A stretch of 62,724 nucleotides of DNA, counting the filler. It is 4 parts of 4 records of this genome, joined end to end, with 100 filler letters (N's around TTAATTAATTAA, not from the genome) between each part and the next. Parts side by side here need not be neighbours in the genome. Positions count along the whole stretch, not along the records: positions 10,939 to 38,490 come from SRR31156797_4998; 3 more parts are not named here. One strand, written 5' to 3'. Below the pieces are notes generated by a model, which saw only the letters and a list, made by a program, of their open reading frames with translations, searched no databases and was not told where the DNA came from. Shown one piece after another: positions 1 to 62,724 of this stretch; position 1 is the stretch's first letter; each line of letters begins with the position of its first letter. The translations under genes were made by a program, and so were the position numbers.

Positions 1-68
1 TTACAGTTTTTATGAAAATAATATCCTCTAAACTGAGATGATTTAGATACCGAAATAGGAGGAACTTT

Positions 69-950
69 GTGGAATATAAAGTGCTAGGTGTAATATTTAA
101 TGTTACAAAGAAAAGATATTACTTTGAAGTAAAGGAAAAAGATAATACCGTATATAAACGTGGAGATAAAGTTATTGTTGATACAGCTAGAGGACAAGAG
201 TTAGGAACTATTTATGCAGAACCTGCAATGAAAGATGAGAAGGACCTTGTGCTGCCTCTGAAGGCTGTTATAAAGAAAGCCTCTGAAAGTGAGCATGACT
301 ACTTCCTTAAGCTAAGAGAAGAAGCTGATAAAGCTCTTGAGATATGTAAAAAGAAAGTATTTGAACATGAACTTCCAATGAAGTTAGTAACATCTGAATA
401 TACTTATGATAAAAGTAAATTAATATTCTATTTTACAGCTGAAGGAAGAATAGATTTTAGAAAGTTAGTTAAGGATTTAGCAGCTATATTTAGGCTTAGA
501 ATCGAATTAAGACAGATAGGTGTGAGAGATGAAGCAAGAATCTTAGGAAGCATAGGATTATGCGGTTATGAGCTTTGTTGTAGAACCTTTATAAATAAGT
601 TTGATTCAGTGTCAATTAAAATGGCGAGAGATCAAGGATTAGTAATTAATCCATCTAAAATTTCAGGTGCATGTGGTAGGTTGCTTTGTTGTATCAAATA
701 TGAATATGAACAATATGTTGATGAACTTAAGAACTATCCTGCGATTAACCAAAGAATACTTACACCAATGGGTAAAGGAAAAGTATTAAGTGTAAATCCG
801 TTAAATGGATATCTATATGCTGATATTCCTGAAAAAGGTATGAATAGATTTGACCTTACTGAAGTTAAATTTGACAGAAGAGAAGCAAACAAGCTAAAAA
901 TGCAACAAAATAAAGAAACTGAGGAAACTAAAAGTTTAGAGAAGGAATAA
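69..950 (+). CDS. yaaT: PSP1 domain protein, RicT/YaaT family (stage 0 sporulation / Fe-S regulatory protein)
   Basis: 293 aa ORF with FYFTAEGRIDFRKLVKDLA, RIELRQIGVRDEA, GLCGYELCC and KISGACGRLLCC motifs; GTG start after GGAGG. Confidence 0.9.
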   Translation: MEYKVLGVIFNVTKKRYYFEVKEKDNTVYKRGDKVIVDTARGQELGTIYAEPAMKDEKDLVLPLKAVIKKASESEHDYFLKLREEADKALEICKKKVFEHELPMKLVTSEYTYDKSKLIFYFTAEGRIDFRKLVKDLAAIFRLRIELRQIGVRDEARILGSIGLCGYELCCRTFINKFDSVSIKMARDQGLVINPSKISGACGRLLCCIKYEYEQYVDELKNYPAINQRILTPMGKGKVLSVNPLNGYLYADIPEKGMNRFDLTEVKFDRREANKLKMQQNKETEETKSLEKE

Positions 951-954
951 CTTT

Positions 955-1674
955 ATGTTAATATTAGAAGATGAGACTCTTGATGAGTTAAATAAGATCA
1001 ACAGAAAGATTATTCAAAAGAAAAAAGGATTTAGATTTGCTATTGATGCAGTATTAATTAGCAATTTTATTCAAATAAATAAAGAATCCAGAGTACTGGA
1101 TATTGGAACGGGATCAGCTATTATTCCACTTTTGTTATCTGAAAATGAAGAGATACAGCAAATTGATGCAGTTGAAATTCAAAAAGATATAGCAGATATG
1201 GCAATGAGAAGCATTAAGTATAATGAACTGGAAAATAAGATCAAAATTTATAATACTGATATAAAAGAGTATTTTCAAGAGAAAAAATATGATTTCATAG
1301 TTACTAATCCTCCATATATGAAAAAAGAAAATGGAAATATTAGTGAAAACGAAATTAAAGCAATTTCGCGACATGAGATCAAAATTAATCTTAAGGAATT
1401 ACTTGCTAAAAGTGAAAAACTTCTGAAAAACGGAGGAAGTTTTAATATTATTTATAGAACAGATAGAGTAAGTGAATTACTAAAGATTATTGAAGATTAC
1501 AAATTATATCCTAAAAAATTACGATTTGTATATTCAAAACCGGGGATTGGTAAATCTAATTTATTTATGTTAGAGGCATTAAAAGGGAAAAAATCAAGTT
1601 TAGAGATATTAGAACCATTATATCTTTTTTCAGAAACAGGAGAGTATACAGAAGAAGTAAAAACTTATTATTAG
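955..1674 (+). CDS. trmN6: tRNA1(Val) A37 N6-methyltransferase family SAM-dependent methyltransferase
   Basis: GFRFAIDAVLI, LDIGTGSA (SAM binding), TNPPY and ISRHEI motifs; usual neighbour of yaaT. Confidence 0.85.
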   Translation: MLILEDETLDELNKINRKIIQKKKGFRFAIDAVLISNFIQINKESRVLDIGTGSAIIPLLLSENEEIQQIDAVEIQKDIADMAMRSIKYNELENKIKIYNTDIKEYFQEKKYDFIVTNPPYMKKENGNISENEIKAISRHEIKINLKELLAKSEKLLKNGGSFNIIYRTDRVSELLKIIEDYKLYPKKLRFVYSKPGIGKSNLFMLEALKGKKSSLEILEPLYLFSETGEYTEEVKTYY

Positions 1675-1722
1675 CATGTTACTTTTGTTTTTGACAGAAT
1701 ATTTGTAGTTGGAGGAAGAAGT

Positions 1723-3060
1723 TTGAAAGTAGCAGTTTTTGGAGCAAAAGCTCTAAATTTTCCCTTAGATTTTGAATTGGACCTATTCTATATTGAAGGT
1801 TTAGATTTCTTAAAGAAAAATATTGAAAATATTAAAAAAGCTGTCTTGGCAATTGTCCATATTGGAACTGAGTCAAAAGAAGCAGCTGAATTTTTTAATG
1901 CAGAACAGATTCCTTATATAGCTGTTTATGATAATACAACTGGTCAGGATGTTGCCTGGTATCTTAGAAATGGTGCTGAATCAATTGTAAATCATAGACC
2001 TGACGAGTATTTTAATACTGGAATTATTCAAAAATATATTAAAAACGAAGAGATTGATGAATATAGAGTATTCTTTGAGTTGACTAAGATTTTGAGAATA
2101 AACTTGAACCTTAAAAAAATAATCTTTGATATAAAGAATTTAATAAGAAAATTATTTTCTTTACAAACAATATTTGTTATAAATGACAAATATTATTACA
2201 AAAACGTAGTTTTTAAAAGCTTGGATAGCTTTTTAAGATTTAATGGAGCAGAAAAAGAGTTGCTAGAATTTTCTTTAGAGCAGGATCTTTATTTTCCAAG
2301 TAATTTTGAAAATAAAAAAGTAGTAATTTTACCTATTATAGATAAAAATGAAATTTTAGGAAAAGTTATTTTTATAAGAGAAAAAGAGGTTCAAAAAAGA
2401 GAGTTTGAACTTTTAAATGTAATTTTAAGTCAGGCAGCAGTTGTAATTAAAAATTACTTTTTGCTTGAAGACAGTAAAAATTCATATTATGGAATTGTTA
2501 AAGCTTTAGTAAATGCTATTGAGGCAAAAGATGAGTATACCAAAGGACATACTTCTCGGGTAGCGGAATTAGCAGTAAAATTAGGTAAGGATTTGTCTTT
2601 AAACGCACCTGAACTTGAAAAGCTTGAAATAGCAGCTTTTTTACATGATGTAGGTAAAATAGGTGTTAGAGATGAGATCTTAAATAAAAAAGGTAAACTG
2701 ACTCCTGAAGAGTATGAAGCTGTAAAAAATCATCCTGATGCAGGTTATAAAATTGTTTCTGAAATAGAAAATATGAGTGATGTTGCTGAAATTATCAGGT
2801 ATCATCATGAAAGATGGGATGGAACAGGATATCCTTTAGGTTTAAAAGGAGAAGATATTCCTTTAGAGGCAAGAATTGTATCAATAGTTGATACTTATGA
2901 CGCCTTAACGTCTCATAGATCATATAGAACCGGTTGCACTCATGATGAAGCAGTGGAAGAGTTAGAAAAATCAGCTGGGACGCAGCTTGATCCAGATCTA
3001 ACTAAACTTTTTATTGAATTAACAAATAATATGAATAGTGATGTAAAAAGAATAATATAA
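1723..3060 (+). CDS. HD-GYP domain cyclic-dinucleotide phosphodiesterase with N-terminal sensory (REC-like/GAF-like) region
   Basis: EAKDEYTKGHTSRV, LHDVGKI, HHERWDGTGYP and DTYDALTS motifs; TTG start after GGAGGA. Confidence 0.85.
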   Translation: MKVAVFGAKALNFPLDFELDLFYIEGLDFLKKNIENIKKAVLAIVHIGTESKEAAEFFNAEQIPYIAVYDNTTGQDVAWYLRNGAESIVNHRPDEYFNTGIIQKYIKNEEIDEYRVFFELTKILRINLNLKKIIFDIKNLIRKLFSLQTIFVINDKYYYKNVVFKSLDSFLRFNGAEKELLEFSLEQDLYFPSNFENKKVVILPIIDKNEILGKVIFIREKEVQKREFELLNVILSQAAVVIKNYFLLEDSKNSYYGIVKALVNAIEAKDEYTKGHTSRVAELAVKLGKDLSLNAPELEKLEIAAFLHDVGKIGVRDEILNKKGKLTPEEYEAVKNHPDAGYKIVSEIENMSDVAEIIRYHHERWDGTGYPLGLKGEDIPLEARIVSIVDTYDALTSHRSYRTGCTHDEAVEELEKSAGTQLDPDLTKLFIELTNNMNSDVKRII

Positions 3061-3061
3061 G

Positions 3062-3091
3062 AAGAGCATATAATATATGCTCTTTCGTTTT
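3062..3091 (+). terminator. Intrinsic terminator after HD-GYP gene
   Basis: AAGAGCATAT-AAT-ATATGCTCTT 10-bp stem followed by a T-rich tail. Confidence 0.65.
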
Positions 3092-3137
3092 ATTAATATA
3101 GAAAATTTTATATTTGTTTAAAAATAAGGAGAAGAAT

Positions 3138-5120
3138 ATGTTTAATTTAGTTTCGCCTTTTAAACCAATGGGAGATCAAGTAAAAGCAATAGAAAAATTG
3201 GTTGATAATATTGAAAATGGTATTTCAGATCAAACATTATTAGGAGTAACGGGATCAGGAAAAACATTTACAGTTGCTAATGTGATACAGCAGACAAATA
3301 AACCAGCGCTAATTTTAGCACCAAATAAAACTCTGGCTGCACAGTTATATGCTGAGTATAAGAAGTTTTTTCCTGAAAATGCTGTTGAGTATTTTGTTTC
3401 ATACTATGATTATTATCAGCCGGAAGCATATGTTCCAACTACAGATACATATATAGAGAAGGACTCATCAATTAATGATGAGATAGATAAATTAAGACAT
3501 GCTGCAACAGCAGCACTAATGACGAGAAAAGATGTAATAATAGTTGCTTCTGTATCAGCTATATATGGTTTAGGGTCACCTGATACTTATTCGAAAATGA
3601 CTCTATCTATAGATCAGAAAACAGGAATTGACAGAGATGAAGTAATTAGAAAATTAATTGATTTGAGATATGAAAGAAACGATTATGAATTCCAACGTGG
3701 TAAATTCAGAGTAAAAGGAGATATCATAGATATCTATCCCAGTTATATGGAGACAGGTTATAGATTAGAGTTTTTTGGCGATGACCTTGAAGAGGTTTCC
3801 GAGATAAATACACTGACTGGTCAAAAGTTAAAAAGAGCTATTGAGAGAGTCTCAATAATGCCTGCCAGTCACTATATCGCAGAAGAAGACGAAATAGAGA
3901 AAATGATTGAAGAGATCGAAACTGATCTTGAAGCAAGATTAAAAGAGTTTGAAGCAAAGAATCTATTACTTGAAGCTCAGAGAATAAAGCAGAGAACAAA
4001 ATATGACCTTGAAATGATTAGAGAAGTAGGTTACTGTAAAGGAATTGAAAATTATAGTAGATATCTTTCAAGAAAACCGGCAGGAGCAACTCCGGATACT
4101 TTAATGGATTATTTCCCTAAGGATTATTTAATATTTATAGATGAATCTCATATTGCAGTTCCTCAAGTGAGAGGGATGTATAACGGAGATAGAAGCAGGA
4201 AAACTACACTAGTAGAAAATGGCTTTAGACTTCCATCTGCACTTGATAACAGACCACTTATGTTTGATGAATTCAGACAGAAAGCGAATCAAGTAATCTA
4301 TGTATCAGCGACACCCGGAGATTATGAAATTGAGGAGAGTAGTGGAGAGATTGCAGAACAGTTAATTAGACCTACTGGTTTAATTGATCCGGAAATTGAG
4401 ATTAGAAAAACAGAAAATCAAATAGATGATCTTCTAAAAGAGATTAGAATCCGAGCAGAGAAAAACGAAAGGGTTCTTGTAACTACACTTACCAAAAAAA
4501 TGTCTGAGGAACTTACTGAATATTATCTGGAATTTGGAGTGAAAGTTAAGTATTTACATTCGGATATTGATACACTTGAACGAACAGAAATTATAAGAGG
4601 TCTTCGAAAAGGTGAGTTTGATGTTCTGGTAGGAATCAATCTACTTAGAGAGGGACTTGATATACCGGAAGTATCACTTGTAGCGATACTAGAGGCTGAT
4701 AAAGAGGGATTCTTGAGAAGTAGAAGATCGCTTATACAAACAATGGGAAGAGCGGCAAGAAACCTAGAGGGTAGAGCTATTCTTTATGCAGATATTATGA
4801 CTAAATCAATGAAAGAAGCAATTACCGAGACAGATAGACGTAGAGAGAAACAGAGAAGCTATAATGTTGAGAACAATATTGATCCTAAGTCAGTAATCAG
4901 AGAAATCTCTGAAGAGGTGTTGAACCTTGATTATGGTCTTCATGTAGAAGAAAAAGAGCATGAAATTAAAAAACTATACAGATCTAAGAAGGATATTGAA
5001 AAAGAGATCAAAACTCTTGGAAAAGAGATTAAAAAACTCTCTAAAGAGCTTGATTTTGAGGGAGCAATTGAGAAAAGAGATCAAATGCTTAAATTAAAAG
5101 AATTATTACTTGAAATTTAA
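3138..5120 (+). CDS. uvrB: Excinuclease ABC subunit B
   Basis: [30 protein letters not shown] and [10 protein letters not shown] motifs plus a C-terminal UVR domain; ATG 3138 follows AGGAG. Confidence 0.97.
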
Positions 5121-5154
5121 AAAAATTATATATTTAAGAAAAAACGGTGAAAAT

Positions 5155-6354
5155 ATGACAGATAGAATATACTCAGTTTATGAAATCAATACATTAGTTA
5201 AGCAAACAATAGAAGAGAATGATCTTTTTAAAGACCTCTTTTTAGAGGGGGAATTATCAAATATTACTTATTATAAAAGCGGACATCTTTATTTTACGTT
5301 GAAAGATAGTAAAGCTTCTATAAAATGTGTATGCTTTCATTATAAATATAAAAAGATCCCTGCTACTCTTAAAGTTGGTGACCAAGTAAAACTGTTTGGT
5401 AAATTGACCCTTTATGAAGCAACAGGTCAGTATCAATTTTTAGTTAGTCATTTGGAAAAAGCAGATGATATTGGAGTACTTTTTAAGAAATTAGAGGAGC
5501 TGAAAATTGAACTTTCTGAAAAAGGATGGTTTAATGAAGAGAATAAAAAAGAGTTGCCTTATTTGCCGCAGAGCATAGGAATAGTAACTTCCGGGACAGG
5601 GGCAGCCGTAAGAGATATTATAGAAACTTCTAAGAAAAGATATCCGAATATTAATATTTATGTATATCCCTCTAAAGTTCAAGGTGAAGGTGCTGAACTA
5701 GAGATAGCAAAAGGAATAGAGAGTTTAAATAAAATAAATGATATTGATTTAATAATTGCCGGTCGTGGTGGGGGTAGTATTGAGGATTTATGGAGTTTTA
5801 ATACTAAAACAGCAGCAACAGCATTTTATAAATCTAAAAAACCTATTATATCTGCTGTAGGACATGAAACAGATGTTTTATTAACAGATTTCATAGCGGA
5901 TATGAGAGCAGCAACACCAACGCAGGCAGCTGAAATAGGAGTTCCGGTTAAAGAAGAGTTGAGAATTAAGTTACAAGAGAGAACTCGGATTTTGAATAAT
6001 TTGATTTTGTCTAAACTTAAGAAGGAAAAAAGAAATCTTAAAGGAATAAAAGAAAGTTATGTTTTTAAAAGATTTCCTCAGGAGATAGAAGCTAAAAATA
6101 ATTTATTAATTGAAAAAGAGGAAGAATTAAATAAAGAATTATTAAAAATCTTGAAATCGAAACAGGAAGCACTGAGTAATAGAATTGAAAAACTTCAACT
6201 AATTGATCCTAGAAATATACTAAAAAAAGGTTATACAATAACGAAACTAAAGAATAAAACTCTTAATTCAAGTTTGGAGTTAACAGAAGGAGATATTATT
6301 GAAACGGTTTTTTATGACGGGAAAATATTAAGTAAAATAGAGGAGAAAAAATGA
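5155..6354 (+). CDS. xseA: Exodeoxyribonuclease VII large subunit
   Basis: GELSN..SGHLYFTLKD, GRGGGSIEDLWSFN, SAVGHETD and RAATPT motifs; ATG 5155 follows GGTGA. Confidence 0.95.
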   Translation: MTDRIYSVYEINTLVKQTIEENDLFKDLFLEGELSNITYYKSGHLYFTLKDSKASIKCVCFHYKYKKIPATLKVGDQVKLFGKLTLYEATGQYQFLVSHLEKADDIGVLFKKLEELKIELSEKGWFNEENKKELPYLPQSIGIVTSGTGAAVRDIIETSKKRYPNINIYVYPSKVQGEGAELEIAKGIESLNKINDIDLIIAGRGGGSIEDLWSFNTKTAATAFYKSKKPIISAVGHETDVLLTDFIADMRAATPTQAAEIGVPVKEELRIKLQERTRILNNLILSKLKKEKRNLKGIKESYVFKRFPQEIEAKNNLLIEKEEELNKELLKILKSKQEALSNRIEKLQLIDPRNILKKGYTITKLKNKTLNSSLELTEGDIIETVFYDGKILSKIEEKK

Positions 6355-7211
6355 AATTTACAAAATGGATAATTGTAATTTTATTGCTGTTAAGTTCTGC
6401 AGTCTCATATTCTCTTGAAATAGAGTATGATGATTATGTTGCTGAGATATCTGAGGCTTTTTATCTAAAAGATTATGAAGCAGCTCTATATCTGAGTAAT
6501 TCTGCAATAGCTGAATATCCGAAAGAAGCTGAATTAATAGAGTTTAGAGCCGAGGCACTTTTTAATCTGGGAAATTATAAAGAGGCATACCCTGAATGGG
6601 AAAAAATTATAGTAAATAAGCTCGAGTTCAAGGATGCTTATTACAAAGCAATGTTTTCATTGAGAGAAATAAATAAAGAGGAAAAAAGCGGGTCAAAAAA
6701 AGCTGACAATGAAGAAAAAATATATGAATATTACGAAAAATATCATGAATTAGACGGGTATACAGATTATAAAAACATTTATGATCTTGGAAATATGTAT
6801 GTCAAAGATAATTTTTCTGAAAAAGCATATAAGATTTTTTCAAAAGATAAAAGTGAAAATTTTAAAAATATGTTCGGTGCTGCTCTTATGGCCAGATTTA
6901 TGGGAGAGTATAAAACATCTATAAAATTGTATGATAAGTTAATAAAAGAATATCCTCAAATAGAGGAAGCGTATTTTGGTTTAGCTATCTCATATAGATT
7001 GGCAGGGGATTTTCCAAATGCAATTAAATATTTTAGGCAACATCTTGAATACAAGCAATTAGAACAAACATATATAGCAATTGCCGAGATGGAGATGGTA
7101 ATGGGGAAATATGGATCGGCAAAGACTATTTTAGAGATTGGTAAAAATGAATTTCCGAAGTCTAGAAGAATGGAAGAGTTATTAATAGAGATATATTCAA
7201 GTTCAAATTAA
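6351..7211 (+). CDS. Exported tetratricopeptide-repeat protein
   Basis: N-terminal signal peptide and several TPR-like helical repeats (e.g. EAYFGLAISYRLAGDFPNAIKYF); ATGA overlap with xseA. Confidence 0.7.
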   Translation: MKFTKWIIVILLLLSSAVSYSLEIEYDDYVAEISEAFYLKDYEAALYLSNSAIAEYPKEAELIEFRAEALFNLGNYKEAYPEWEKIIVNKLEFKDAYYKAMFSLREINKEEKSGSKKADNEEKIYEYYEKYHELDGYTDYKNIYDLGNMYVKDNFSEKAYKIFSKDKSENFKNMFGAALMARFMGEYKTSIKLYDKLIKEYPQIEEAYFGLAISYRLAGDFPNAIKYFRQHLEYKQLEQTYIAIAEMEMVMGKYGSAKTILEIGKNEFPKSRRMEELLIEIYSSSN

Positions 7212-7270
7212 TTATATTTAACCATAAATAAAAATTATGAAAGTATAAAATGAAGATAAGGGGTAAAAAT

Positions 7271-8326
7271 ATGAATAATTGGTACAAGTTCAGGTTGGGG
7301 AATCTGAACAATGATGTGTTGTTAAAATTAATGGAAAATTATTCTGAATTTGATGATGTATTTAAAGAGTCGAGAGATGATTTAAAAAAGAAGTTAAATA
7401 TTATGGACAAAACAGTTGATAATATTTATAAACTATATAATTTAAATTTGGAAGAAGTAGAACAGAAACATAGGAATAATAATATCAGGTTAATTAGTTA
7501 TTTGGATGATGAATATCCGTATATGTTAAAGAATATAACTAATCCACCAGCTTTTTTACATGTCAAAGGTGAATTTAAGCCAAATGATAAAAGTATAGCA
7601 ATAATCGGAACTAGAAAAATGACAGAATACGGAAAATCTGCCTGTGAAAAATTTTCAAGGGATTTGAGTAAAGCCGGTGTTACGATTATTAGTGGCTTAG
7701 CTAGTGGAATTGATTCGGTTGCGCATAAGAAAGCTCTTACGACAAATGGCTCAACTATTGCTGTTGTTGGTTCTGGTTTAGATGTTATTTTTCCAAAAGA
7801 AAATGAAGGTTTATGGAAAAGAATGGAGCAGAAAGCTTGTATAATCAGCGAATATCCATTAGGTACGGAACCTTTTAAATGGAATTTTCCACAGAGAAAC
7901 AGGATAATCGCAGGTTTAGCAAGAGGTGTATTAGTTTGTGAAAGTTATAAAAGCGGAGGTTCTTTAATTACTGCAAAGATAGCTTTGGAGGAAAATAGGG
8001 ATGTATTCGCTGTTCCCGGTTTTATGACATATCCATCTTTTAGAGGTTGTAATGAATTAATAAAAGCAAACTATGCTAAATTAGTTGATAGTGTAGATGA
8101 TATCTTAGCAGAATACAATTGGAGTAAGGAAAAGAAAACAGAAAACTTAAATTTATCCCAGCAAGAGAGTAAAGTTTATGAAAAATTAATACATCCAAAA
8201 AATTTGGATGAGTTATTACTAGAAATGAAAACGGGAGTAACTGAGTTACTGATTTTACTTTCACAAATGGAAATTAAAGGCGTAATTAAAAGTATCGCCG
8301 GAGGCAAATATAAAAGAAACGAGTAA
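7271..8326 (+). CDS. dprA: DNA-processing protein DprA (Smf)
   Basis: IAIIGTR, IISGLASGIDSVAH, FPQRNRIIAGL and SGGSLITA motifs; C-terminal winged helix. Confidence 0.93.
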   Translation: MNNWYKFRLGNLNNDVLLKLMENYSEFDDVFKESRDDLKKKLNIMDKTVDNIYKLYNLNLEEVEQKHRNNNIRLISYLDDEYPYMLKNITNPPAFLHVKGEFKPNDKSIAIIGTRKMTEYGKSACEKFSRDLSKAGVTIISGLASGIDSVAHKKALTTNGSTIAVVGSGLDVIFPKENEGLWKRMEQKACIISEYPLGTEPFKWNFPQRNRIIAGLARGVLVCESYKSGGSLITAKIALEENRDVFAVPGFMTYPSFRGCNELIKANYAKLVDSVDDILAEYNWSKEKKTENLNLSQQESKVYEKLIHPKNLDELLLEMKTGVTELLILLSQMEIKGVIKSIAGGKYKRNE

Positions 8327-8351
8327 AAGACTGATGATTCAGTCTTTTTTT
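8325..8351 (+). terminator. Intrinsic terminator after dprA
   Basis: AAAAGACTGA-TGAT-TCAGTCTTTT hairpin plus T tract. Confidence 0.75.
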
Positions 8352-8490
8352 ATTTTTTGGGAAAAAATTAATTATTATTTTTATAGGAAATAAAAAAAGG
8401 GAAATAATAAAAAAAGTATAATAATATAAGTAATGGCTAAGTTATATTTGATACGAATTAATACAAAAAAATTAACTGGGAGGACGAAAT

Positions 8491-10838
8491 ATGCCAAATC
8501 AAGGAAGATTAAAGAAAAAATTTAACCTATTATTTTTATCATTAAGTATAGTACCAATTTTGATTTTGGGAATTTCAGTTTATTTGATAGCTAATTTGGT
8601 ATTACGAAAGGAAGCGTATAATAAACTAACTATTATAAGAAATAATAGGGCAAGAGAATTGGATAATTATTTTCGAAATCTTGAGCGGGATATTGACCTA
8701 ATATCAGGAAGTAATGAGGTTCGTTATTTTATAAATGATATAGAAAAAGAGTTCCCAAAACAGCAAGTCGAAAAGAATGAAAAATATAATGAAATTATGG
8801 CAAAACATCAGGAAAATTTTGTAATTTATAAAGCCAAATACGAATTCGAAAATATAATGATGTTTTCTACAAACGGTAAATTACTATTTTCATTGAATTC
8901 TAAATCAGCAAGCATAGGAGATAATATATTTGAAATAATTCAGGATAGAAAAAAAATAGATGTATATAATGCTGCTAAACGGGGTTTAGCGGCTGTTTCA
9001 GATATTTTTAGAGAAAGTATAAGTGGAAGAGATAGTTTACTGGCGGGAATACCAATATTTGCTGATGGAGTATTAAAAGCTGTACTAATAGCTGAAGTGC
9101 GAACTGACAAAATAAATGAAATATTAAGTATTTCAACAGAAGGTGAAGAGAGTTTATTAATTGGAGAAGAGTATGGAATAAAAATACTTAAAAATAATTC
9201 TAGAATGGGTAGTATAGGAGATCCAATATCAGATGAATTATCAAACTATCTAAGTAATAGCATAAACGATCTAAAAAAATATACTATAAATGGAAAAAAA
9301 TATTTTATAACAAAAATGCCACTTAATTACTCAAGGCTTAGCTGGGTAATTGTAGTATGGATACCAGTTGAAATAATTTATGATTGGATTTATAAACTTA
9401 GAACTTTTTATGTTTTATTTGCTTTAGGGCTTATTTTTGTAACATGGTATATAGTAAGACTTATTGTAAAAAAATCAGTTTATCCGATTGAAGAATTAGC
9501 CATGTGGGCGGAAGAGGTTGCTTCAGGAAATTTAGAACTTCGTGAAATACAAACGGGAAATGATGAAATTGGGAATTTAAATACTAATATGAAAAAATTA
9601 GTTACTTCGCTAAAAAAAATAGCACATTTTGCTCAAGCGGTATCTGTAGGTGATTTAACAAAAACTATTGAGCTTAGAAGTGAGAGAGATTTACTGGGAA
9701 AATCTGTTAATCAGATGAAAGAGAATTTTAAATCAGCAGTTTTACAAACAAATTCACTGGCAGAAGAGGATTATTTTGTAAATATTGAACCAAAATCAGA
9801 AAATGATGAGATGGCTTTTTCACTTATTAAGTTGGTAAATCAACTAAAACTTAAAACTGATGATAGTGAAAAACATAAATGGATGATTGTTGGTAGAAAT
9901 GAGTTAAATGAAAAAATCAAAGGAGAAAAAAGTGTTCACGAACTTTCAAAAATAATTCTAGATTACATTATTCCAAGAGTTGAAGCGGAAGTTGGAACAT
10001 TTTATATAAAATCAGATGATAGATTTAGTCTTGCATCAACTTATGCTTTTACTCTGAGAAAAGAGTTTAAACCGATAATTGAATTTGGAGAAGGAATAGT
10101 TGGTCAAACGGCAATTGAAAAAAAACTAATAATTATCAAAGATCTTCCTGATGATTATATGATAATTAAATCTTCACTTGGTGAAAGAGCACCTGCAAAT
10201 TTATGCGTTATACCTTGTCTTTATAATGATGAAATTGAGTGTATTATTGAGATCGCTTCACTTAAGGAATTCAGTGAAATAGAAATTCAATACCTGAAGA
10301 ATATTAGTGAATCAATAGCGATTGCAATACATTCAGCGCATGTAAATAAAGAAATGAAAGATGTACTTGATAAAGCAATCTACCAAGCCAAAGAGTTGCA
10401 ACAGCAACAGCAGGAGTTAAAAAAATCGAATATTGAACTTGAAAAACAAGCAACATTTTTAAAAGAATCAGAAGAAAAACTTCAGGCACAACAAGAGGAA
10501 CTAAGAGTAATTAACGAAGAGTTGGAAGAAAAAAATAAAAGTCTTGAAAGACAAAAAGAAGAGATTTATATAAAAAATAAAGAATTAAATAAAACAAAAG
10601 AGGAAATCGAAGAAAAAGCAGAGGAACTGGAAGCAGCGAGTAGGTATAAATCAGAGTTTTTAGCGAACATGTCTCATGAACTTAGAACTCCTCTTAATAG
10701 TATATTGATATTATCACAACTTTTATATGAAAAAACAGAAGGAAAACTCGCCGAAGAAGAGAGAGAATACTCTAAAATTATTCATTCATCAGGAACAGAT
10801 CTGCTTAATTTAATTAATGATATTTTAGATTTATCAAA
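8491..10838 (+). CDS. Membrane sensor histidine kinase (Cache, HAMP, GAF, coiled coil, HisKA), truncated at contig end
   Basis: Two TM segments around a periplasmic domain, HAMP-like DEIGNL, GAF-like GEGIVGQ, H-box [14 protein letters not shown]; runs into the N spacer. Confidence 0.88.
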
Positions 10839-10938
10839 NNNNNNNNNNNNNNNNNNNNNNNNNNNNNNNNNNNNNNNNNNNNTTAATTAATTAANNNNNN
10901 NNNNNNNNNNNNNNNNNNNNNNNNNNNNNNNNNNNNNN
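10839..10938. other. Artificial contig spacer
   Basis: 44 N + TTAATTAATTAA (stops in all six frames) + 44 N. Confidence 0.98.
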
Positions 10939-12072
10939 TGTTTTTTCAGTAGTGTGCCCAAGACCTTCAGAAATTACTGCTGTTGGCACTCCGGAACGTT
11001 TAGCAATGGTTGCCCATGAGTGACGAGCAACGTAAGTTGTCAAGTTTAAGGGTATTTTTAATTCTTTTTGAATATATTTTAATTTCAAATTATTTAACAG
11101 CATTCGGGAATTATAAGATTGATAAGGGTGAGGATGTTCCAAATCAATAATTGGAAAAATATAATCTTCCGGATTTTTTAGGTCAGAGTATTTCTTAATT
11201 AACTCCATTGCCGGAGGCACCAATTCAAAATTATACAGTTGTGATGTTTTTTGTCTTGAATAATGTAATCTTCCTTTTACGATATTTTCTACTTTTAAAT
11301 AAGCTACATCAACAAAAGCCATTCCCATACAATAGAAACTAAACATGAAAAAATCCCTGGCTTTTTCATGAGCAGGCTTGCCCTTCAGGTTCATATCCCT
11401 AATCTTAATAATTTCTTCTTTTGTAAGTGCTCTTTTCTGAGTTTTGGAATTCTTAATTTTATACTCATCAAATGGGTAAGCATCTTTCTTTGCTGCTCTC
11501 TCTTTGATTGCCCTGTTATAAATTGCCCGAATAGTACGCATGTAAACTGAAATGCCATTAATACTTACACCGTCATTTTTTAAATTGGATTCAAATTTCT
11601 TTAACAAGCTATAGTTTATTTCTTCGAATGAAATGTCTTCTTTACCAATTCTATTAAGCAAAGCTATTTTCGACTCTTTGTAAATTTTAGCATTGCCATA
11701 CCTTCCTTGTTTTAGAAATTCCCGAATAATTTTATCTGTAAATTCTGCAAATAAAGTAGGTTCTGTTCCTTTTATCATGGCTACAATATCATCAACTGTA
11801 TAAGGTTTTCCAGAGGAATCTAAATTCAAAATTACTTCACTATACTTTACAATCTCACTTTGAATCTTTAGATTATTTCTTTTATACAATCTTCCTTTTG
11901 ATTTAACATTGGAAAATAATAATGCCTCCTTCTTATTCCAATGTGATTCTGGAACAGAAATCTTCAAAGATACATACTTCACTTTCCTTTTATGAGTAAT
12001 CCTCAACATGACAGGAAAAGTTCCATCATTAAATTTTTTGGAGGTAAAAAGTACTGCTTTAACCTTTGCCAT
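10939..12072 (-). mobile_element. Bacteroidota site-specific tyrosine integrase (arm-binding, SAM-like and catalytic domains) at the end of an integrative element; 3'-truncated
   Basis: N-terminal GTFPVMLRITHKRKVKY, FSFYCMGMAFVD (first catalytic Arg position non-canonical, as in several Bacteroidota integrases), TTYVARHSWAT and ISEGLGH; start taken at ATG 12072. Confidence 0.88.
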
Positions 12073-12091
12073 ATAATCGCCTGTTAAATTC

Positions 12092-12113
12092 TGGTTTAAA
12101 CATGGTTTAAACA
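12092..12113. repeat. Tandem 11-bp direct repeat TGGTTTAAACA x2 upstream of the integrase (candidate arm-type sites)
   Basis: TGGTTTAAACA at 12092-12102 and 12103-12113, each containing the palindrome GTTTAAAC. Confidence 0.6.
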
Positions 12114-12305
12114 TTTCTCTCAGAAAGTTACTATTTTTTACTTTTCCAAACAAGAAGGTAAAAGCAAAATAAAGCACGTATTCATTAATATACAGGCGAT
12201 TACGTTATTTTTTGCTGTTTTGAATAAATATAAATAAACCAAAATTTCCTGCTCAAAAGGCATCCTTTCTTTTTTGATTTTAAAGATCTATTATATCTTT
12301 ATTCT

Positions 12306-13115
12306 ATGAAGCTTAATTTTAGAAAAATTGGAGAGGGTTATCCTCTTATTATAGTCCACGGACTTTACGGTTCGTCAGATAACTGGTTGAGTGTAGCAAA
12401 AGATCTCGCCTCAAATTTTGAAGTTTACATTATCGATCAAAGAAATCATGGAGCTTCTCCACACTCCGACTCTCACAGCTATCAGGATTTAAAGGAAGAT
12501 CTGTTGGAATTCATGGATGATCATCAAATTGAAAAAGCAACATTAGTTGGTCATTCGATGGGAGGTAAAACGGTAATGTTTTTTGCTGCCGAGCATCCCG
12601 AAAGAGTCAGTAACCTGTTAGTGGCTGATATTGCTCCAAAAAATTACACCAAAATTTCAGATTACGCTCCACAAACTATAGATCACAACACAATTGTTTC
12701 TGCAATGCTAAATTTCGATCTACAAAGTTTTAATTCAAGAACCGAAATAGATCGGAAATTATCTGAAAGCATTCAAAGTGAAAGAGTACGTCAATTTCTC
12801 TTAAAGAATTTAAAAAGAGATGACGAAAAAAGATTTATCTGGAAACTAAATATTGAAAGCATCAGTAAATTCCTTCCTCAAATAATGGATGGAATGAACA
12901 AGGATGATTTTACCCATGGGAAAGGAATTACTGGATTTCCAGTTCTATTTATTAAAGGCGCCAAATCGAACTACATTACCGATGATGATCACAATTTAAT
13001 TAGAACCATTTTCCCTTATGCCGAAATAACTACTATATCTAATGCGGGACATTGGGTTCACGCCGAACAACCCAAACTACTGGTAAAAACAATTGAGTAT
13101 TTTGTGCTTGATTAA
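12306..13115 (+). CDS. Alpha/beta fold hydrolase (YbfF-like esterase)
   Basis: HGLYGSSDNW, DQRNHG, GHSMGG nucleophile elbow and AGHWVHAE. Confidence 0.88.
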   Translation: MKLNFRKIGEGYPLIIVHGLYGSSDNWLSVAKDLASNFEVYIIDQRNHGASPHSDSHSYQDLKEDLLEFMDDHQIEKATLVGHSMGGKTVMFFAAEHPERVSNLLVADIAPKNYTKISDYAPQTIDHNTIVSAMLNFDLQSFNSRTEIDRKLSESIQSERVRQFLLKNLKRDDEKRFIWKLNIESISKFLPQIMDGMNKDDFTHGKGITGFPVLFIKGAKSNYITDDDHNLIRTIFPYAEITTISNAGHWVHAEQPKLLVKTIEYFVLD

Positions 13116-13123
13116 AGGATTCA

Positions 13124-13150
13124 AAAAACTCCGCCTAAGGCGGAGTTTTT
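13124..13150. terminator. Bidirectional intrinsic terminator
   Basis: AAAAACTCCGCC-TAA-GGCGGAGTTTTT between convergent genes. Confidence 0.85.
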
Positions 13151-13170
13151 AATTGTATTTTCTTTAAGGT

Positions 13171-14283
13171 CTACCAAACACCCGCTTTAAAAACATAGCG
13201 AGTTACAGCCTGAATGTTAATCTCTTTATTTGAACTGTTGTTTGGATCAATATCATCCTCATATTTAAAACCAGTAATTTTCACATAGTAATCTTCACCT
13301 ACTTCCAATTCACTTAGAGCTTCCAATTCACTTGCTATAGAACTGTCAACAGTCAACACCTTGTCTTCACCAGCAACAGCAGGTTGGCGCGTACTTCTAA
13401 ATTTAGGTTGATACTCATTACCATTCTTATCTAATATTTCAACGTAATAGTAAATCTCATCTTCGTCGATAGCTTTCCAATTAATTGCAACACTTCCACT
13501 GGCACTGGCATGAGTAGCCGTTGTTGAAAAATTATCTAAGGCAGCAATGGCTTCACTATACATCTGATCTTCCAGCTTGTAATTTTCACCATCTGCTTTC
13601 AAGAAAAACTTAACAGTTTGACTTCCCGGATAAGTATCAAAATACTCATCTCTATCACTCTCTTTTAAATAATATACCTTCTCTCCCTGAAAATTGGTAA
13701 AATCTTCCAGTTCAATAGTTGTTGATTCGTTAGGCAAAACTTTTACCTGGCTTAAGTCTGATCCATAAACAGCATATGCGTATCTAAGCGATGATTCGTA
13801 AGCATTGTTTACCAAGCGAAGATCATTTACAACATAAGCATCTGCCGTTACATCATTCAATTCTGCTATATCTGTATAAAACTCTCTTGTTCCACTTGAA
13901 CTGTTCAGTTTAAGGTAAGTACTTGTTGATTTTGATTGTATGAACCACTCCTGTCGATCAGTCGGCGAGATAGATTCATCTTCAATTATCAACTCATTAT
14001 CTACAAGACTCCATTCTCCAACAACCTCATCTCTACGACCACTAAATTCTTGTTTCTTTAGTACGCCTCCTCCCTCAAATCGATAAACAATTAGTTCATC
14101 ATCACGATCATAATCTGATGACAAATAAGGGTTCGCATACCAATACTTATTCATTAAATCCGACGATTTGAATTCAAAATCTTCATCATCTCCTCCACTA
14201 CTGCTACTTCCACATGAGAATAATGACATGCTGCCTATAATAAGTGCTGCAAATGATAACTTTTTATAAAATGAACGATTCAT
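13171..14283 (-). CDS. Hypothetical acidic lipoprotein
   Basis: 370 aa ORF; lipobox LFSC followed by an S/G/D-rich linker typical of Bacteroidota surface lipoproteins. Confidence 0.7.
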   Translation of the reverse strand: MNRSFYKKLSFAALIIGSMSLFSCGSSSSGGDDEDFEFKSSDLMNKYWYANPYLSSDYDRDDELIVYRFEGGGVLKKQEFSGRRDEVVGEWSLVDNELIIEDESISPTDRQEWFIQSKSTSTYLKLNSSSGTREFYTDIAELNDVTADAYVVNDLRLVNNAYESSLRYAYAVYGSDLSQVKVLPNESTTIELEDFTNFQGEKVYYLKESDRDEYFDTYPGSQTVKFFLKADGENYKLEDQMYSEAIAALDNFSTTATHASASGSVAINWKAIDEDEIYYYVEILDKNGNEYQPKFRSTRQPAVAGEDKVLTVDSSIASELEALSELEVGEDYYVKITGFKYEDDIDPNNSSNKEINIQAVTRYVFKAGVW

Positions 14284-14381
14284 TTTTAATATCTTTTAGT
14301 TTAAACTTTTGTTCAAATAAATATAACATACTCGTAAGAGTAACACGAAAAAAATCAATTTATTGTACAATAACAAGAATG

Positions 14382-15104
14382 TTACAATAATATTCTTTCG
14401 AAATTTTCTTCCGGAATTAACTCTTGTCCCTGGTACCTTAAAAACAACTGAGCTGTTGCCAAAATATCCTTTTCGCAATATATCGCAATCCGCTCAATAT
14501 CTTTATCATTCCAATACACTTCTCCAACCATAGAACCATCTATATCATCTTTTGGTGTAGAAATATTAAACACTTCACACAGTAATGCAAGCGAAGTATA
14601 ATGCTTGTAATCTCCAAATTTCCACAACTCCATGGTATCCAAAAACTGTACTTCCCAGGGTTTCTTACCGGCAATATCCAGCACTTCTGGCAATTTCACG
14701 CCATTAATCAGCATGCGCCTGGCTATATAGGGAAAATCAAATTCTTTACCATTGTGAGCACACAGATTTCTGTTTGGTTTTGCACAAAATCGGGTAAGCA
14801 TATCCGCAAAATCTTCCAGCAATCTTCTCTCATCATCACCATAAAAAGATTTTGCTACAAACTTTCTAACACCATCTTTCTGAACAATCATTCCGGTAGA
14901 AATACACACTATTTTTCCAAATTCGGCATAAATACCTGCTCGCTGATACACATCAGCAGCACTTTCCTCATCGGATCTGAAATAGTTGGATTTTTTCTCC
15001 CAAAGTTCTTGCAATTTTGGCGATAAAGTTTCGAACGAATCCTGACCTGATACTGTTTCAATATCAATAAATAGTAAACTCTCTGCTTTAATTTTATTCA
15101 GCAT
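14382..15104 (-). CDS. Stand-alone 3'-5' exonuclease, PolB-like DEDD family
   Basis: FIDIETV (ExoI), HNGKEFDFPY (ExoII) and YCEKD (ExoIII). Confidence 0.85.
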   Translation of the reverse strand: MLNKIKAESLLFIDIETVSGQDSFETLSPKLQELWEKKSNYFRSDEESAADVYQRAGIYAEFGKIVCISTGMIVQKDGVRKFVAKSFYGDDERRLLEDFADMLTRFCAKPNRNLCAHNGKEFDFPYIARRMLINGVKLPEVLDIAGKKPWEVQFLDTMELWKFGDYKHYTSLALLCEVFNISTPKDDIDGSMVGEVYWNDKDIERIAIYCEKDILATAQLFLRYQGQELIPEENFERILL

Positions 15105-15188
15105 GACTAAGATTTATCATAAACAAAATCAAAAGTTATAAAAAAAGGAGACATCAACAAAGTCTCCTTTACAATTCTTATCAACAGT

Positions 15189-15806
15189 TTACAATTCTAC
15201 TTTTAAATTTTTCTGAATGTAATGAGTTAAAATATCAATTGCTACAATATTATTACCTCCTTGTGGTACAATAATATCAGCATATCTTTTTGTAGGTTCG
15301 ATAAACTGTAAGTGCATTGGTTTTACCGTTTTTTCATATCTGTCTAAAACCTTGTTCACAGATCTTCCTCTTTCTACAATATCTCGTTTTATTACTCTAT
15401 TCAACCTGTCATCGGCATCACAATCAACAAAAACCATAATATCCATCAAATCGCGTAACTCAGGTTGTGTTAAGGCCAATATACCTTCAACAATTACAAC
15501 TTCCTTTGGCTCCACCTTAATAGTTTCCTCGGAACGCAAACATGTTAAATATGAATAAATAGGTTGATCTATTGCCTCCCCTTTTTTCAATTGCTTTAAA
15601 TGTTCAACCAACAGTTCAAATTCTATCGAATGAGGATGATCAAAATTCATTTCTTGTCTTTCCTCCAACTGAAGGTGGGCATTATCTCTATAGTAAGAAT
15701 CTTGTGGCAAAACAGCTACTTCTCCTTGAGGTAATCTTTCTATTATTTTTCTAACTACTGTAGTTTTCCCGGAACCGGTTCCTCCGGCAATTCCAATAAT
15801 CAACAT
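15189..15806 (-). CDS. udk: Uridine kinase
   Basis: GIAGGTGSGKTT, QDSYY, NFDHP and FIEPTKRYADIIVP motifs. Confidence 0.95.
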   Translation of the reverse strand: MLIIGIAGGTGSGKTTVVRKIIERLPQGEVAVLPQDSYYRDNAHLQLEERQEMNFDHPHSIEFELLVEHLKQLKKGEAIDQPIYSYLTCLRSEETIKVEPKEVVIVEGILALTQPELRDLMDIMVFVDCDADDRLNRVIKRDIVERGRSVNKVLDRYEKTVKPMHLQFIEPTKRYADIIVPQGGNNIVAIDILTHYIQKNLKVEL

Positions 15807-15896
15807 GTTGTATGATATTTAGGTGTTTGGTACAAAAATGATAATTTTGCATTAAATTAGGCCGGAAAGTTACTAATTATTTAAAAAAGAATTGAA

Positions 15897-16199
15897 ATGA
15901 TTAAGCACATCGCAATGTTTAAATTCAAGGCTTTCGGGTCGGAGGAAGAAAAGAAAAGCTATCACAACAGATTGATAGAAGCATTTGAAGGGTTGGAAAA
16001 TAAAGTTCCCGAAATTAAATTCTTACAAATAGGATTTGATAAATTACATTCTGATGCATCTTTTGATTTTATTGTAAATGTTGATATTGAAAGTTTAGAC
16101 GCTTTATCGGTATATGCCAATCATCCCGAACATGTAAAAGCAGCTTCGGTAATAAAAGAGATGGCAGGAGACCGTAAAGTGATTGATTACGAATTTTAG
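15897..16199 (+). CDS. Dabb family stress-responsive alpha/beta barrel protein
   Basis: MIKHIAMFKF start, YANHPEH motif and C-terminal VIDYEF. Confidence 0.85.
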   Translation: MIKHIAMFKFKAFGSEEEKKSYHNRLIEAFEGLENKVPEIKFLQIGFDKLHSDASFDFIVNVDIESLDALSVYANHPEHVKAASVIKEMAGDRKVIDYEF

Positions 16200-16246
16200 T
16201 ACCAAAAGCCATATAACATCAATCAAATTAATTAATCGTACAAAAA

Positions 16247-17227
16247 ATGAGTTTGTATCCATTAAAATTTCAACCTATCCTAAAAGATAAAATCTGGGGT
16301 GGGAACAAATTAAAAACTGTGTTGAATAAGGATTTTTCTCCACTTCCAAATGCTGGTGAGAGTTGGGAAATTTCAGGAGTTGAAGGAGATATTTCGGTTG
16401 TAAGTAATGGAAAGCTTGCTGGTAATAACCTGGAAGAGTTGGTTGAAGTTTATATGGGCGACCTTGTAGGCGATCATGTATTTGATGAATTTGGACAGGA
16501 ATTTCCATTGTTAATAAAGTTTATCGATGCCAACGATGTTCTTTCAATTCAAGTTCATCCTGATGACGCAATGTCGAAAGAAAGACACAATGCTTTTGGT
16601 AAGACAGAAATGTGGTATGTTATAGAAGCTGACAAGGGATCTGAACTAATTGTAGGCTTCAATCAGGAAGTTGATAAAGCAAAATACGTTACCAAGTTAG
16701 AAGAAGGTAAACTGGAAGAAATCCTAAACAATGAACCGGTTGAAAAGGGAAGTTGTTTCTTTATTCCAGCTGGTAGAGTTCATGCCATTGGAAAAGGAAT
16801 CCTTTTAGCTGAAATTCAGCAAACTTCTGATGTTACCTATCGCATGTACGACTGGAACAGAACGGATGATCAGGGAAATCCTCGTGAATTACATACTGAT
16901 TTGGCTGTTGATGCCATTGACTATAGTTACGAGAAAAAATACAGAACCGATTACGAAACTGAGATCAATAAAACAAAAGAATTGGTTCGTTGCCCATATT
17001 TCACAACCAATACTTTAGAATTCGATCAGGCTTGCGAGAAAGATTACTCTGCTTTGGATTCATTTGTAATTTACATGTGCATGGAAGGTGATTTTACTAT
17101 CGAAAGTGAAGGTGGAATTACAACTTCTGTGGTAAAGGGTGAATCAGTATTGATTCCAGCGTCTTTGGATAGTATCACCTTAAAACCAAAAGGGAATACA
17201 CAAATTCTGGAAGTATATATTAAATAG
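16247..17227 (+). CDS. manA: Mannose-6-phosphate isomerase, class I
   Basis: KIWGG, GESWEIS, FPLLIKFIDA, LSIQVHP, GKTEMWY and EIQQTSDVTYR motifs. Confidence 0.92.
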   Translation: MSLYPLKFQPILKDKIWGGNKLKTVLNKDFSPLPNAGESWEISGVEGDISVVSNGKLAGNNLEELVEVYMGDLVGDHVFDEFGQEFPLLIKFIDANDVLSIQVHPDDAMSKERHNAFGKTEMWYVIEADKGSELIVGFNQEVDKAKYVTKLEEGKLEEILNNEPVEKGSCFFIPAGRVHAIGKGILLAEIQQTSDVTYRMYDWNRTDDQGNPRELHTDLAVDAIDYSYEKKYRTDYETEINKTKELVRCPYFTTNTLEFDQACEKDYSALDSFVIYMCMEGDFTIESEGGITTSVVKGESVLIPASLDSITLKPKGNTQILEVYIK

Positions 17228-17342
17228 TTTTTAAATATATATAGTTAAACCTCTTTTTGCTGATACAGAAAGAGGTTTTTCTTTTCCCACCAAAATCATC
17301 AAAGTCAATTGAATTAATTCTATCGATTTTCGGATAAATGTA

Positions 17343-17350
17343 TAACTTTG
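17343..17350 (+). promoter_or_regulatory. Bacteroidota primary-sigma -7 element (TAACTTTG) for engB
   Basis: Matches TAnnTTTG 20 nt upstream of ATG 17371. Confidence 0.6.
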
Positions 17351-17370
17351 CGGTCGAAAACAGAGAACCA

Positions 17371-17973
17371 ATGAATATAAATACAGCAGAATTTGTGATG
17401 TCCAACTCGGACGTAAAAAAATGTCCCAAGCAAGATAAACCTGAATTTGCGTTTATCGGGCGATCTAATGTTGGTAAATCATCATTAATCAATATGCTGA
17501 CCAACCATAAGAGTTTAGCTAAGACTTCGGCGAAGCCTGGTAAAACTCAGTTGGTAAATCATTTCATGATTAACAAAGAGTGGTATCTGGTAGATTTACC
17601 AGGTTATGGTTTTGCTAAGGTAGCAAAGTCAACTCGTCAGCGATTTTCGAAGTTGATTTTCAATTATATCGAAAGTCGTGAGAATTTGGTAACTCTTTTT
17701 GTATTAATTGACGTTAGACATGAACCTCAGGCAAAAGATACAGAGTTTATGGAATGGCTAGGGATTAATGAAATCCCTTTTTCAATCATTTTTACCAAAG
17801 CAGACAAACTTACCAAACGTAATCTGGCTGATAATCTGGCTGCCTACAAAAAGGAAATGCTGGAAATTTGGGAAGAAATGCCTCCATTTTTCGTAAGCTC
17901 TTCGAATTCTGGAATGGGGAAAGAGGAAATATTGGATTACATCCATAACACAATGAACACATTACAAGAATAA
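17371..17973 (+). CDS. engB: Ribosome biogenesis GTPase YihA/YsxC
   Basis: [23 protein letters not shown] and TKADK motifs; start placed at MNINTAEF downstream of the promoter element. Confidence 0.95.
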
Positions 17974-18102
17974 AAAGAAAAGAAGATCTCTAATAAAGAA
18001 ATCTTCTTTTTTATTTTAAATACAAGTTAAGATCAAAGAAATCAATTGGTCAAAATTTTTGCGACAATGAAATTTATTTAATTTTTTTGAAGCAATAATT
18101 CA

Positions 18103-18110
18103 TAAATTTG
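18103..18110 (+). promoter_or_regulatory. Bacteroidota -7 element (TAAATTTG) for prs
   Basis: TAnnTTTG match upstream of prs. Confidence 0.6.
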
Positions 18111-18151
18111 CAAAGGAAAACTTATCTGATTTATAAATAAATAATACTTTA

Positions 18152-19084
18152 ATGAAAGCCCCGATTAAAATTTTTGCTGGTTCAAACAGCGAGCATTTGG
18201 CAGGTAAAATTGCAGAAGCAGCAGGTTTAAGTGTTGGAGAATCGAGTATCGTTAGATTTAGCGATGGAGAGTTTGAAACTTGTTACGAAGAAACAGTTCG
18301 TGGATCTCACGTTTTTATTGTTCAATCAACTTATCCTCCAACAGATAACTTGATGGAATTATTATTAATGATTGATGCTGCGAAAAGAGCTTCTGCTTAC
18401 AAAGTTTGTGCTGTAATTCCGTATTTCGGATTTGCTCGTCAAGACAGAAAAGATCGCCCAAGAGTTGCTATTGGTGCAAAATTAGTTGCTAACTTATTGA
18501 TGGCTGCTGGCGTTGATCGTGTTATGACTATGGATTTACACGCTGATCAAATTCAAGGTTTCTTCGATATTCCAGTTGATCACCTTTATGGTTCTTCAGT
18601 ATTACTTCCATATATCGAAGAGTTAAATCTTGATAATTTGGTAGTTGCTTCTCCTGATATGGGTGGTAGTAAAAGAGCTAATGCCTATGCTAAATATTTA
18701 AACGCAGGTTTAGCTATCTGTCACAAATCAAGAGAGAAAGCAAACGTAGTTGGGGAAATGACAGCTATTGGTGAAGTTGAAGGTAAGAATGTAGTTATCG
18801 TTGATGATATGATCGATACTGCAGGAACAATTACCAAAGCTGCCGATATGTTGAAAGAAAAAGGTGCTAAAAGTGTTCGCGCTATTGCATCGCATGCTGT
18901 TCTTTCAGGTCCTGCTTACGAAAGAATTGAAGAATCAGCTCTTGAAGAGGTAATTTTCACCAATTCTATTCCATTGAGAAAAGAGACATCAAAGATCCAG
19001 GAATTAACAATTGCTGATATTTTTGCTAAAACAATTATGAATGTTTACAATTGCGAATCAATCAGTTCCAATTTCATTTTATAA
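18152..19084 (+). CDS. prs: Ribose-phosphate pyrophosphokinase
   Basis: RFSDGE, PYFGFARQDRK, DLHADQIQGFF and VDDMIDTAGT motifs. Confidence 0.97.
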   Translation: MKAPIKIFAGSNSEHLAGKIAEAAGLSVGESSIVRFSDGEFETCYEETVRGSHVFIVQSTYPPTDNLMELLLMIDAAKRASAYKVCAVIPYFGFARQDRKDRPRVAIGAKLVANLLMAAGVDRVMTMDLHADQIQGFFDIPVDHLYGSSVLLPYIEELNLDNLVVASPDMGGSKRANAYAKYLNAGLAICHKSREKANVVGEMTAIGEVEGKNVVIVDDMIDTAGTITKAADMLKEKGAKSVRAIASHAVLSGPAYERIEESALEEVIFTNSIPLRKETSKIQELTIADIFAKTIMNVYNCESISSNFIL

Positions 19085-19088
19085 TTCT

Positions 19089-19096
19089 TATATTTG
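19089..19096 (+). promoter_or_regulatory. Bacteroidota -7 element (TATATTTG) giving rplY a leader of about 100 nt
   Basis: TAnnTTTG match immediately after the prs stop codon. Confidence 0.6.
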
Positions 19097-19128
19097 CGCC
19101 GAATTTAGGTAAAAACAATTTTATAAAC

Positions 19129-19188
19129 GTGTGATGGGATGTTAGCCGAACCTTTTTACCGGGTAATGAAGATGACATTGAGTAGCAC
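19129..19188 (+). ncRNA. Candidate cis-regulatory rplY leader RNA mimicking 5S rRNA loop E
   Basis: GUGU/GCAC stem, GAUGG/GAGUA internal loop and GAUGUUA/UGACAUU 7-bp stem; ends 14 nt before the rplY ATG. Confidence 0.6.
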
Positions 19189-19202
19189 AAAATTCATATC
19201 AA

Positions 19203-19781
19203 ATGAAAACTTTAGAATTAAAAGGTTCTTTAAGAACTGACTTAGGAAAAAAAGCTACTAAAGCTTTACGTAGAGCAGAAATGGTACCATGTGAATTGTA
19301 TGGTGGTGGCAAAAACGTTCACTTTGCAATTAGCGAAAAAGACATTAACAAATTGCTTTATACTCCTGAAACTTTCATCGTAAAATTCGATATCGAAGGA
19401 AAAGAGTTTACTGCAGTAATGAGAGATGTTCAATTTCACCCAACTACAGACAAAGCAATTCACGCTGACTTCTTCCAGGTATTCGAAGACAAAGCATTCG
19501 AAGTTCAGATTCCTATTAAAGTAGAAGGATTCGCAAAAGGTGTTCAGTCTGGTGGTAAATTAGCTGTTAACTTGAGAAAATTAAAAGTTAAAGGTTTAAT
19601 GAAAGATCTTCCAGAATTCTTACCTATCGATGTTACTGAATTAGGTCTTGGTAAGAGTACTCAGATTAAGGAGCTTGATTTCGAGAACCTTGAAATGCTT
19701 AATGCTAAGAATGCCGTTGTTGTACAGGTTAAGCTTACAAGAGCTGCTCGTGCTGCTGCAAATGCTACTACAGAAGAATAG
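19203..19781 (+). CDS. rplY: 50S ribosomal protein bL25/Ctc
   Basis: GKKATKALRR..VPCELYG, DVQFHP..HADF and a C-terminal Ctc domain; canonical prs-rplY-pth order. Confidence 0.95.
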   Translation: MKTLELKGSLRTDLGKKATKALRRAEMVPCELYGGGKNVHFAISEKDINKLLYTPETFIVKFDIEGKEFTAVMRDVQFHPTTDKAIHADFFQVFEDKAFEVQIPIKVEGFAKGVQSGGKLAVNLRKLKVKGLMKDLPEFLPIDVTELGLGKSTQIKELDFENLEMLNAKNAVVVQVKLTRAARAAANATTEE

Positions 19782-19803
19782 TCTTTTCTTTAGTAAAAAA
19801 TAT

Positions 19804-19836
19804 AACCTCCCGAGCCATTGGCATGGGAGGTTTTTT
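19804..19836 (+). terminator. Intrinsic terminator after rplY
   Basis: AACCTCCCGAGCC-ATT-GGCATGGGAGGTT hairpin followed by a T tract. Confidence 0.8.
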
Positions 19837-19893
19837 AATATCAAATAATAAGAGTTTAAGGTTTTCAACAAATATTTTACCTTTGATTCTGAT

Positions 19894-20538
19894 ATGATTC
19901 AATTCTTGAAAAAAATATTGGGGATTTCATCATCTTCCAATAAGGAAATAAACAATAATCACATGAAATATCTGGTTGTGGGCTTGGGTAATATTGGTGC
20001 AGAATACCATAATACCCGTCACAATATTGGTTTTAATATTCTTGATGCTTTAGCCGAAACAGCTAAAATTGAGTTTAAAGATGCTCGATACGGAGCAATG
20101 ACTGAATACAAATTTAAAGGACGTACTTATGTATTGGTAAAACCAAGCACCTACATGAATTTAAGTGGTAAAGCCGTAAATTATTGGCTGCAAAAGGAAA
20201 AAATTGACGTTAAAAACATGATGATTCTTGTTGATGATCTTGCTTTGCCATTTGGAACTTTACGACTTCGCCCGAAAGGTAGCGATGCAGGTCATAATGG
20301 TTTAAAGCATATCAATGAAATTTTAGGACATCAAAACTATGCGAGATTGCGTTTTGGTATTGGCGATGATTTTCACAAAGGTCAGCAAATAGATTACGTA
20401 TTGGGTAAATGGAGTGAAGAGGAATCGGAGAAGCTACCGGAATTGTACAAAATTTGTATCAACATGATAAAAGGTATGAGTACAATTGGAATACAACGCA
20501 CCATGACTGCCTACAATACTAAAAAAGTGAGCAAATAA
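19894..20538 (+). CDS. pth: Peptidyl-tRNA hydrolase, possibly with an N-terminal extension
   Basis: [26 protein letters not shown] and GHNGLK motifs. Confidence 0.95.
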
Positions 20539-20556
20539 TTTTCTAAACCGCACAAC

Positions 20557-20931
20557 ATGGACGAGAAGGTAAGAGTTGACAAATGGATGTGGGCAGTTCG
20601 AATTTTTAAAACCCGAAGTATGGCAGCCGAGGCTTGTAAAAAAGGTAAGGTGAGCATCAATGGTGTATCGATAAAACCATCCAGAGAAATCAGGTTAAAC
20701 GAAAAAATTGACATTCGTGTTCCTCCTATCACCCGGAGCTACCAGGTAAAAGCGATATCTGGTAAACGTATGTCGGCTAAACTTGCCGTTGATTTTGTGG
20801 AAGATATAACGGCTCAGGACCAATTGGATTTGTTAAATGCCACCAAATCGTATGGATTTGAGCATAGACAAAGAGGATCTGGTCGTCCAACAAAGCAGGA
20901 AAGAAGATTAATAGACAAACTGAAACAATAA
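20557..20931 (+). CDS. hslR: S4-domain RNA-binding heat shock protein 15
   Basis: RVDKWMWAVRIFKTRS and GRPTKQERR motifs. Confidence 0.88.
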   Translation: MDEKVRVDKWMWAVRIFKTRSMAAEACKKGKVSINGVSIKPSREIRLNEKIDIRVPPITRSYQVKAISGKRMSAKLAVDFVEDITAQDQLDLLNATKSYGFEHRQRGSGRPTKQERRLIDKLKQ

Positions 20932-20953
20932 TCGGTAAACTGATAACTGAAAT

Positions 20954-21493
20954 ATGATTATAGCACAAGAGAAAAAGAAAACCAACCTTGCCGAATACAT
21001 TCTATACATGTGGCAAGTTGAAGATATTATTAGAGCGTACAAATTCGATATCGAAGTTATCGATAAGAATGTAATTTCTCAATTTCAGCAACCAGCCGAA
21101 ACCAACAAAGAGATTCGTGATTGGTACGAGAATTTAATTGAGATGATGAAAATTGAGAAGGTGGAAGAGCGTGGACACCTTCAAATTCTTAAGAACAACA
21201 TTAACGAGTTATACGATTTTCATTTGCACCTGTTAAATAATACTAAAGATGCTGCTTACACAGGTTTTTTCCAGCAAGCAAGTGGTAACATTTCAGAATT
21301 CCGTCAAAAGTCGCAGGCAAAAGAAGAGAACAACGACATAGAAGTTTGCTTGACTGCACTATATGGAATCTTAATGTTGAAGTTACAGCAAAAAGAAATC
21401 TCGAAAGAAACGATTGCTGCTGTTACAACTTTCAGCCAGTTGATTTCTGATTTAACAGCTAAGTACAAAGCCTTCGAAGAGGAACAAGAATAA
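20954..21493 (+). CDS. DUF4924 family protein
   Basis: MIIAQEKKKTNLAEYILYMWQVEDIIRA N-terminus typical of this Bacteroidota family. Confidence 0.75.
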   Translation: MIIAQEKKKTNLAEYILYMWQVEDIIRAYKFDIEVIDKNVISQFQQPAETNKEIRDWYENLIEMMKIEKVEERGHLQILKNNINELYDFHLHLLNNTKDAAYTGFFQQASGNISEFRQKSQAKEENNDIEVCLTALYGILMLKLQQKEISKETIAAVTTFSQLISDLTAKYKAFEEEQE

Positions 21494-21515
21494 TACAACT
21501 CTCAGCCCATATCAA

Positions 21516-22382
21516 ATGAATATTCCAAGCAAATACAACAACTGGTTCTTACTTTTATTGGTATCATTTATATGGGGAAGCCCATACATATTAAGGGAAA
21601 TCGCATTGGAAAGTTTCAGCCACAACCAGGTGGCTGCTTTTCAGGTTTTCATGTCGTTTATACTCTTTATTCCTTTAATAGTTAAGAATTTTAAAAAACT
21701 CTCAAAGGATAATATTTTACCACTATTCCTTTCCGGAGTGACTGGAAATATTGGTCCCTCCTACTTTTTTGCAAAGGCACAAACACAAATCAATTCATCG
21801 GTTGCGGGTATGCTAAATGCAATGCTACCCATGATTACATTGTTAATTGCCATTGCCTTATTCAAATCAAAAAGCAACAAAAAAGTAATAGGTGGCATTC
21901 TTCTGGGATTTGCAGGTACACTAATTATTAGTTTCTCGGGAGATTCTCATGGAGAATCATATTTTTGGGGTGTTTTCTATGTATTTCTGGCTATTCTTTC
22001 CGTGGCAATAAGCATTAACATTGTAAGTTTTGCCTTACCTAAGTTAACAGGAACGGAAATTGCATCCCTGGCATTTTTATTTGTTGGTCCTATGGCTGGC
22101 TGCTTTCTTGCATTTACCGATTTAAGTGCTCCTTTAGCTTCCGAAGTTTTCTCAAAAAGTGCATTAATGCTTTCTCTTCTTGCTATTCTAACTTTTGCAG
22201 GAGTTATATTTTACAATCGCCTCATCAAGCAATCCTCACATATATTCGCAGCATCAATCGCATATATTATCCCTATTGTAGCCATTTTCTGGGGAATCGT
22301 AATTGGTGGCAATCACATTTCTCTGGCGCAAATTGCCTCAATAATTATTATATTAGTTGGTGTTAATTTAACGCATCGCTAA
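21516..22382 (+). CDS. DMT/EamA family transporter
   Basis: About 10 hydrophobic helices; IWGS and SSVAGMLNA motifs. Confidence 0.8.
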   Translation: MNIPSKYNNWFLLLLVSFIWGSPYILREIALESFSHNQVAAFQVFMSFILFIPLIVKNFKKLSKDNILPLFLSGVTGNIGPSYFFAKAQTQINSSVAGMLNAMLPMITLLIAIALFKSKSNKKVIGGILLGFAGTLIISFSGDSHGESYFWGVFYVFLAILSVAISINIVSFALPKLTGTEIASLAFLFVGPMAGCFLAFTDLSAPLASEVFSKSALMLSLLAILTFAGVIFYNRLIKQSSHIFAASIAYIIPIVAIFWGIVIGGNHISLAQIASIIIILVGVNLTHR

Positions 22383-22384
22383 TT

Positions 22385-23911
22385 GTGAACAAAAACATTC
22401 AACTATCCATTTTATCAGGAATTTTATTGGGATTACCATTTTGCATTCCCCAACTTTTTTTCCTAATATTTTTTGCATGGATTCCATTATTGTGGATTGA
22501 GGAAAAAACAAGTCATCACCCAAATCCATATCTCCTTTTCAATTATGCATTTTTAAGTTTTGCTATTTGGAATATCATGGCTTACTGGTGGGTTTCTCAA
22601 GCTCAACTGGTAGGTGTCATCCTCATCATTTTAATCAATTCAATGCTACTTGCGCTGATATTTTGGTTGATCAGCAAAGCAAAAAGCATTCTTAAAATAT
22701 CTATTTTATTTCCTTTTCTTATTGTTTGGTTGGGATTTGAATATTTCCATACTCGTTGGGATTTAGCCTGGCCATGGCTCAACCTGGGAAATACTTTTGC
22801 CTCAGTTCCACAATGGGTGCAATGGTACGGGTTTACTGGAACACGCGGTGGTAGTTTGTGGATTATTTTGGTCAACATTAGCTTGTTTGCAATCATTAAA
22901 CGCTCAAAAAATTTTCGCTACAGGCAAATTGTATTTTTAATCCTCTTACTAGGAATCCCTCTTCTTTATTCTTCCATTAGAATGGATAGTAGAGAAGAAA
23001 TTGTAGAACAGAAAACCTTTGCCCTCATCCAACCCAATCTCGATCCTTATATCGAAAAATTTGTACCTGAAAATGAAAGAATCCATTTCGAAGAATTTTT
23101 CGCAACAGCAGATTCCATTTGTTCACAGGTTAATCCCGAATATTTATTCGGACCTGAAACATTAATTCTAAAATTTATTGATGAAGAAAAACCTGATTCA
23201 TCCTATTATTACAGACAATTATTAAATCTGAAAAAGAAATATCCTAAAACCAGCTTTCTTTTGGGTGTTCACAGCGAAAAAAAAGTAAAAGAAAGAATCG
23301 AATCATACAATACAGCTCTATTTTTATCTGATTCTATTCCCGAATACTATCACAAAACAAAATTGGTTCCTCTGTTCGAGCGAATGCCTTTCGATAAATA
23401 TCTTGGATTTCTAAAAGAATATTCATTAGAAATTGGCGGATATCACGGAACCTACAGTGCTCGAAATCAAAAAAAATATTTTTTATCCCATAAAACAGCA
23501 ATTGTCCCCGTGGTTTGTTTCGAATCTATTTTCGGGGATTATTGTGCACAACGAGTTCCGAAACAATCTGGTTTCCTTTGCATGATTACCAATGATGGAT
23601 GGTGGAAAACCACTCCTGGTTATCGTCATCATTTTAATTTTAGCCGCTTACGAGCAATAGAAACTCGTCGTCATTACATTCGTGTTGCCAACAATGGAAT
23701 TTCTGCGCACATCAACTCCAAAGGCATGGTTATTGCTAAAACAAAGTGGTGGCACAAAACAATACTTACCGGAGAATTGAGTTTATTAAACGGACAAACA
23801 TTCTATTCGGAACATGGTGATTACATTGGCAGAATTTGCCTGTTTTTTAGCCTGCTTTTATTAATGTTTGTTAAAATTCGTGCTTACACCAACAGATTAT
23901 CGAAAAGATAA
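22385..23911 (+). CDS. lnt: Apolipoprotein N-acyltransferase
   Basis: PWLNLG, IQPN, GPET, KTKLVPLFE, VCFESIF, ITNDGWW and RAIETRR (E-K-C nitrilase triad). Confidence 0.9.
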   Translation: MNKNIQLSILSGILLGLPFCIPQLFFLIFFAWIPLLWIEEKTSHHPNPYLLFNYAFLSFAIWNIMAYWWVSQAQLVGVILIILINSMLLALIFWLISKAKSILKISILFPFLIVWLGFEYFHTRWDLAWPWLNLGNTFASVPQWVQWYGFTGTRGGSLWIILVNISLFAIIKRSKNFRYRQIVFLILLLGIPLLYSSIRMDSREEIVEQKTFALIQPNLDPYIEKFVPENERIHFEEFFATADSICSQVNPEYLFGPETLILKFIDEEKPDSSYYYRQLLNLKKKYPKTSFLLGVHSEKKVKERIESYNTALFLSDSIPEYYHKTKLVPLFERMPFDKYLGFLKEYSLEIGGYHGTYSARNQKKYFLSHKTAIVPVVCFESIFGDYCAQRVPKQSGFLCMITNDGWWKTTPGYRHHFNFSRLRAIETRRHYIRVANNGISAHINSKGMVIAKTKWWHKTILTGELSLLNGQTFYSEHGDYIGRICLFFSLLLLMFVKIRAYTNRLSKR

Positions 23912-23965
23912 TCCGAAAAGATTTATTTTTAATCAGTATTTAAAAACTTCATAAACACATATCAT

Positions 23966-25009
23966 ATGCATCGATTACTACTTGCCCTTTTGGCTTTTTG
24001 CATGATTACAGGAAGCACCTATGCAGCCAAACACAAAAAAATAGAAAAGACATTCAAGTCGGTTGAGAATCTTAAAATAGATGCTCATTACGGCAAAATA
24101 CAAATTAAGACCTGGGATAAAGATGAAATTCGTTTCGAGGTTTTGATTACCGTTGACGGATCGAAAGAAGAAAAAAATGAAACCATAGCTGAGAACATTA
24201 GCATCGACTTTACCGAAGGCGATCAGCAATTGGTGGCACAAACAGTATTGGGTGATTTCTTTTCTATTAAGAAATTGACCAATTCCTTATTCAATAAAGG
24301 AAAGATTAAGATTAACTACAATGTACAAATGCCTGAGAATGTAAACCTGGAACTGGTACAGAAAAATGGCGATGTGTTCATGGACAATCACAATGCAAAA
24401 CTTAGCCTGGATCATACCAACGGTAACTTTACTGCAAAAGCTTTAAACGGGGAGAACAATTTAAAACTATCGAGCGTAAAGCTAAAAGTGGATCAATTGA
24501 ACAACTCAGAATTAGAAGCTGCCGGTTCAGAATTAAAGATTGAAAATGCGAATAAAATTACTGGTGAAAGTCGCGATTCAGAATACAACATTCAGGTAAT
24601 CGACAATTTAAACATTAAATCATCTCGTGATAAATTTGATATCAAAGAGATTGAATATCTATATGGATCATCGAACTTTTCAAAGTTCGAAATTGCTCAA
24701 ATGGGTGGCGAAATTGATTACGATCTAAAATTTGGTCACATCAATGTATTCAACATTAATAACATGTACTCCTTTATCAAGCTCGATTCAAAGTATGCAA
24801 ACATTGGCTTAAGCTTTATGGAAGGCTGCAATATGGAATACGAGATCAATCACAAATCGGTAAAGTTCGATAACTCGAACGATTTTACTTTAAAAAATGA
24901 AACTACTGCCGACAAGAAAACTTTTGTAGCCAAAGGGAAAATTGGCAACAAGAAAACCTTCTCGAAACTAAATATCCGCGCAAACAACTGTAAAATGCGC
25001 TTGCAATAA
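23966..25009 (+). CDS. Exported beta-strand-repeat protein (DUF4097/adhesin-like)
   Basis: Signal peptide, YGKIQIKTWDK motif and repetitive beta-solenoid pattern. Confidence 0.6.
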   Translation: MHRLLLALLAFCMITGSTYAAKHKKIEKTFKSVENLKIDAHYGKIQIKTWDKDEIRFEVLITVDGSKEEKNETIAENISIDFTEGDQQLVAQTVLGDFFSIKKLTNSLFNKGKIKINYNVQMPENVNLELVQKNGDVFMDNHNAKLSLDHTNGNFTAKALNGENNLKLSSVKLKVDQLNNSELEAAGSELKIENANKITGESRDSEYNIQVIDNLNIKSSRDKFDIKEIEYLYGSSNFSKFEIAQMGGEIDYDLKFGHINVFNINNMYSFIKLDSKYANIGLSFMEGCNMEYEINHKSVKFDNSNDFTLKNETTADKKTFVAKGKIGNKKTFSKLNIRANNCKMRLQ

Positions 25010-25028
25010 AACTCCTGAATCTTATAAT

Positions 25029-25071
25029 AAGCACAAAAAAGACCAACTAGGAGTTGGTCTTTTTTGTGCTT
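25029..25071. terminator. Bidirectional terminator (20-bp perfect inverted repeat)
   Basis: AAGCACAAAAAAGACCAACT-AGG-AGTTGGTCTTTTTTGTGCTT between convergent genes. Confidence 0.85.
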
Positions 25072-25095
25072 CTAATTTAAAGTTTCGAAATGACT

Positions 25096-25632
25096 TTAAT
25101 TAATTTTCAAACTCTTTAATAACTGGTAATAAATATCTGCATTTCCTCCGTATTTCCATATAAACAATGTCGAATCTGAATTGTTAATTGACATCTTTAT
25201 TTCAGCATTACTCAATACTTCTTCCTCATTAAACTTCGATTTAAGAATATCTAATGAAAAATTCAAAATTGCTTTCTTTTCATTCTCTCCAAGCTCAATT
25301 TCCTTGTAATCAGTTAAGGTGTTCATAGGTTTATATAATTCTCCTTCCTTATAAGATACAAGAACCATACTATCACAATTTACCCCATATCTCTCATACT
25401 CAAGCCTATATTTATGCTTACTCTTTCCGGAAACTATCAGATATTCTTCATGACCTCCCCATTCACCACATTCATTCGATTCAAAATAAATTTTTAAAAT
25501 TGGTTTGTTCATATGCCAACTCAATTCATTATCAAAGAAATTAAGTTCCAAATCATTCTTCGACATTGAATCTTGATTTCGACATGAGACTAGTAGAAAT
25601 AAAATAAATATCAGAATATATTTCATGAACAT
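25096..25632 (-). CDS. Hypothetical lipoprotein
   Basis: 178 aa ORF with lipobox LVSC and a conserved-looking ECGEWGGHEE segment. Confidence 0.65.
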   Translation of the reverse strand: MFMKYILIFILFLLVSCRNQDSMSKNDLELNFFDNELSWHMNKPILKIYFESNECGEWGGHEEYLIVSGKSKHKYRLEYERYGVNCDSMVLVSYKEGELYKPMNTLTDYKEIELGENEKKAILNFSLDILKSKFNEEEVLSNAEIKMSINNSDSTLFIWKYGGNADIYYQLLKSLKIN

Positions 25633-25664
25633 TAAATTTTGTAGTGATTGTCAGATATATTTAA

Positions 25665-25841
25665 CTATTTCTTCAACTTTTCCTTTTTCATGTAATTGTA
25701 AATGAATCCATTTTCTAATACAGCTGCAACCAATAAAATACCAAATAATATTTGGTAATTTTCGGTTCCTTTATATAAATAGGAAACCGATAAAATTACA
25801 GCAGCCCATATTATCGCACTAATTATCAAGATTTTTTTCAT
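25665..25841 (-). CDS. Small two-helix membrane protein (58 aa), missing from the ORF track
   Basis: ATG 25841 to TAG 25665: MKKILIISAIIWAAVILSVSYLYKGTENYQILFGILLVAAVLENGFIYNYMKKEKLKK; starts 8 nt after the serine hydrolase stop. Confidence 0.65.
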   Translation of the reverse strand: MKKILIISAIIWAAVILSVSYLYKGTENYQILFGILLVAAVLENGFIYNYMKKEKLKK

Positions 25842-25849
25842 AAGCTTAT

Positions 25850-26962
25850 TTAATTCTTTTCTGTAATTATTTTTAAAACCTTAGGAATGATAGGCGCCAC
25901 TCCCCTTCTTGGCCAATGCTGACTGTAATTTACTGCAATAGCCGTTTTTATTTCAGGAAGGTAAACTACCTGTGTACCCCAAAAACCTGAATGAGAATAT
26001 GCCTCTTTTCCATCTATATCCATTTTCCAGATTCCCATTCTGTAATCCAAAGATTGCTTGGTGCTGTACTCTACAGGTTCCAACATTTTGTCCAAGGTAC
26101 TTTTATTAGTGAATACCTTATGAGCAAATAATTTTTGGTAAAAAATGCTCAAATCGGCTGTGGTTGATAACAATCCTCCACCACCATAATAATCCAGCGA
26201 TGGATGAAAATTGTAGGTATCTGCATTCTCATGATATTGATGAACCCTTCTTCCCGAAAAATCGCCTTCAAAATCTTCCATATAGGTATCATTCAGACCC
26301 AAAGCTTTCAGGTTTAATTGTTCCATTATGGCATCGCCCATCAATTTTCCTGTGATGCGTTCTATAATTTCGCCAAGTAAAATGTAGCCGGTATCCGAAT
26401 AGCTAAATTGCGACCCTACTTCGCCAACCGGTTTGGCATAAGTAATTAAATCGGTAATTGTTTCGGTACGTGACCACACATGCCTTGTATTCATAAAATC
26501 AAGCGTGAACTTATGCGATTGGGTATGTTCAGCAAGACCACTAGAGTGTGTCAACAAATGTCTGATTAAAATCTGATCCACCTTGTATCCTCCACTTTTT
26601 AAAATGTCAATATGCTCTTCCGAAACATACTTTGATATTGGATCATCCAGGTTCAATTTCTCATCCTCCCACAATCGCAGAACTGTAGCTGCTACAAATG
26701 TTTTGGTTACACTGGCAATTCTAAATATCTGATCAGATTTTAATACCGTTTTGTCTTCCTTATCGGATACGCCAGATGCTCCACTCCAAACAATATCCTT
26801 GTCTACAGAATTAACATTTACCAAAATCCCTGGGTTGTTTTCATTCACTTCTTTATCCAATTCCACTTGGAATTGCTTGATACAATCAGCTTTTTTATCA
26901 ACACAGCTAGAAATTAGCAGCACTACAAATGCAATTAGAAATGTAAATTTAGTGAGTTTCAT
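25850..26962 (-). CDS. Serine hydrolase lipoprotein, beta-lactamase class C / D-Ala-D-Ala carboxypeptidase family
   Basis: Lipobox ISSC, FRIASVTKTF (SxxK), LLTHSSG, YSD (YxN variant) and HSG. Confidence 0.85.
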   Translation of the reverse strand: MKLTKFTFLIAFVVLLISSCVDKKADCIKQFQVELDKEVNENNPGILVNVNSVDKDIVWSGASGVSDKEDKTVLKSDQIFRIASVTKTFVAATVLRLWEDEKLNLDDPISKYVSEEHIDILKSGGYKVDQILIRHLLTHSSGLAEHTQSHKFTLDFMNTRHVWSRTETITDLITYAKPVGEVGSQFSYSDTGYILLGEIIERITGKLMGDAIMEQLNLKALGLNDTYMEDFEGDFSGRRVHQYHENADTYNFHPSLDYYGGGGLLSTTADLSIFYQKLFAHKVFTNKSTLDKMLEPVEYSTKQSLDYRMGIWKMDIDGKEAYSHSGFWGTQVVYLPEIKTAIAVNYSQHWPRRGVAPIIPKVLKIITEKN

Positions 26963-26988
26963 ATTGGGTTAATTTATTATTGGTGGAT

Positions 26989-27384
26989 CTATTTATTCTT
27001 TAAATTCCTATTTCCCGAAAATGTATAAAAAAGGAAACAGCCTAACAGCATTGCGATAACGCCAATCAGCGTATCGTAAGATTTGAGATGTGGAATTATT
27101 GAGGATAAGAATTCTTGAAAGCTTTCTTCACCGATGAAGAGAAAAATTAAAGCAGCTATTATCGCTAAATATGCAAAACCTTTAACAACAATCGGATGTT
27201 TTGATTCCTTAGCAGCTATGATCAGCAAAACCCCAATTCCTAATCTAAATACAATTGCAGAAATATACACCAAGGTGCTTCCCTTATTGTCTTCCATCCA
27301 CTCAAAAATAACTTCAGGCTGAATTAACAAGGATAAACCTAAAAGAAAAATCAGTACTCCTAATAATCTGATGGCTAATTTCAT
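26989..27384 (-). CDS. Hypothetical four-helix membrane protein
   Basis: 131 aa ORF with four hydrophobic segments. Confidence 0.65.
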   Translation of the reverse strand: MKLAIRLLGVLIFLLGLSLLIQPEVIFEWMEDNKGSTLVYISAIVFRLGIGVLLIIAAKESKHPIVVKGFAYLAIIAALIFLFIGEESFQEFLSSIIPHLKSYDTLIGVIAMLLGCFLFYTFSGNRNLKNK

Positions 27385-27409
27385 GATTGAGTTTTTTTGT
27401 AATTAATAG

Positions 27410-28189
27410 TTAATTTTCTTTCCACCATGTTTCCAATTCTGTTTCTCTAGCTTTTTGCGTTTCTTCTCCAGAATACCCGCCTTCCCATGCTTTGTTTAAT
27501 GATTCCCAACCAAAGGAATTATATTTGGAATTAGGATGAAACTCACTAGTCCCAGTATCTAATTCATCCGATTGAGGAATTCTACTATCTCCCCAATTAG
27601 CTTTTATAATATTTGATTTGGCATACGCAGACCAATTTCCGGCGAATTGATTGTTATTATACATTGCAGAAACATCCCATAAGTCGTTGTATTTAATAAT
27701 CCCATCTTCATCCTTATACCAATAAGTCACGAAGCGTCCTTTAAATATTCCGGAGTGATTTGAATCAGGATCTTCATAAAATCGATATTCTCCAGAAAGA
27801 ATTCCATTTTTACCATTTGGGTACTCCAAAGACTTCATGTAGTAAGATTCTTTTATCTCAATAATTCCTTGAAACGGACAAATATTATCTGAAACTTTGC
27901 TTTTACCATAAATAAAATATTGATTTGGACAGTTATTATTCTTAATAATAGAGAGAAACTTTATTCGCAACCTTCGATAATTATTCCCTATAAATCCAAA
28001 TCTTCTTTCAGAAGGATTATCTATCCAAAATCTACTCACATCAAGTTGCTTTAGTTCATCAAGATTTGACTTAGATAATTCAAATTCATCATCAAGATCA
28101 ATAATATCTTTATAGTCCGTTAGTCCATTTTGACAAAATGATATCATTGGGAATAAAACGAAAAATAGAATGTTAAAAGTTAGTTTCAT
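27410..28189 (-). CDS. Hypothetical exported protein
   Basis: 259 aa ORF with N-terminal signal peptide. Confidence 0.65.
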   Translation of the reverse strand: MKLTFNILFFVLFPMISFCQNGLTDYKDIIDLDDEFELSKSNLDELKQLDVSRFWIDNPSERRFGFIGNNYRRLRIKFLSIIKNNNCPNQYFIYGKSKVSDNICPFQGIIEIKESYYMKSLEYPNGKNGILSGEYRFYEDPDSNHSGIFKGRFVTYWYKDEDGIIKYNDLWDVSAMYNNNQFAGNWSAYAKSNIIKANWGDSRIPQSDELDTGTSEFHPNSKYNSFGWESLNKAWEGGYSGEETQKARETELETWWKEN

Positions 28190-28241
28190 TTTTTCTATTA
28201 TTATTGATAGAGGTATTGCTTAAAGTTTGTTGGCAAACATT

Positions 28242-28976
28242 TTATTTAATTTTCTTCAAAACAGTTGTTTCTCCAACAACCTTTGCTTTAATCCAATCGG
28301 ATTCATTTTCATAGGCACCTCTGACTTTTCTTAAGTTCAAATTCCTACCGTCAAACCACCAGTGATATTCTTCGAAATTTCCATCTTTTGTATATAAATA
28401 CATCCCATCCATTCCATTTCCTTCTTCCCAAAAATCGATTATTAATGAATAATTTACAATTGAATCCAATCCTGTAATTGTATAGTCATTATTAAATATG
28501 ATAGTAGAATTATTCGATTCTCTTATGTAAGTTCCAGTAAATATATTTTTCGAAAAATATTCATTAAGTGGTGGTATATTTTCTCGTCTTGAAAAAATAT
28601 TAGCAGTCGTGTCATGATCTCTGAAGAATTCTTGGATTGTTAATGATTCATTATCAAAATTAATCTTCCAATATTGTGAGTCATCGCCCATTGTGTATGA
28701 CACTTCATCCCACTCATCCAATCTGTCTTTCCATGATTCATGATAGCCAATAAAACTAATAGAGTCCATATTGTTCCTGTCAAACGTAATCTTATAAGCA
28801 TATGATGCACAAGCTCCAGAATACTTATAGATTTTTTTATTTATAATTGTTGAATCTAAATACTCTATTAAATACCAATTTTCTACCTGAATTGATTCTT
28901 CTAAATTCGACTTATCCTGCCCAAGTAGGCTACTTATGAATACAATCAGGAAAATATCAGTCAATATTTGTTTCAT
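28242..28976 (-). CDS. Hypothetical exported protein
   Basis: 244 aa ORF with signal peptide; acidic and aromatic-rich. Confidence 0.65.
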   Translation of the reverse strand: MKQILTDIFLIVFISSLLGQDKSNLEESIQVENWYLIEYLDSTIINKKIYKYSGACASYAYKITFDRNNMDSISFIGYHESWKDRLDEWDEVSYTMGDDSQYWKINFDNESLTIQEFFRDHDTTANIFSRRENIPPLNEYFSKNIFTGTYIRESNNSTIIFNNDYTITGLDSIVNYSLIIDFWEEGNGMDGMYLYTKDGNFEEYHWWFDGRNLNLRKVRGAYENESDWIKAKVVGETTVLKKIK

Positions 28977-29229
28977 TTGACTCTCCTTAAAATGTTTAAC
29001 AAGCTATAAATAAACACCATGCCATTTATACATTTATTGCTAGTGCATTTATCCGCCAACATGAGTCAGCAATGCACACCTATTATATTTTAAATTATGA
29101 ATCTACAAAACAATAAGCCCTTAACAAAGCATTGTAAATGATATTTTAAACCAGCTTGTTTAGATAATTTAACTATTGACACACTTTAATGAAAAGACTC
29201 CTTATTTTATTTGAACACTGTGGCACTTG

Positions 29230-29498
29230 TTCCGTAACTGGATTGGTCTGATCCGTAACAATGGTTTTATCTTCCGTACACAATTTTTCCCGTTCCGTTA
29301 CAGCTTGCTGGTATTCCGTTCAGAGTTTCACCCCTTCCGTTACAAAGGGAAGCTATTTTCGCTGTCACGGAAGGCCAAACCCATGTCACGGAAACTATTT
29401 TCGCTGTCACGGAAGGCTAACCCAATCTAACGGAAAGCCAATTTCATGTCACGGAAGGCTAAGCCCGTGTTACGGAACTATCACCATGGCGTACGGAA
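29230..29498. repeat. 21-bp-phased head-to-head array of a 9-bp motif (consensus TTCCGTNAC) with variable 12-bp spacers
   Basis: Forward copies at 29230, 29251, 29272, 29293, 29314, 29335; inverted copies (consensus GTNACGGAA) at 29364, 29385, 29406, 29427, 29448, 29469, 29490; degenerate inverted copy at 29343. Confidence 0.95.
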
Positions 29499-29594
29499 AA
29501 CCTTTTCGATTTTACAAATGAGAACTTTTAACATCTTTTAAAGTCAAGGATCGCATGCTTTTTGCTATATTCAACCGAAACAAAAATTGACAAC

Positions 29595-30164
29595 ATGAAG
29601 AAATTAGCAATATTATTACTGATCTGTTTTAGCATAAGCCCGACAATCGCTCAAAAAAAATTGAAACAACATTTCGAAAAAGATTTAATTAGCTACACCA
29701 CAGCTTTCAATAACAAACAGTGGAATGTAGTAACCGAAATGATGTATCCACGTGTTTTTGAAATGATGAGCAAAGACAATATGGTAATGGTAATGCAGGG
29801 AATGGACAATATGGGCGTGAAAATGACCACCGATTTTAAATCGATAGATAAAATTTCGGATGTGGTAGAATCGGGTAAGGAAAAATATTGCAAGATATAT
29901 TACTATGGAGTAGTTAAGGTTAAACTTTCGGGATTAATGAGCCAGGGCAGTAGTTTGGTTCAGCCAAAGTTTGAAGCGGAATTTGGCAAAGAAAACGTAA
30001 AATACAACGAAGAAAGCAATTCATTTACCATACAGGCACACAGGTCGATGGTGGCTGTTGCCGACAAAAAAACGGATAACTGGAAATACATCGATATCAA
30101 TTCACCACAAGCCAAAGGTCTTCAAAAATTGATTCCTGCTAATGTGAAACAGAGGCTGAATTAA
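29595..30164 (+). CDS. Hypothetical exported protein (NTF2-like pattern possible)
   Basis: Signal peptide MKKLAILLLICFSISPTIAQ starting at ATG 29595. Confidence 0.65.
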   Translation: MKKLAILLLICFSISPTIAQKKLKQHFEKDLISYTTAFNNKQWNVVTEMMYPRVFEMMSKDNMVMVMQGMDNMGVKMTTDFKSIDKISDVVESGKEKYCKIYYYGVVKVKLSGLMSQGSSLVQPKFEAEFGKENVKYNEESNSFTIQAHRSMVAVADKKTDNWKYIDINSPQAKGLQKLIPANVKQRLN

Positions 30165-30224
30165 ATTCAAAGCTTCAAATTCCAGGTATCAAGCTCCAAG
30201 TATAAGTATAAACAAGTAAAAATT

Positions 30225-30392
30225 GTGCATAAAGCAATTTGCAGTATTGGAAGAGAGGCAAAATTAAGTTATCTTGGAATTACAGTTATAAGATTTACCA
30301 ATCAAGAAATTTTTAATAATCTACCCTGTATTGTTGAAAAAATAGAACAATCTTGTAATACTCTAGAAGAATTGCAGGAAGATCCCCTTTAG
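30225..30392 (+). pseudogene. C-terminal remnant of a DUF559 (Vsr-like) endonuclease
   Basis: Frame reads ...REAKLSYLGITVIRFTNQEIFNNLPCIVEKIEQ..., the DUF559 C-terminal R..L...G..V.RF.N..I pattern; the N-terminal part is absent. Confidence 0.65.
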
Positions 30393-30405
30393 GGGACCAA
30401 GGGGT
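30383..30405. repeat. Short GC-rich REP-like hairpin TCCCC-TTTA-GGGGA plus CCAAGGGGT tail
   Basis: GC-rich palindrome in an AT-rich context overlapping the DUF559 remnant stop codon. Confidence 0.55.
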
Positions 30406-30424
30406 GTTTTTAAAACCATTCTCT

Positions 30425-31402
30425 ATGAAAATATATTTCTCAGGATCGATACGAGGAGGACAGCAAGATGCTGAACTTTATCAGGAAATCATTACAGATT
30501 TAAAACAATATGGTACTGTACTAACCGAACATATCGGAAATAAAGTACAGGATAGCAGTTTAAACGACGAAGAAATTCATAACCGTGACGTGGAGTGGCT
30601 GGAAGAATCGGATGTGGTCGTTGCCGAAGTTACCACTACATCACTGGGAGTTGGCTATGAAATTGGTCGCGCTGTTGAAATGAAAAAGCCAATTGTTTGT
30701 TTGTATAGAACCGAATATGGCAAAAATGTTTCGGCCATGATTCGTGGGTGTGCTCAGTTAAAATGTTTCGAATACAGTACGCTTGACCAAGCTAAAACAA
30801 TCCTAAAAAAACATTTTAATGCCATTAACATGAACTGGAGAGATTTCTCCTATCTAAAAAATGGGACTCCTACCCAGGTAGAGGCATACAAGTGCTTAAA
30901 CAAACTGCATATATTCGATTCTCTTCACGAATACAATCCTACGCTTACCGGAACTATTCCTATTGATATTGCGATAGATTCGAGCGATTTGGATATTGTT
31001 TGCTACTATATGGATGCAGATCGATTTGAGTCAAGAGTTGAATCTCTGTTTGGAAAGCAAAAAGAATTTACAATTGAACAAAAAGAAAAGGATGGCTATT
31101 GGGTAGTGGTTGCCCGATTTAAATTCCAAAATTTCGATATCGAAATATATGGTTCTCTTTTCCCGGTTATCTCACAAAACTCTTATCGCCATATGCTGAT
31201 AGAGGATAGAGTTTTGAAACTATTGGGAGAGGAATTTAAACAACAAGTAATTCAACTAAAAAAAGATGGATTAAAAACAGAGCCAGCTTTTGCCCAGCTT
31301 TTACAATTATCGGGTAATCCGTACGTTGAGCTTTTAAAACTTGAGTTGTACTCCGACAATAAAATCAAAGAAATGTGGGAATTAAATCCCAATCAGGCAT
31401 AA
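30425..31402 (+). CDS. Fusion of a nucleoside 2-deoxyribosyltransferase/DNPH1-like N-glycosidase and a DUF4269 nucleotidyltransferase-like domain
   Basis: N-terminal KIYFSGSIRGG and DVVVAEVTTTSLGVGYEIG; C-terminal LTGTIPIDIAIDSSDLDIVC, YRHMLIE and GLKTEPAFA. Confidence 0.75.
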   Translation: MKIYFSGSIRGGQQDAELYQEIITDLKQYGTVLTEHIGNKVQDSSLNDEEIHNRDVEWLEESDVVVAEVTTTSLGVGYEIGRAVEMKKPIVCLYRTEYGKNVSAMIRGCAQLKCFEYSTLDQAKTILKKHFNAINMNWRDFSYLKNGTPTQVEAYKCLNKLHIFDSLHEYNPTLTGTIPIDIAIDSSDLDIVCYYMDADRFESRVESLFGKQKEFTIEQKEKDGYWVVVARFKFQNFDIEIYGSLFPVISQNSYRHMLIEDRVLKLLGEEFKQQVIQLKKDGLKTEPAFAQLLQLSGNPYVELLKLELYSDNKIKEMWELNPNQA

Positions 31403-31476
31403 CTACAGATTAGGCAATGATAATAGGCTATTCGACAAATGATTTTCTGATTATTTAAAGAATAGCCTATTTTTGG

Positions 31477-31794
31477 ATGAAGAAAATTGTGAAGATGAAA
31501 GAGCAGAACTGTTGGGAATATTTTAATTGTGGTAGAGAGCCTGGAGGAGTAAACACTAATGAATTAGGAATTTGCCCAGCAAGTACATTATTACAAAACA
31601 CCGGCATAAACGGTGGAACGTACGCTGGAAGATACTGCTGGACTGTTGAAGGAACCTTGTGCGATCATAAAATACAAGGTGGTTTGGAAGACAAATTACT
31701 CTCTTGCATCAATTGTAGTTTTTTTAAACTGGTAAATCAAGAAGAGGGACGTGAGTTTATAATGCTTACCGAAGAAGTCCTCAAAAAACAATAA
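31477..31794 (+). CDS. Two-CW domain cysteine-rich protein
   Basis: NCWEYFNCGREPGG..GICPA..GRYCWTVEGTLC..CINCSFF; seven Cys. Confidence 0.75.
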   Translation: MKKIVKMKEQNCWEYFNCGREPGGVNTNELGICPASTLLQNTGINGGTYAGRYCWTVEGTLCDHKIQGGLEDKLLSCINCSFFKLVNQEEGREFIMLTEEVLKKQ

Positions 31795-31919
31795 AAGACG
31801 AAAATATCCTATTTAAGTCAATTCAAAATCACAATCCATCAATCAAAGTTGAGAAAAGATTTGTTTTTAGTATCTTACTTTCACTTTTTTAAGAGGATAG
31901 GCTACCAATTGGATAAAGT

Positions 31920-33032
31920 ATGATGGATTTTTCTAAGATTATTCAAAATAATATTTCGGTACAGACATTACTAAAGTCAATTTCGGAAGGCGTTATATTC
32001 ATTAATAAACGAGGACAAATTGTTTTTGTCAACTCTAAAACTCTTCAGTTATTTCAATTCGAAGAAAATGAAATAATTGGACAAAATATCGATATTCTTA
32101 TTCCTGATCGATATAAGAATAATCATGGAAATCATATTAAATCCTACTTCACAAACCCTAAAAATCGCTCTATGGGCGATTCAAATTCCAGGCTTTTAGC
32201 AAAAAGAAAAAATGGTGATGAATTTCCCGTTGAGATCAGCTTAAGCTATATTAATTCGGGTAAGGATTTATTTGCAATGGCATTTATTACCGATATCACG
32301 GCAAGAGTCAAAATTGAAAATGAATTGCAGCAAAGAAATCTGGAATTGGATGCTTATGCTCATACTGTAGCTCATGATTTGCAATCACAATTAAACAGCA
32401 TTATTGGCTTTGGACAAATTTTGCTAAACAAAAATAATCTGACTGAAGAAAAAAGAAATTACATCACCGAATTGATTGTTGCCAATGGCACCAAAATGAG
32501 CAATATTATTCGGGAAATTCTGTTTTATGCCAATCGAAAAAAAGAAGATATCGAAATTTCAGAATTGGATATGAATACAATTGTTGATGAAGCCATTCAA
32601 CGAATCAATCCTTCCGAAAGAAAAAATATCGAAATAAAAATTTCTCCTCAACTTGATACTTCATATGGTTGTGCTCCTTTAATTGAAGAAGTTTGGTACA
32701 ATTACATTCGTAATGCAATTCGATATGGGGGAAATCCACCAAAAATTGAAATTGGAAGTACTAAAAAAGACAATGGATACAATAAGTTTTGGATAAAAGA
32801 CAATGGCAAAGGATTAAACGAATATCAAATAAAATTCATTTTCTCGGATCCTCAGAAAATGGGTGAAGGCATAGTTAAAGGCAATGGTTTAGGATTGTCC
32901 ATTGTTCAGCGCATTGTAAAAAGACTAGATGGCTGGGTTTATGTAGAAAGTGAAATAGGAAAAGGCAGTAAGTTTAGCTTTTATTTGCCTACAAGTATGC
33001 CCGAAGAAAATAAAAATGGTCGATTAAAATAA
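31920..33032 (+). CDS. Soluble PAS-domain histidine kinase
   Basis: FixL-like PAS (LIPDRYKNNHGNHIKSY..RSMG..KRKNGDEFPVEISLS), H-box VAHDL, N/G boxes NAIRY, DNGKG and GNGLGLSIV. Confidence 0.85.
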   Translation: MMDFSKIIQNNISVQTLLKSISEGVIFINKRGQIVFVNSKTLQLFQFEENEIIGQNIDILIPDRYKNNHGNHIKSYFTNPKNRSMGDSNSRLLAKRKNGDEFPVEISLSYINSGKDLFAMAFITDITARVKIENELQQRNLELDAYAHTVAHDLQSQLNSIIGFGQILLNKNNLTEEKRNYITELIVANGTKMSNIIREILFYANRKKEDIEISELDMNTIVDEAIQRINPSERKNIEIKISPQLDTSYGCAPLIEEVWYNYIRNAIRYGGNPPKIEIGSTKKDNGYNKFWIKDNGKGLNEYQIKFIFSDPQKMGEGIVKGNGLGLSIVQRIVKRLDGWVYVESEIGKGSKFSFYLPTSMPEENKNGRLK

Positions 33033-33040
33033 CCGACCAT
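33016..33040. terminator. Hairpin at the junction of convergent genes
   Basis: ATGGTCGATT...AACCGACCAT inverted repeat overlapping the kinase stop codon. Confidence 0.5.
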
Positions 33041-33051
33041 CTGAATCTATT

Positions 33052-34443
33052 TTAAAGCTGTTTTAGCAACTCTCTTGCAATTACAACTCCATTTACCGAA
33101 GCTTGCATTAATCCACGTGTTATACCTGCACCATCACCACCTAAGTAAAGATTCTTTACCGATGTTGATTGGAAACTTTCATCCACTTTTGTGATATTGC
33201 TATAAAATTTCACCTCTACACCATACAATAATGTTTCATCTGATGCCAAACCTGGTGTCACTTTATCCAAAGCATAAATCATCTCTTCAATATCCTTTAA
33301 AATACGATGAGGCAATACCAAACTTAAATCCCCCGGAACTGCATCTTTTAAAGTTGGAATGATATTGTTACGATACAATCGCTTTGATGTAGTTCTTCTT
33401 CCACGTACCAAATCACCAAATCGCTGTACCAAAATCTGATTGTTGGTTAGCATATTTGCCAATCGTGCAATATGTTTTCCATACTCAATTGGTGCTCGAA
33501 AGGGTTCTGTAAACTTCTGAGAAACCAAAAGTGCAAAATTGGTATTGTCGCTTTTCAGATCCTTAAAGCTATGACCATTCACTACCGCAAGGTTGTCATC
33601 GTAATACTCCGATGATACAAAACCACCAGGATTACTACAGAAAGTTCGAACCTTATCGTCGAAAGTTTGGGTATAATGAATCAATTTTGCTTCATAGAAA
33701 TTGTCATTGATATCTTGCATGATTTCATTGCGACACTCCACACGAACACCTATATCAACTACTCCTACTTCGGTTGATATGCTCTCCTTACTACACTCTT
33801 TCATCAACCAATCTGCACCATCGCGACCAACTGAAACCATTACCAAATCACCGTAATAAGTTCCTTTACCATTCTTCACTCCCTTAATGGTATCTCCATC
33901 CAAAATAAGACTTTCAACAGCACAATTAAATCGAACATCAACTCCTTTGTCAATCACATAATCGTACAACTTTCGATAAAGATCCTGAGCCTTTTCAGTA
34001 CCCAAATGACGAACCGGACAATGAACCAATTTCAAATTGGACTCAATTGCCTTTCGGCGAATGGTTTCCATTTCAGGCGTTAATTTTTCTCCATGAATAT
34101 CTGTAGCGGCTCCAAACTCCAAATAAATATCATCGGTATAGCGAATCAACTCAATGGTTTCTTCCACTCCTAAATACTCTGGTAGGGTTCCTCCCACTTC
34201 GTGAGAAAGAGATAGTTTTCCATCCGAAAAAGCTCCTGCTCCTGCCCAACCTGTTGTAATACTACATGGCTTGCAATGTACACAAGTTCCACCATTGGTG
34301 TGTTTCGGGCAATTCCTCTTGTCCATACCTCTTCCCTTTTCAAGGATAAGGATTTTTAAATCACTTCTGCTTTTTACTAATTCGTAAGCACAAAAAATAC
34401 CGGCTGGACCGGCTCCGACAATAATCACATCGTATTTTTCCAT
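33052..34443 (-). CDS. NAD(P)/FAD-dependent oxidoreductase (COG2509-like) with N-terminal Cys cluster
   Basis: IIVGAGPAG, C-x7-CxxCxxC, GAGAFSDGKL, RTFCSNPGG and GDGAGITRGL motifs. Confidence 0.8.
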   Translation of the reverse strand: MEKYDVIIVGAGPAGIFCAYELVKSRSDLKILILEKGRGMDKRNCPKHTNGGTCVHCKPCSITTGWAGAGAFSDGKLSLSHEVGGTLPEYLGVEETIELIRYTDDIYLEFGAATDIHGEKLTPEMETIRRKAIESNLKLVHCPVRHLGTEKAQDLYRKLYDYVIDKGVDVRFNCAVESLILDGDTIKGVKNGKGTYYGDLVMVSVGRDGADWLMKECSKESISTEVGVVDIGVRVECRNEIMQDINDNFYEAKLIHYTQTFDDKVRTFCSNPGGFVSSEYYDDNLAVVNGHSFKDLKSDNTNFALLVSQKFTEPFRAPIEYGKHIARLANMLTNNQILVQRFGDLVRGRRTTSKRLYRNNIIPTLKDAVPGDLSLVLPHRILKDIEEMIYALDKVTPGLASDETLLYGVEVKFYSNITKVDESFQSTSVKNLYLGGDGAGITRGLMQASVNGVVIARELLKQL

Positions 34444-34570
34444 ACGTTTTATTTTATTTTTAAAGATTAATGCGGCTTACCATTTTTTCTAAAGGCAAAC
34501 TTTTAAAAGTAGGCATTCTTTTTAAAAAAATTGCCTCTCTTTCTTTATATCCATTTTAAATTTCGGTCAC

Positions 34571-34598
34571 AAAAAAACCGGAACATTGAATGCTCCGG
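34571..34598 (-). terminator. Intrinsic terminator after dsbD
   Basis: Minus strand CCGGAGCATTCAATGTTCCGG followed by T7. Confidence 0.75.
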
Positions 34599-34620
34599 CT
34601 GGTATTGTTTTAATTGTAAT

Positions 34621-36606
34621 TTATCTTTTTGCAAATTCTTTTTTTCCATTTTCCAGGAACTCAAGAAATGCATCTGCATTTAAATCGTAAGCTCTTGGTG
34701 TAACCAAACTGTTCTCCTGATGATCCATCAGCACATAATACGGTTGAGCATTCACACCAAAACGAGCAATCTGGAAATCGGCATATTTTTTACCTAAGGT
34801 CTTTTTCACCTTTCCATCGTATGTCGAAGTAACCCAATCCGACTCTGGTAATTTCTGCTTATCATCTACATAAAGTGCAATAATCACATAATCTTCCCGA
34901 AGCACTTTCTGTACACGAGCATCGGACCATACATTGGCTTCCATTTCACGACAGTTCACACATCCATGTCCAGTAAAATCAATGAATACCGGTTTATTTT
35001 GTTCTTTAGCACATGCTAGCCCCTGCTCAAAATCAAAATACCCTTTTAATCCGTGAGGCAAATGTAATTTATCTGCATATTTGGGTGTTTCACACACACC
35101 ATCATCCTTCGCATTATACGAGGCTCCTGACTGATCACGAACAATTGCAGCCAAATCGAAATCATGAGTAGTTTGCGGTGGCAAATATCCAGAAATCGCT
35201 TTTAATGGCGCACCAAACATTCCCGGAATCATATAAACTACAAAAGAGAATGAGATGATAGACAGCATCAATCGTGGCACAGAGACATATTTTACTTCGC
35301 TATCGTGACTGAATTTTAATTTTCCTAATAAATAGAATCCCATTAAAGTGAAAATCACAATCCAGATTCCCAAATAAATTTCACGATCTAATATTCCCCA
35401 ATGGTAAGTCTGGTCAGCAATACTTAAGAATTTTAAACCTAAAGCCAACTCCAGAAATCCTAAAACTACTTTAACCGAATTTAACCATCCGCCCGACTTA
35501 GGTAAGTTGTTTAACCACGACGGGAAAATTGCGAATAACGTAAATGGAAGTGCGAATGCTAATGAGAATCCAAACATCCCAACAATTGGTTCTAAAACCT
35601 CTCCACCAGCGGATTTAACCAATATAGATCCTACAATTGGTCCTGTACATGAGAAAGAAACCAATACCAATGTAAATGCCATAAAGAACGAACCTGCAAT
35701 TCCACCTTTATCTTCGTTTGCTACTGATTTATTCACCAACCAACCTGGCATGGTAATTTCGAACATTCCGAAGAATGAAAAAGCAAAAATGAAGAAAATA
35801 GCAAAGAAAATAACATTAGGAATCCAATGAGTACTAAGCCAGTTTGCAAAATCTGCTCCTAATGTAATTGCTACTATTGTACCAATAATTGTATAAATAC
35901 CAATGATAGATATTCCGTAAAATACAGCGTTAAAAATTGCTTTTCTTCGGTTCTCAGAACTGTGCATAAAAAATGACACAGTCATTGGAATCATAGGAAA
36001 TACACATGGTGTTAGCAAGGCGATTAATCCAAATACAAAGGCTCCAAAAAACAATCCCCATAATGATGAATACTCTTTGTGAGGATTCTTCATTGGGTTG
36101 CTTTTTTCCTTAACTGGTTTATCTGCAACAACTTCAGCTTCTTTCCCTTTGTTAATTTTAAAATCAAAATCAGGAGTAAATAGAACACATTCACCTTCTC
36201 TACAAGTTTGGTATTCCATTTCACCAGAAATGGTGAAAGCTGACTCGTTTAGAACTTTAACTCGTTGTTTTAAAATTGCCTCACCTGCAAAATACTGAAT
36301 ATCCATTTCGAAAATATCATCGTATTCGGTTTTGGCTTTTGTAATTTCTTCAACTTCTCCTACTCTCTCGTAGTTAGCCGATTCATTAAAAATAAAGCTA
36401 AGACGAATCGGACCACCATCCTCAAAATGCTGGGAGTACAAATGCCACTCATTGTCTATTGTAGCTTTAAATACCAAATCAACTTCAGTATCACTAATTT
36501 TTTCAGTTGAAAAATCCCAGGATACGGTTTCAAGAATTTGTGCTTGACTTGAAATAATACCGGTAAGGAAAATCCCCAGGAATAATGCAAGAATTTTTTG
36601 TTTCAT
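34621..36606 (-). CDS. dsbD: Protein-disulfide reductase DsbD family
   Basis: Signal peptide from ATG 36606, WHLYSQ, LTPCVFPMIP, SCTGPI, LPKSGGW and thioredoxin GCVNC. Confidence 0.9.
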   Translation of the reverse strand: MKQKILALFLGIFLTGIISSQAQILETVSWDFSTEKISDTEVDLVFKATIDNEWHLYSQHFEDGGPIRLSFIFNESANYERVGEVEEITKAKTEYDDIFEMDIQYFAGEAILKQRVKVLNESAFTISGEMEYQTCREGECVLFTPDFDFKINKGKEAEVVADKPVKEKSNPMKNPHKEYSSLWGLFFGAFVFGLIALLTPCVFPMIPMTVSFFMHSSENRRKAIFNAVFYGISIIGIYTIIGTIVAITLGADFANWLSTHWIPNVIFFAIFFIFAFSFFGMFEITMPGWLVNKSVANEDKGGIAGSFFMAFTLVLVSFSCTGPIVGSILVKSAGGEVLEPIVGMFGFSLAFALPFTLFAIFPSWLNNLPKSGGWLNSVKVVLGFLELALGLKFLSIADQTYHWGILDREIYLGIWIVIFTLMGFYLLGKLKFSHDSEVKYVSVPRLMLSIISFSFVVYMIPGMFGAPLKAISGYLPPQTTHDFDLAAIVRDQSGASYNAKDDGVCETPKYADKLHLPHGLKGYFDFEQGLACAKEQNKPVFIDFTGHGCVNCREMEANVWSDARVQKVLREDYVIIALYVDDKQKLPESDWVTSTYDGKVKKTLGKKYADFQIARFGVNAQPYYVLMDHQENSLVTPRAYDLNADAFLEFLENGKKEFAKR

Positions 36607-36732
36607 AAGGTTTTGTTTTGTTGCTTTTAACACCCACAAAATTAGCATTATATAGCAGCCATACAAAACAAGAACAACCTCTTAACATATTTTTAAGAAG
36701 TTGCACATTACATCAAACTCAATACATGAAAT

Positions 36733-38286
36733 TTACAGCTTAATTTCGCTGTTATTTTTATCGAAGAATTTGTACCCTAAGAGGTCATATGAAGGAATTT
36801 CAAGAATATTTAGCTTAATTCCCAATTGAGATTGCCATTGTCGACGCAAAGTTTTCCAAAATCCTTTATTAATGTATGCTGCAACAAAAGGATGAACTTT
36901 TATTGTTATTTTCTTTTCATCACTTTGCTCAACTACTAATTTAAGTCTTTGTTCTATTTGATCGGTAAGCAATACTGCTGGAGAAATTTTACCTGATCCT
37001 AAACAAGTAGGACAAGTTTCCTGGATTTCAATATTCATCTCAGGACGCACTCTCTGGCGAGTTATCTGCATCAAACCAAACTTACTTAATGGTAAGATAT
37101 TGTGTTTGGTTCTGTCCTGACTCATGATTTCTTTCATGCGTTCGAAAACCTTCTGACGGTTTTCAGCTGCATGCATATCAATAAAATCGACAACAATAAT
37201 TCCACCCATATCACGCAAGCGAAGTTGACGAGCAATTTCATCTGCAGCGGCAAGATTCACTTCAACAGCATTTGTTTCCTGATCGTTTCCTGCTTTCGAG
37301 CGATTTCCACTATTCACATCAATAACATGCAAAGCTTCTGTATGTTCTATAATCAGATAAGCACCATTCTTAAATGAAACCGTTTTTCCGAAAGAAGATT
37401 TTATTTGTTTATCAACTCCCAGTTGATCAAAAATAGGCACATCACCAGTGATATGCTTTACAATTTTCGATTTTTCAGGAGCTATTCCAGCAATGTAATT
37501 TTTTATAGATTTAGCTGCACTTGCATCATTAACGTAGATATTCTCAAATGAAGAATTCAGTATATCACGCAAAATAGCCGTCGTTCTATCCATCTCCCCC
37601 AAAACCAGTTGTGGAGGATTCATATCCCTAATGTGCAAAAAGCTTTCCTCCCATTTCTCAACCAATGATCTCAATTCCTGATCTAACTCTGCTACACGTT
37701 TGCCTTCGGCAACCGTACGCACAATTATTCCGTAATTTTTTGGTTTGATACTTTGAAGTAATTGCTTCAAACGATTCTTCTCTTCGGTAGATTTGATTTT
37801 CTGTGAAATAGAAACCTTATCAGAGAAAGGCATCAGGACGATATTACGTCCGGCGATAGATATTTCTGAACAAAGCCTCGGTCCTTTTGTGGAGATTGGC
37901 TCTTTAGCCACTTGAACAAGTATGTATTGACCTGATTTTACTACATCAGCAATTTTACCATTCTTGTCGATATCTTGTTCCAATCTCATTTTAGAGATAG
38001 ACAAGTTACGCCCTTTACGAGCAAGTGCCTGTTGTAAAAATTTATTTAGAGAACGAAACTGATGTCCTAGATCCAGATAATGAAGGAAAGCATCTTTTTC
38101 ATACCCAACATCAACAAATGCTGCATTTAAGCCAGGCATAATCTTTTTCACTTTTCCCAAATATATGTCTCCTACCGCAAACTGAAGATTACTTTTCTCT
38201 CTAGTTAACTCAACCAACTGTCGGTTGCTTAATAGAGCAATTACAATTTCATTAGGGTTTACATCAATTACTAGCTCGTTACTCAC
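36733..38286 (-). CDS. rng: Ribonuclease E/G family (Rng)
   Basis: S1 domain GLNAAFVDVG, KEPISTKGPRL, VIDVNSG and RLRDMGGIIVVDFIDM motifs. Confidence 0.92.
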   Translation of the reverse strand: MSNELVIDVNPNEIVIALLSNRQLVELTREKSNLQFAVGDIYLGKVKKIMPGLNAAFVDVGYEKDAFLHYLDLGHQFRSLNKFLQQALARKGRNLSISKMRLEQDIDKNGKIADVVKSGQYILVQVAKEPISTKGPRLCSEISIAGRNIVLMPFSDKVSISQKIKSTEEKNRLKQLLQSIKPKNYGIIVRTVAEGKRVAELDQELRSLVEKWEESFLHIRDMNPPQLVLGEMDRTTAILRDILNSSFENIYVNDASAAKSIKNYIAGIAPEKSKIVKHITGDVPIFDQLGVDKQIKSSFGKTVSFKNGAYLIIEHTEALHVIDVNSGNRSKAGNDQETNAVEVNLAAADEIARQLRLRDMGGIIVVDFIDMHAAENRQKVFERMKEIMSQDRTKHNILPLSKFGLMQITRQRVRPEMNIEIQETCPTCLGSGKISPAVLLTDQIEQRLKLVVEQSDEKKITIKVHPFVAAYINKGFWKTLRRQWQSQLGIKLNILEIPSYDLLGYKFFDKNNSEIKL

Positions 38287-38405
38287 TATAAATTCTTCTT
38301 ATTTTTATTAAAGGTAATCAGTTCTTACAAATAGATAAACCTAAAGTACTAAAAAGTTCTTTAGGTTTATTTATTTTCGTTCTTACAAACAAGCAATTAA
38401 GAAAA

Positions 38406-38490
38406 CTATTTCTTCTTCTTATGACGATTTTTTCTTAATCTTTTCTTACGCTTGTGCGTAGCCATCTTATGTCTTTTTCTTTTCTTTCCG
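38406..38490 (-). CDS. Small ribosomal protein bS22 (mS38/COX24-like), 5'-truncated at contig end and missing from the ORF track
   Basis: Reads GKKRKRHKMATHKRKKRLRKNRHKKKK*, matching the Bacteroidota bS22 pattern. Confidence 0.85.
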
Positions 38491-38590
38491 NNNNNNNNNN
38501 NNNNNNNNNNNNNNNNNNNNNNNNNNNNNNNNNNTTAATTAATTAANNNNNNNNNNNNNNNNNNNNNNNNNNNNNNNNNNNNNNNNNNNN
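38491..38590. other. Artificial contig spacer
   Basis: 44 N + TTAATTAATTAA + 44 N. Confidence 0.98.
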
Positions 38591-40201
<1,611 letters not shown>

Positions 40202-40205
40202 TTCT

Positions 40206-40751
40206 GTGAACTACTTTAAAAAACTTAGAATATTGATTGGTGCATTTTTACTTAGAAGAAAATTGAAAAATATTAAACGAACACCAATTATATGTAACGT
40301 AGATAATGCAAAAAGTATTGGTATTGTTTTCAATTCCAGCAAAAAGGAAGATATGGCCTCTATTAAAAAGTTGGAGACTATGTTTAAACAAAAAAACATT
40401 CTTTTTGAAGTATTGGGCTATATTCCATCCAAGCATAAACCTGATGAACTAATTGGAGACAGCCATCATCACTATATTTGTTTAAAGGATTTCAATTGGC
40501 TTTTTCAACCCAAAAGCGAACTTATTCATCAATTTATTCAAAAGGATTTTGACATTCTTATCGATCTTTATCAGGAAGATGAATTTCCGATTGAATATAT
40601 TTTAAAAATATCACAAGCCCGTTTTAAAGTTGGATGTGCTCATGTAAATAACGAATTGCATGATTTAATGATTGATGTTGAAAAGAAAAAAGATGATGCT
40701 ACTTATTTGAGTGAGCAGATTTTACACTATTTAAGCATGCTGAACAATTAA
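40206..40751 (+). CDS. Conserved Bacteroidota hypothetical protein (DUF6913-like)
   Basis: KSIGIVF, FDILIDL, SQARFKVG and DLMID pattern; usual ligA neighbour. Confidence 0.6.
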   Translation: MNYFKKLRILIGAFLLRRKLKNIKRTPIICNVDNAKSIGIVFNSSKKEDMASIKKLETMFKQKNILFEVLGYIPSKHKPDELIGDSHHHYICLKDFNWLFQPKSELIHQFIQKDFDILIDLYQEDEFPIEYILKISQARFKVGCAHVNNELHDLMIDVEKKKDDATYLSEQILHYLSMLNN

Positions 40752-40752
40752 C

Positions 40753-40768
40753 TGGCACGAAAATTGAA
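40753..40768 (+). promoter_or_regulatory. Sigma-54 (-24/-12) promoter candidate for the lpoB operon
   Basis: TGGCACGAAAATTGAA; GG and the -12 dinucleotide are 12 nt apart. Confidence 0.55.
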
Positions 40769-40863
40769 ATTTCATACGAGCTTAAAAATAGAATATTAAA
40801 CATCGAAATATAGCTTATCAATAAAATTGATACAAAACCAGTAAAACCTAAAAACACAAGCAC

Positions 40864-41451
40864 ATGAAAACAAAATTATTAAGTTCATTTGTACTATTAG
40901 CCATCTTTTTTGCAGCCTGTTCTAGTCATAAAGTTGAGAGAGTATCACCAGATGAAGCCATCGACTTAAGCGGCAGATGGAATGATACTGATTCTAAAAT
41001 GGTTGCCGATGCTATGGTTGACCAAATTCTTTCCGGAGCCTGGATTGACAATTACCAGAAAGATAATGACGGCAAAAAACCTGTCGTGGTAGTGGGTTTA
41101 ATTTATAACAAATCTCATGAGCACATTAACTCTGGAACTTTTGTTAAAGATGTTGAGCGTGCTTTTATTAATAGTGGTCGTGTTCGATTAGTTCAGGCCG
41201 GAGATAAACGCGAAGAATTAAGAACAGAAAGAGCTGCTCAGCAAGAATTCGCCTCAATGGAAACTGCTAAACAATGGGGTAAAGAATTAGGTGCTGATTT
41301 TATGCTGAACGGCGATATTAATTCTATTGTAGACACCTATAAAAAAGAGCGTGTTAACTTTTACAAAACTAATTTAGAATTATCCAATCTGGAAACCAAC
41401 GAAATTGTTTGGATTGGAGATAAAGAGATTAAAAAATATATAAACAAATAA
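40864..41451 (+). CDS. lpoB: Penicillin-binding protein activator LpoB family lipoprotein
   Basis: Lipobox FAAC, DLSGRWNDTD, NKSHEHI, LGADFMLNGDI and IVWIG motifs. Confidence 0.78.
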   Translation: MKTKLLSSFVLLAIFFAACSSHKVERVSPDEAIDLSGRWNDTDSKMVADAMVDQILSGAWIDNYQKDNDGKKPVVVVGLIYNKSHEHINSGTFVKDVERAFINSGRVRLVQAGDKREELRTERAAQQEFASMETAKQWGKELGADFMLNGDINSIVDTYKKERVNFYKTNLELSNLETNEIVWIGDKEIKKYINK

Positions 41452-41553
41452 AATAAGGCATATCCGAAGCTATTATTCACTTCGGATATGCATTTTCTTC
41501 CTAATAAAATAGCACTGTTTATCACATTCCTTTCACACCTCACATCTTTACCT

Positions 41554-42960
41554 ATGCCAATTAAAAAAACAAAATATTACATTTTAATTGTCGTTTCTCT
41601 TATATCACTTAGCTTTTGGGGTTGTGCAACTTACTACCAAAAAAACTACCAGCTACAATCGTACATTACAGGTGGAAATTACGCGGCTGCAGATAAACTT
41701 TTAAACAAAGACAAGAAAGGCGAAACAGGTATTAACCGTGTTTTACACTATATGAACAAAGGGCTTGTTAACTTTATGCTGGGTAACTACCAAACCAGTA
41801 ATGAATATTTAAACAAAGCCGATTTATACAACGAAGATTATTCAAAATCATTAGGGACTGAAGCACTTTCTTTGATCTCTAATCCAATGGTAAAACCATA
41901 CAAACCTGAAGATTTTGAAGCAGTAATGGTTCATTATTACAAATCATTAAATTATCTGATGCTTCAAAATTACGAGGAAGCCTTGGTAGAATGTCGTCGT
42001 GTAAATATTCTGCTACAGCAACTAAACGACAAGTATCGCAAGCATAAAAACAAGTATAGTAATGATGCATTTGCCCACAATTTAATGGGAATGATTTATG
42101 ATGCTTCCGGTGATATGAACAATGCGTTTATTGCTTATAGAAATGCATACAATGCCTACGATGGAGAGTATAAAGAACTCTTTGGATTTGACGCTCCGGA
42201 ACAGCTTAAAAAAGATCTTTTACGTACTTCTTATAAAATGGGATTTATGGAAGAATATAATAAGTACAAGGATCTTTTTAATTTATCATATACTCCGGAA
42301 GAGGAAGAGGGTGGCTCATTGGTATTTCTTTGGATGAATGGTTTTGGGCCGGTTAAAGCAGAGTGGAGCATTAATCTTACCAACACTGGTTATAACGACG
42401 GCTGGATTACTTTTGCCAATGAAGATTTAGGTTTTGATTTTCCGGTTTATATTGGCAGTCGTAAAAAAAGTGAGCAAAATGCATTTAAGAACTTATCATT
42501 TCTAAGAATTGCCTTCCCAAAATATGTTGAAAGAAAACCCGTTTATACATATGCTAATATAACTTTTAATCAACAGGAATATCCCCTTGAACTTGCTCAA
42601 AACGTTAATGCTATTGCTTTTCAATCGTTAAAAGATAGAATGGCTCGGGAACTTGCAAATGGTATTGCACGTCTGGCTACAAAAAAAGCACTTGAGAGTC
42701 TTGCTAATCGTGAAAATGAAAACTTAGGCACATTACTAAGCATTGTAAATGCCATCACAGAAAAAGCAGATACCAGAAACTGGCAATCCTTACCATATGC
42801 CATTCACTACACGCGCATTTCATTACCTGCAGGAAAGCAATCTGTTAGCTTAAACCTTAATGGAGAATCGGAATCTTCTGAGAAATTTGAATTTAATATT
42901 GAGAAAGGTAAAACCCTATTTCATTGCTACCACCAACTGGCGTCTTCTACGGCCCATTAA
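41554..42960 (+). CDS. COG3014-like TPR lipoprotein (LpoB-associated)
   Basis: Lipobox FWGC, YKPEDFE, EALVECRR and EKADTRNWQSLP motifs. Confidence 0.7.
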   Translation: MPIKKTKYYILIVVSLISLSFWGCATYYQKNYQLQSYITGGNYAAADKLLNKDKKGETGINRVLHYMNKGLVNFMLGNYQTSNEYLNKADLYNEDYSKSLGTEALSLISNPMVKPYKPEDFEAVMVHYYKSLNYLMLQNYEEALVECRRVNILLQQLNDKYRKHKNKYSNDAFAHNLMGMIYDASGDMNNAFIAYRNAYNAYDGEYKELFGFDAPEQLKKDLLRTSYKMGFMEEYNKYKDLFNLSYTPEEEEGGSLVFLWMNGFGPVKAEWSINLTNTGYNDGWITFANEDLGFDFPVYIGSRKKSEQNAFKNLSFLRIAFPKYVERKPVYTYANITFNQQEYPLELAQNVNAIAFQSLKDRMARELANGIARLATKKALESLANRENENLGTLLSIVNAITEKADTRNWQSLPYAIHYTRISLPAGKQSVSLNLNGESESSEKFEFNIEKGKTLFHCYHQLASSTAH

Positions 42961-43105
42961 GAGTTATTAGAGGAAGGATTACGTTTATTTATCGAAATTT
43001 ACACGAAGAAATATCATTATTTTTGGATTTAGACCTTCTAATATTGTATTTTGGTACACTGAAGTTTTAAATAAATAAACTATTTAGTTAATATCAATAT
43101 TCCAG

Positions 43106-45808
43106 GTGAATTTAGCGGATCATAATTACAATCAGTATCTAAAAAAGTGGAAAAGTCAATTCAGTCTTTTTGCTGAACTCATGAATTGTAGTATGGTTTT
43201 GATCAGCAAGATAAAAGCAGATGCGTTAACTACGCTTGCTTATAGTTCTCCTGAAGAAAACGCTATATTTTACAACCAAAGTCCAGAAAACAGCTTAACA
43301 CAATCAGTGTTAGATGGTCAGAAAGAATTATTAGTTTCTAACTTACAGGAGAATGATACTTATTCTAATTCTGTAGAGAAAAAGGCTGGCCTAAAATGTT
43401 TTTATGCACTTTCAGTTCAAAACAATAAGGGTAACATAATAGGTGCACTCTGCATGTACTCTAAAAACATTAGTTTTTATACTAACGAGCGTATTGCACA
43501 ACTCACCCAGATTAAACTTCAGTTGGAGGCCGATATACAAGTTGCAATTCATGATGACATTACTGAACCTGCTATTTTTGATGATGTATTCAACAAAGAA
43601 GATAAGATAAAGCACTTCCTTAAGTTTTCGCCAATTGGAGTCTTCTTCTATGATACTAATCTGGTTATTACAGATTTGAATCATAAATTTGCTGAAATAT
43701 TAAAGTCTGAGCGAGAAGTGTTACTGGGCTTAAATATGAATTTAATTCACGACAAGCGTGTATTACCTACTTTACATAGTGCTATTTTAGGAGTGGAAGA
43801 TGAATATGAAGGTGAATACATCACATCTACCAGCGGTACTAGTATTGACGTATTAATGAAAACAGCTCCTATACTAGACAGTGACAAAAAAGTAAGCGGT
43901 GGCATAGGAATTATTCAGGATATTTCTATCCGAACTCATATTGAAAAAGCACTCAAAACCAGTGAAAATCAATATCGTGAGCTAGTTGAAAAAATCAATG
44001 ATGTAATATTTTCTATTGATACAACTGGCGTTTGCACCTATGTTAGTCCTGTTATTCAGTTACTCATTGGTCATTCACCTCAGGAAATCATTGGTTATCA
44101 TTTTATAAACTTTATACATGATAACCACAAAATCACTTTTCATGATGCTTTAAATAAAGTATCACAAGGTTCTACTGTAGTTTCTGAAATTAAAATTAAA
44201 GATAACACAGGAGGATATCGCTGGATTAGAAGTTCTATGCGTCCGGTATACAACGAAGATGGTTTATACGCAGGAGCGCATGGTATTGCTCAGGATATTG
44301 AGGAAACAAGACTTGCTGAAATATCTTTACGTGAAAGTGAAGCTCAGTTTAAACTGGTAGCAACTCACCTATCGGACATTATTTATGAGTGGAATCCCAA
44401 TACAGATGAATTAATTTGGTATGGTAACCCCAATATTATTTCAACTAAGCTAAACCATATTACAACTTTCACAGAGTTAAACGAGATTATCTACAAAGAT
44501 GATCAGGAACAAATCAAGGAACTTTGGAATAAGGCATATAGCGACCAGGAAGCCTGGAAATCTGAATTTCGTATACTTAATCCTCCACAAAAAAGTAAAT
44601 ACGTTTCCGGCAGTGGAATCTTGATATTTAAGGACAATAAGCCTCATAAAGGATTTGGAACCTTAACGGATATCTCAAATGAAAAGAAATTACTGGAAAA
44701 CTTAAGATTATCTAACCTTAAGTTGGAAGAAACCATTACAAAAACAAACGGATTATTATCTGCAATACCAGATATGATGCTGGTTTTTGATAAAAATGGG
44801 TTCATAACCGATTTTCATACGAATGATGAACAAACCTTGTTTAAAAGCTCCATTAACTTTTTAAATAAAAATATATTAAATGTATTACCCAAAGAAATAG
44901 CTGAGCTAACCCTGGAAAAAATATCAGGTGTATTACATTCTAAACAGATTGAAACCTACAAATACAAATTAAGAATTAATGGACATAAGGATACATTTGA
45001 AACACGAATGGTATACTTAAATGAGCTTCATACATTGGCTATTGTTCGGAATATAACACAAGAAGAAAAAGCTAAACTGGATTTAATAAAAGCTAAAGAA
45101 AAGGCAGAAGAAAGTGACAGACTAAAATCATCTTTTTTGGCAAACATGTCTCATGAAATCAGAACTCCAATGAATGGTATCATTGGTTTTTCTGAGTTAC
45201 TTTCCAATAAAACACTAAATCCAACTGAAAGAGAATATTACACTTCGGTTATTGTTAAAAGTGGGCATCAGCTTCTGGAAATAATAAACGATGTATTGGA
45301 GATTTCTAAAATAGAAACAGGTCAGTTGGAAGTAAACCAATCGGCAGTAAATCTTTATCAACTATTAGAGTCATTAGTCGATTTCTTTAAACCCAAAGCC
45401 ATAGAAAAATTTGTAGAACTGAATATATGTGTTCCTGATGAATTAAAGAATACGGTGCTGCTCACTGATGAAGGAAAGCTGAAGCAAATTCTCAATAATT
45501 TAATTAGCAACTCCGTTAAGTTTACATCGAATGGAAATATCAATATAGGGTTTTCTGTTGTGAACGACAGTTATTTAGAGTTTTATGTAGAAGATAACGG
45601 TATTGGTATTGCCAAGGATGAGCAAAAAAACATATTTGAACGCTTTACGCAAGCTAACCCCAAAATTACGCGTCAGCATGGAGGTACCGGTTTGGGTTTA
45701 TCCATATCTCAAAGTCTGGTTGAAATGCTTAGGGGAAAAATATGGGTTGATTCTGAGTTAGATAAAGGAGCTAAATTTTCTTTTTCTCTTCCTTATAAAA
45801 AGCCCTAA
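43106..45808 (+). CDS. Cytoplasmic GAF/multi-PAS sensor histidine kinase
   Basis: GAF-like N-terminus, about four PAS domains, [20 protein letters not shown] and GGTGLGLSI. Confidence 0.9.
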   Translation: MNLADHNYNQYLKKWKSQFSLFAELMNCSMVLISKIKADALTTLAYSSPEENAIFYNQSPENSLTQSVLDGQKELLVSNLQENDTYSNSVEKKAGLKCFYALSVQNNKGNIIGALCMYSKNISFYTNERIAQLTQIKLQLEADIQVAIHDDITEPAIFDDVFNKEDKIKHFLKFSPIGVFFYDTNLVITDLNHKFAEILKSEREVLLGLNMNLIHDKRVLPTLHSAILGVEDEYEGEYITSTSGTSIDVLMKTAPILDSDKKVSGGIGIIQDISIRTHIEKALKTSENQYRELVEKINDVIFSIDTTGVCTYVSPVIQLLIGHSPQEIIGYHFINFIHDNHKITFHDALNKVSQGSTVVSEIKIKDNTGGYRWIRSSMRPVYNEDGLYAGAHGIAQDIEETRLAEISLRESEAQFKLVATHLSDIIYEWNPNTDELIWYGNPNIISTKLNHITTFTELNEIIYKDDQEQIKELWNKAYSDQEAWKSEFRILNPPQKSKYVSGSGILIFKDNKPHKGFGTLTDISNEKKLLENLRLSNLKLEETITKTNGLLSAIPDMMLVFDKNGFITDFHTNDEQTLFKSSINFLNKNILNVLPKEIAELTLEKISGVLHSKQIETYKYKLRINGHKDTFETRMVYLNELHTLAIVRNITQEEKAKLDLIKAKEKAEESDRLKSSFLANMSHEIRTPMNGIIGFSELLSNKTLNPTEREYYTSVIVKSGHQLLEIINDVLEISKIETGQLEVNQSAVNLYQLLESLVDFFKPKAIEKFVELNICVPDELKNTVLLTDEGKLKQILNNLISNSVKFTSNGNINIGFSVVNDSYLEFYVEDNGIGIAKDEQKNIFERFTQANPKITRQHGGTGLGLSISQSLVEMLRGKIWVDSELDKGAKFSFSLPYKKP

Positions 45809-45810
45809 CG

Positions 45811-46428
45811 TTACCTTGTAGTTATAAAGTTGCATTTCACCGAATCCACCTTCTCAAATCGATTTATCACTTTCTCCACTTCCGACTGTCTTAATGCAAA
45901 CTCAATCACACAATTTAAATCAAACTGCTGATTAGTAATATTAATATTTTCTTCTTTTACAATCCGCATAACATCATTCATAGCCAAATAATCAAATGCG
46001 ATTTCATAAACATCATCCACTGTTTTTTCAATGATGGTCGCATTATTTATGGCATCAATCGTGGCTTCTTTGTAGGCATGAATTAATCCTGGTACACCTA
46101 ATTTAGTTCCTCCAAAATAACGAATTACCACTACAAGTATGTTAGTTAATTCATTTGATTTTAATTGCCCATGAATGGGTTTACCTGCCGTTCCAGAAGG
46201 TTCCCCATCATCATTTGCCCTATATCTTAAACCATCTGTACCCAATTGCCATGCAAAACAATGGTGGCGGGCATCGTAATATTCCTCCCTTAAGTGCTTA
46301 ACTATATCCTTTATTTCTTCTTCTGAATATACTGGGTAGGCATATGAAATAAATTTGCTTCCTTTTTCTTTATAAATCCCTTCCGATGATGCCTCTATGG
46401 TTTTATATAAATCAATATTTTCTGCCAT
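45811..46428 (-). CDS. yigZ: YigZ/IMPACT family protein
   Basis: KGSKFISY, ARHHCFAW, DDGEPSGTAG and RYFGGTKLG motifs. Confidence 0.92.
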   Translation of the reverse strand: MAENIDLYKTIEASSEGIYKEKGSKFISYAYPVYSEEEIKDIVKHLREEYYDARHHCFAWQLGTDGLRYRANDDGEPSGTAGKPIHGQLKSNELTNILVVVIRYFGGTKLGVPGLIHAYKEATIDAINNATIIEKTVDDVYEIAFDYLAMNDVMRIVKEENINITNQQFDLNCVIEFALRQSEVEKVINRFEKVDSVKCNFITTR

Positions 46429-46498
46429 TCGAATACTAATACCCTTCTTTATTTAATAATCACACAAACTTACAAAAAATACATCCCTATCAAAAAAC

Positions 46499-46537
46499 AT
46501 CAAAAGGCTATCCTTACCACAAGAATAGCCTTTTGAT
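46499..46537 (-). terminator. Terminator hairpin after the NigD-like gene
   Basis: ATCAAAAGGCTAT...ATAGCCTTTTGAT inverted repeat. Confidence 0.65.
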
Positions 46538-46555
46538 TAAATTGTATATAAATTT

Positions 46556-47245
46556 TTATTCTACTTCATACTCTAAATTAAAATCCTGCTCCTGAGAATC
46601 CCCGCTATTAATCCTGAGTGTAAATTCTATTACATTATCTTCATCCATTTCAGACCACATTTGTAGCTGACTGATATTAAACGAATATAAACCTGCTACA
46701 TATTCATCATCATCATTAACTTCAGGATAATAATTACGTAATTCAAGAATTACAGGCTCCCCTTCTTCTTGAATTGTTTCGTCATAACATAAAGAAAAAA
46801 CATGATCTCCTTCCTCCTGCTCATAAACAAGTTCGAGGTTTAAATAATCACCACCAACCAAAGGATATGCACTTAATTGAACAAAACCATTGCCAATCGT
46901 ATCTCTGCTATTTTCGTTTAATGCTACCAAGTCTCCTTCTTCTACATAGTATAATTGCTCAAGATTAACAAGGTAATCATAGATTCCTCCAGCATTTTCC
47001 TCCTCTATGGTAAAAGTTATTACTACTCTGTCATTTTCTTCAAACTGTAAATCCGAATCATCAAATTCATTCATCTTTAATACCAATCCTCCATCGGTTG
47101 TGGCGTAATAAACATCTCCAATTGTATACATATTACTCCAGGCCGAATAGTATATTGGTTGCGGGTCTTCGTCTTCCAAACAACTATACAGACCTGTTGA
47201 AACCAATACCATTAAAAAGATAAATCCTAATTTAAAATTTCTCAT
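46556..47245 (-). CDS. NigD-like acidic lipoprotein
   Basis: Lipobox LYSC, TDGG..RVVITF OB-like N-terminus, YLNL, HVFSL and ILELR. Confidence 0.65.
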   Translation of the reverse strand: MRNFKLGFIFLMVLVSTGLYSCLEDEDPQPIYYSAWSNMYTIGDVYYATTDGGLVLKMNEFDDSDLQFEENDRVVITFTIEEENAGGIYDYLVNLEQLYYVEEGDLVALNENSRDTIGNGFVQLSAYPLVGGDYLNLELVYEQEEGDHVFSLCYDETIQEEGEPVILELRNYYPEVNDDDEYVAGLYSFNISQLQMWSEMDEDNVIEFTLRINSGDSQEQDFNLEYEVE

Positions 47246-47352
47246 TGTATAAAATGTGTGTTTAATATTTTGTTACTTTATATTGTGATAGCAATTACAC
47301 CAAAAGGTTGCGTTAACTTTTCTATTATTTTAGTCTAAAATTACTAATTAAT

Positions 47353-48189
47353 ATGGCTTCTGAAAGCTCAAACAAATCATATTGTTGCCAAATAACAATT
47401 GGAGAGCAAGCTCAAAACATTGATTACAAAAACATAAAAGAAGTATATGAAGTAATTCGAGTAGAAAACAAAGTTCCGGTATTTCTCGATGATCATATGC
47501 ACAGATTAAATAATAGTTTTAAGCGACTAAACATTTCTAATATTTTTTATCCGGAACAATTAACTAAAGCAATTCATCAATTCATCATCAACGATCAGAT
47601 TATAAATAACAATATTAGAGTTTCATGTTTACTAAACCCTGATAACTCTTGCAATTATTATATATATAGGGTTAAATCATCATATCCCACTTCGCTTATG
47701 TATAAAAATGGAGTAGATACGATTTTATTGCATGCAGAAAGAAAAAATCCTAACATTAAAATTGGCCATACACAGGTGAGAGAAACTGCCAACAAAGAAA
47801 TATTAGAACGACATGTATTTGAGAGCCTATTGGTTAATCATGATGATGAAATTACAGAGGGTAGTCGTTCTAACGTTTTTTTTGTTCATAATAATCAAAT
47901 TATTACAGCTCCGGATAATTTGGTGCTTCAAGGAATAATCAGAAGTAAGGTGATTGAAATTTGCCAACAAAATGAGTTGCCATTAATTTATAAATGTCTA
48001 CCTATTGGTGAATTAAAAGATGTACAAGCAGCTTTTATTACAGGAACCTCATCGCGCGTTTTACCTTTAAGATCCATTGATAATGTGGCCTTAAGCACAG
48101 ATCATCCCTATATAATTCAGTTAAAGGAATTACTTAAGCAGAAAGTACAGCACTATATCCAAAACGATACCAACAAATTATCGAAATAA
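47353..48189 (+). CDS. Aminotransferase class IV (PabC/IlvE-like)
   Basis: VYEVIRV, HMHRL, ITEGSRSNVFF, LQGIIR and FITGTS motifs. Confidence 0.85.
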   Translation: MASESSNKSYCCQITIGEQAQNIDYKNIKEVYEVIRVENKVPVFLDDHMHRLNNSFKRLNISNIFYPEQLTKAIHQFIINDQIINNNIRVSCLLNPDNSCNYYIYRVKSSYPTSLMYKNGVDTILLHAERKNPNIKIGHTQVRETANKEILERHVFESLLVNHDDEITEGSRSNVFFVHNNQIITAPDNLVLQGIIRSKVIEICQQNELPLIYKCLPIGELKDVQAAFITGTSSRVLPLRSIDNVALSTDHPYIIQLKELLKQKVQHYIQNDTNKLSK

Positions 48190-48636
48190 ACGCTCATCAA
48201 AATGAAAAGATTCTATATATTTAATCTTTACCCTGTTAAAATCAGCATGAAGCGGATTAATAATGATATTATAATCACCATGAACTACTGCGGACGGTAC
48301 TTTTAAATACAAGAATTTTCCTTCTTCTACAAACTCCTCTCCTATCTCCTGAGTAACTTTTGAATAAGGAAAATAATTCCAACTACTTGGTAGTTTATTT
48401 GCTTCTATAGTTTTAAAAGGAACATTGTCAGGTATTTCTATTGTTATTAATTGATAATCCTTTGGTAATATTCCCATGGGTGTATGTACAGCTATTTCTG
48501 CAGTACACAAAGCCCTGGAATCTGAAGTATACAAAACACGCGTGCCTTTATAATTCCAACGGCCACCAGTTAATTCTGCACCAATACCTGATAAATCACT
48601 GGCATACCTTTTTACAGCTAAACGATAAACCATCAT
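48178..48636 (-). CDS. RES-domain toxin (type II toxin-antitoxin; NAD+-consuming family)
   Basis: VYRL, GGRWN, LYTS, AE, VPSAV and NIIINPLH motifs. Confidence 0.88.
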   Translation of the reverse strand: MMVYRLAVKRYASDLSGIGAELTGGRWNYKGTRVLYTSDSRALCTAEIAVHTPMGILPKDYQLITIEIPDNVPFKTIEANKLPSSWNYFPYSKVTQEIGEEFVEEGKFLYLKVPSAVVHGDYNIIINPLHADFNRVKIKYIESFHFDERLFR

Positions 48637-49046
48637 GCTAAAATACCGTGCTCTATTTTTAGCAATTCGTCCTTAATCATATTAATACCAAAGGTATTAT
48701 CCAATAAAGAAATGGGTTCAATACCTCCTAGAGACACACTACGGGTATTTAACCAACTTATAAACTTATCATTATCTCCAAATAGCTCAAGCCCCTTTTT
48801 AAACAATAACATCACCAACAGTAAGCGTTCGGTATGTATAGAATCAAACTTCTTTTTTTCACGTTTATAGCGCTGCATAGTTCGTTCTGATACATTTAAT
48901 ATTTTGGACCAGTCGTAACTACTCAATGGAACCTGTGTAGATAAACGATCAAATGTATCGTAGTCCACTCCTTCACGGGTAGTATGTATCAATTTAAATA
49001 CATCTCTGTTGTCTAAAGACTTAAATGTTAAACGCTCTGCTCCCAT
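48633..49046 (-). CDS. Xre/MbcA/ParS-type antitoxin
   Basis: HTH ILNVSERTMQRY and C-terminal WLNT..SLGG..PISLLD..GI...L.KIEHGILA; ATGA overlap with the toxin. Confidence 0.88.
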   Translation of the reverse strand: MGAERLTFKSLDNRDVFKLIHTTREGVDYDTFDRLSTQVPLSSYDWSKILNVSERTMQRYKREKKKFDSIHTERLLLVMLLFKKGLELFGDNDKFISWLNTRSVSLGGIEPISLLDNTFGINMIKDELLKIEHGILA

Positions 49047-49063
49047 ACCATTATAATTTATTT

Positions 49064-49104
49064 CAAATTTACGACATTTTTTACATTAAACACGTCATTT
49101 GTCG
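49064..49104 (-). promoter_or_regulatory. Toxin-antitoxin promoter (-7 TAAATTTG) with adjacent candidate operators
   Basis: CAAATTTA at 49064-49071 (+ strand), CGACATTT at 49072-49079 and imperfect palindrome CGTCATTTGTCG at 49093-49104. Confidence 0.5.
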
Positions 49105-49117
49105 GGTTTGTTTATAC

Positions 49118-49148
49118 AAAAAAGCCGATGATGTATATCACCGGCTTT
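49118..49148 (-). terminator. Intrinsic terminator after icd
   Basis: AAAGCCGATGAT-GTAT-ATCACCGGCTTT hairpin with A tract on the + strand. Confidence 0.7.
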
Positions 49149-49169
49149 GATTTTATAGATTATTCAATA

Positions 49170-51434
<2,265 letters not shown>

Positions 51435-51506
51435 TTATATTGGTTATTATATTGTTATCGATTATAGAACCATGCAAAAAACAATAAGCAAGCTACATAG
51501 TTCATC

Positions 51507-53242
51507 TTATTCTACATCTAAATCAAACTTTTTCGTTAATAGCAACAAGGCAGGATTTTTCTTCGCCATTAATTTGGCTTTATCCGCAGCCGTAAACGCT
51601 TTGGTATGCTTTTGCTCCCCTTGCATTAAAGATGTTTTCAACTCCAGTGAAGCATTTTTAAGTTCTACTTTTAGAAAAGTAAAAATAGTCGTCTTTTCTG
51701 CCTGTAATTCCTTTTCCTGGGTTACATTTTTCAGTTCAACACTTAGCACATGACCATCCTGTAATTGAGGAATATGGTTATTCATGATACTGGTTAAGCG
51801 AAGATTATTCGCTTCAACTTGCTTGGCATATTTTAACCAGGCTCTTTTCACAGACTCTTCTGAAACCGGATTATTCCAGCTTGGATCAATCTTGATTTCT
51901 TCTTTTTTCTCTTCTTTAGTCTGTTTTTGCTTTGTACTCCCTAAATCCTGACCTCCTTGCAATGCTGCCTTCAGAGAAATGGTTTTTAAAGGGCTTTTTT
52001 GAACTCCACCTGATATTGGTTTCGTTTCTTTTGTAACGGATTTCACAGGTCGTTTATTCCCTGCTGGCGCTGCACCGGTTGAACTTACTTTTTGATCACT
52101 CCCCCCGGAACCGTTTTTCTGCCTCGCCTTTTTCGCTACTTTTTTCTTTGCTCTTCCAGTACTCTGGATGCCTTTATTAAAGCAAACTCGACGTGTAATC
52201 TTTTATTTTTAGCGACTCTATACTGTAAATCGCAATCGTTGGTAATATTCAGGGCATCAATTAAAAAATCAACACTACTTTTTTGCGCTTGCTCGGCATA
52301 CTTTTCTTTCACCTTTGCCCCAACATCCATTAACTGAATAGTGGCAGGATCTTTACACACCAGCAAATCTCTGAAGTGTGAACTTAATCCTGAAATAAAG
52401 TGATGCGCATCAAAGCCTCTTTTTAATATTTCATCAAAGATTAATAAAGTTTGCGTGGTATCTTCTGCCAGAAATGCATCAACTAATCTGAAATAGAAAT
52501 CATAATCCAGTACATTCAGATTATCTATCACCTGCTGATAACTGATGTTTTTACCCGAGAAAGCAACAATCTGATCGAAGATCGATAATGCATCCCGCAT
52601 AGCTCCATCTGCCTTTTGAGCGATTACGGTTAATCCTTCATCCTCTGCTTCTATTCCTTCGCTTTGCGCTACATATTTTAAATGACCAACGGCATCTTCA
52701 ATCGTTATCCTATTGAAATCATAAATCTGACAACGAGACAAAATGGTTGGTAAAATCTTATGCTTTTCGGTGGTTGCCAATATAAAAATGGCATGCTTTG
52801 GTGGTTCTTCTAATGTTTTAAGGAAAGCATTAAACGCCGCCTGCGACAACATATGAACCTCATCGATGATATACACACTATAACTGCCAATTTGAGGCGG
52901 AACCCGAACTTTATCAATCAGGCTTCTAATATCCTCAACCGAGTTATTGGATGCACCATCTAATTCGTGAATATTATAAGATCGATTTTCGTTGAACGAA
53001 GCACATGATTCGCATTCGTTACAAGCTTCAAAATCGGCTGTTATATTAGAACAGTTTATGGTTTTAGCAAAAATCCGAGCACAGGTCGTTTTACCAACTC
53101 CACGTGGTCCGCAAAACAAGTAAGCATGTGCTAACTGACTGCCCTTTATGGCATTTTTTAAAGTTGTGGTAATGTTCTGTTGTCCAACTACTGAAACAAA
53201 TGTCGAAGGACGGTATTTACGGGCTGATACAATATAGTTCAT
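51507..53242 (-). CDS. dnaX: DNA polymerase III gamma/tau; 368 aa in frame 0, about 578 aa via a -1 frameshift at 52139-52145
   Basis: ARKYRP, GPRGVGKTT, IIDEVHML and SRC motifs; A AAA AAG TAG at the end of frame 0; the -1 frame is open for 210 codons to the stop at 51507. Confidence 0.9.
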
Positions 53243-53263
53243 GTATATTTTTTTTGCTATGCG

Positions 53264-53271
53264 CAAATATA
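53264..53271 (-). promoter_or_regulatory. Bacteroidota -7 element (TATATTTG) for dnaX
   Basis: TAnnTTTG match; supports ATG 53242 rather than TTG 53266 as the start. Confidence 0.6.
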
Positions 53272-53470
53272 AAATTTAAAAACGGGGGATGCAATCTGAA
53301 TGAAAGGTAATAGGGTGCTATCCAAAAATTATTAAAAAGTTCCCATCCGTAAAATCAGAGGATTGAAGAAGTTTAGGAACAAACGCTTAACAAAATAAAA
53401 TTATATGAGAATAATCAAGACTTTTTAGATCAGAATCACTTGTATTCATTTGGGCTCCTTATGTTTTGAA

Positions 53471-55843
53471 TCAACTTTTATTAAACCTAAGATGATAGTT
53501 CTCGTCCCAATCAATAAATCCGGAAACATCGGTTTCTTCATCCGACAAACTAAAACCTTTTAATTTTCCGGTTTTACTTTTAAAGATAAGTGCCTCCATA
53601 TTGGCTTTGCTCAATTTCTTTTTCAGGAATTCGAAAGGAATAATTACCCGACAGCCATTTTTAAAATTAGAACAACCCCAGGCCGATTTTCCTTCGAGTA
53701 TATGACCGGTTTTACATTTAGGACATAACAATTCTTTAGCAGCTTCTTCCTCCAAACGCAAGTTAAAATCATCATCAAAACTAAGCACCCCGGCTACCTT
53801 GCTTCCTTCTAATTCAAAACCTTTTATTTTAGGTGTTTTTCCTTTTAAAATCAAACCTTCCACTTGTTTATCAGTCAGGCTCTTTCCTAAAAACTTAAAG
53901 GGAATTAATGTTTTACAGCCCGAAGCATAAGCAGAACACCCCCAGGCACTTTTACCTTTTATCATGGTACCCTCAGCGCATCGAGGACACTTTAATTCTT
54001 TGGCACTTTTAGCTGTTGGCTTTGCTTTAGATTTGGTTTTTACTTCCTTATCATCGTTTTCTTCAATAACAATTTTACCTTTGCTATAATCATTCTTTAC
54101 CTGAAAAACCAAATCAGAAACCATTTGCTTCAACTCCCCCATAAAATCACCTGCCTGGTAATTCCCGGTTTCGATTTGTCGTAGCTTTTGTTCCCACAAG
54201 CCGGTAAGTTCAGCTGATTTTAGAAGATCATTAGAAATAAACTCCATCAGCTTTACGCCCATGGTTGTTGGCAACACATTTTTACGAACCTTATATATGT
54301 ATTTACGCTTAAACAGGGTTTCGATGATATTGGCTCGTGTAGACGGACGACCGATGCCATTCTCCTTCATCAGCTCTCTTAACTCATCATCATCCACCTG
54401 CTTACCCGCTGTTTCCATAGCTCGAAGCAAAGTTGCCTCAGTATAATACTTTGGTGGCTGGGTTTCTTTCTCCTGAAAATCGGGTTCATGCGGACCACTT
54501 TCACCTTTGGTAAATTCAGGTAAAATCTTATCCTCCGTATCCTTTTTCCCTGACATAGATTTATACACCACTCGCCAGTTTTCCTTCAAAACCTGCTTTC
54601 CGGATGTTTTAAAATTGACATCCTCTACTTTCCCTAAAATGGTAGTTGTAGATATTTCACAATCGGTATAAAAGTTGGCTATAAATCTCCGGGTAACCGT
54701 ATCGTAGATAATTTTTTCATCGCGAGATAAACTCTCCGGTGCCGTCATTCCTGTAGGAATAATGGCATGGTGATCAGTTACCTTTTTATCATCAAATACT
54801 TTTTTAGACTTACGTATTTTTGCTCCCAACAAAGGCTCAACCAATGCCTGATACTGTTTTAATCCTTTTAATATCCCGCTAATTTTCGGATAGATATCAT
54901 TACTTAAATAAGTGGTATCTACACGCGGATAAGTAGTGAGTTTTTTCTCGTATAAGGACTGAATACCTTTTAAGGTTTCATCCGCCGACAAGGCAAACTT
55001 TTTATTACACTCTACCTGTAAAGAGGTTAAATCAAATAAACGCGGAGGCGCTTCTTTTCCTGGCTTTCGACTAAAATCGGTGACCTCAAAAGGTTTATCC
55101 TTAATTTTTTCCAATGCAGAACTCCCCTCCTCTTTGCTCGCATATTTTCCTTGTGTTGAATTAAATGTGACTCCTTTGTATAGCGTTTTAAGCTCCCAAT
55201 AAGGTTGAGGAACAAAGTTTTCTATTTCGAGATATCGATTTACAATCAATGCAAGCGTTGGTGTTTGAACTCTACCGATGGATAAAACCGTTCCCGGTTG
55301 ACTATACTTGATGGTGTATAAGCGTGTGGCATTTATCCCGAGTAACCAATCGCCAATTGCCCTGGAACTTCCTGCGGCATATAAAGCATTGAATTTATCG
55401 TTATCGTAAAGCTTTTCGAACCCCTCTCTGATAGCTTCTTCGGTAAGAGATGAAATCCACAAACGTTTTAAAGGAGCCTTGCAGCCGGCTTTTTGCAGTA
55501 CCCAACGTTGAATCACCTCTCCCTCTTGTCCGGCATCACCGCAGTTTATCACTTCCGTGGCCGTCTTCATTAGGCTTTCGATAACCCGAAACTGTTTTTC
55601 TACTCCCTTGTTCTCAATGATTTTAATTCCAAATTGCGAAGGTATGATAGGTAAAGTGCCCAGATTCCATCTTTTCCACTCGGGAAGATAATCGTGCGGT
55701 TCTTTTAATGTGCATAAATGGCCAAATGTCCAGGTAACCTGATAATTATTCCCTTCGTAATAACCATCTTTTTTGGTATTGGCACCAACAATTTTAGCTA
55801 TTTCTCCTGCAACACTGGGTTTCTCGGCAATACAAACGCGCAT
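53471..55843 (-). CDS. topB: DNA topoisomerase III
   Basis: IAEKPSVA, GDAGQEGE, IGRVQTPTL, TTYPRVD and GIGRPSTRA; two C-terminal Cys4 zinc-ribbon repeats. Confidence 0.93.
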   Translation of the reverse strand: MRVCIAEKPSVAGEIAKIVGANTKKDGYYEGNNYQVTWTFGHLCTLKEPHDYLPEWKRWNLGTLPIIPSQFGIKIIENKGVEKQFRVIESLMKTATEVINCGDAGQEGEVIQRWVLQKAGCKAPLKRLWISSLTEEAIREGFEKLYDNDKFNALYAAGSSRAIGDWLLGINATRLYTIKYSQPGTVLSIGRVQTPTLALIVNRYLEIENFVPQPYWELKTLYKGVTFNSTQGKYASKEEGSSALEKIKDKPFEVTDFSRKPGKEAPPRLFDLTSLQVECNKKFALSADETLKGIQSLYEKKLTTYPRVDTTYLSNDIYPKISGILKGLKQYQALVEPLLGAKIRKSKKVFDDKKVTDHHAIIPTGMTAPESLSRDEKIIYDTVTRRFIANFYTDCEISTTTILGKVEDVNFKTSGKQVLKENWRVVYKSMSGKKDTEDKILPEFTKGESGPHEPDFQEKETQPPKYYTEATLLRAMETAGKQVDDDELRELMKENGIGRPSTRANIIETLFKRKYIYKVRKNVLPTTMGVKLMEFISNDLLKSAELTGLWEQKLRQIETGNYQAGDFMGELKQMVSDLVFQVKNDYSKGKIVIEENDDKEVKTKSKAKPTAKSAKELKCPRCAEGTMIKGKSAWGCSAYASGCKTLIPFKFLGKSLTDKQVEGLILKGKTPKIKGFELEGSKVAGVLSFDDDFNLRLEEEAAKELLCPKCKTGHILEGKSAWGCSNFKNGCRVIIPFEFLKKKLSKANMEALIFKSKTGKLKGFSLSDEETDVSGFIDWDENYHLRFNKS

Positions 55844-56085
55844 TCTTAACTCTTAAATTTTAATGGAAGCACGAATATAGTAAAAATGTTAATGATGTTT
55901 GAAGGTTGCAATTGTAGTAATAAAGAAATGCCTTTGATGAGTATTTTGAAATCCCTCATTAATGTGCACACCATCAGTAATTAAAAAAAAGTACAACTAA
56001 CTTCTACCATATTTAGTCATACTTTTATATTTGAATATTCAAACTTACTATTGACGATATGATTAGGAATTAACCGCTTATCAAA

Positions 56086-56290
56086 TTAACTATTGATAGC
56101 TTCGGCTATGATCTTATGCATTCTTTCTGTTTGAAAAGGCTTACTAAAATATTCAATGATTAAGCCCGTATTAAGGGCTTCCTGAATCTCATCAGTAATT
56201 TGAAAACCAGTTAATATATAAAACTTTTTATCCGGGTATTTTTCTTTTGCTTTTTTGATAAATTCTATTCCATTCATCCCAGGCATTTTC
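56086..56290 (-). CDS. Single-domain response regulator (REC), 5'-truncated
   Basis: KMPGMNGIEF, ILTG and YFSKPF motifs; runs into the spacer. Confidence 0.8.
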
Positions 56291-56390
56291 NNNNNNNNNN
56301 NNNNNNNNNNNNNNNNNNNNNNNNNNNNNNNNNNTTAATTAATTAANNNNNNNNNNNNNNNNNNNNNNNNNNNNNNNNNNNNNNNNNNNN
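56291..56390. other. Artificial contig spacer
   Basis: 44 N + TTAATTAATTAA + 44 N. Confidence 0.98.
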
Positions 56391-56423
56391 ATCAAAAAGA
56401 AACTAAAATTTATATAATAGTTT

Positions 56424-57491
56424 TTATTCGTAGTTAGTTCTCTCAAGATAATGTTTCTTAAGTGACTCATCCCGCCTAAAAAATCTTATATAATTCCATT
56501 TGCAATGAACCATATGAGTAAGCCCCCAATCAAGACCATCTAAAGGAACTTCATTTTTTCCATCTCTGAAAGGTCCACAAGCTTCAGGAATAAACTTAAT
56601 CGCTCCCATTATCTCGAAATTAATACCATCTTTAGCAAATTGCATAGTATTTCTCTCCATACCATCAGTACAAAGACAAGCTGCAATACCATTTTTATAT
56701 TTCCATAAAAGTGTTTCATGTCCACTATTGGAGATAGGGTTATATTCAGACTTAATATAAGGCCCTTCAGCTTTATCAGCTATAGCAACTCCCCATTTAG
56801 TTTCTCTTCCACCCATGTACATTTTTTCTCCCATAGGTTCACCTTTATAATAAAGATAAAATTTATCATTATAGAAGAACAGTACAGGATCATGAGTTTT
56901 ATGACTATCAAATGAGCCTTGTTTTTTTACAGCAAATCTGTTATCATCTGTTCCTTCCCATTCACCATCATTTGATGGTTCTAAAATAGGAGCCGGTGAT
57001 TTTGTCCATGGTCCATGTGGATTATCAGCTGTTGCAATAGCAATTTTCTCTTTTACTCTATTAACATATGGATTTTCAACCACTTGATAAACAAGACAGA
57101 ATTTCCCATCATGATGAAGTACTTCCGGAGTAAATACACTTCTTTCATCATAACTTCCTTTTTCTCCTCTATCAACAGCTAAGCCTTCTTCTTTCCAAGT
57201 TTTACCATCTTTAGAGCTCGCATACCAGATCTCAGCCTGATCCCATTGAAATACTTTAGCATCTAAGTCACCGGTACCAAAACCTACATGTTCTCCATAT
57301 GATTTCGTATACCAAGTATAGTAAGTTCCATCTACCAAGATTACACTACTTGGATCTCTTCTATGTATTCCCTCTTCAGGTACGAAATCTCCATAACAAT
57401 CCTCTTCTTTGAATTCACAGTACCATTCCGGTCCTTTATTAAAATATCCTCGCTCTCTTGCTCTTTTCGTAGCCAGACTCTCTTTTTTCAT
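56424..57491 (-). CDS. Glycoside hydrolase family 117 (alpha-1,3-(3,6-anhydro)-L-galactosidase / neoagarobiose hydrolase), cytoplasmic
   Basis: SLATKRA N-terminal helix, [36 protein letters not shown] and [12 protein letters not shown] 57491 after GAGGAGG; no signal peptide. Confidence 0.88.
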
Positions 57492-57607
57492 TGCTTTAAT
57501 CCTCCTCAATAATCATTTAAAACTTTAACGGCAAACTGCACGAACCTTACATTCGATCGTTTAAAAATATTTATTTAAAATAAAATTATAAATTTATTTT
57601 TATTATT

Positions 57608-57641
57608 AAAAAAAGGGACGAGGGAAGCTAGGACTTCCCTC
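57608..57641 (-). terminator. Hairpin/terminator between GH2 and GH117
   Basis: Minus strand GAGGGAAG-TCCTAG-CTTCCCTC, then GTCCC and T7. Confidence 0.55.
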
Positions 57642-57664
57642 AATTCTAAGGGTTATAATGAAAT

Positions 57665-60127
57665 CTATTTAATAATTAGATTTAACTCATTACTAGTTAT
57701 ATTATTATATTTAGCTTTTATTTTTACTTCTCCAGCTTTACCACTTTCCTGAAGAATCATCAATGCTTTTCCCTGACTTGTTTTAATTTTATTGGATTTA
57801 TGATCCTGTACATTTTTTCTCGATCCATTATCTACACCAAGATTTATTATATCTCCTATTATTTCAAACTCTAACTCTTTCTCTTCTGTTATTACAAGAA
57901 CTCCGTTTTTATCAATAAGCTGCGCTACTATATGGCTACACTCTCCCTGATTTACATTTAGCTCAGCTTTATCAATAGTTAATCTGATCCCTCCTGCAGA
58001 TTCAGAGCTATTTATTACAAATTCAGTATTTTCAATATCTTTTATACCTACTGCTTTTAACTCGCCATTACTAAACGGAACAGCCCATTTATATATATGA
58101 TCTTCAAAAGATTCCAGTTTTTTCTTTCCAAGTGATTTATTATTTAGGAATAATTCTACTTCAGGGCAGTTTGAATAAACCTCTACGATTATACTCTCTC
58201 CTTCGGTATAATTCCAATGTCGGTTAACATCATGCCATTTCCATAGCAGTTGTTCCCATGCTCCCGGATCTTTCTCTACAACTTCGCCGTTAGACTCTTT
58301 AAACATTGATTTCTCTGCCGTTTGTGATGCTATATATATAGATGCAGTATCATTCCACAGTGATTTCATCATATAATACGAGTCATTTTCAAAACCAGCT
58401 AGATCAAGTAAACCTACTCCTAAACTCTTAGTGGGCCACTCTTCCCCATTGTGGTGTGCTTCTCCCAAATAGTCTATTCCAGTCCATAAGAATAATCCTG
58501 AGATAAAGTCTCTCTCTAATATAGCTTTCCAGTCATGCCACTGCCCTAGATTCTCAGTTCCCATACAAATTTTATCCGGGTAGTTTCTCTTAGCATAATC
58601 ATAGATAACTCTTCTATAACTAAATCCAACTATATCAAGTGCATCAGTATAACCTGCCTCAAAACTGGCAGATGGTAAAATACAGTTAGCTATTACAGGT
58701 CTGCTAGTATCCATCTCTTTAGTCCATTTTGAGAGTTTTTTCGCTGTTTCTCCAATATCATATTTTCCTTTTGGAAGAGTATCCACCTTCTCTCTAATTT
58801 GCTCTATTGAATGTGGCGGCTCAGTCCAGAAGTAGTTTCCACTAGTACCTGCATCAAAAAAACCAGTTGCTTCTACATTTCTTGGATATGTCCACTCTAT
58901 CTCATTACCTATACTCCATTGGAATACACTTGGATGATTTCTATGACTTAGCATAGTTGCCTTTAGGTCCATCTCTGCCCATTCCTGGAAATATCTATCG
59001 TATCCTCTAGACAAATAATCATCATGTCTCTCAACACCATTTAATCTTTTATCTTTAGGATTATCCCATTCATCAAAGAACTCATCTTGCACCAAGATTC
59101 CCATCTCATCACATAAATCAAGGAATTCAGATGACATAGGATTATGCGCACATCTTATCGCATTGCAACCTGCTTCTTTTAATTTAGCAAATCTTCTTCT
59201 CCATACATCTTTTGGAACAGCTGCTCCAACTAGACCTGCATCATGATGAAGACAAACACCTTTTATCTTCATATTCTCATCATTTAAGAAGAAACCTTTA
59301 TCTTTGTCAAAATAGATATCTCTAATTCCAAACTTCGTTGAGTATTGGTCAAGTACAACATCATTTTCCACTAGCTCTACAATACATGTATAAAGATTAG
59401 GTTCATCTAAGCCCCAAAGTTTTGGCTCAGCTAAATCAAACTTAAAATCAAATATGTTATCTGATATTTTTATCTCTTTCTTAAATGTTTCTCTTAAAAC
59501 CAAGTTATTATCGATATCATATATTTGAACTAAAACATCAATATTTTTATTCTCTGAATAATTATTTTTAACTTTCAATTCTAAGTTAATTTCGGCTTCT
59601 TTTTTACTTACTTTCGGAGTTGTTATGAATGTTCCCCAGATGGGAATATGTATATTGTTAAGTACTGCGATTTGAACATCTCTATAGATACCCGAACCTG
59701 TATACCATCTACTGTCCACATATCTTGTTCTATCAACTTTTACTGCTAAAACATTATCATCATTTTCCAGATATTTCGTAATATCGTAATAAAATGGTGA
59801 ATAACCATATGGATGAAAACCTAATCTTTCTCCATTAATCCACATCTCAGAGTTATTATATACTCCATCAAAATGAATATATACAGTTTTATCTTCCAGT
59901 TCTCCTAGGTTAAAATGTTTTCTGTACCAACCTATTCCACCTGTTAAGTATGCTGTTGCCCCATCTCCGTTATCCTTATCATAGGGGTTTTCTATACTCC
60001 AGTCATGCGGTACACATAAAGTTCTCCATGAACTATCCTCATATTTTTTAGCTGAAGCTACGATATTTTCATCCTCTATAAATTTCCAATTGTCATTAAA
60101 TAGTTTTCTAAATTTATTCATTTTCAA
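57665..60127 (-). CDS. Glycoside hydrolase family 2 beta-galactosidase, likely acting on agaro-oligosaccharides
   Basis: [45 protein letters not shown] (acid/base) and GTEN; AGGAGG SD; adjacent to GH117. Confidence 0.88.
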
Positions 60128-60254
60128 TTTGAATCCTCCTGATTTATTAGTTTTAGTTTTTCTTTAAATTTTATTTTAAAATCTAATAAATTTTGAATCT
60201 GTTTCTTCTTTTTTGTTTTGGTTTTCGCATTATAAAACCTCACTCTTATTTTTA

Positions 60255-61991
60255 TTATGCCATTTGATTACTTATACTAAATCTTTTTACTAAACCTTGC
60301 AAAATTTCAGCATGTTTTTTTAAATTTTCAGATAAACCTGTTACAGCTTCTAAATTAGCAGCCTGCTCCTCAACTGTACTTGAGATAGTAAGCATTCCAC
60401 CTTTATTCTCCTGAACAAAAGCATTGTTTCTCTCGATACGTTCATTTACCTGATTTAACTGAGTTATCAGTTCTTCTACCTGATATACTATCTTAGCTAC
60501 ATCATCTTTCACTGTATGATTTGCTTTGTTTATCTTGCTAAATTGATCATATGAGTTATTAGCTACTTTTATACTTTTTTCTGACTTATCCAAAGTTACT
60601 TCTATATCGGTATTCATTTTAGTAAATCCGCTTTTCAGAGATTTAATCAGCTTACTAATTCTATCTGCGGAGCTTGAAGAGCCCTCTGCGAGTTTTCTGA
60701 TTTCCTCTGCAACTACCGCAAATCCTCTACCAACGTCTCCTGCTCTGGCAGCTTCAATTGCTGCATTCAGTGCCAACAGGTTTGTTTGATCAGCTATACT
60801 TAGAATCAAGCCAACCATCTCATTCATCTCTTCAGAATAATTATTTAACTCTTTAATTACTTCTGAAGTAGCTTTTACTGATAAATTATTACTCTCTATT
60901 TGTTTTACAAGCTCTTGAATAGATTTAGTTCCTTCATCAGATAACTCGACGGATTCTACAGCATTTTTCAGGATAATTCTTGATTCTTCTGCTATTCCGG
61001 CTGAAATCCCACTTATTATTCCGGTTTCATTCATCATCTCTACACTATCATCAGCTAACTGTTCACTACTACAGACGATCTGAGATACTGAGCTTGCTAT
61101 CTGTTCTCCACCAAGTCTATTTTCCTTTGAATTACTTAATATAGTTTCTGAGGCATCTTCCACACTTGTACTTGCATTAGTTAAGTTCGTTACAACATCG
61201 TATAGACTTTTATTCATCTTATTAAATGCATCAGCCAGTGTACTCACTTCATCATTTGTTTTTACTATTATCACTTCATTATTTATATCTCCATTAGCAA
61301 TTGCCTCTGCACTTTTACATACTTTTCCAAGTGCCTTTGATATATTTCCTGTTATTTTTAATATCCAAACAAGTGAGAACAATACTGAAATTCCAACTAA
61401 GGATATGCTCAAAATTAGTATTAACTTATCTACTTCATTTATTTTTTTACGAATCTCCAGATCTTTTTCTAACAATACTTTGATTAAATCATCCATGTTG
61501 ATTTGAATAAAATTAAGTGGCATTGTTAAATCAACTTTATCACTAATCGCTTCTTTTATATTATCAGAAGCTACATTTTTTTCTATACTGTTTATCTTTT
61601 CTGCAAATTGATCAAAAAATATTTCCATCTCCAAATAAAGCTCTCTCTCTTCACCTTCGATTAATTTTGAATAATCTTTTGCAATTTTTAATAATTCTCC
61701 GGCACTGGTAAAATCTTCTTTTTTTCCAGTATCAATGAATTTTTTTACTTCTTCAGGCATCTCCTTTGCTAAACTAATTATCTTATTTGCTTCTATAATT
61801 TGTTCCAGCATGTTATCATAATTTTGGGTAGAATAAATACTTCCAGCAATAACAAATACTATTGCTACTGTTATTGATAATGTTGCTCCTACAAATACTC
61901 TTACTATTTTATTTCTTACACTCATATATTTTTTAGCCTTCATAAGGCTTTTTTTATTTTTTTTCACACCTATTTTTTTCATTTTTACCAC
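60255..61991 (-). CDS. Methyl-accepting chemotaxis protein
   Basis: Two TM helices, HAMP domain and [38 protein letters not shown] signature; exact start uncertain. Confidence 0.92.
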
Positions 61992-61999
61992 CCATCGTG

Positions 62000-62683
62000 T
62001 TATTCTTGTCTTAAGTTTTCCTCTATATCTATCAAAGTTTGCTTTAGGTTCAGCATTATTAAATAAGCAACAACAACAGGTGTAAAAAGCGCTAATAAAA
62101 GATGTCCTTTAACAAATAATGCTCCAGCCAAAGTTACATAAACCAAGTTCATTATAGTTTCTTTATATCTAAGAATCGAATAATATAGAGCTAATCTTAG
62201 AATATCTAAAGTTCCTAAGTTAAACCTTGAAATTATAGGGTAAATAAATGTCCCCAGAGCTATTGAGATCACTATAACCAGCAGTATAATAATTCTAAAT
62301 AAAAGCGTCCCCTCTTTATAACTCAATATCTCTATGTATTTAATCATCATAATTCCACTAGCTGACTGAACCATAAAATAGATCATTGATTGCAGAAAAC
62401 TTAATCTATAATATTTAATATAATCCCGCAGTATTGTCATACTTTTTTCTCTCTGATATTTTCCAACTGTGGAAAATAGTGCTGCTATTGCCGGCCCTGC
62501 AAATATTAATGAAGCTGTAAAATAAATAATCCCTCTCTGGAAAATTTCCTCACCAATTAGTGCAATTAACATAATCACAGGTGCAATTGCTAAAAGAAAG
62601 CATAAATTTGCAGCTACAAACCAATACGCAACTGATATCGCTTCATACCATCTACTTTCTAAAAAATTTTTCTCTTTTTTCAT
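62000..62683 (-). CDS. YesL/DUF624 family membrane protein (sugar ABC transporter-associated)
   Basis: [15 protein letters not shown] and YPIISRF..L..ILRLAL patterns; AAGGAG SD. Confidence 0.75.
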
Positions 62684-62724
62684 TTTTCTCTCCTTAGTTA
62701 TAATGAATGTTGTAAATCTTGGCA

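Follow-up and report, generated by a model that had tools for sequence, protein, structure and literature searches.

A hairpin ahead of rplY in Bacteroidales copies part of 5S rRNA loop E and is a candidate operator for ribosomal protein bL25

Introduction

Does the gene for ribosomal protein bL25 (rplY) of Bacteroidales carry in its own leader a copy of part of the 5S rRNA site that the protein binds, loop E, and what would such a copy do? The question arises from a 118-nt spacer between prs and rplY, which carries a hairpin whose internal loop has the letters of part of loop E. The spacer lies in the window, by which we mean the whole 62,724-nucleotide (62.7-kb) stretch of DNA that was analyzed, filler included. 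An earlier note on this DNA, made from the letters alone, had proposed that free bL25 binds the hairpin and represses its own translation.

A precedent exists in Escherichia coli, where L25 represses the translation of rplY via a hairpin in the 5′ untranslated region (UTR), as described in those parts of the literature that deal with the operator (Aseev, Bylinkina, Boni 2015, PMC4408793; review PMC10931766). The operator hairpin, HII, does not resemble loop E according to the authors' own remarks on it (PMC4408793). In the relevant portions of the same two sources, autoregulation by L25 is restricted to species with a short L25 (PMC4408793; 2024 review PMC10931766), and the enterobacterial leader goes together with a short, one-domain L25 and a GAGA element resembling a Shine-Dalgarno (SD) sequence (PMC10931766). 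As far as those portions extend, known bL25 autoregulation is that of Gammaproteobacteria with the short protein only, exerted on an operator unlike 5S rRNA (PMC4408793, PMC10931766).

The rplY locus and its leader hairpin

The source of the window is a Marinifilum-like member of Bacteroidota, whose bL25 shares 98% identity with the protein of an uncultured Marinifilum. The rplY product was identified as bL25 by the Pfam domains Ribosomal_L25p (1.6e-24) and TL5_C (2.4e-19), and its closest solved chains are ribosomal bL25 (9i5t_Y, 7e-58; 7jil_V, 1e-49). The positions of the genes, signals, and hairpin elements are given in Table 1. The box TATATTTG in the spacer fits TAnnTTTG, which we take to be the −7 promoter consensus of Bacteroidota; transcription is predicted to start a few nucleotides 3′ of it, and a TAnnTTTG box is also found upstream of the motif in related loci. 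A terminator-like hairpin with a T run after rplY would make the rplY unit monocistronic. A consensus terminator scan of positions 18900 to 20000 found none, the scanner having missed this hairpin because its stem contains an internal loop.

Table 1. Features of the prs-rplY-pth region and of the leader hairpin (positions in the window)
Feature	Positions	Strand	Basis or remark
prs	18152-19084	+	5′ of rplY
Bacteroidota-type −7 promoter box TATATTTG (TAnnTTTG)	19089-19096	+	sequence
GGUAAAA, candidate pseudoknot 5′ strand	19108-19114	+	Marinifilaceae only
P1 5′ strand GUGU	19129-19132	+	pairs with 19185-19188
Internal loop 5′ strand GAUGG	19133-19137	+	opposite GAGUA
P2 5′ strand GAUGUUA	19138-19144	+	pairs with 19173-19179
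Junction with G19148 and A19149 (unbulged GA of k-turn-like loop)	19145-19149	+	Marinifilaceae only
P3 hairpin: stem 19150-53/19161-64, 7-nt loop UUUUACC 19154-60	19150-19164	+	
3-nt bulge (19165-67), G19168/A19169, then non-canonical stem	19165-19172	+	
P2 3′ strand UGACAUU	19173-19179	+	covariation, RNAalifold
Internal loop 3′ strand GAGUA	19180-19184	+	identical to 5S loop E 3′ strand
P1 3′ strand GCAC	19185-19188	+	covariation
Linker, 14 nt, A/U-rich, without Shine-Dalgarno	19189-19202	+	sequence
rplY, long two-domain bL25	19203-19781	+	192-aa ORF, AUG at 19203
Terminator-like hairpin and T run after rplY	19806-19836	+	read by eye
pth	19894-20538	+	3′ of rplY

The internal loop is symmetric (5 + 5 nt, GAUGG/GAGUA) and lies between the stems P1 and P2. 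The positions that the earlier note had given for the stems, the loop strands, the promoter box, and the 14-nt distance to the AUG were all correct. The minimum-free-energy fold of the single sequence recovers both stems, with a z-score of only −0.42, and the bare pentamer pair at the spacing of the hairpin occurs six times in the window against 1.55 expected. The single-sequence case for the hairpin is no better than chance, and, this evidence being weak, the significance of the hairpin rests on comparison, that is, on conservation, covariation, and the restriction of its matches to rplY.

Two other observations were made elsewhere in the window. Positions 38591 to 56290 (about 17.7 kb) are 96 to 98% identical to G001:C1:1113816-1131896, and the rest of the window is 65 to 74% identical to the same genome, G001, and syntenic with another region of it. 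G001 belongs to a different genus or family from the source of the window and shares one island with it; judging from these identities, the segment looks like a recently shared island or a mobile element that has passed between different genera. Within it, positions of about 45083 to 45324 match at least 25 dispersed places in G001 at 66 to 83% identity, being a dispersed repeat or else some common conserved domain.

Conservation and covariation of the hairpin

The same design was found 5′ of rplY in all 22 named Bacteroidales loci (the window and 21 of 21 relatives), with holders in Marinifilum, Ancylomarina, Labilibaculum, Carboxylicivirga, Porphyromonas, Bacteroides, and Muribaculaceae. Across the 21 related loci, the sequence of P2 differs while the outer stem and the loop strands are kept. 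In a MAFFT alignment of 27 leaders (A1), from which our covariance model was built, 99% of the cells pair and six of the seven P2 pairs have changed on both sides. The covariation score of A1 was 0.448, compared with 0.208 for shuffled alignments (0 of 500 reached the observed score) and at most 0.10 with slid partners.

A second alignment comprised 81 leaders fitted to the model, to which it leans for that reason; three of the 84 sources gave no match with the default filters. Here 97.5% of the cells pair, 8 of the 11 pairs have changed on both sides, and the covariation score was 0.547, compared with 0.230 for shuffled alignments and at most 0.122 with slid partners. Both stems contribute, with 98.5% of the cells pairing in P1 (two of four pairs changed on both sides) and 97% in P2 (six of seven), the first P2 pair being G-U in 67 of the 81 leaders. 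An unguided RNAalifold run predicted the same P1 and P2. The compensatory stem changes that the earlier note had anticipated were found in P1 and P2 across the 27- and 81-leader alignments. The hairpin is a conserved and covarying structure in the 5′ UTR of the ribosomal protein's own gene, as would be expected of a ribosomal-protein leader.

The loop letters are conserved to different degrees. In the 81 leaders, AUG at positions 2 to 4 of the 5′ strand and GUA at positions 3 to 5 of the 3′ strand are invariant (81/81 each), and position 2 of the 3′ strand is A in 79. Variation is found at position 1 of the 5′ strand (G in 66, A in 15), at its position 5 (G in 78, A in 3), and at position 1 of the 3′ strand (G in 62, A in 11, U in 8). 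The conserved core is therefore RAUG opposite AGUA. The invariance of GAUGG/GAGUA that had been predicted holds in the near-invariant AUG/AGUA core but not in the outer letters, and the complete pair is present in 53 of the 81 leaders.

Likeness to loop E of 5S rRNA

The 5S rRNA genes of two relatives, G001 and the Marinifilum genome that holds locus L010, have GAUGG on the 5′ side and GAGUA on the 3′ side of the loop-E region. As the 5S rRNA of these relatives has the letters of the leader, the identity of the pentamers is real for the lineage of the window. The leader strands are letter-identical to the relatives' loop E over 5 + 5 letters, in antiparallel orientation and between two helices, but the sequences of these flanking helices differ from those in 5S rRNA. 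In E. coli, the corresponding strands are those that we take, with the numbering of the earlier note, to be G72-A-U-G-G76 and G100-A-G-U-A104.

Five copied loop-E pairs had been claimed from the sequence of the window. Its letters are indeed exact, but only four of the pairs are conserved; the last 5′ and first 3′ loop letters, equivalent to G76-G100, vary and co-vary to A-U or G-U in a few species. Bacterial loop E is defined by seven non-Watson-Crick pairs, of which the leader copies four to five; in place of the two helix-IV-side pairs it has a conserved G-U and an A-U or G-C pair. The copy includes the central G-A pair, which is the symmetry center of loop E according to the part of the source that describes it (PMC1976436). 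By its letters, the leader loop (RAUGG/NAGUA) is the half of loop E on the helix-V side, through the central G-A pair. The loop would be expected to adopt the non-canonical geometry of loop E, with pairs that are presumably sheared, reverse-Hoogsteen, and bifurcated.

A further likeness that had been pointed out, between the apical letters GCCGAAC and loop C of 5S rRNA, did not survive comparison. GCCGAAC is present in only 2 of the 16 Marinifilaceae leaders and is not conserved, and we dismissed it as a coincidence.

Distribution of the leader

A search with the covariance model found exactly one match in the window. Whole genomes were searched at E ≤0.01 in a sample of 151 genomes of the same order, representing about 148 families, and 53 of them matched, each exactly once. 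The L25 gene was found by Pfam L25p in 147 of the 151. When compared by hand, 52 of the 53 matches lay on the strand of L25, no more than about 100 nt 5′ of it; a contig end cuts off the remaining one. The motif is restricted to rplY across the matched genomes, as a leader of this gene should be.

Because the whole-genome search uses strict filters, the upstream regions of rplY were scanned again with the filters off. This set comprised 95 regions, from the 94 genomes without a match and from G620, in which the match was on another contig. It gave 28 further matches (E ≤0.0035), all on the strand of the gene; one wrong-strand match at E 0.28 was discarded. By both scans, the motif stands 5′ of rplY in 80 of the 147 same-order genomes having L25, and two more loci, L113 and L099 (5′ half masked), resemble the motif by eye. 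As about 45% of the sampled genomes of the order are without the motif, the leader is dispensable.

Outside the order, the whole-genome search matched none of 147 genomes that belong to other orders of the class (including an unpublished genome, G483, counted in this tally alone) and none of 146 non-order genomes in a sample of the phylum. With its strict filters, this search has a sensitivity of about two thirds, judged from the 52 holders that it picked up among the 80 known within the order. In 59 other-order families, each represented by a single region 5′ of rplY and scanned with the filters off, L191 (E 0.014) was the one credible match, and no other match fell below E 0.7. Three further genomes of the family of L191 were without the motif (0/3), and we do not claim this family as a holder. 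The earlier note had spoken of a Bacteroidota leader. The element is real, but its range is one Bacteroidales-like order and one stray case. Since every named holder belongs to Bacteroidales, the sampled order is presumably Bacteroidales in the sense of GTDB.

A loose two-block DNA pattern was also run on 401 genomes of the phylum. Reversed-pattern controls matched about equally, and its gap limit missed the Marinifilum-type leaders; the pattern was used for no count. Two genomes gave unusual loci. In the GC-rich genome G663, the rplY leader (L090) is a long hairpin with GAGUA in its 3′ side and without RAUGG in its 5′ side, the flanks forming a 6-bp palindromic stem instead; this could be a diverged or a different leader. 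In G620, for which contamination is 4%, a full motif stands at the end of a contig (L078, G620:C241:3-69) and a second rplY locus has a half-masked leader (L099, G620:C50); this genome may be two organisms in one bin.

Transcript and start codon context

Evidence on the RNA came from assembled contigs of RNA libraries, which cannot show starts, strand, or level and in which uncovered stretches carry no weight. Contigs X5 (19116-19762) and X8 (19113-19308) join the leader to the rplY coding region, and RNA contigs of related strains carry their own versions of the leader ahead of the AUG. The earlier note had named a transcription start downstream of position 19133 as a point against the hairpin. 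Such a start is weakly disfavored, as contigs that include positions 19113 to 19133 are continuous with the coding region.

The contigs on the prs side stop at 19098/99 and those of rplY begin at 19113/19116, that is, inside or 3′ of the candidate pseudoknot strand in Table 1; none of the contigs examined bridges 19099 to 19113. Several RNA contig ends fall within the leader. The contigs ending at 19098-19099 come from three RNA runs of one study and continue into adapter sequence, and their ends lie 14 to 15 nt past the prs stop codon. These positions may mark a discrete RNA end between prs and rplY.

The linker between the hairpin and the AUG measures 12 to 20 nt in 70 of the 80 leaders with a callable start codon, with modes at 14 and 15 nt. 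The linkers are A/U-rich and have neither an SD sequence nor GAGA. Consistent with this, rplY of Bacteroidetes is tabulated as having no strong SD (table, PMC7797042).

An extended fold in Marinifilaceae

The leader of the window is of a type that we compared across 16 leaders of Marinifilaceae, and its fold is more elaborate than the earlier note had made out. At the top of the hairpin, G19148 and A19149 are invariant in all 16, and the pair 19146-19171 is C-G in seven and U-A in seven. Both pairs of P3 that were counted covary, one being A-U in 11, G-C in 3, G-U in 1, and U-G in 1, and the other C-G in 15 and U-A in 1. On the opposite side, G19168 (nearly invariant) and A19169 (invariant) form a tandem G-A with 19149/19148. 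Within the adjoining bulge, the RNA contigs show strain differences at 19165 (A>G) and 19166 (A>T). The consensus of a k-turn consists of a canonical stem, a 3-nt bulge, a tandem G-A, and a non-canonical stem, and the pattern fits a k-turn-like bend at the top of the Marinifilaceae hairpin.

Such a bend would be needed if the P3 loop were to pair with the 5′ end of the leader. The candidate strand GGUAAAA there is perfectly complementary to the P3 loop, its GGUAA is invariant in all 16 leaders, and 88% of the cells of the candidate pseudoknot pair. The MAFFT alignment of the 16 leaders gave no covariation for this pairing. One compensatory change, in L015, is visible by eye alone, as MAFFT shifts that row. 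We put the Marinifilaceae pseudoknot forward as a hypothesis only; the pairing, if formed, would probably lock the fold. In the SAM-I riboswitch, the bend of a k-turn allows a pseudoknot; the likeness of the Marinifilaceae leader to such k-turns is by sequence pattern alone.

A hairpin inside the rplY coding region

Where a lineage is without the 5′ UTR motif, rplY has a different hairpin at about codons 8 to 17, with near-invariant flanking letters. It was found in 50 of the 95 regions of the order sample that had no model match beside rplY and in 14 of the 59 families outside the order; the 81 genes that have the leader were all without it. An alignment of 64 such loci (A4; L091, L094, L104, L107, L165, L186, L210, and 57 others, none of them in the window) has 99.2% of its cells pairing, five of eight pairs changed on both sides, and a covariation score of 0.260, compared with 0.105 for shuffled alignments. 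Some of the paired changes also alter amino acids. Attempts by hand to read this hairpin as a permuted or shifted loop E did not succeed, as the registers do not fit.

Because its distribution is complementary to that of the leader, the coding-region hairpin may be an alternative operator. It is conceivable, though we hold it as a tentative and rather doubtful proposal, that bL25 of Bacteroidia has two alternative and mutually exclusive rplY operators, the leader and the hairpin at codons 8 to 17, one having given way to the other as the order radiated. If so, the leader would be the first one for bL25 of the long, CTC type and, among L25 operators, the first that evidently mimics rRNA; in Marinifilaceae, a k-turn and a pseudoknot would elaborate it.

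Proposed function and alternatives

We consider it probable, from the comparative evidence, that the conserved leader hairpin of rplY is a cis-acting translational operator that bL25 binds and by which it represses its own synthesis. In the mechanism that we propose, the transcript would start just after the TAnnTTTG box, and its leader would fold into P1 (4 bp), the symmetric internal loop, and P2. Whenever bL25 is in excess over free 5S rRNA, the surplus would bind the leader's copy of the rRNA site. The bound protein would hold P1 closed and bar the 30S subunit from the A-rich start region, so that translation would be repressed. We infer the steps of L25 binding and repression, and the exclusion of the 30S subunit is suggested by the short distance between the base of the hairpin and the AUG in an mRNA without an SD. 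Mimicry as such is not required for control by L25, as the one characterized L25 operator is unlike loop E.

Instead, the hairpin might serve the rplY mRNA as a structural element to which bL25 does not bind: it might stabilize the message, enhance translation or offer a standby site where initiation is SD-less, or be bound by some other protein that recognizes loop-E/sarcin-ricin-like motifs. Motifs of the loop-E type are generic building blocks of RNA and many Bacteroidales do without the hairpin, as such an element would allow. However, the motif occurs once per genome and only at rplY, whereas a generic stabilizer or enhancer should turn up at further highly expressed genes as well, and the invariant letters are the letters of the L25 site in 5S rRNA. 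We regard a non-binding element as unlikely.

Another possibility is that bL25 binds the hairpin but that binding acts on mRNA decay, with the bound protein protecting or exposing a nuclease site, or on the elongation or termination of transcription, and not on initiation. The conservation and the loop-E identity point to L25 binding and are silent on its consequence, and the separate coverage of prs and rplY in the RNA contigs, with several ends inside the leader, would suit an effect of this kind. Yet the sequence from the motif to the AUG contains neither a terminator-like hairpin nor a U run, the tight distance to the AUG is what a steric block of initiation leads one to expect, and the precedent in E. 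coli is translational. A route other than initiation therefore appears quite improbable to us. Finally, although the pentamer pair is common and the fold energy ordinary, a chance resemblance in sequence kept for promoter or DNA-level signals is already refuted by the covariation counts, given that compensatory changes in both stems keep the pairing as the sequence drifts, that shuffled and slid controls fail, and that the position is strand-specific and 3′ of the promoter box, and we give it practically no credence.

If bL25 does repress its own translation through this leader, a major order of gut and marine bacteria would be added to those with L25 feedback, and the long bL25 to the forms of the protein that exert it. 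The leader would also be a textbook-clean case of rRNA mimicry, in which a minimal four-pair core defines what bL25 reads in loop E, and a natural system for studying repression of translation where initiation does without Shine-Dalgarno pairing. RNA annotation gains a family that it has lacked, present, with the targeted scans counted in, in 80 of 147 same-order genomes where Rfam is blank.

Relation to known systems

Rfam 15 gave no match in the window, none in the spacer at E ≤10, and none in 18 other leader loci at E ≤1, as the earlier note had expected; this applies to every family, the enterobacterial L25 leader included if it is present in Rfam 15. Among the 20 candidates of Eckert and Weinberg (2020), the Bacteroidia leaders in their Table 1 are those of L13 and S4, with none for L25, and, where that paper deals with L25, only the enterobacterial motif is re-found. 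The main texts of three large motif surveys have no mention of L25, rplY, or "Bacteroid-". The earlier note was aware of no L25 leader in Bacteroidota, and none is described in the literature searched, in which the element is not previously described for Bacteroidales.

The enterobacterial L25 leader is characterized by HI, HII, GAGA, and a short L25; here the protein is long and the linker has no GAGA. The two leaders are alike in having a hairpin in the 5′ UTR near the start, a monocistronic rplY, and a weak or absent SD. They are unlike in that their sequences and folds are unrelated, the Bacteroidales leader copying loop E and preceding, without an SD, the gene of a long two-domain bL25. 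Competition between the repressor and the 30S subunit is experimental for the E. coli leader, whereas we propose it for that of Bacteroidales. The operators of L20, S15, S8, L1, and L10 imitate the rRNA site of the respective protein. With such leaders, and with the candidates of Eckert and Weinberg, the rplY hairpin of Bacteroidales has in common a conserved, structured leader, its discovery by comparison, and its resemblance to rRNA.

Follow-up and report, generated by a model that had tools for sequence, protein, structure and literature searches.

What kind of element holds a short box at an exact 21-bp period in two inverted arms while its spacers vary freely was the question raised by positions 29230-29498 of the window, the whole 62,724-base stretch of DNA that was analyzed. 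The left arm (29230-29343, forward strand) consists of six TTCCGTnAC-like boxes, each followed by an unrelated 12-bp spacer, and these begin at 29230 (TTCCGTAAC), 29251 (ATCCGTAAC), 29272 (TTCCGTACA), 29293 (TTCCGTTAC), 29314 (TTCCGTTCA) and 29335 (TTCCGTTAC again). Opposite these six TTCCGT boxes (29230-29335) stand eight inverted boxes (29346-29493) in exact 21-bp register, which make up the right arm (29346-29498, reverse strand). Seven inverted copies start at 29364, 29385, 29406, 29427, 29448, 29469 and 29490, with their ACGGAA hexamers at 29367, 29388, 29409, 29430, 29451, 29472 and 29493, and the innermost box is a degenerate AGGGAA at 29346-29351. The gap from one ACGGAA to the next is 21 bp in all six cases, and the left arm shares this register. 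The core TCCGT is kept in 13 of 13 copies and an exact fit to TTCCGTNAC in only eight of them; those eight are the sole exact matches in the window, where 0.87 would be expected by chance, and none of 100 shuffles reached eight.

Box positions, gap counts and shuffles thus bear out the head-to-head, 21-bp-phased array described in the initial annotation. Its layout of six forward and seven inverted boxes with a degenerate copy at the axis needs one revision, in that the axial copy is in phase with the right arm and counts as its eighth box. The six and eight boxes are symmetric about a dyad at 29343, which is also the center of a palindrome, TTCCGT-TACAA-AGGGAA (TTCCGT-N5-AGGGAA; 29335-29351). 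Two further features noted earlier were found again, namely a higher G+C content in the array (0.44-0.49) than in its flanks (0.26-0.33) and a two-unit duplication in the right arm, which Tandem Repeats Finder reports as a 42-bp higher-order repeat at 29348-29481 (3.2 copies, 78% matches). An ordinary VNTR would have homogeneous units; here the boxes are conserved and the spacers unrelated, in keeping with what had been argued. Twenty-one base pairs correspond to two turns of B-DNA.

The array sits within a 618-bp intergenic region (28977-29594) between two diverging genes, the setting originally described. The left gene (28242-28976, reverse strand) encodes 244 residues with a hydrophobic N-terminus, and the right gene (29595-30164, forward strand), which starts 97 bp from the last box, encodes 189 residues with a signal-peptide-like N-terminus; neither matched a Pfam or NCBIfam family. 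Contigs from two other public runs, X2 and X5, also carry the array, indicating that it is real and not an assembly artefact. In both, 50 other letters replace the 91 bp at 29356-29446, making the array about two units shorter, and unit number thus varies between strains. The four strain differences listed within the array all lie in spacers or at the margin of a box. The nearest genome compared lacks both the locus and the pattern, and no flank common to this array and any other locus was found. Among contigs of two RNA runs, one starts at 29591 and spans the right flanking gene and another covers 29862-30100; the array itself is uncovered by these contigs, which cannot show absence, ends or strand.

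A protein-coding repeat of seven residues would also give a 21-bp period, and an 86-codon frame (29261-29521) is indeed open over both arms, as is at least one frame in 8 of 14 related arrays. The arms, however, are inverted copies of each other, and the remaining 6 of the 14, among them the longest (27 and 14 units), are interrupted by stops in each of the six frames. The open frames vary between arrays and lack start codons, conservation forms one contiguous block with no 3-base periodicity in the array alignment, and the strain variant differs in length by 41 bases, not a multiple of three. A coding origin is therefore extremely improbable, and the array is non-coding, as first supposed.

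Searching relatives for 21-bp-phased arrays and their flanking genes, as had been recommended, turned up similar arrays. Three records from relatives were examined among the 80 matches listed in a species-wide scan. The box of the window array and its box-N5-inverted-box center recur in two-armed arrays at three loci in Ancylomarina longa, among the matches listed, and at no fewer than eight loci in Marinifilum sp. RC60d5; a one-armed array is present in Marinilabiliaceae JC017, and a sister box type in two further genomes. The central box-N5-inverted-box is common to all seven related two-armed arrays examined. Of the 243 box-to-box gaps measured over 31 arrays or arms, 212 are exact multiples of 21 and another 27 are off by one, so that the exact two-turn phasing with unconstrained spacers first seen in the window extends across the class. 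The box is contiguous across 10-11 bp, and the spacers carry 0-0.7 bits per position. Comparison of paralogous arrays within a single genome showed differences at 3 of 294 positions in boxes and at 116 of 402 in spacers. Duplication of spacers in higher-order units of 42 or 63 bp is frequent, and many arrays have very unequal arms or a single arm. Arrays grow and shrink as one to three units are duplicated or lost, and their boxes are held constant as the spacers diverge under a constrained unit length.

The window array has all the traits of this group: a 9-11 bp box, a 21-bp period, variable spacers, an inverted arm and a box-N5-box center. It is not an isolated oddity. No named class for such arrays was found in Rfam or the literature, in agreement with the earlier statement that no named element has this layout; Rfam gave no match at E ≤ 1 across positions 28000-31000 and only chance-level rows on six related loci. 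Unlike the 21-bp arrays, the repeats of the heptamer TAACTGA described in Beggiatoaceae and Bacteroidetes (PMC4679880) are contiguous and have no spacers. The 21-bp arrays form a recurrent and apparently undescribed class of non-coding box-and-spacer arrays.

The main new result is a link between the 21-bp arrays and two uncharacterized families of helical proteins. The first, p250, comprises acidic, all-helical proteins of about 250 residues (pI 4.7-5.6 in 17 of 17 members). A chain of four or more boxes lies within 1 kb downstream of the p250-family gene at 24 of 30 loci and upstream at none of the 30; among further paralogues, 6 of 9 pass the same downstream test and another two look periodic by eye. 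For the second family, p233 (about 233 residues), which is probably related to p250, arrays lie upstream at 15 of 30 loci and downstream at none. As background, about 250 kb of other loci contained one extra chain. In complete modules the array is found either just past the terminator of the p250 gene or upstream of the p233 gene, and gene and array are usually separated by an intrinsic terminator. The box sequence differs between paralogues, each having its own, and even close p233 homologues (about 60% identity) may carry different boxes. Small ORFs between arrays and p233 genes form only one large cluster, which is translation through the arrays. Genomes carry several modules each, in ordinary chromosomal contexts, and no conserved neighbor is common to the flanks of 30 module loci.

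Neither family could be assigned to a known type of protein. No DNA-binding domain was recognizable in p250, nor any nuclease or RNA-binding domain in the linked proteins. The NCBIfam "PQLLE family", a name not found in the literature collection searched, scores 17-22 bits, far under its cut-off of 80, and Pfam at E ≤ 1 gave scattered chance rows only on 19 members. PHROGs returned no match and PADLOC only weak, chance-level rows (E 0.0027-0.038). Foldseek yielded no fold match at E ≤ 0.001, the best VIA-align Z of 9.0 is under the chance level expected for helical bundles, and matches in the ESM Atlas were "hypothetical protein" clusters only. In all, the linked family amounts to roughly a thousand uncharacterized protein clusters. 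In 12 of 16 modules, neither the linked gene nor the region upstream of it, where its promoter lies, holds box copies or their complements, and autoregulation of the operator type is accordingly absent. Neither tblastn nor profile searches found a p250 or p233 homologue in the window, and the left flanking gene is unrelated to both families, identifying the window array as an orphan. Orphans also occur in JC017, where none of the five p250 loci examined carries a module with exactly the same box. The neighbors of orphan arrays are heterogeneous, with divergent, convergent and tandem arrangements.

Dispersal of this kind might come from a minisatellite, selfish or neutral, or from a piece of a mobile element that serves no purpose where it lies, its boxes being kept by a spreading or homogenizing mechanism. 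The arrays are multicopy in Marinifilum sp. RC60d5 (52 box-pair matches versus 3 for a control pattern), where they lie inside a dispersed repeat of about 510 bp with sharp ends and copies 87-98% identical, one of which has only two boxes. Their distribution is sporadic (10 of 133 genomes in the family-wide scan), their unit number varies, and the linked gene families are themselves multicopy, with pseudogenes and with three near-identical copies in one genome. Tandem repeats of 21 bp are also common in the order: four TCCGT cores at 21-bp spacing were found in 25 of 401 genomes, versus about 22 for the reversed control, a scan whose matches are mostly homogeneous repeats and which says little about the array class. 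Conversion or slippage, however, would homogenize whole units rather than 10 of 21 positions, and spacer length is conserved in spite of saturated sequence divergence. The opposite side of the linked genes is free of box copies. A search for terminal inverted repeats, target duplications and a transposase showed none of them; for transposon or MITE ends, the resemblance consists of near-identical dispersed copies in one genome, internal to the 510-bp repeat, which has no visible inverted termini or duplications. A selfish origin was accordingly judged decidedly unlikely.

Direct repeats at a two-turn period with an inverted center, next to a gene whose specificity goes with its own repeats, recall Rep-iteron and SopB-sopC pairs, and the array could derive from the iterons or centromere of an integrated or former replicon, with Rep monomers or a partition protein bound to the direct repeats and the inverted center as operator. 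Iterons with their Rep proteins and centromeres such as the P1 and F iterons, sopC and parC are arrays of about two turns that load protein cooperatively beside their specificity gene, and inverted copies in such systems serve as dimer operators. The 21-bp arrays differ from these in conserving only 10 of 21 positions and in lacking a Rep or Par gene, a DnaA box and an AT-rich unwinding region. No Rep, ParA, ParB, ParM/ParR or equivalent was found among the ORFs at 19.9-40.2 kb, and no conserved neighbor of the kind that a partition centromere would have accompanies the module loci. DnaA-box-like sites are not enriched in the window (21 found versus 20.4 expected) and none lies in 28977-29594. 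The linked protein had no match in 72,556 plasmid and 50,697 phage records, and several modules per genome in ordinary chromosomal contexts argue further against a replicon origin, which is very unlikely.

A more familiar candidate is an amplified operator for a LytTR or an AraC-type/HTCS regulator with 21-bp site spacing, controlling the flanking genes. LytTR sites, according to PMC2766830 and PMC6193735, are 9-bp imperfect direct repeats 12 (11-13) bp apart, occurring as pairs 4-11 bp upstream of the -35 element and adjoining or controlling the operon of the regulator. The arrays share this geometry of a 9-bp box (9-11 bp across the class) and a 12-bp spacer, with direct repeats on one face of the helix. 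Predicted Bacteroides HTCS operators (PMC3878776) likewise combine a conserved box with a non-conserved spacer, as direct repeats averaging 21 bp apart in the same phylum. Regulators also adjoin some related arrays, namely a LytTR two-component pair at one locus, AraC-type regulators at two and a DUF6377 SusR-like regulator, and SusC-like genes lie downstream of two of the arrays, next to regulators of AraC or SusR-like type.

The surroundings of the arrays fit this candidate less well than their geometry does. The window contains 13-14 boxes in two inverted arms rather than a promoter-proximal pair, and tblastn found no LytTR, AraC or SusR-like gene in the window, nor Pfam a LytTR domain in 19 neighboring ORFs. 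Arrays of 13 or more sites are not known for either regulator family. Unlike the LytTR sites described in those papers, many related arrays are downstream of genes, and three lie between convergent genes or directly after terminators. The predicted HTCS operators of PMC3878776 have two sites and a motif private to each regulator, whereas the arrays have many boxes and the same box is found beside regulators of different families or beside none. Nor would a set of unrelated regulators be expected to tie arrays with different boxes so closely to a single protein family. AraC-type context fits at two related loci and a LytTR pair lies near one. We regard a conventional operator as fairly unlikely.

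The differing boxes of paralogues, the variable spacers and the orphan copies invite comparison with the logic of RNA-guided arrays, and the array might work as RNA, either as a hairpin ladder in which boxes pair and spacers loop out or as a sponge or guide array for the adjacent protein. As in CRISPR and TIGR arrays, variable spacers separate conserved repeats, repeat specificity follows the lineage of the adjacent gene, orphan arrays exist and unit number is strain-variable. The 21-bp arrays depart from both in their unit (a 9-11 bp repeat plus an 11-12 bp spacer), in their two inverted arms, in spacers that arise by duplication and drift, and in the absence of a linked Cas or Nop-domain protein. 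TIGR arrays are built of 36-nt bipartite units. Repeats of 23 nt or longer (CRISPR) or 36-nt units, unique spacers and an adjacent Cas or Nop effector were all missing here, and Cas and Nop domains are absent from the window neighbors as well as from the linked proteins. Annotation of the window neighbors likewise agrees with the earlier remark that no Cas, Rep, ParB or Nop-domain gene is adjacent, and the same holds for regulators. Type III toxin-antitoxin RNAs (ToxI and relatives) provide another parallel, with a terminator separating tandem repeats from the adjoining protein gene, the same arrangement as in the present modules. ToxI-type repeats, however, are homogeneous, 34-45 nt long, in one orientation and upstream of the toxin gene, and the protein linked to the 21-bp arrays shows no relation to known toxins.

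Folding was consistent with an RNA role at first sight, since 29220-29510 folds better than shuffles on both strands (z -4.8 and -4.2), yet any sequence built from inverted copies of a single hexamer would fold well by construction. The helical ladder with 9-bp rungs that had been put forward is not supported: there is no covariation, bases flanking the box matching at 2.17 of 5 positions in register (n = 40) versus 2.36 of 5 out of register (n = 289). The many arrays with one arm or very unequal arms, the terminator between gene and array, spacers duplicated rather than unique, the lack of an Rfam match and a unit length kept at 21 ± 1, a constraint foreign to RNA guide arrays, also weigh against an RNA role. 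Exact copies of the Bacteroidetes -7 motif, TAnnTTTG, stand ahead of only 3 of 22 arrays and, read on the opposite strand, behind 1 of 22. A published likeness is found in a 2026 preprint (10.64898/2026.10.21.760802), which describes uncharacterized head-to-head arrays of fixed n-mers and variable 3-mers with period 7-8 in Chloroflexota and Patescibacteriota, and proposes such a fold for them. These share with the 21-bp arrays a reverse-complemented second arm, complementarity confined to the fixed words and a function that is not known, but differ in period (7-8 versus 21, the strings "21 nt" and "21-nt" being absent from that text), in the 11-12 nt spacers of our arrays and in phylum; a co-localized protein family is present for the 21-bp arrays, and in the preprint text none was found. 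Function as RNA is thus an unlikely, if still serious, alternative.

We tentatively favor, at somewhat short of an even chance, a DNA scaffold with helically phased boxes on which a box-specific factor supplied in trans, possibly the linked helical protein, would dock; the RNA ladder, the ordinary transcription factor, the iteron and the selfish minisatellite are weaker readings. LytTR and predicted HTCS sites provide precedents for protein sites two turns apart. The array would act as double-stranded DNA presenting all boxes on one face of the helix for cooperative docking. A dimer of a box-specific factor may nucleate at the palindromic center (box-N5-inverted box), from which assembly would extend outward along both arms, and the adjacent helical protein would be the leading candidate for this reader or for a partner of it. 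The window array, placed between two divergent genes for putative small secreted proteins, would be bound by a factor acting in trans. Several observations count against this reading: the candidate reader is an acidic helical bundle in which no DNA-binding domain could be recognized, its boxes are mostly missing from its own promoter, close p233 homologues may have different boxes, the window has no homologue of either family, the JC017 orphans have no module with exactly their box among the loci examined, and the surroundings of orphan arrays vary. A cooperative protein-docking scaffold had been proposed from the outset, and it stays the best, though a tentative, reading. A more specific version, in which gene and array form a cis-encoded recognition system of a hitherto unrecognized kind, each PQLLE-like paralogue reading or using its own array and orphans serving as docking sites in trans, is possible but rather doubtful. 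Specificity would then diversify between paralogues as in Rep-iteron or effector-repeat pairs, and orphan arrays would place the system elsewhere, for example as a phased nucleoprotein barrier or organizer between genes. Since gene and array are inherited together, a match between protein relatedness and box type is no proof of recognition. The combination of linked-protein fold and array geometry matches no described DNA- or RNA-guided system.

Even if the arrays are selfish, the keeping of 10 of 21 positions and an exact unit length amid drift needs explaining. The class is computationally easy to find, and its natural box variants and unit numbers provide a series for testing two-turn phasing in cooperative assembly. 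Orphan copies lie inside promoter regions, including those of polysaccharide-uptake genes, and may affect expression there. If the link between gene and array does reflect recognition, it would represent a new bacterial pairing of a protein family with private, rapidly diversifying phased nucleic-acid sites, and some thousand uncharacterized protein clusters that make up this family would gain a function.

The array at 29230-29498 consists of six forward boxes with a TTCCGT core (starts at 29230, 29251, 29272, 29293, 29314 and 29335) facing seven inverted boxes (starts 29364 through 29490), and re-reading of the sequence agreed with the initial annotation on this layout, on the 42-bp higher-order repeat and on the increase in GC (0.44-0.49 within the array). 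The degenerate inverted copy reported at the axis is present (AGGGAA, 29346-29351) and, when the sequence is set in 21-bp rows, falls in phase with the right arm. The array thus has six boxes on the left and eight on the right, arranged symmetrically around a dyad at 29343. Its centre is the palindrome TTCCGT-TACAA-AGGGAA. TCCGT is retained in 13/13 box copies, and eight boxes fit TTCCGTNAC exactly; these are the sole exact matches within the window, where 0.87 would be expected by chance and a count of eight was reached in none of 100 shuffles. The array site is a 618-bp divergent intergenic region bordered by two small genes, neither of which belongs to a known family. Contigs from two other public runs (X2 and X5), with flanks about 95-97% identical, also contain the array, which is thus not the assembly artefact considered earlier. 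Since 29356-29446 is replaced in both contigs by 50 other letters, unit number varies between strains; each of the four X2/X5 substitutions listed within the array falls either within a spacer or at the edge of a box.

An 86-codon open frame spans both arms, but a coding repeat was rejected, since one arm is an inverted copy of the other and the length changes by 41 bases in the strain variant. Six of 14 related arrays, including the two longest, have stops in all six frames, and the open frames of related arrays are array-specific and lack start codons. In 82 units with a window-type box, selected by TCCG and therefore fixed by construction at those four positions, the conserved positions form a single unbroken stretch of 10-11 bp (consensus cTTCCGTnACA), the remaining 10-11 positions carrying 0-0.7 bits. 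The profile of these units has no 3-base periodicity, contrary to the 7-aa coding repeat that the initial annotation had named as a finding that would refute it.

A search of the array region and related loci against Rfam matched no family. Function as RNA, either as a hairpin ladder or as a sponge, might be suggested by the fold of both arms, which beats shuffles (z -4.8 and -4.2); however, this reflects the inversion of one hexamer and nothing more. Partners in register are complementary at 2.17/5 flanking positions versus 2.36/5 out of register, which speaks against the proposed ladder of 9-bp helices. The many one-armed arrays and the lack of a consistent promoter motif beside arrays also weigh against a role as RNA. 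A survey of periodic arrays in a 2026 preprint describes formally similar head-to-head arrays with a period of 7-8 in other phyla, also unexplained (10.64898/2026.10.21.760802).

The suggestion that relatives be scanned for 21-bp-phased arrays proved productive, pattern scans finding them in several genomes. Among the matches listed were window-type arrays at three loci in Ancylomarina longa (e.g. 8 forward and 6 inverted boxes), at no fewer than eight loci in Marinifilum sp. RC60d5, where box-pair matches numbered 52 versus 3 for a reversed control pattern, and in Marinilabiliaceae bacterium JC017 (five forward boxes). Two genomes of the same family (G022 and G047) each have three loci with arrays of a sister type, whose box is cTTCCGTAG/C. 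All seven related two-armed window-type arrays have the box-N5-inverted box centre, in place of which sister-type arrays have N26-27. Beside one sister-type array (L041, about 8440-8800; G047:C2) a ∼170-bp tandem duplication was seen by eye, each copy starting with TTATCCACA, the DnaA-box consensus.

In a census of 243 box-to-box gaps over 31 arrays or arms, 187 were exactly 21 bp, 25 were 42 or 63 bp, 27 were off by one and four were spurious intra-unit matches. The presence of 42- and 63-bp higher-order units and of adjacent identical units indicates that arrays enlarge by unit duplication. Paralogous arrays of Marinifilum sp. differ at 3/294 box versus 116/402 spacer positions, a contrast somewhat inflated because the comparison was anchored on boxes. 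These arrays are embedded in a ∼510-bp non-coding dispersed repeat (L227 570-1078 and 4966-5766; also L225, L226, L230 and L231) with sharp ends and copies 87-98% identical, each copy containing between 2 and about 14 boxes internally; neither inverted termini nor target duplications are visible in this repeat, and it has no Rfam match. The flanks of the window array have nothing in common with any other locus. Dispersal and patchiness are compatible with a selfish minisatellite, but such an element would not be expected to conserve 10 of its 21 positions selectively, nor to keep its spacer length. The boxes are under constraint, as is spacer length, whereas spacer sequence is free.

Two window-type arrays from two genera each lie about 100 bp past the stop codon of a 250-aa gene, and the two genes are homologous. 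This family, p250, is present in 41/133 genomes of the family searched, often in multiple copies (up to 8 per genome), some with internal stops. When 30 p250 loci were scanned for chains, defined as at least four identical 5-mers spaced 21 +/- 1 bp apart, a chain was found within 1 kb downstream of the gene in 24 and within 1 kb upstream in none; some 250 kb of sequence from other loci gave one chain beyond arrays already known. Six of nine further paralogues had a chain, and two more were periodic by eye. The box is private to each paralogue (for example CGACCGGAAG, CGAGCGGAAG, CGATGGGA, CGGCAGGAG, GTGATAT, TTACAAA, CCATTGGCAA and CCGCGGGA). Modules (gene plus own array) whose proteins are most closely related to that of the window-type module have a ...CGGAAG box ending in common. 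A hairpin resembling an intrinsic terminator usually separates gene and array, and the genes flanking p250 modules are unrelated between loci. Downstream of sister-type arrays, at 250-580 bp, lies a gene of a second family, of about 233 aa (p233); p233 genes have a 21-bp array upstream in 15/30 loci, again with varied boxes, and downstream in 0/30. Since p250 and p233 align by profile over 192 columns (probability 36%, E 3.7e-4) and both match the same NCBIfam model below threshold, the two families are probably related. No member of either was found in the window, whose array is therefore an orphan, as are most Marinifilum sp. arrays and two of the three A. longa arrays.

Several array loci had further features. 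Three near-identical 2.3-2.6 kb p250 gene units in one genome, G030 (L266 8989-9712, L267 and L268), have a 154-bp tandem repeat, in 4.7 copies, on the upstream side of the gene and just 2.3 copies of a 21-bp unit downstream. In G001, the nearest genome compared, the variable region equivalent to the window's (L286, syntenic with window 21.5-34.6 kb) holds its own p250 module (2293-2991 and about 1930-2170), in which a TAGGT box recurs about 12 times with a 21-bp period. The module directly follows a DUF4924 gene that is conserved in the window. A 1389-aa ORF of Marinifilum sp. RC60d5 (L231 346-4515), starting MKKILGLDLGTTSIGWA and possibly Cas9-like, lies about 570 bp from an array whose other side is occupied by the p250 gene. 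Short CTTGATACTTGATACT-form repeats lie on both sides of the one-armed JC017 array (L013 / L142, about 5060-5270), and in another genome a comparable run is found ahead of an unrelated array linked to p250 (L265, about 2890-2930).

p250 matched no Pfam, PHROG or PADLOC family and no NCBIfam model above cut-off. Its AlphaFold model, which is confident, is an elongated all-helical bundle (pLDDT 93.4) for which PDB comparison gave no match above the noise level for helical proteins. The family comprises 958 representative clusters at E <= 0.001 and is taxonomically patchy (3/401 genomes of a phylum-wide sample). All 17 members examined are acidic (pI 4.7-5.6) with a basic C-terminal helix.

A contiguous 10-bp box, one turn long, repeated every two turns places all boxes on one face of B-DNA. 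Plasmid iterons also have this geometry; however, iterons or a centromere are disfavoured by the lack of a Rep or Par gene and of a DnaA box, and by the absence of p250 in searches of 72,556 plasmid records and 50,697 phage records. The same geometry is described for LytTR sites (PMC2766830, PMC6193735) and for the predicted sites of AraC-type hybrid regulators in Bacteroides (PMC3878776). A conventional LytTR or AraC operator is thus compatible in geometry, and such regulators occur near a few related loci, but they vary while the box stays the same, and such an operator would not explain why arrays are linked to one protein family; no LytTR, AraC-type or SusR-like gene was found in the window. 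The palindromic centre, with half-sites 11 bp apart, is compatible with a dimer. Taken together, the two-turn phasing, these precedents and the dimer-like centre make a cooperative, phased docking scaffold on DNA the best reading, in which factor assembly would nucleate at the palindromic centre. Because each gene-linked array has a private box, we infer that the adjacent protein would be the first candidate for the reader of the array, or for the reader's partner. Weighing against this step, p250 is acidic and without a recognisable nucleic-acid-binding domain, its own boxes are missing from the p250 promoter in 12/16 modules, and boxes would be expected to follow protein phylogeny through co-inheritance alone.

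Elsewhere in the window, bases 1-38591, which include the array, are about 68% identical to G001, and bases 38592-56291 are 96-98% identical to a different part of it. The window is composite, with a junction near 38592 (38287-38800), and an NAD-dependent DNA ligase ORF (38786-40201) starts within the adenylation domain (profile position 146/253); this start and the identity shift near 38592 suggest a chimeric join or recent replacement. At 31477-33032, the gene for a 105-aa two-CW-domain protein (NCBIfam NF045718, E 8e-29) immediately precedes that for a PAS histidine kinase, an orphan in that no response regulator lies alongside, and a nucleoside 2-deoxyribosyltransferase-like domain is fused to DUF4269 in one ORF (30404-31402).

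Literature searches of main texts found no description of 21-bp tandem repeats in Bacteroidetes promoters, of such arrays among iteron-like repeats in Bacteroidetes or of 21-bp repeats with variable spacers, nor the name 'PQLLE'; '21 nt' or '21-nt' never occurs in the text of the periodic-array survey (10.64898/2026.10.21.760802). Within the main texts searched, 21-bp box-and-spacer arrays linked to genes form an undescribed class, of which the window offers a clean, symmetric orphan example.
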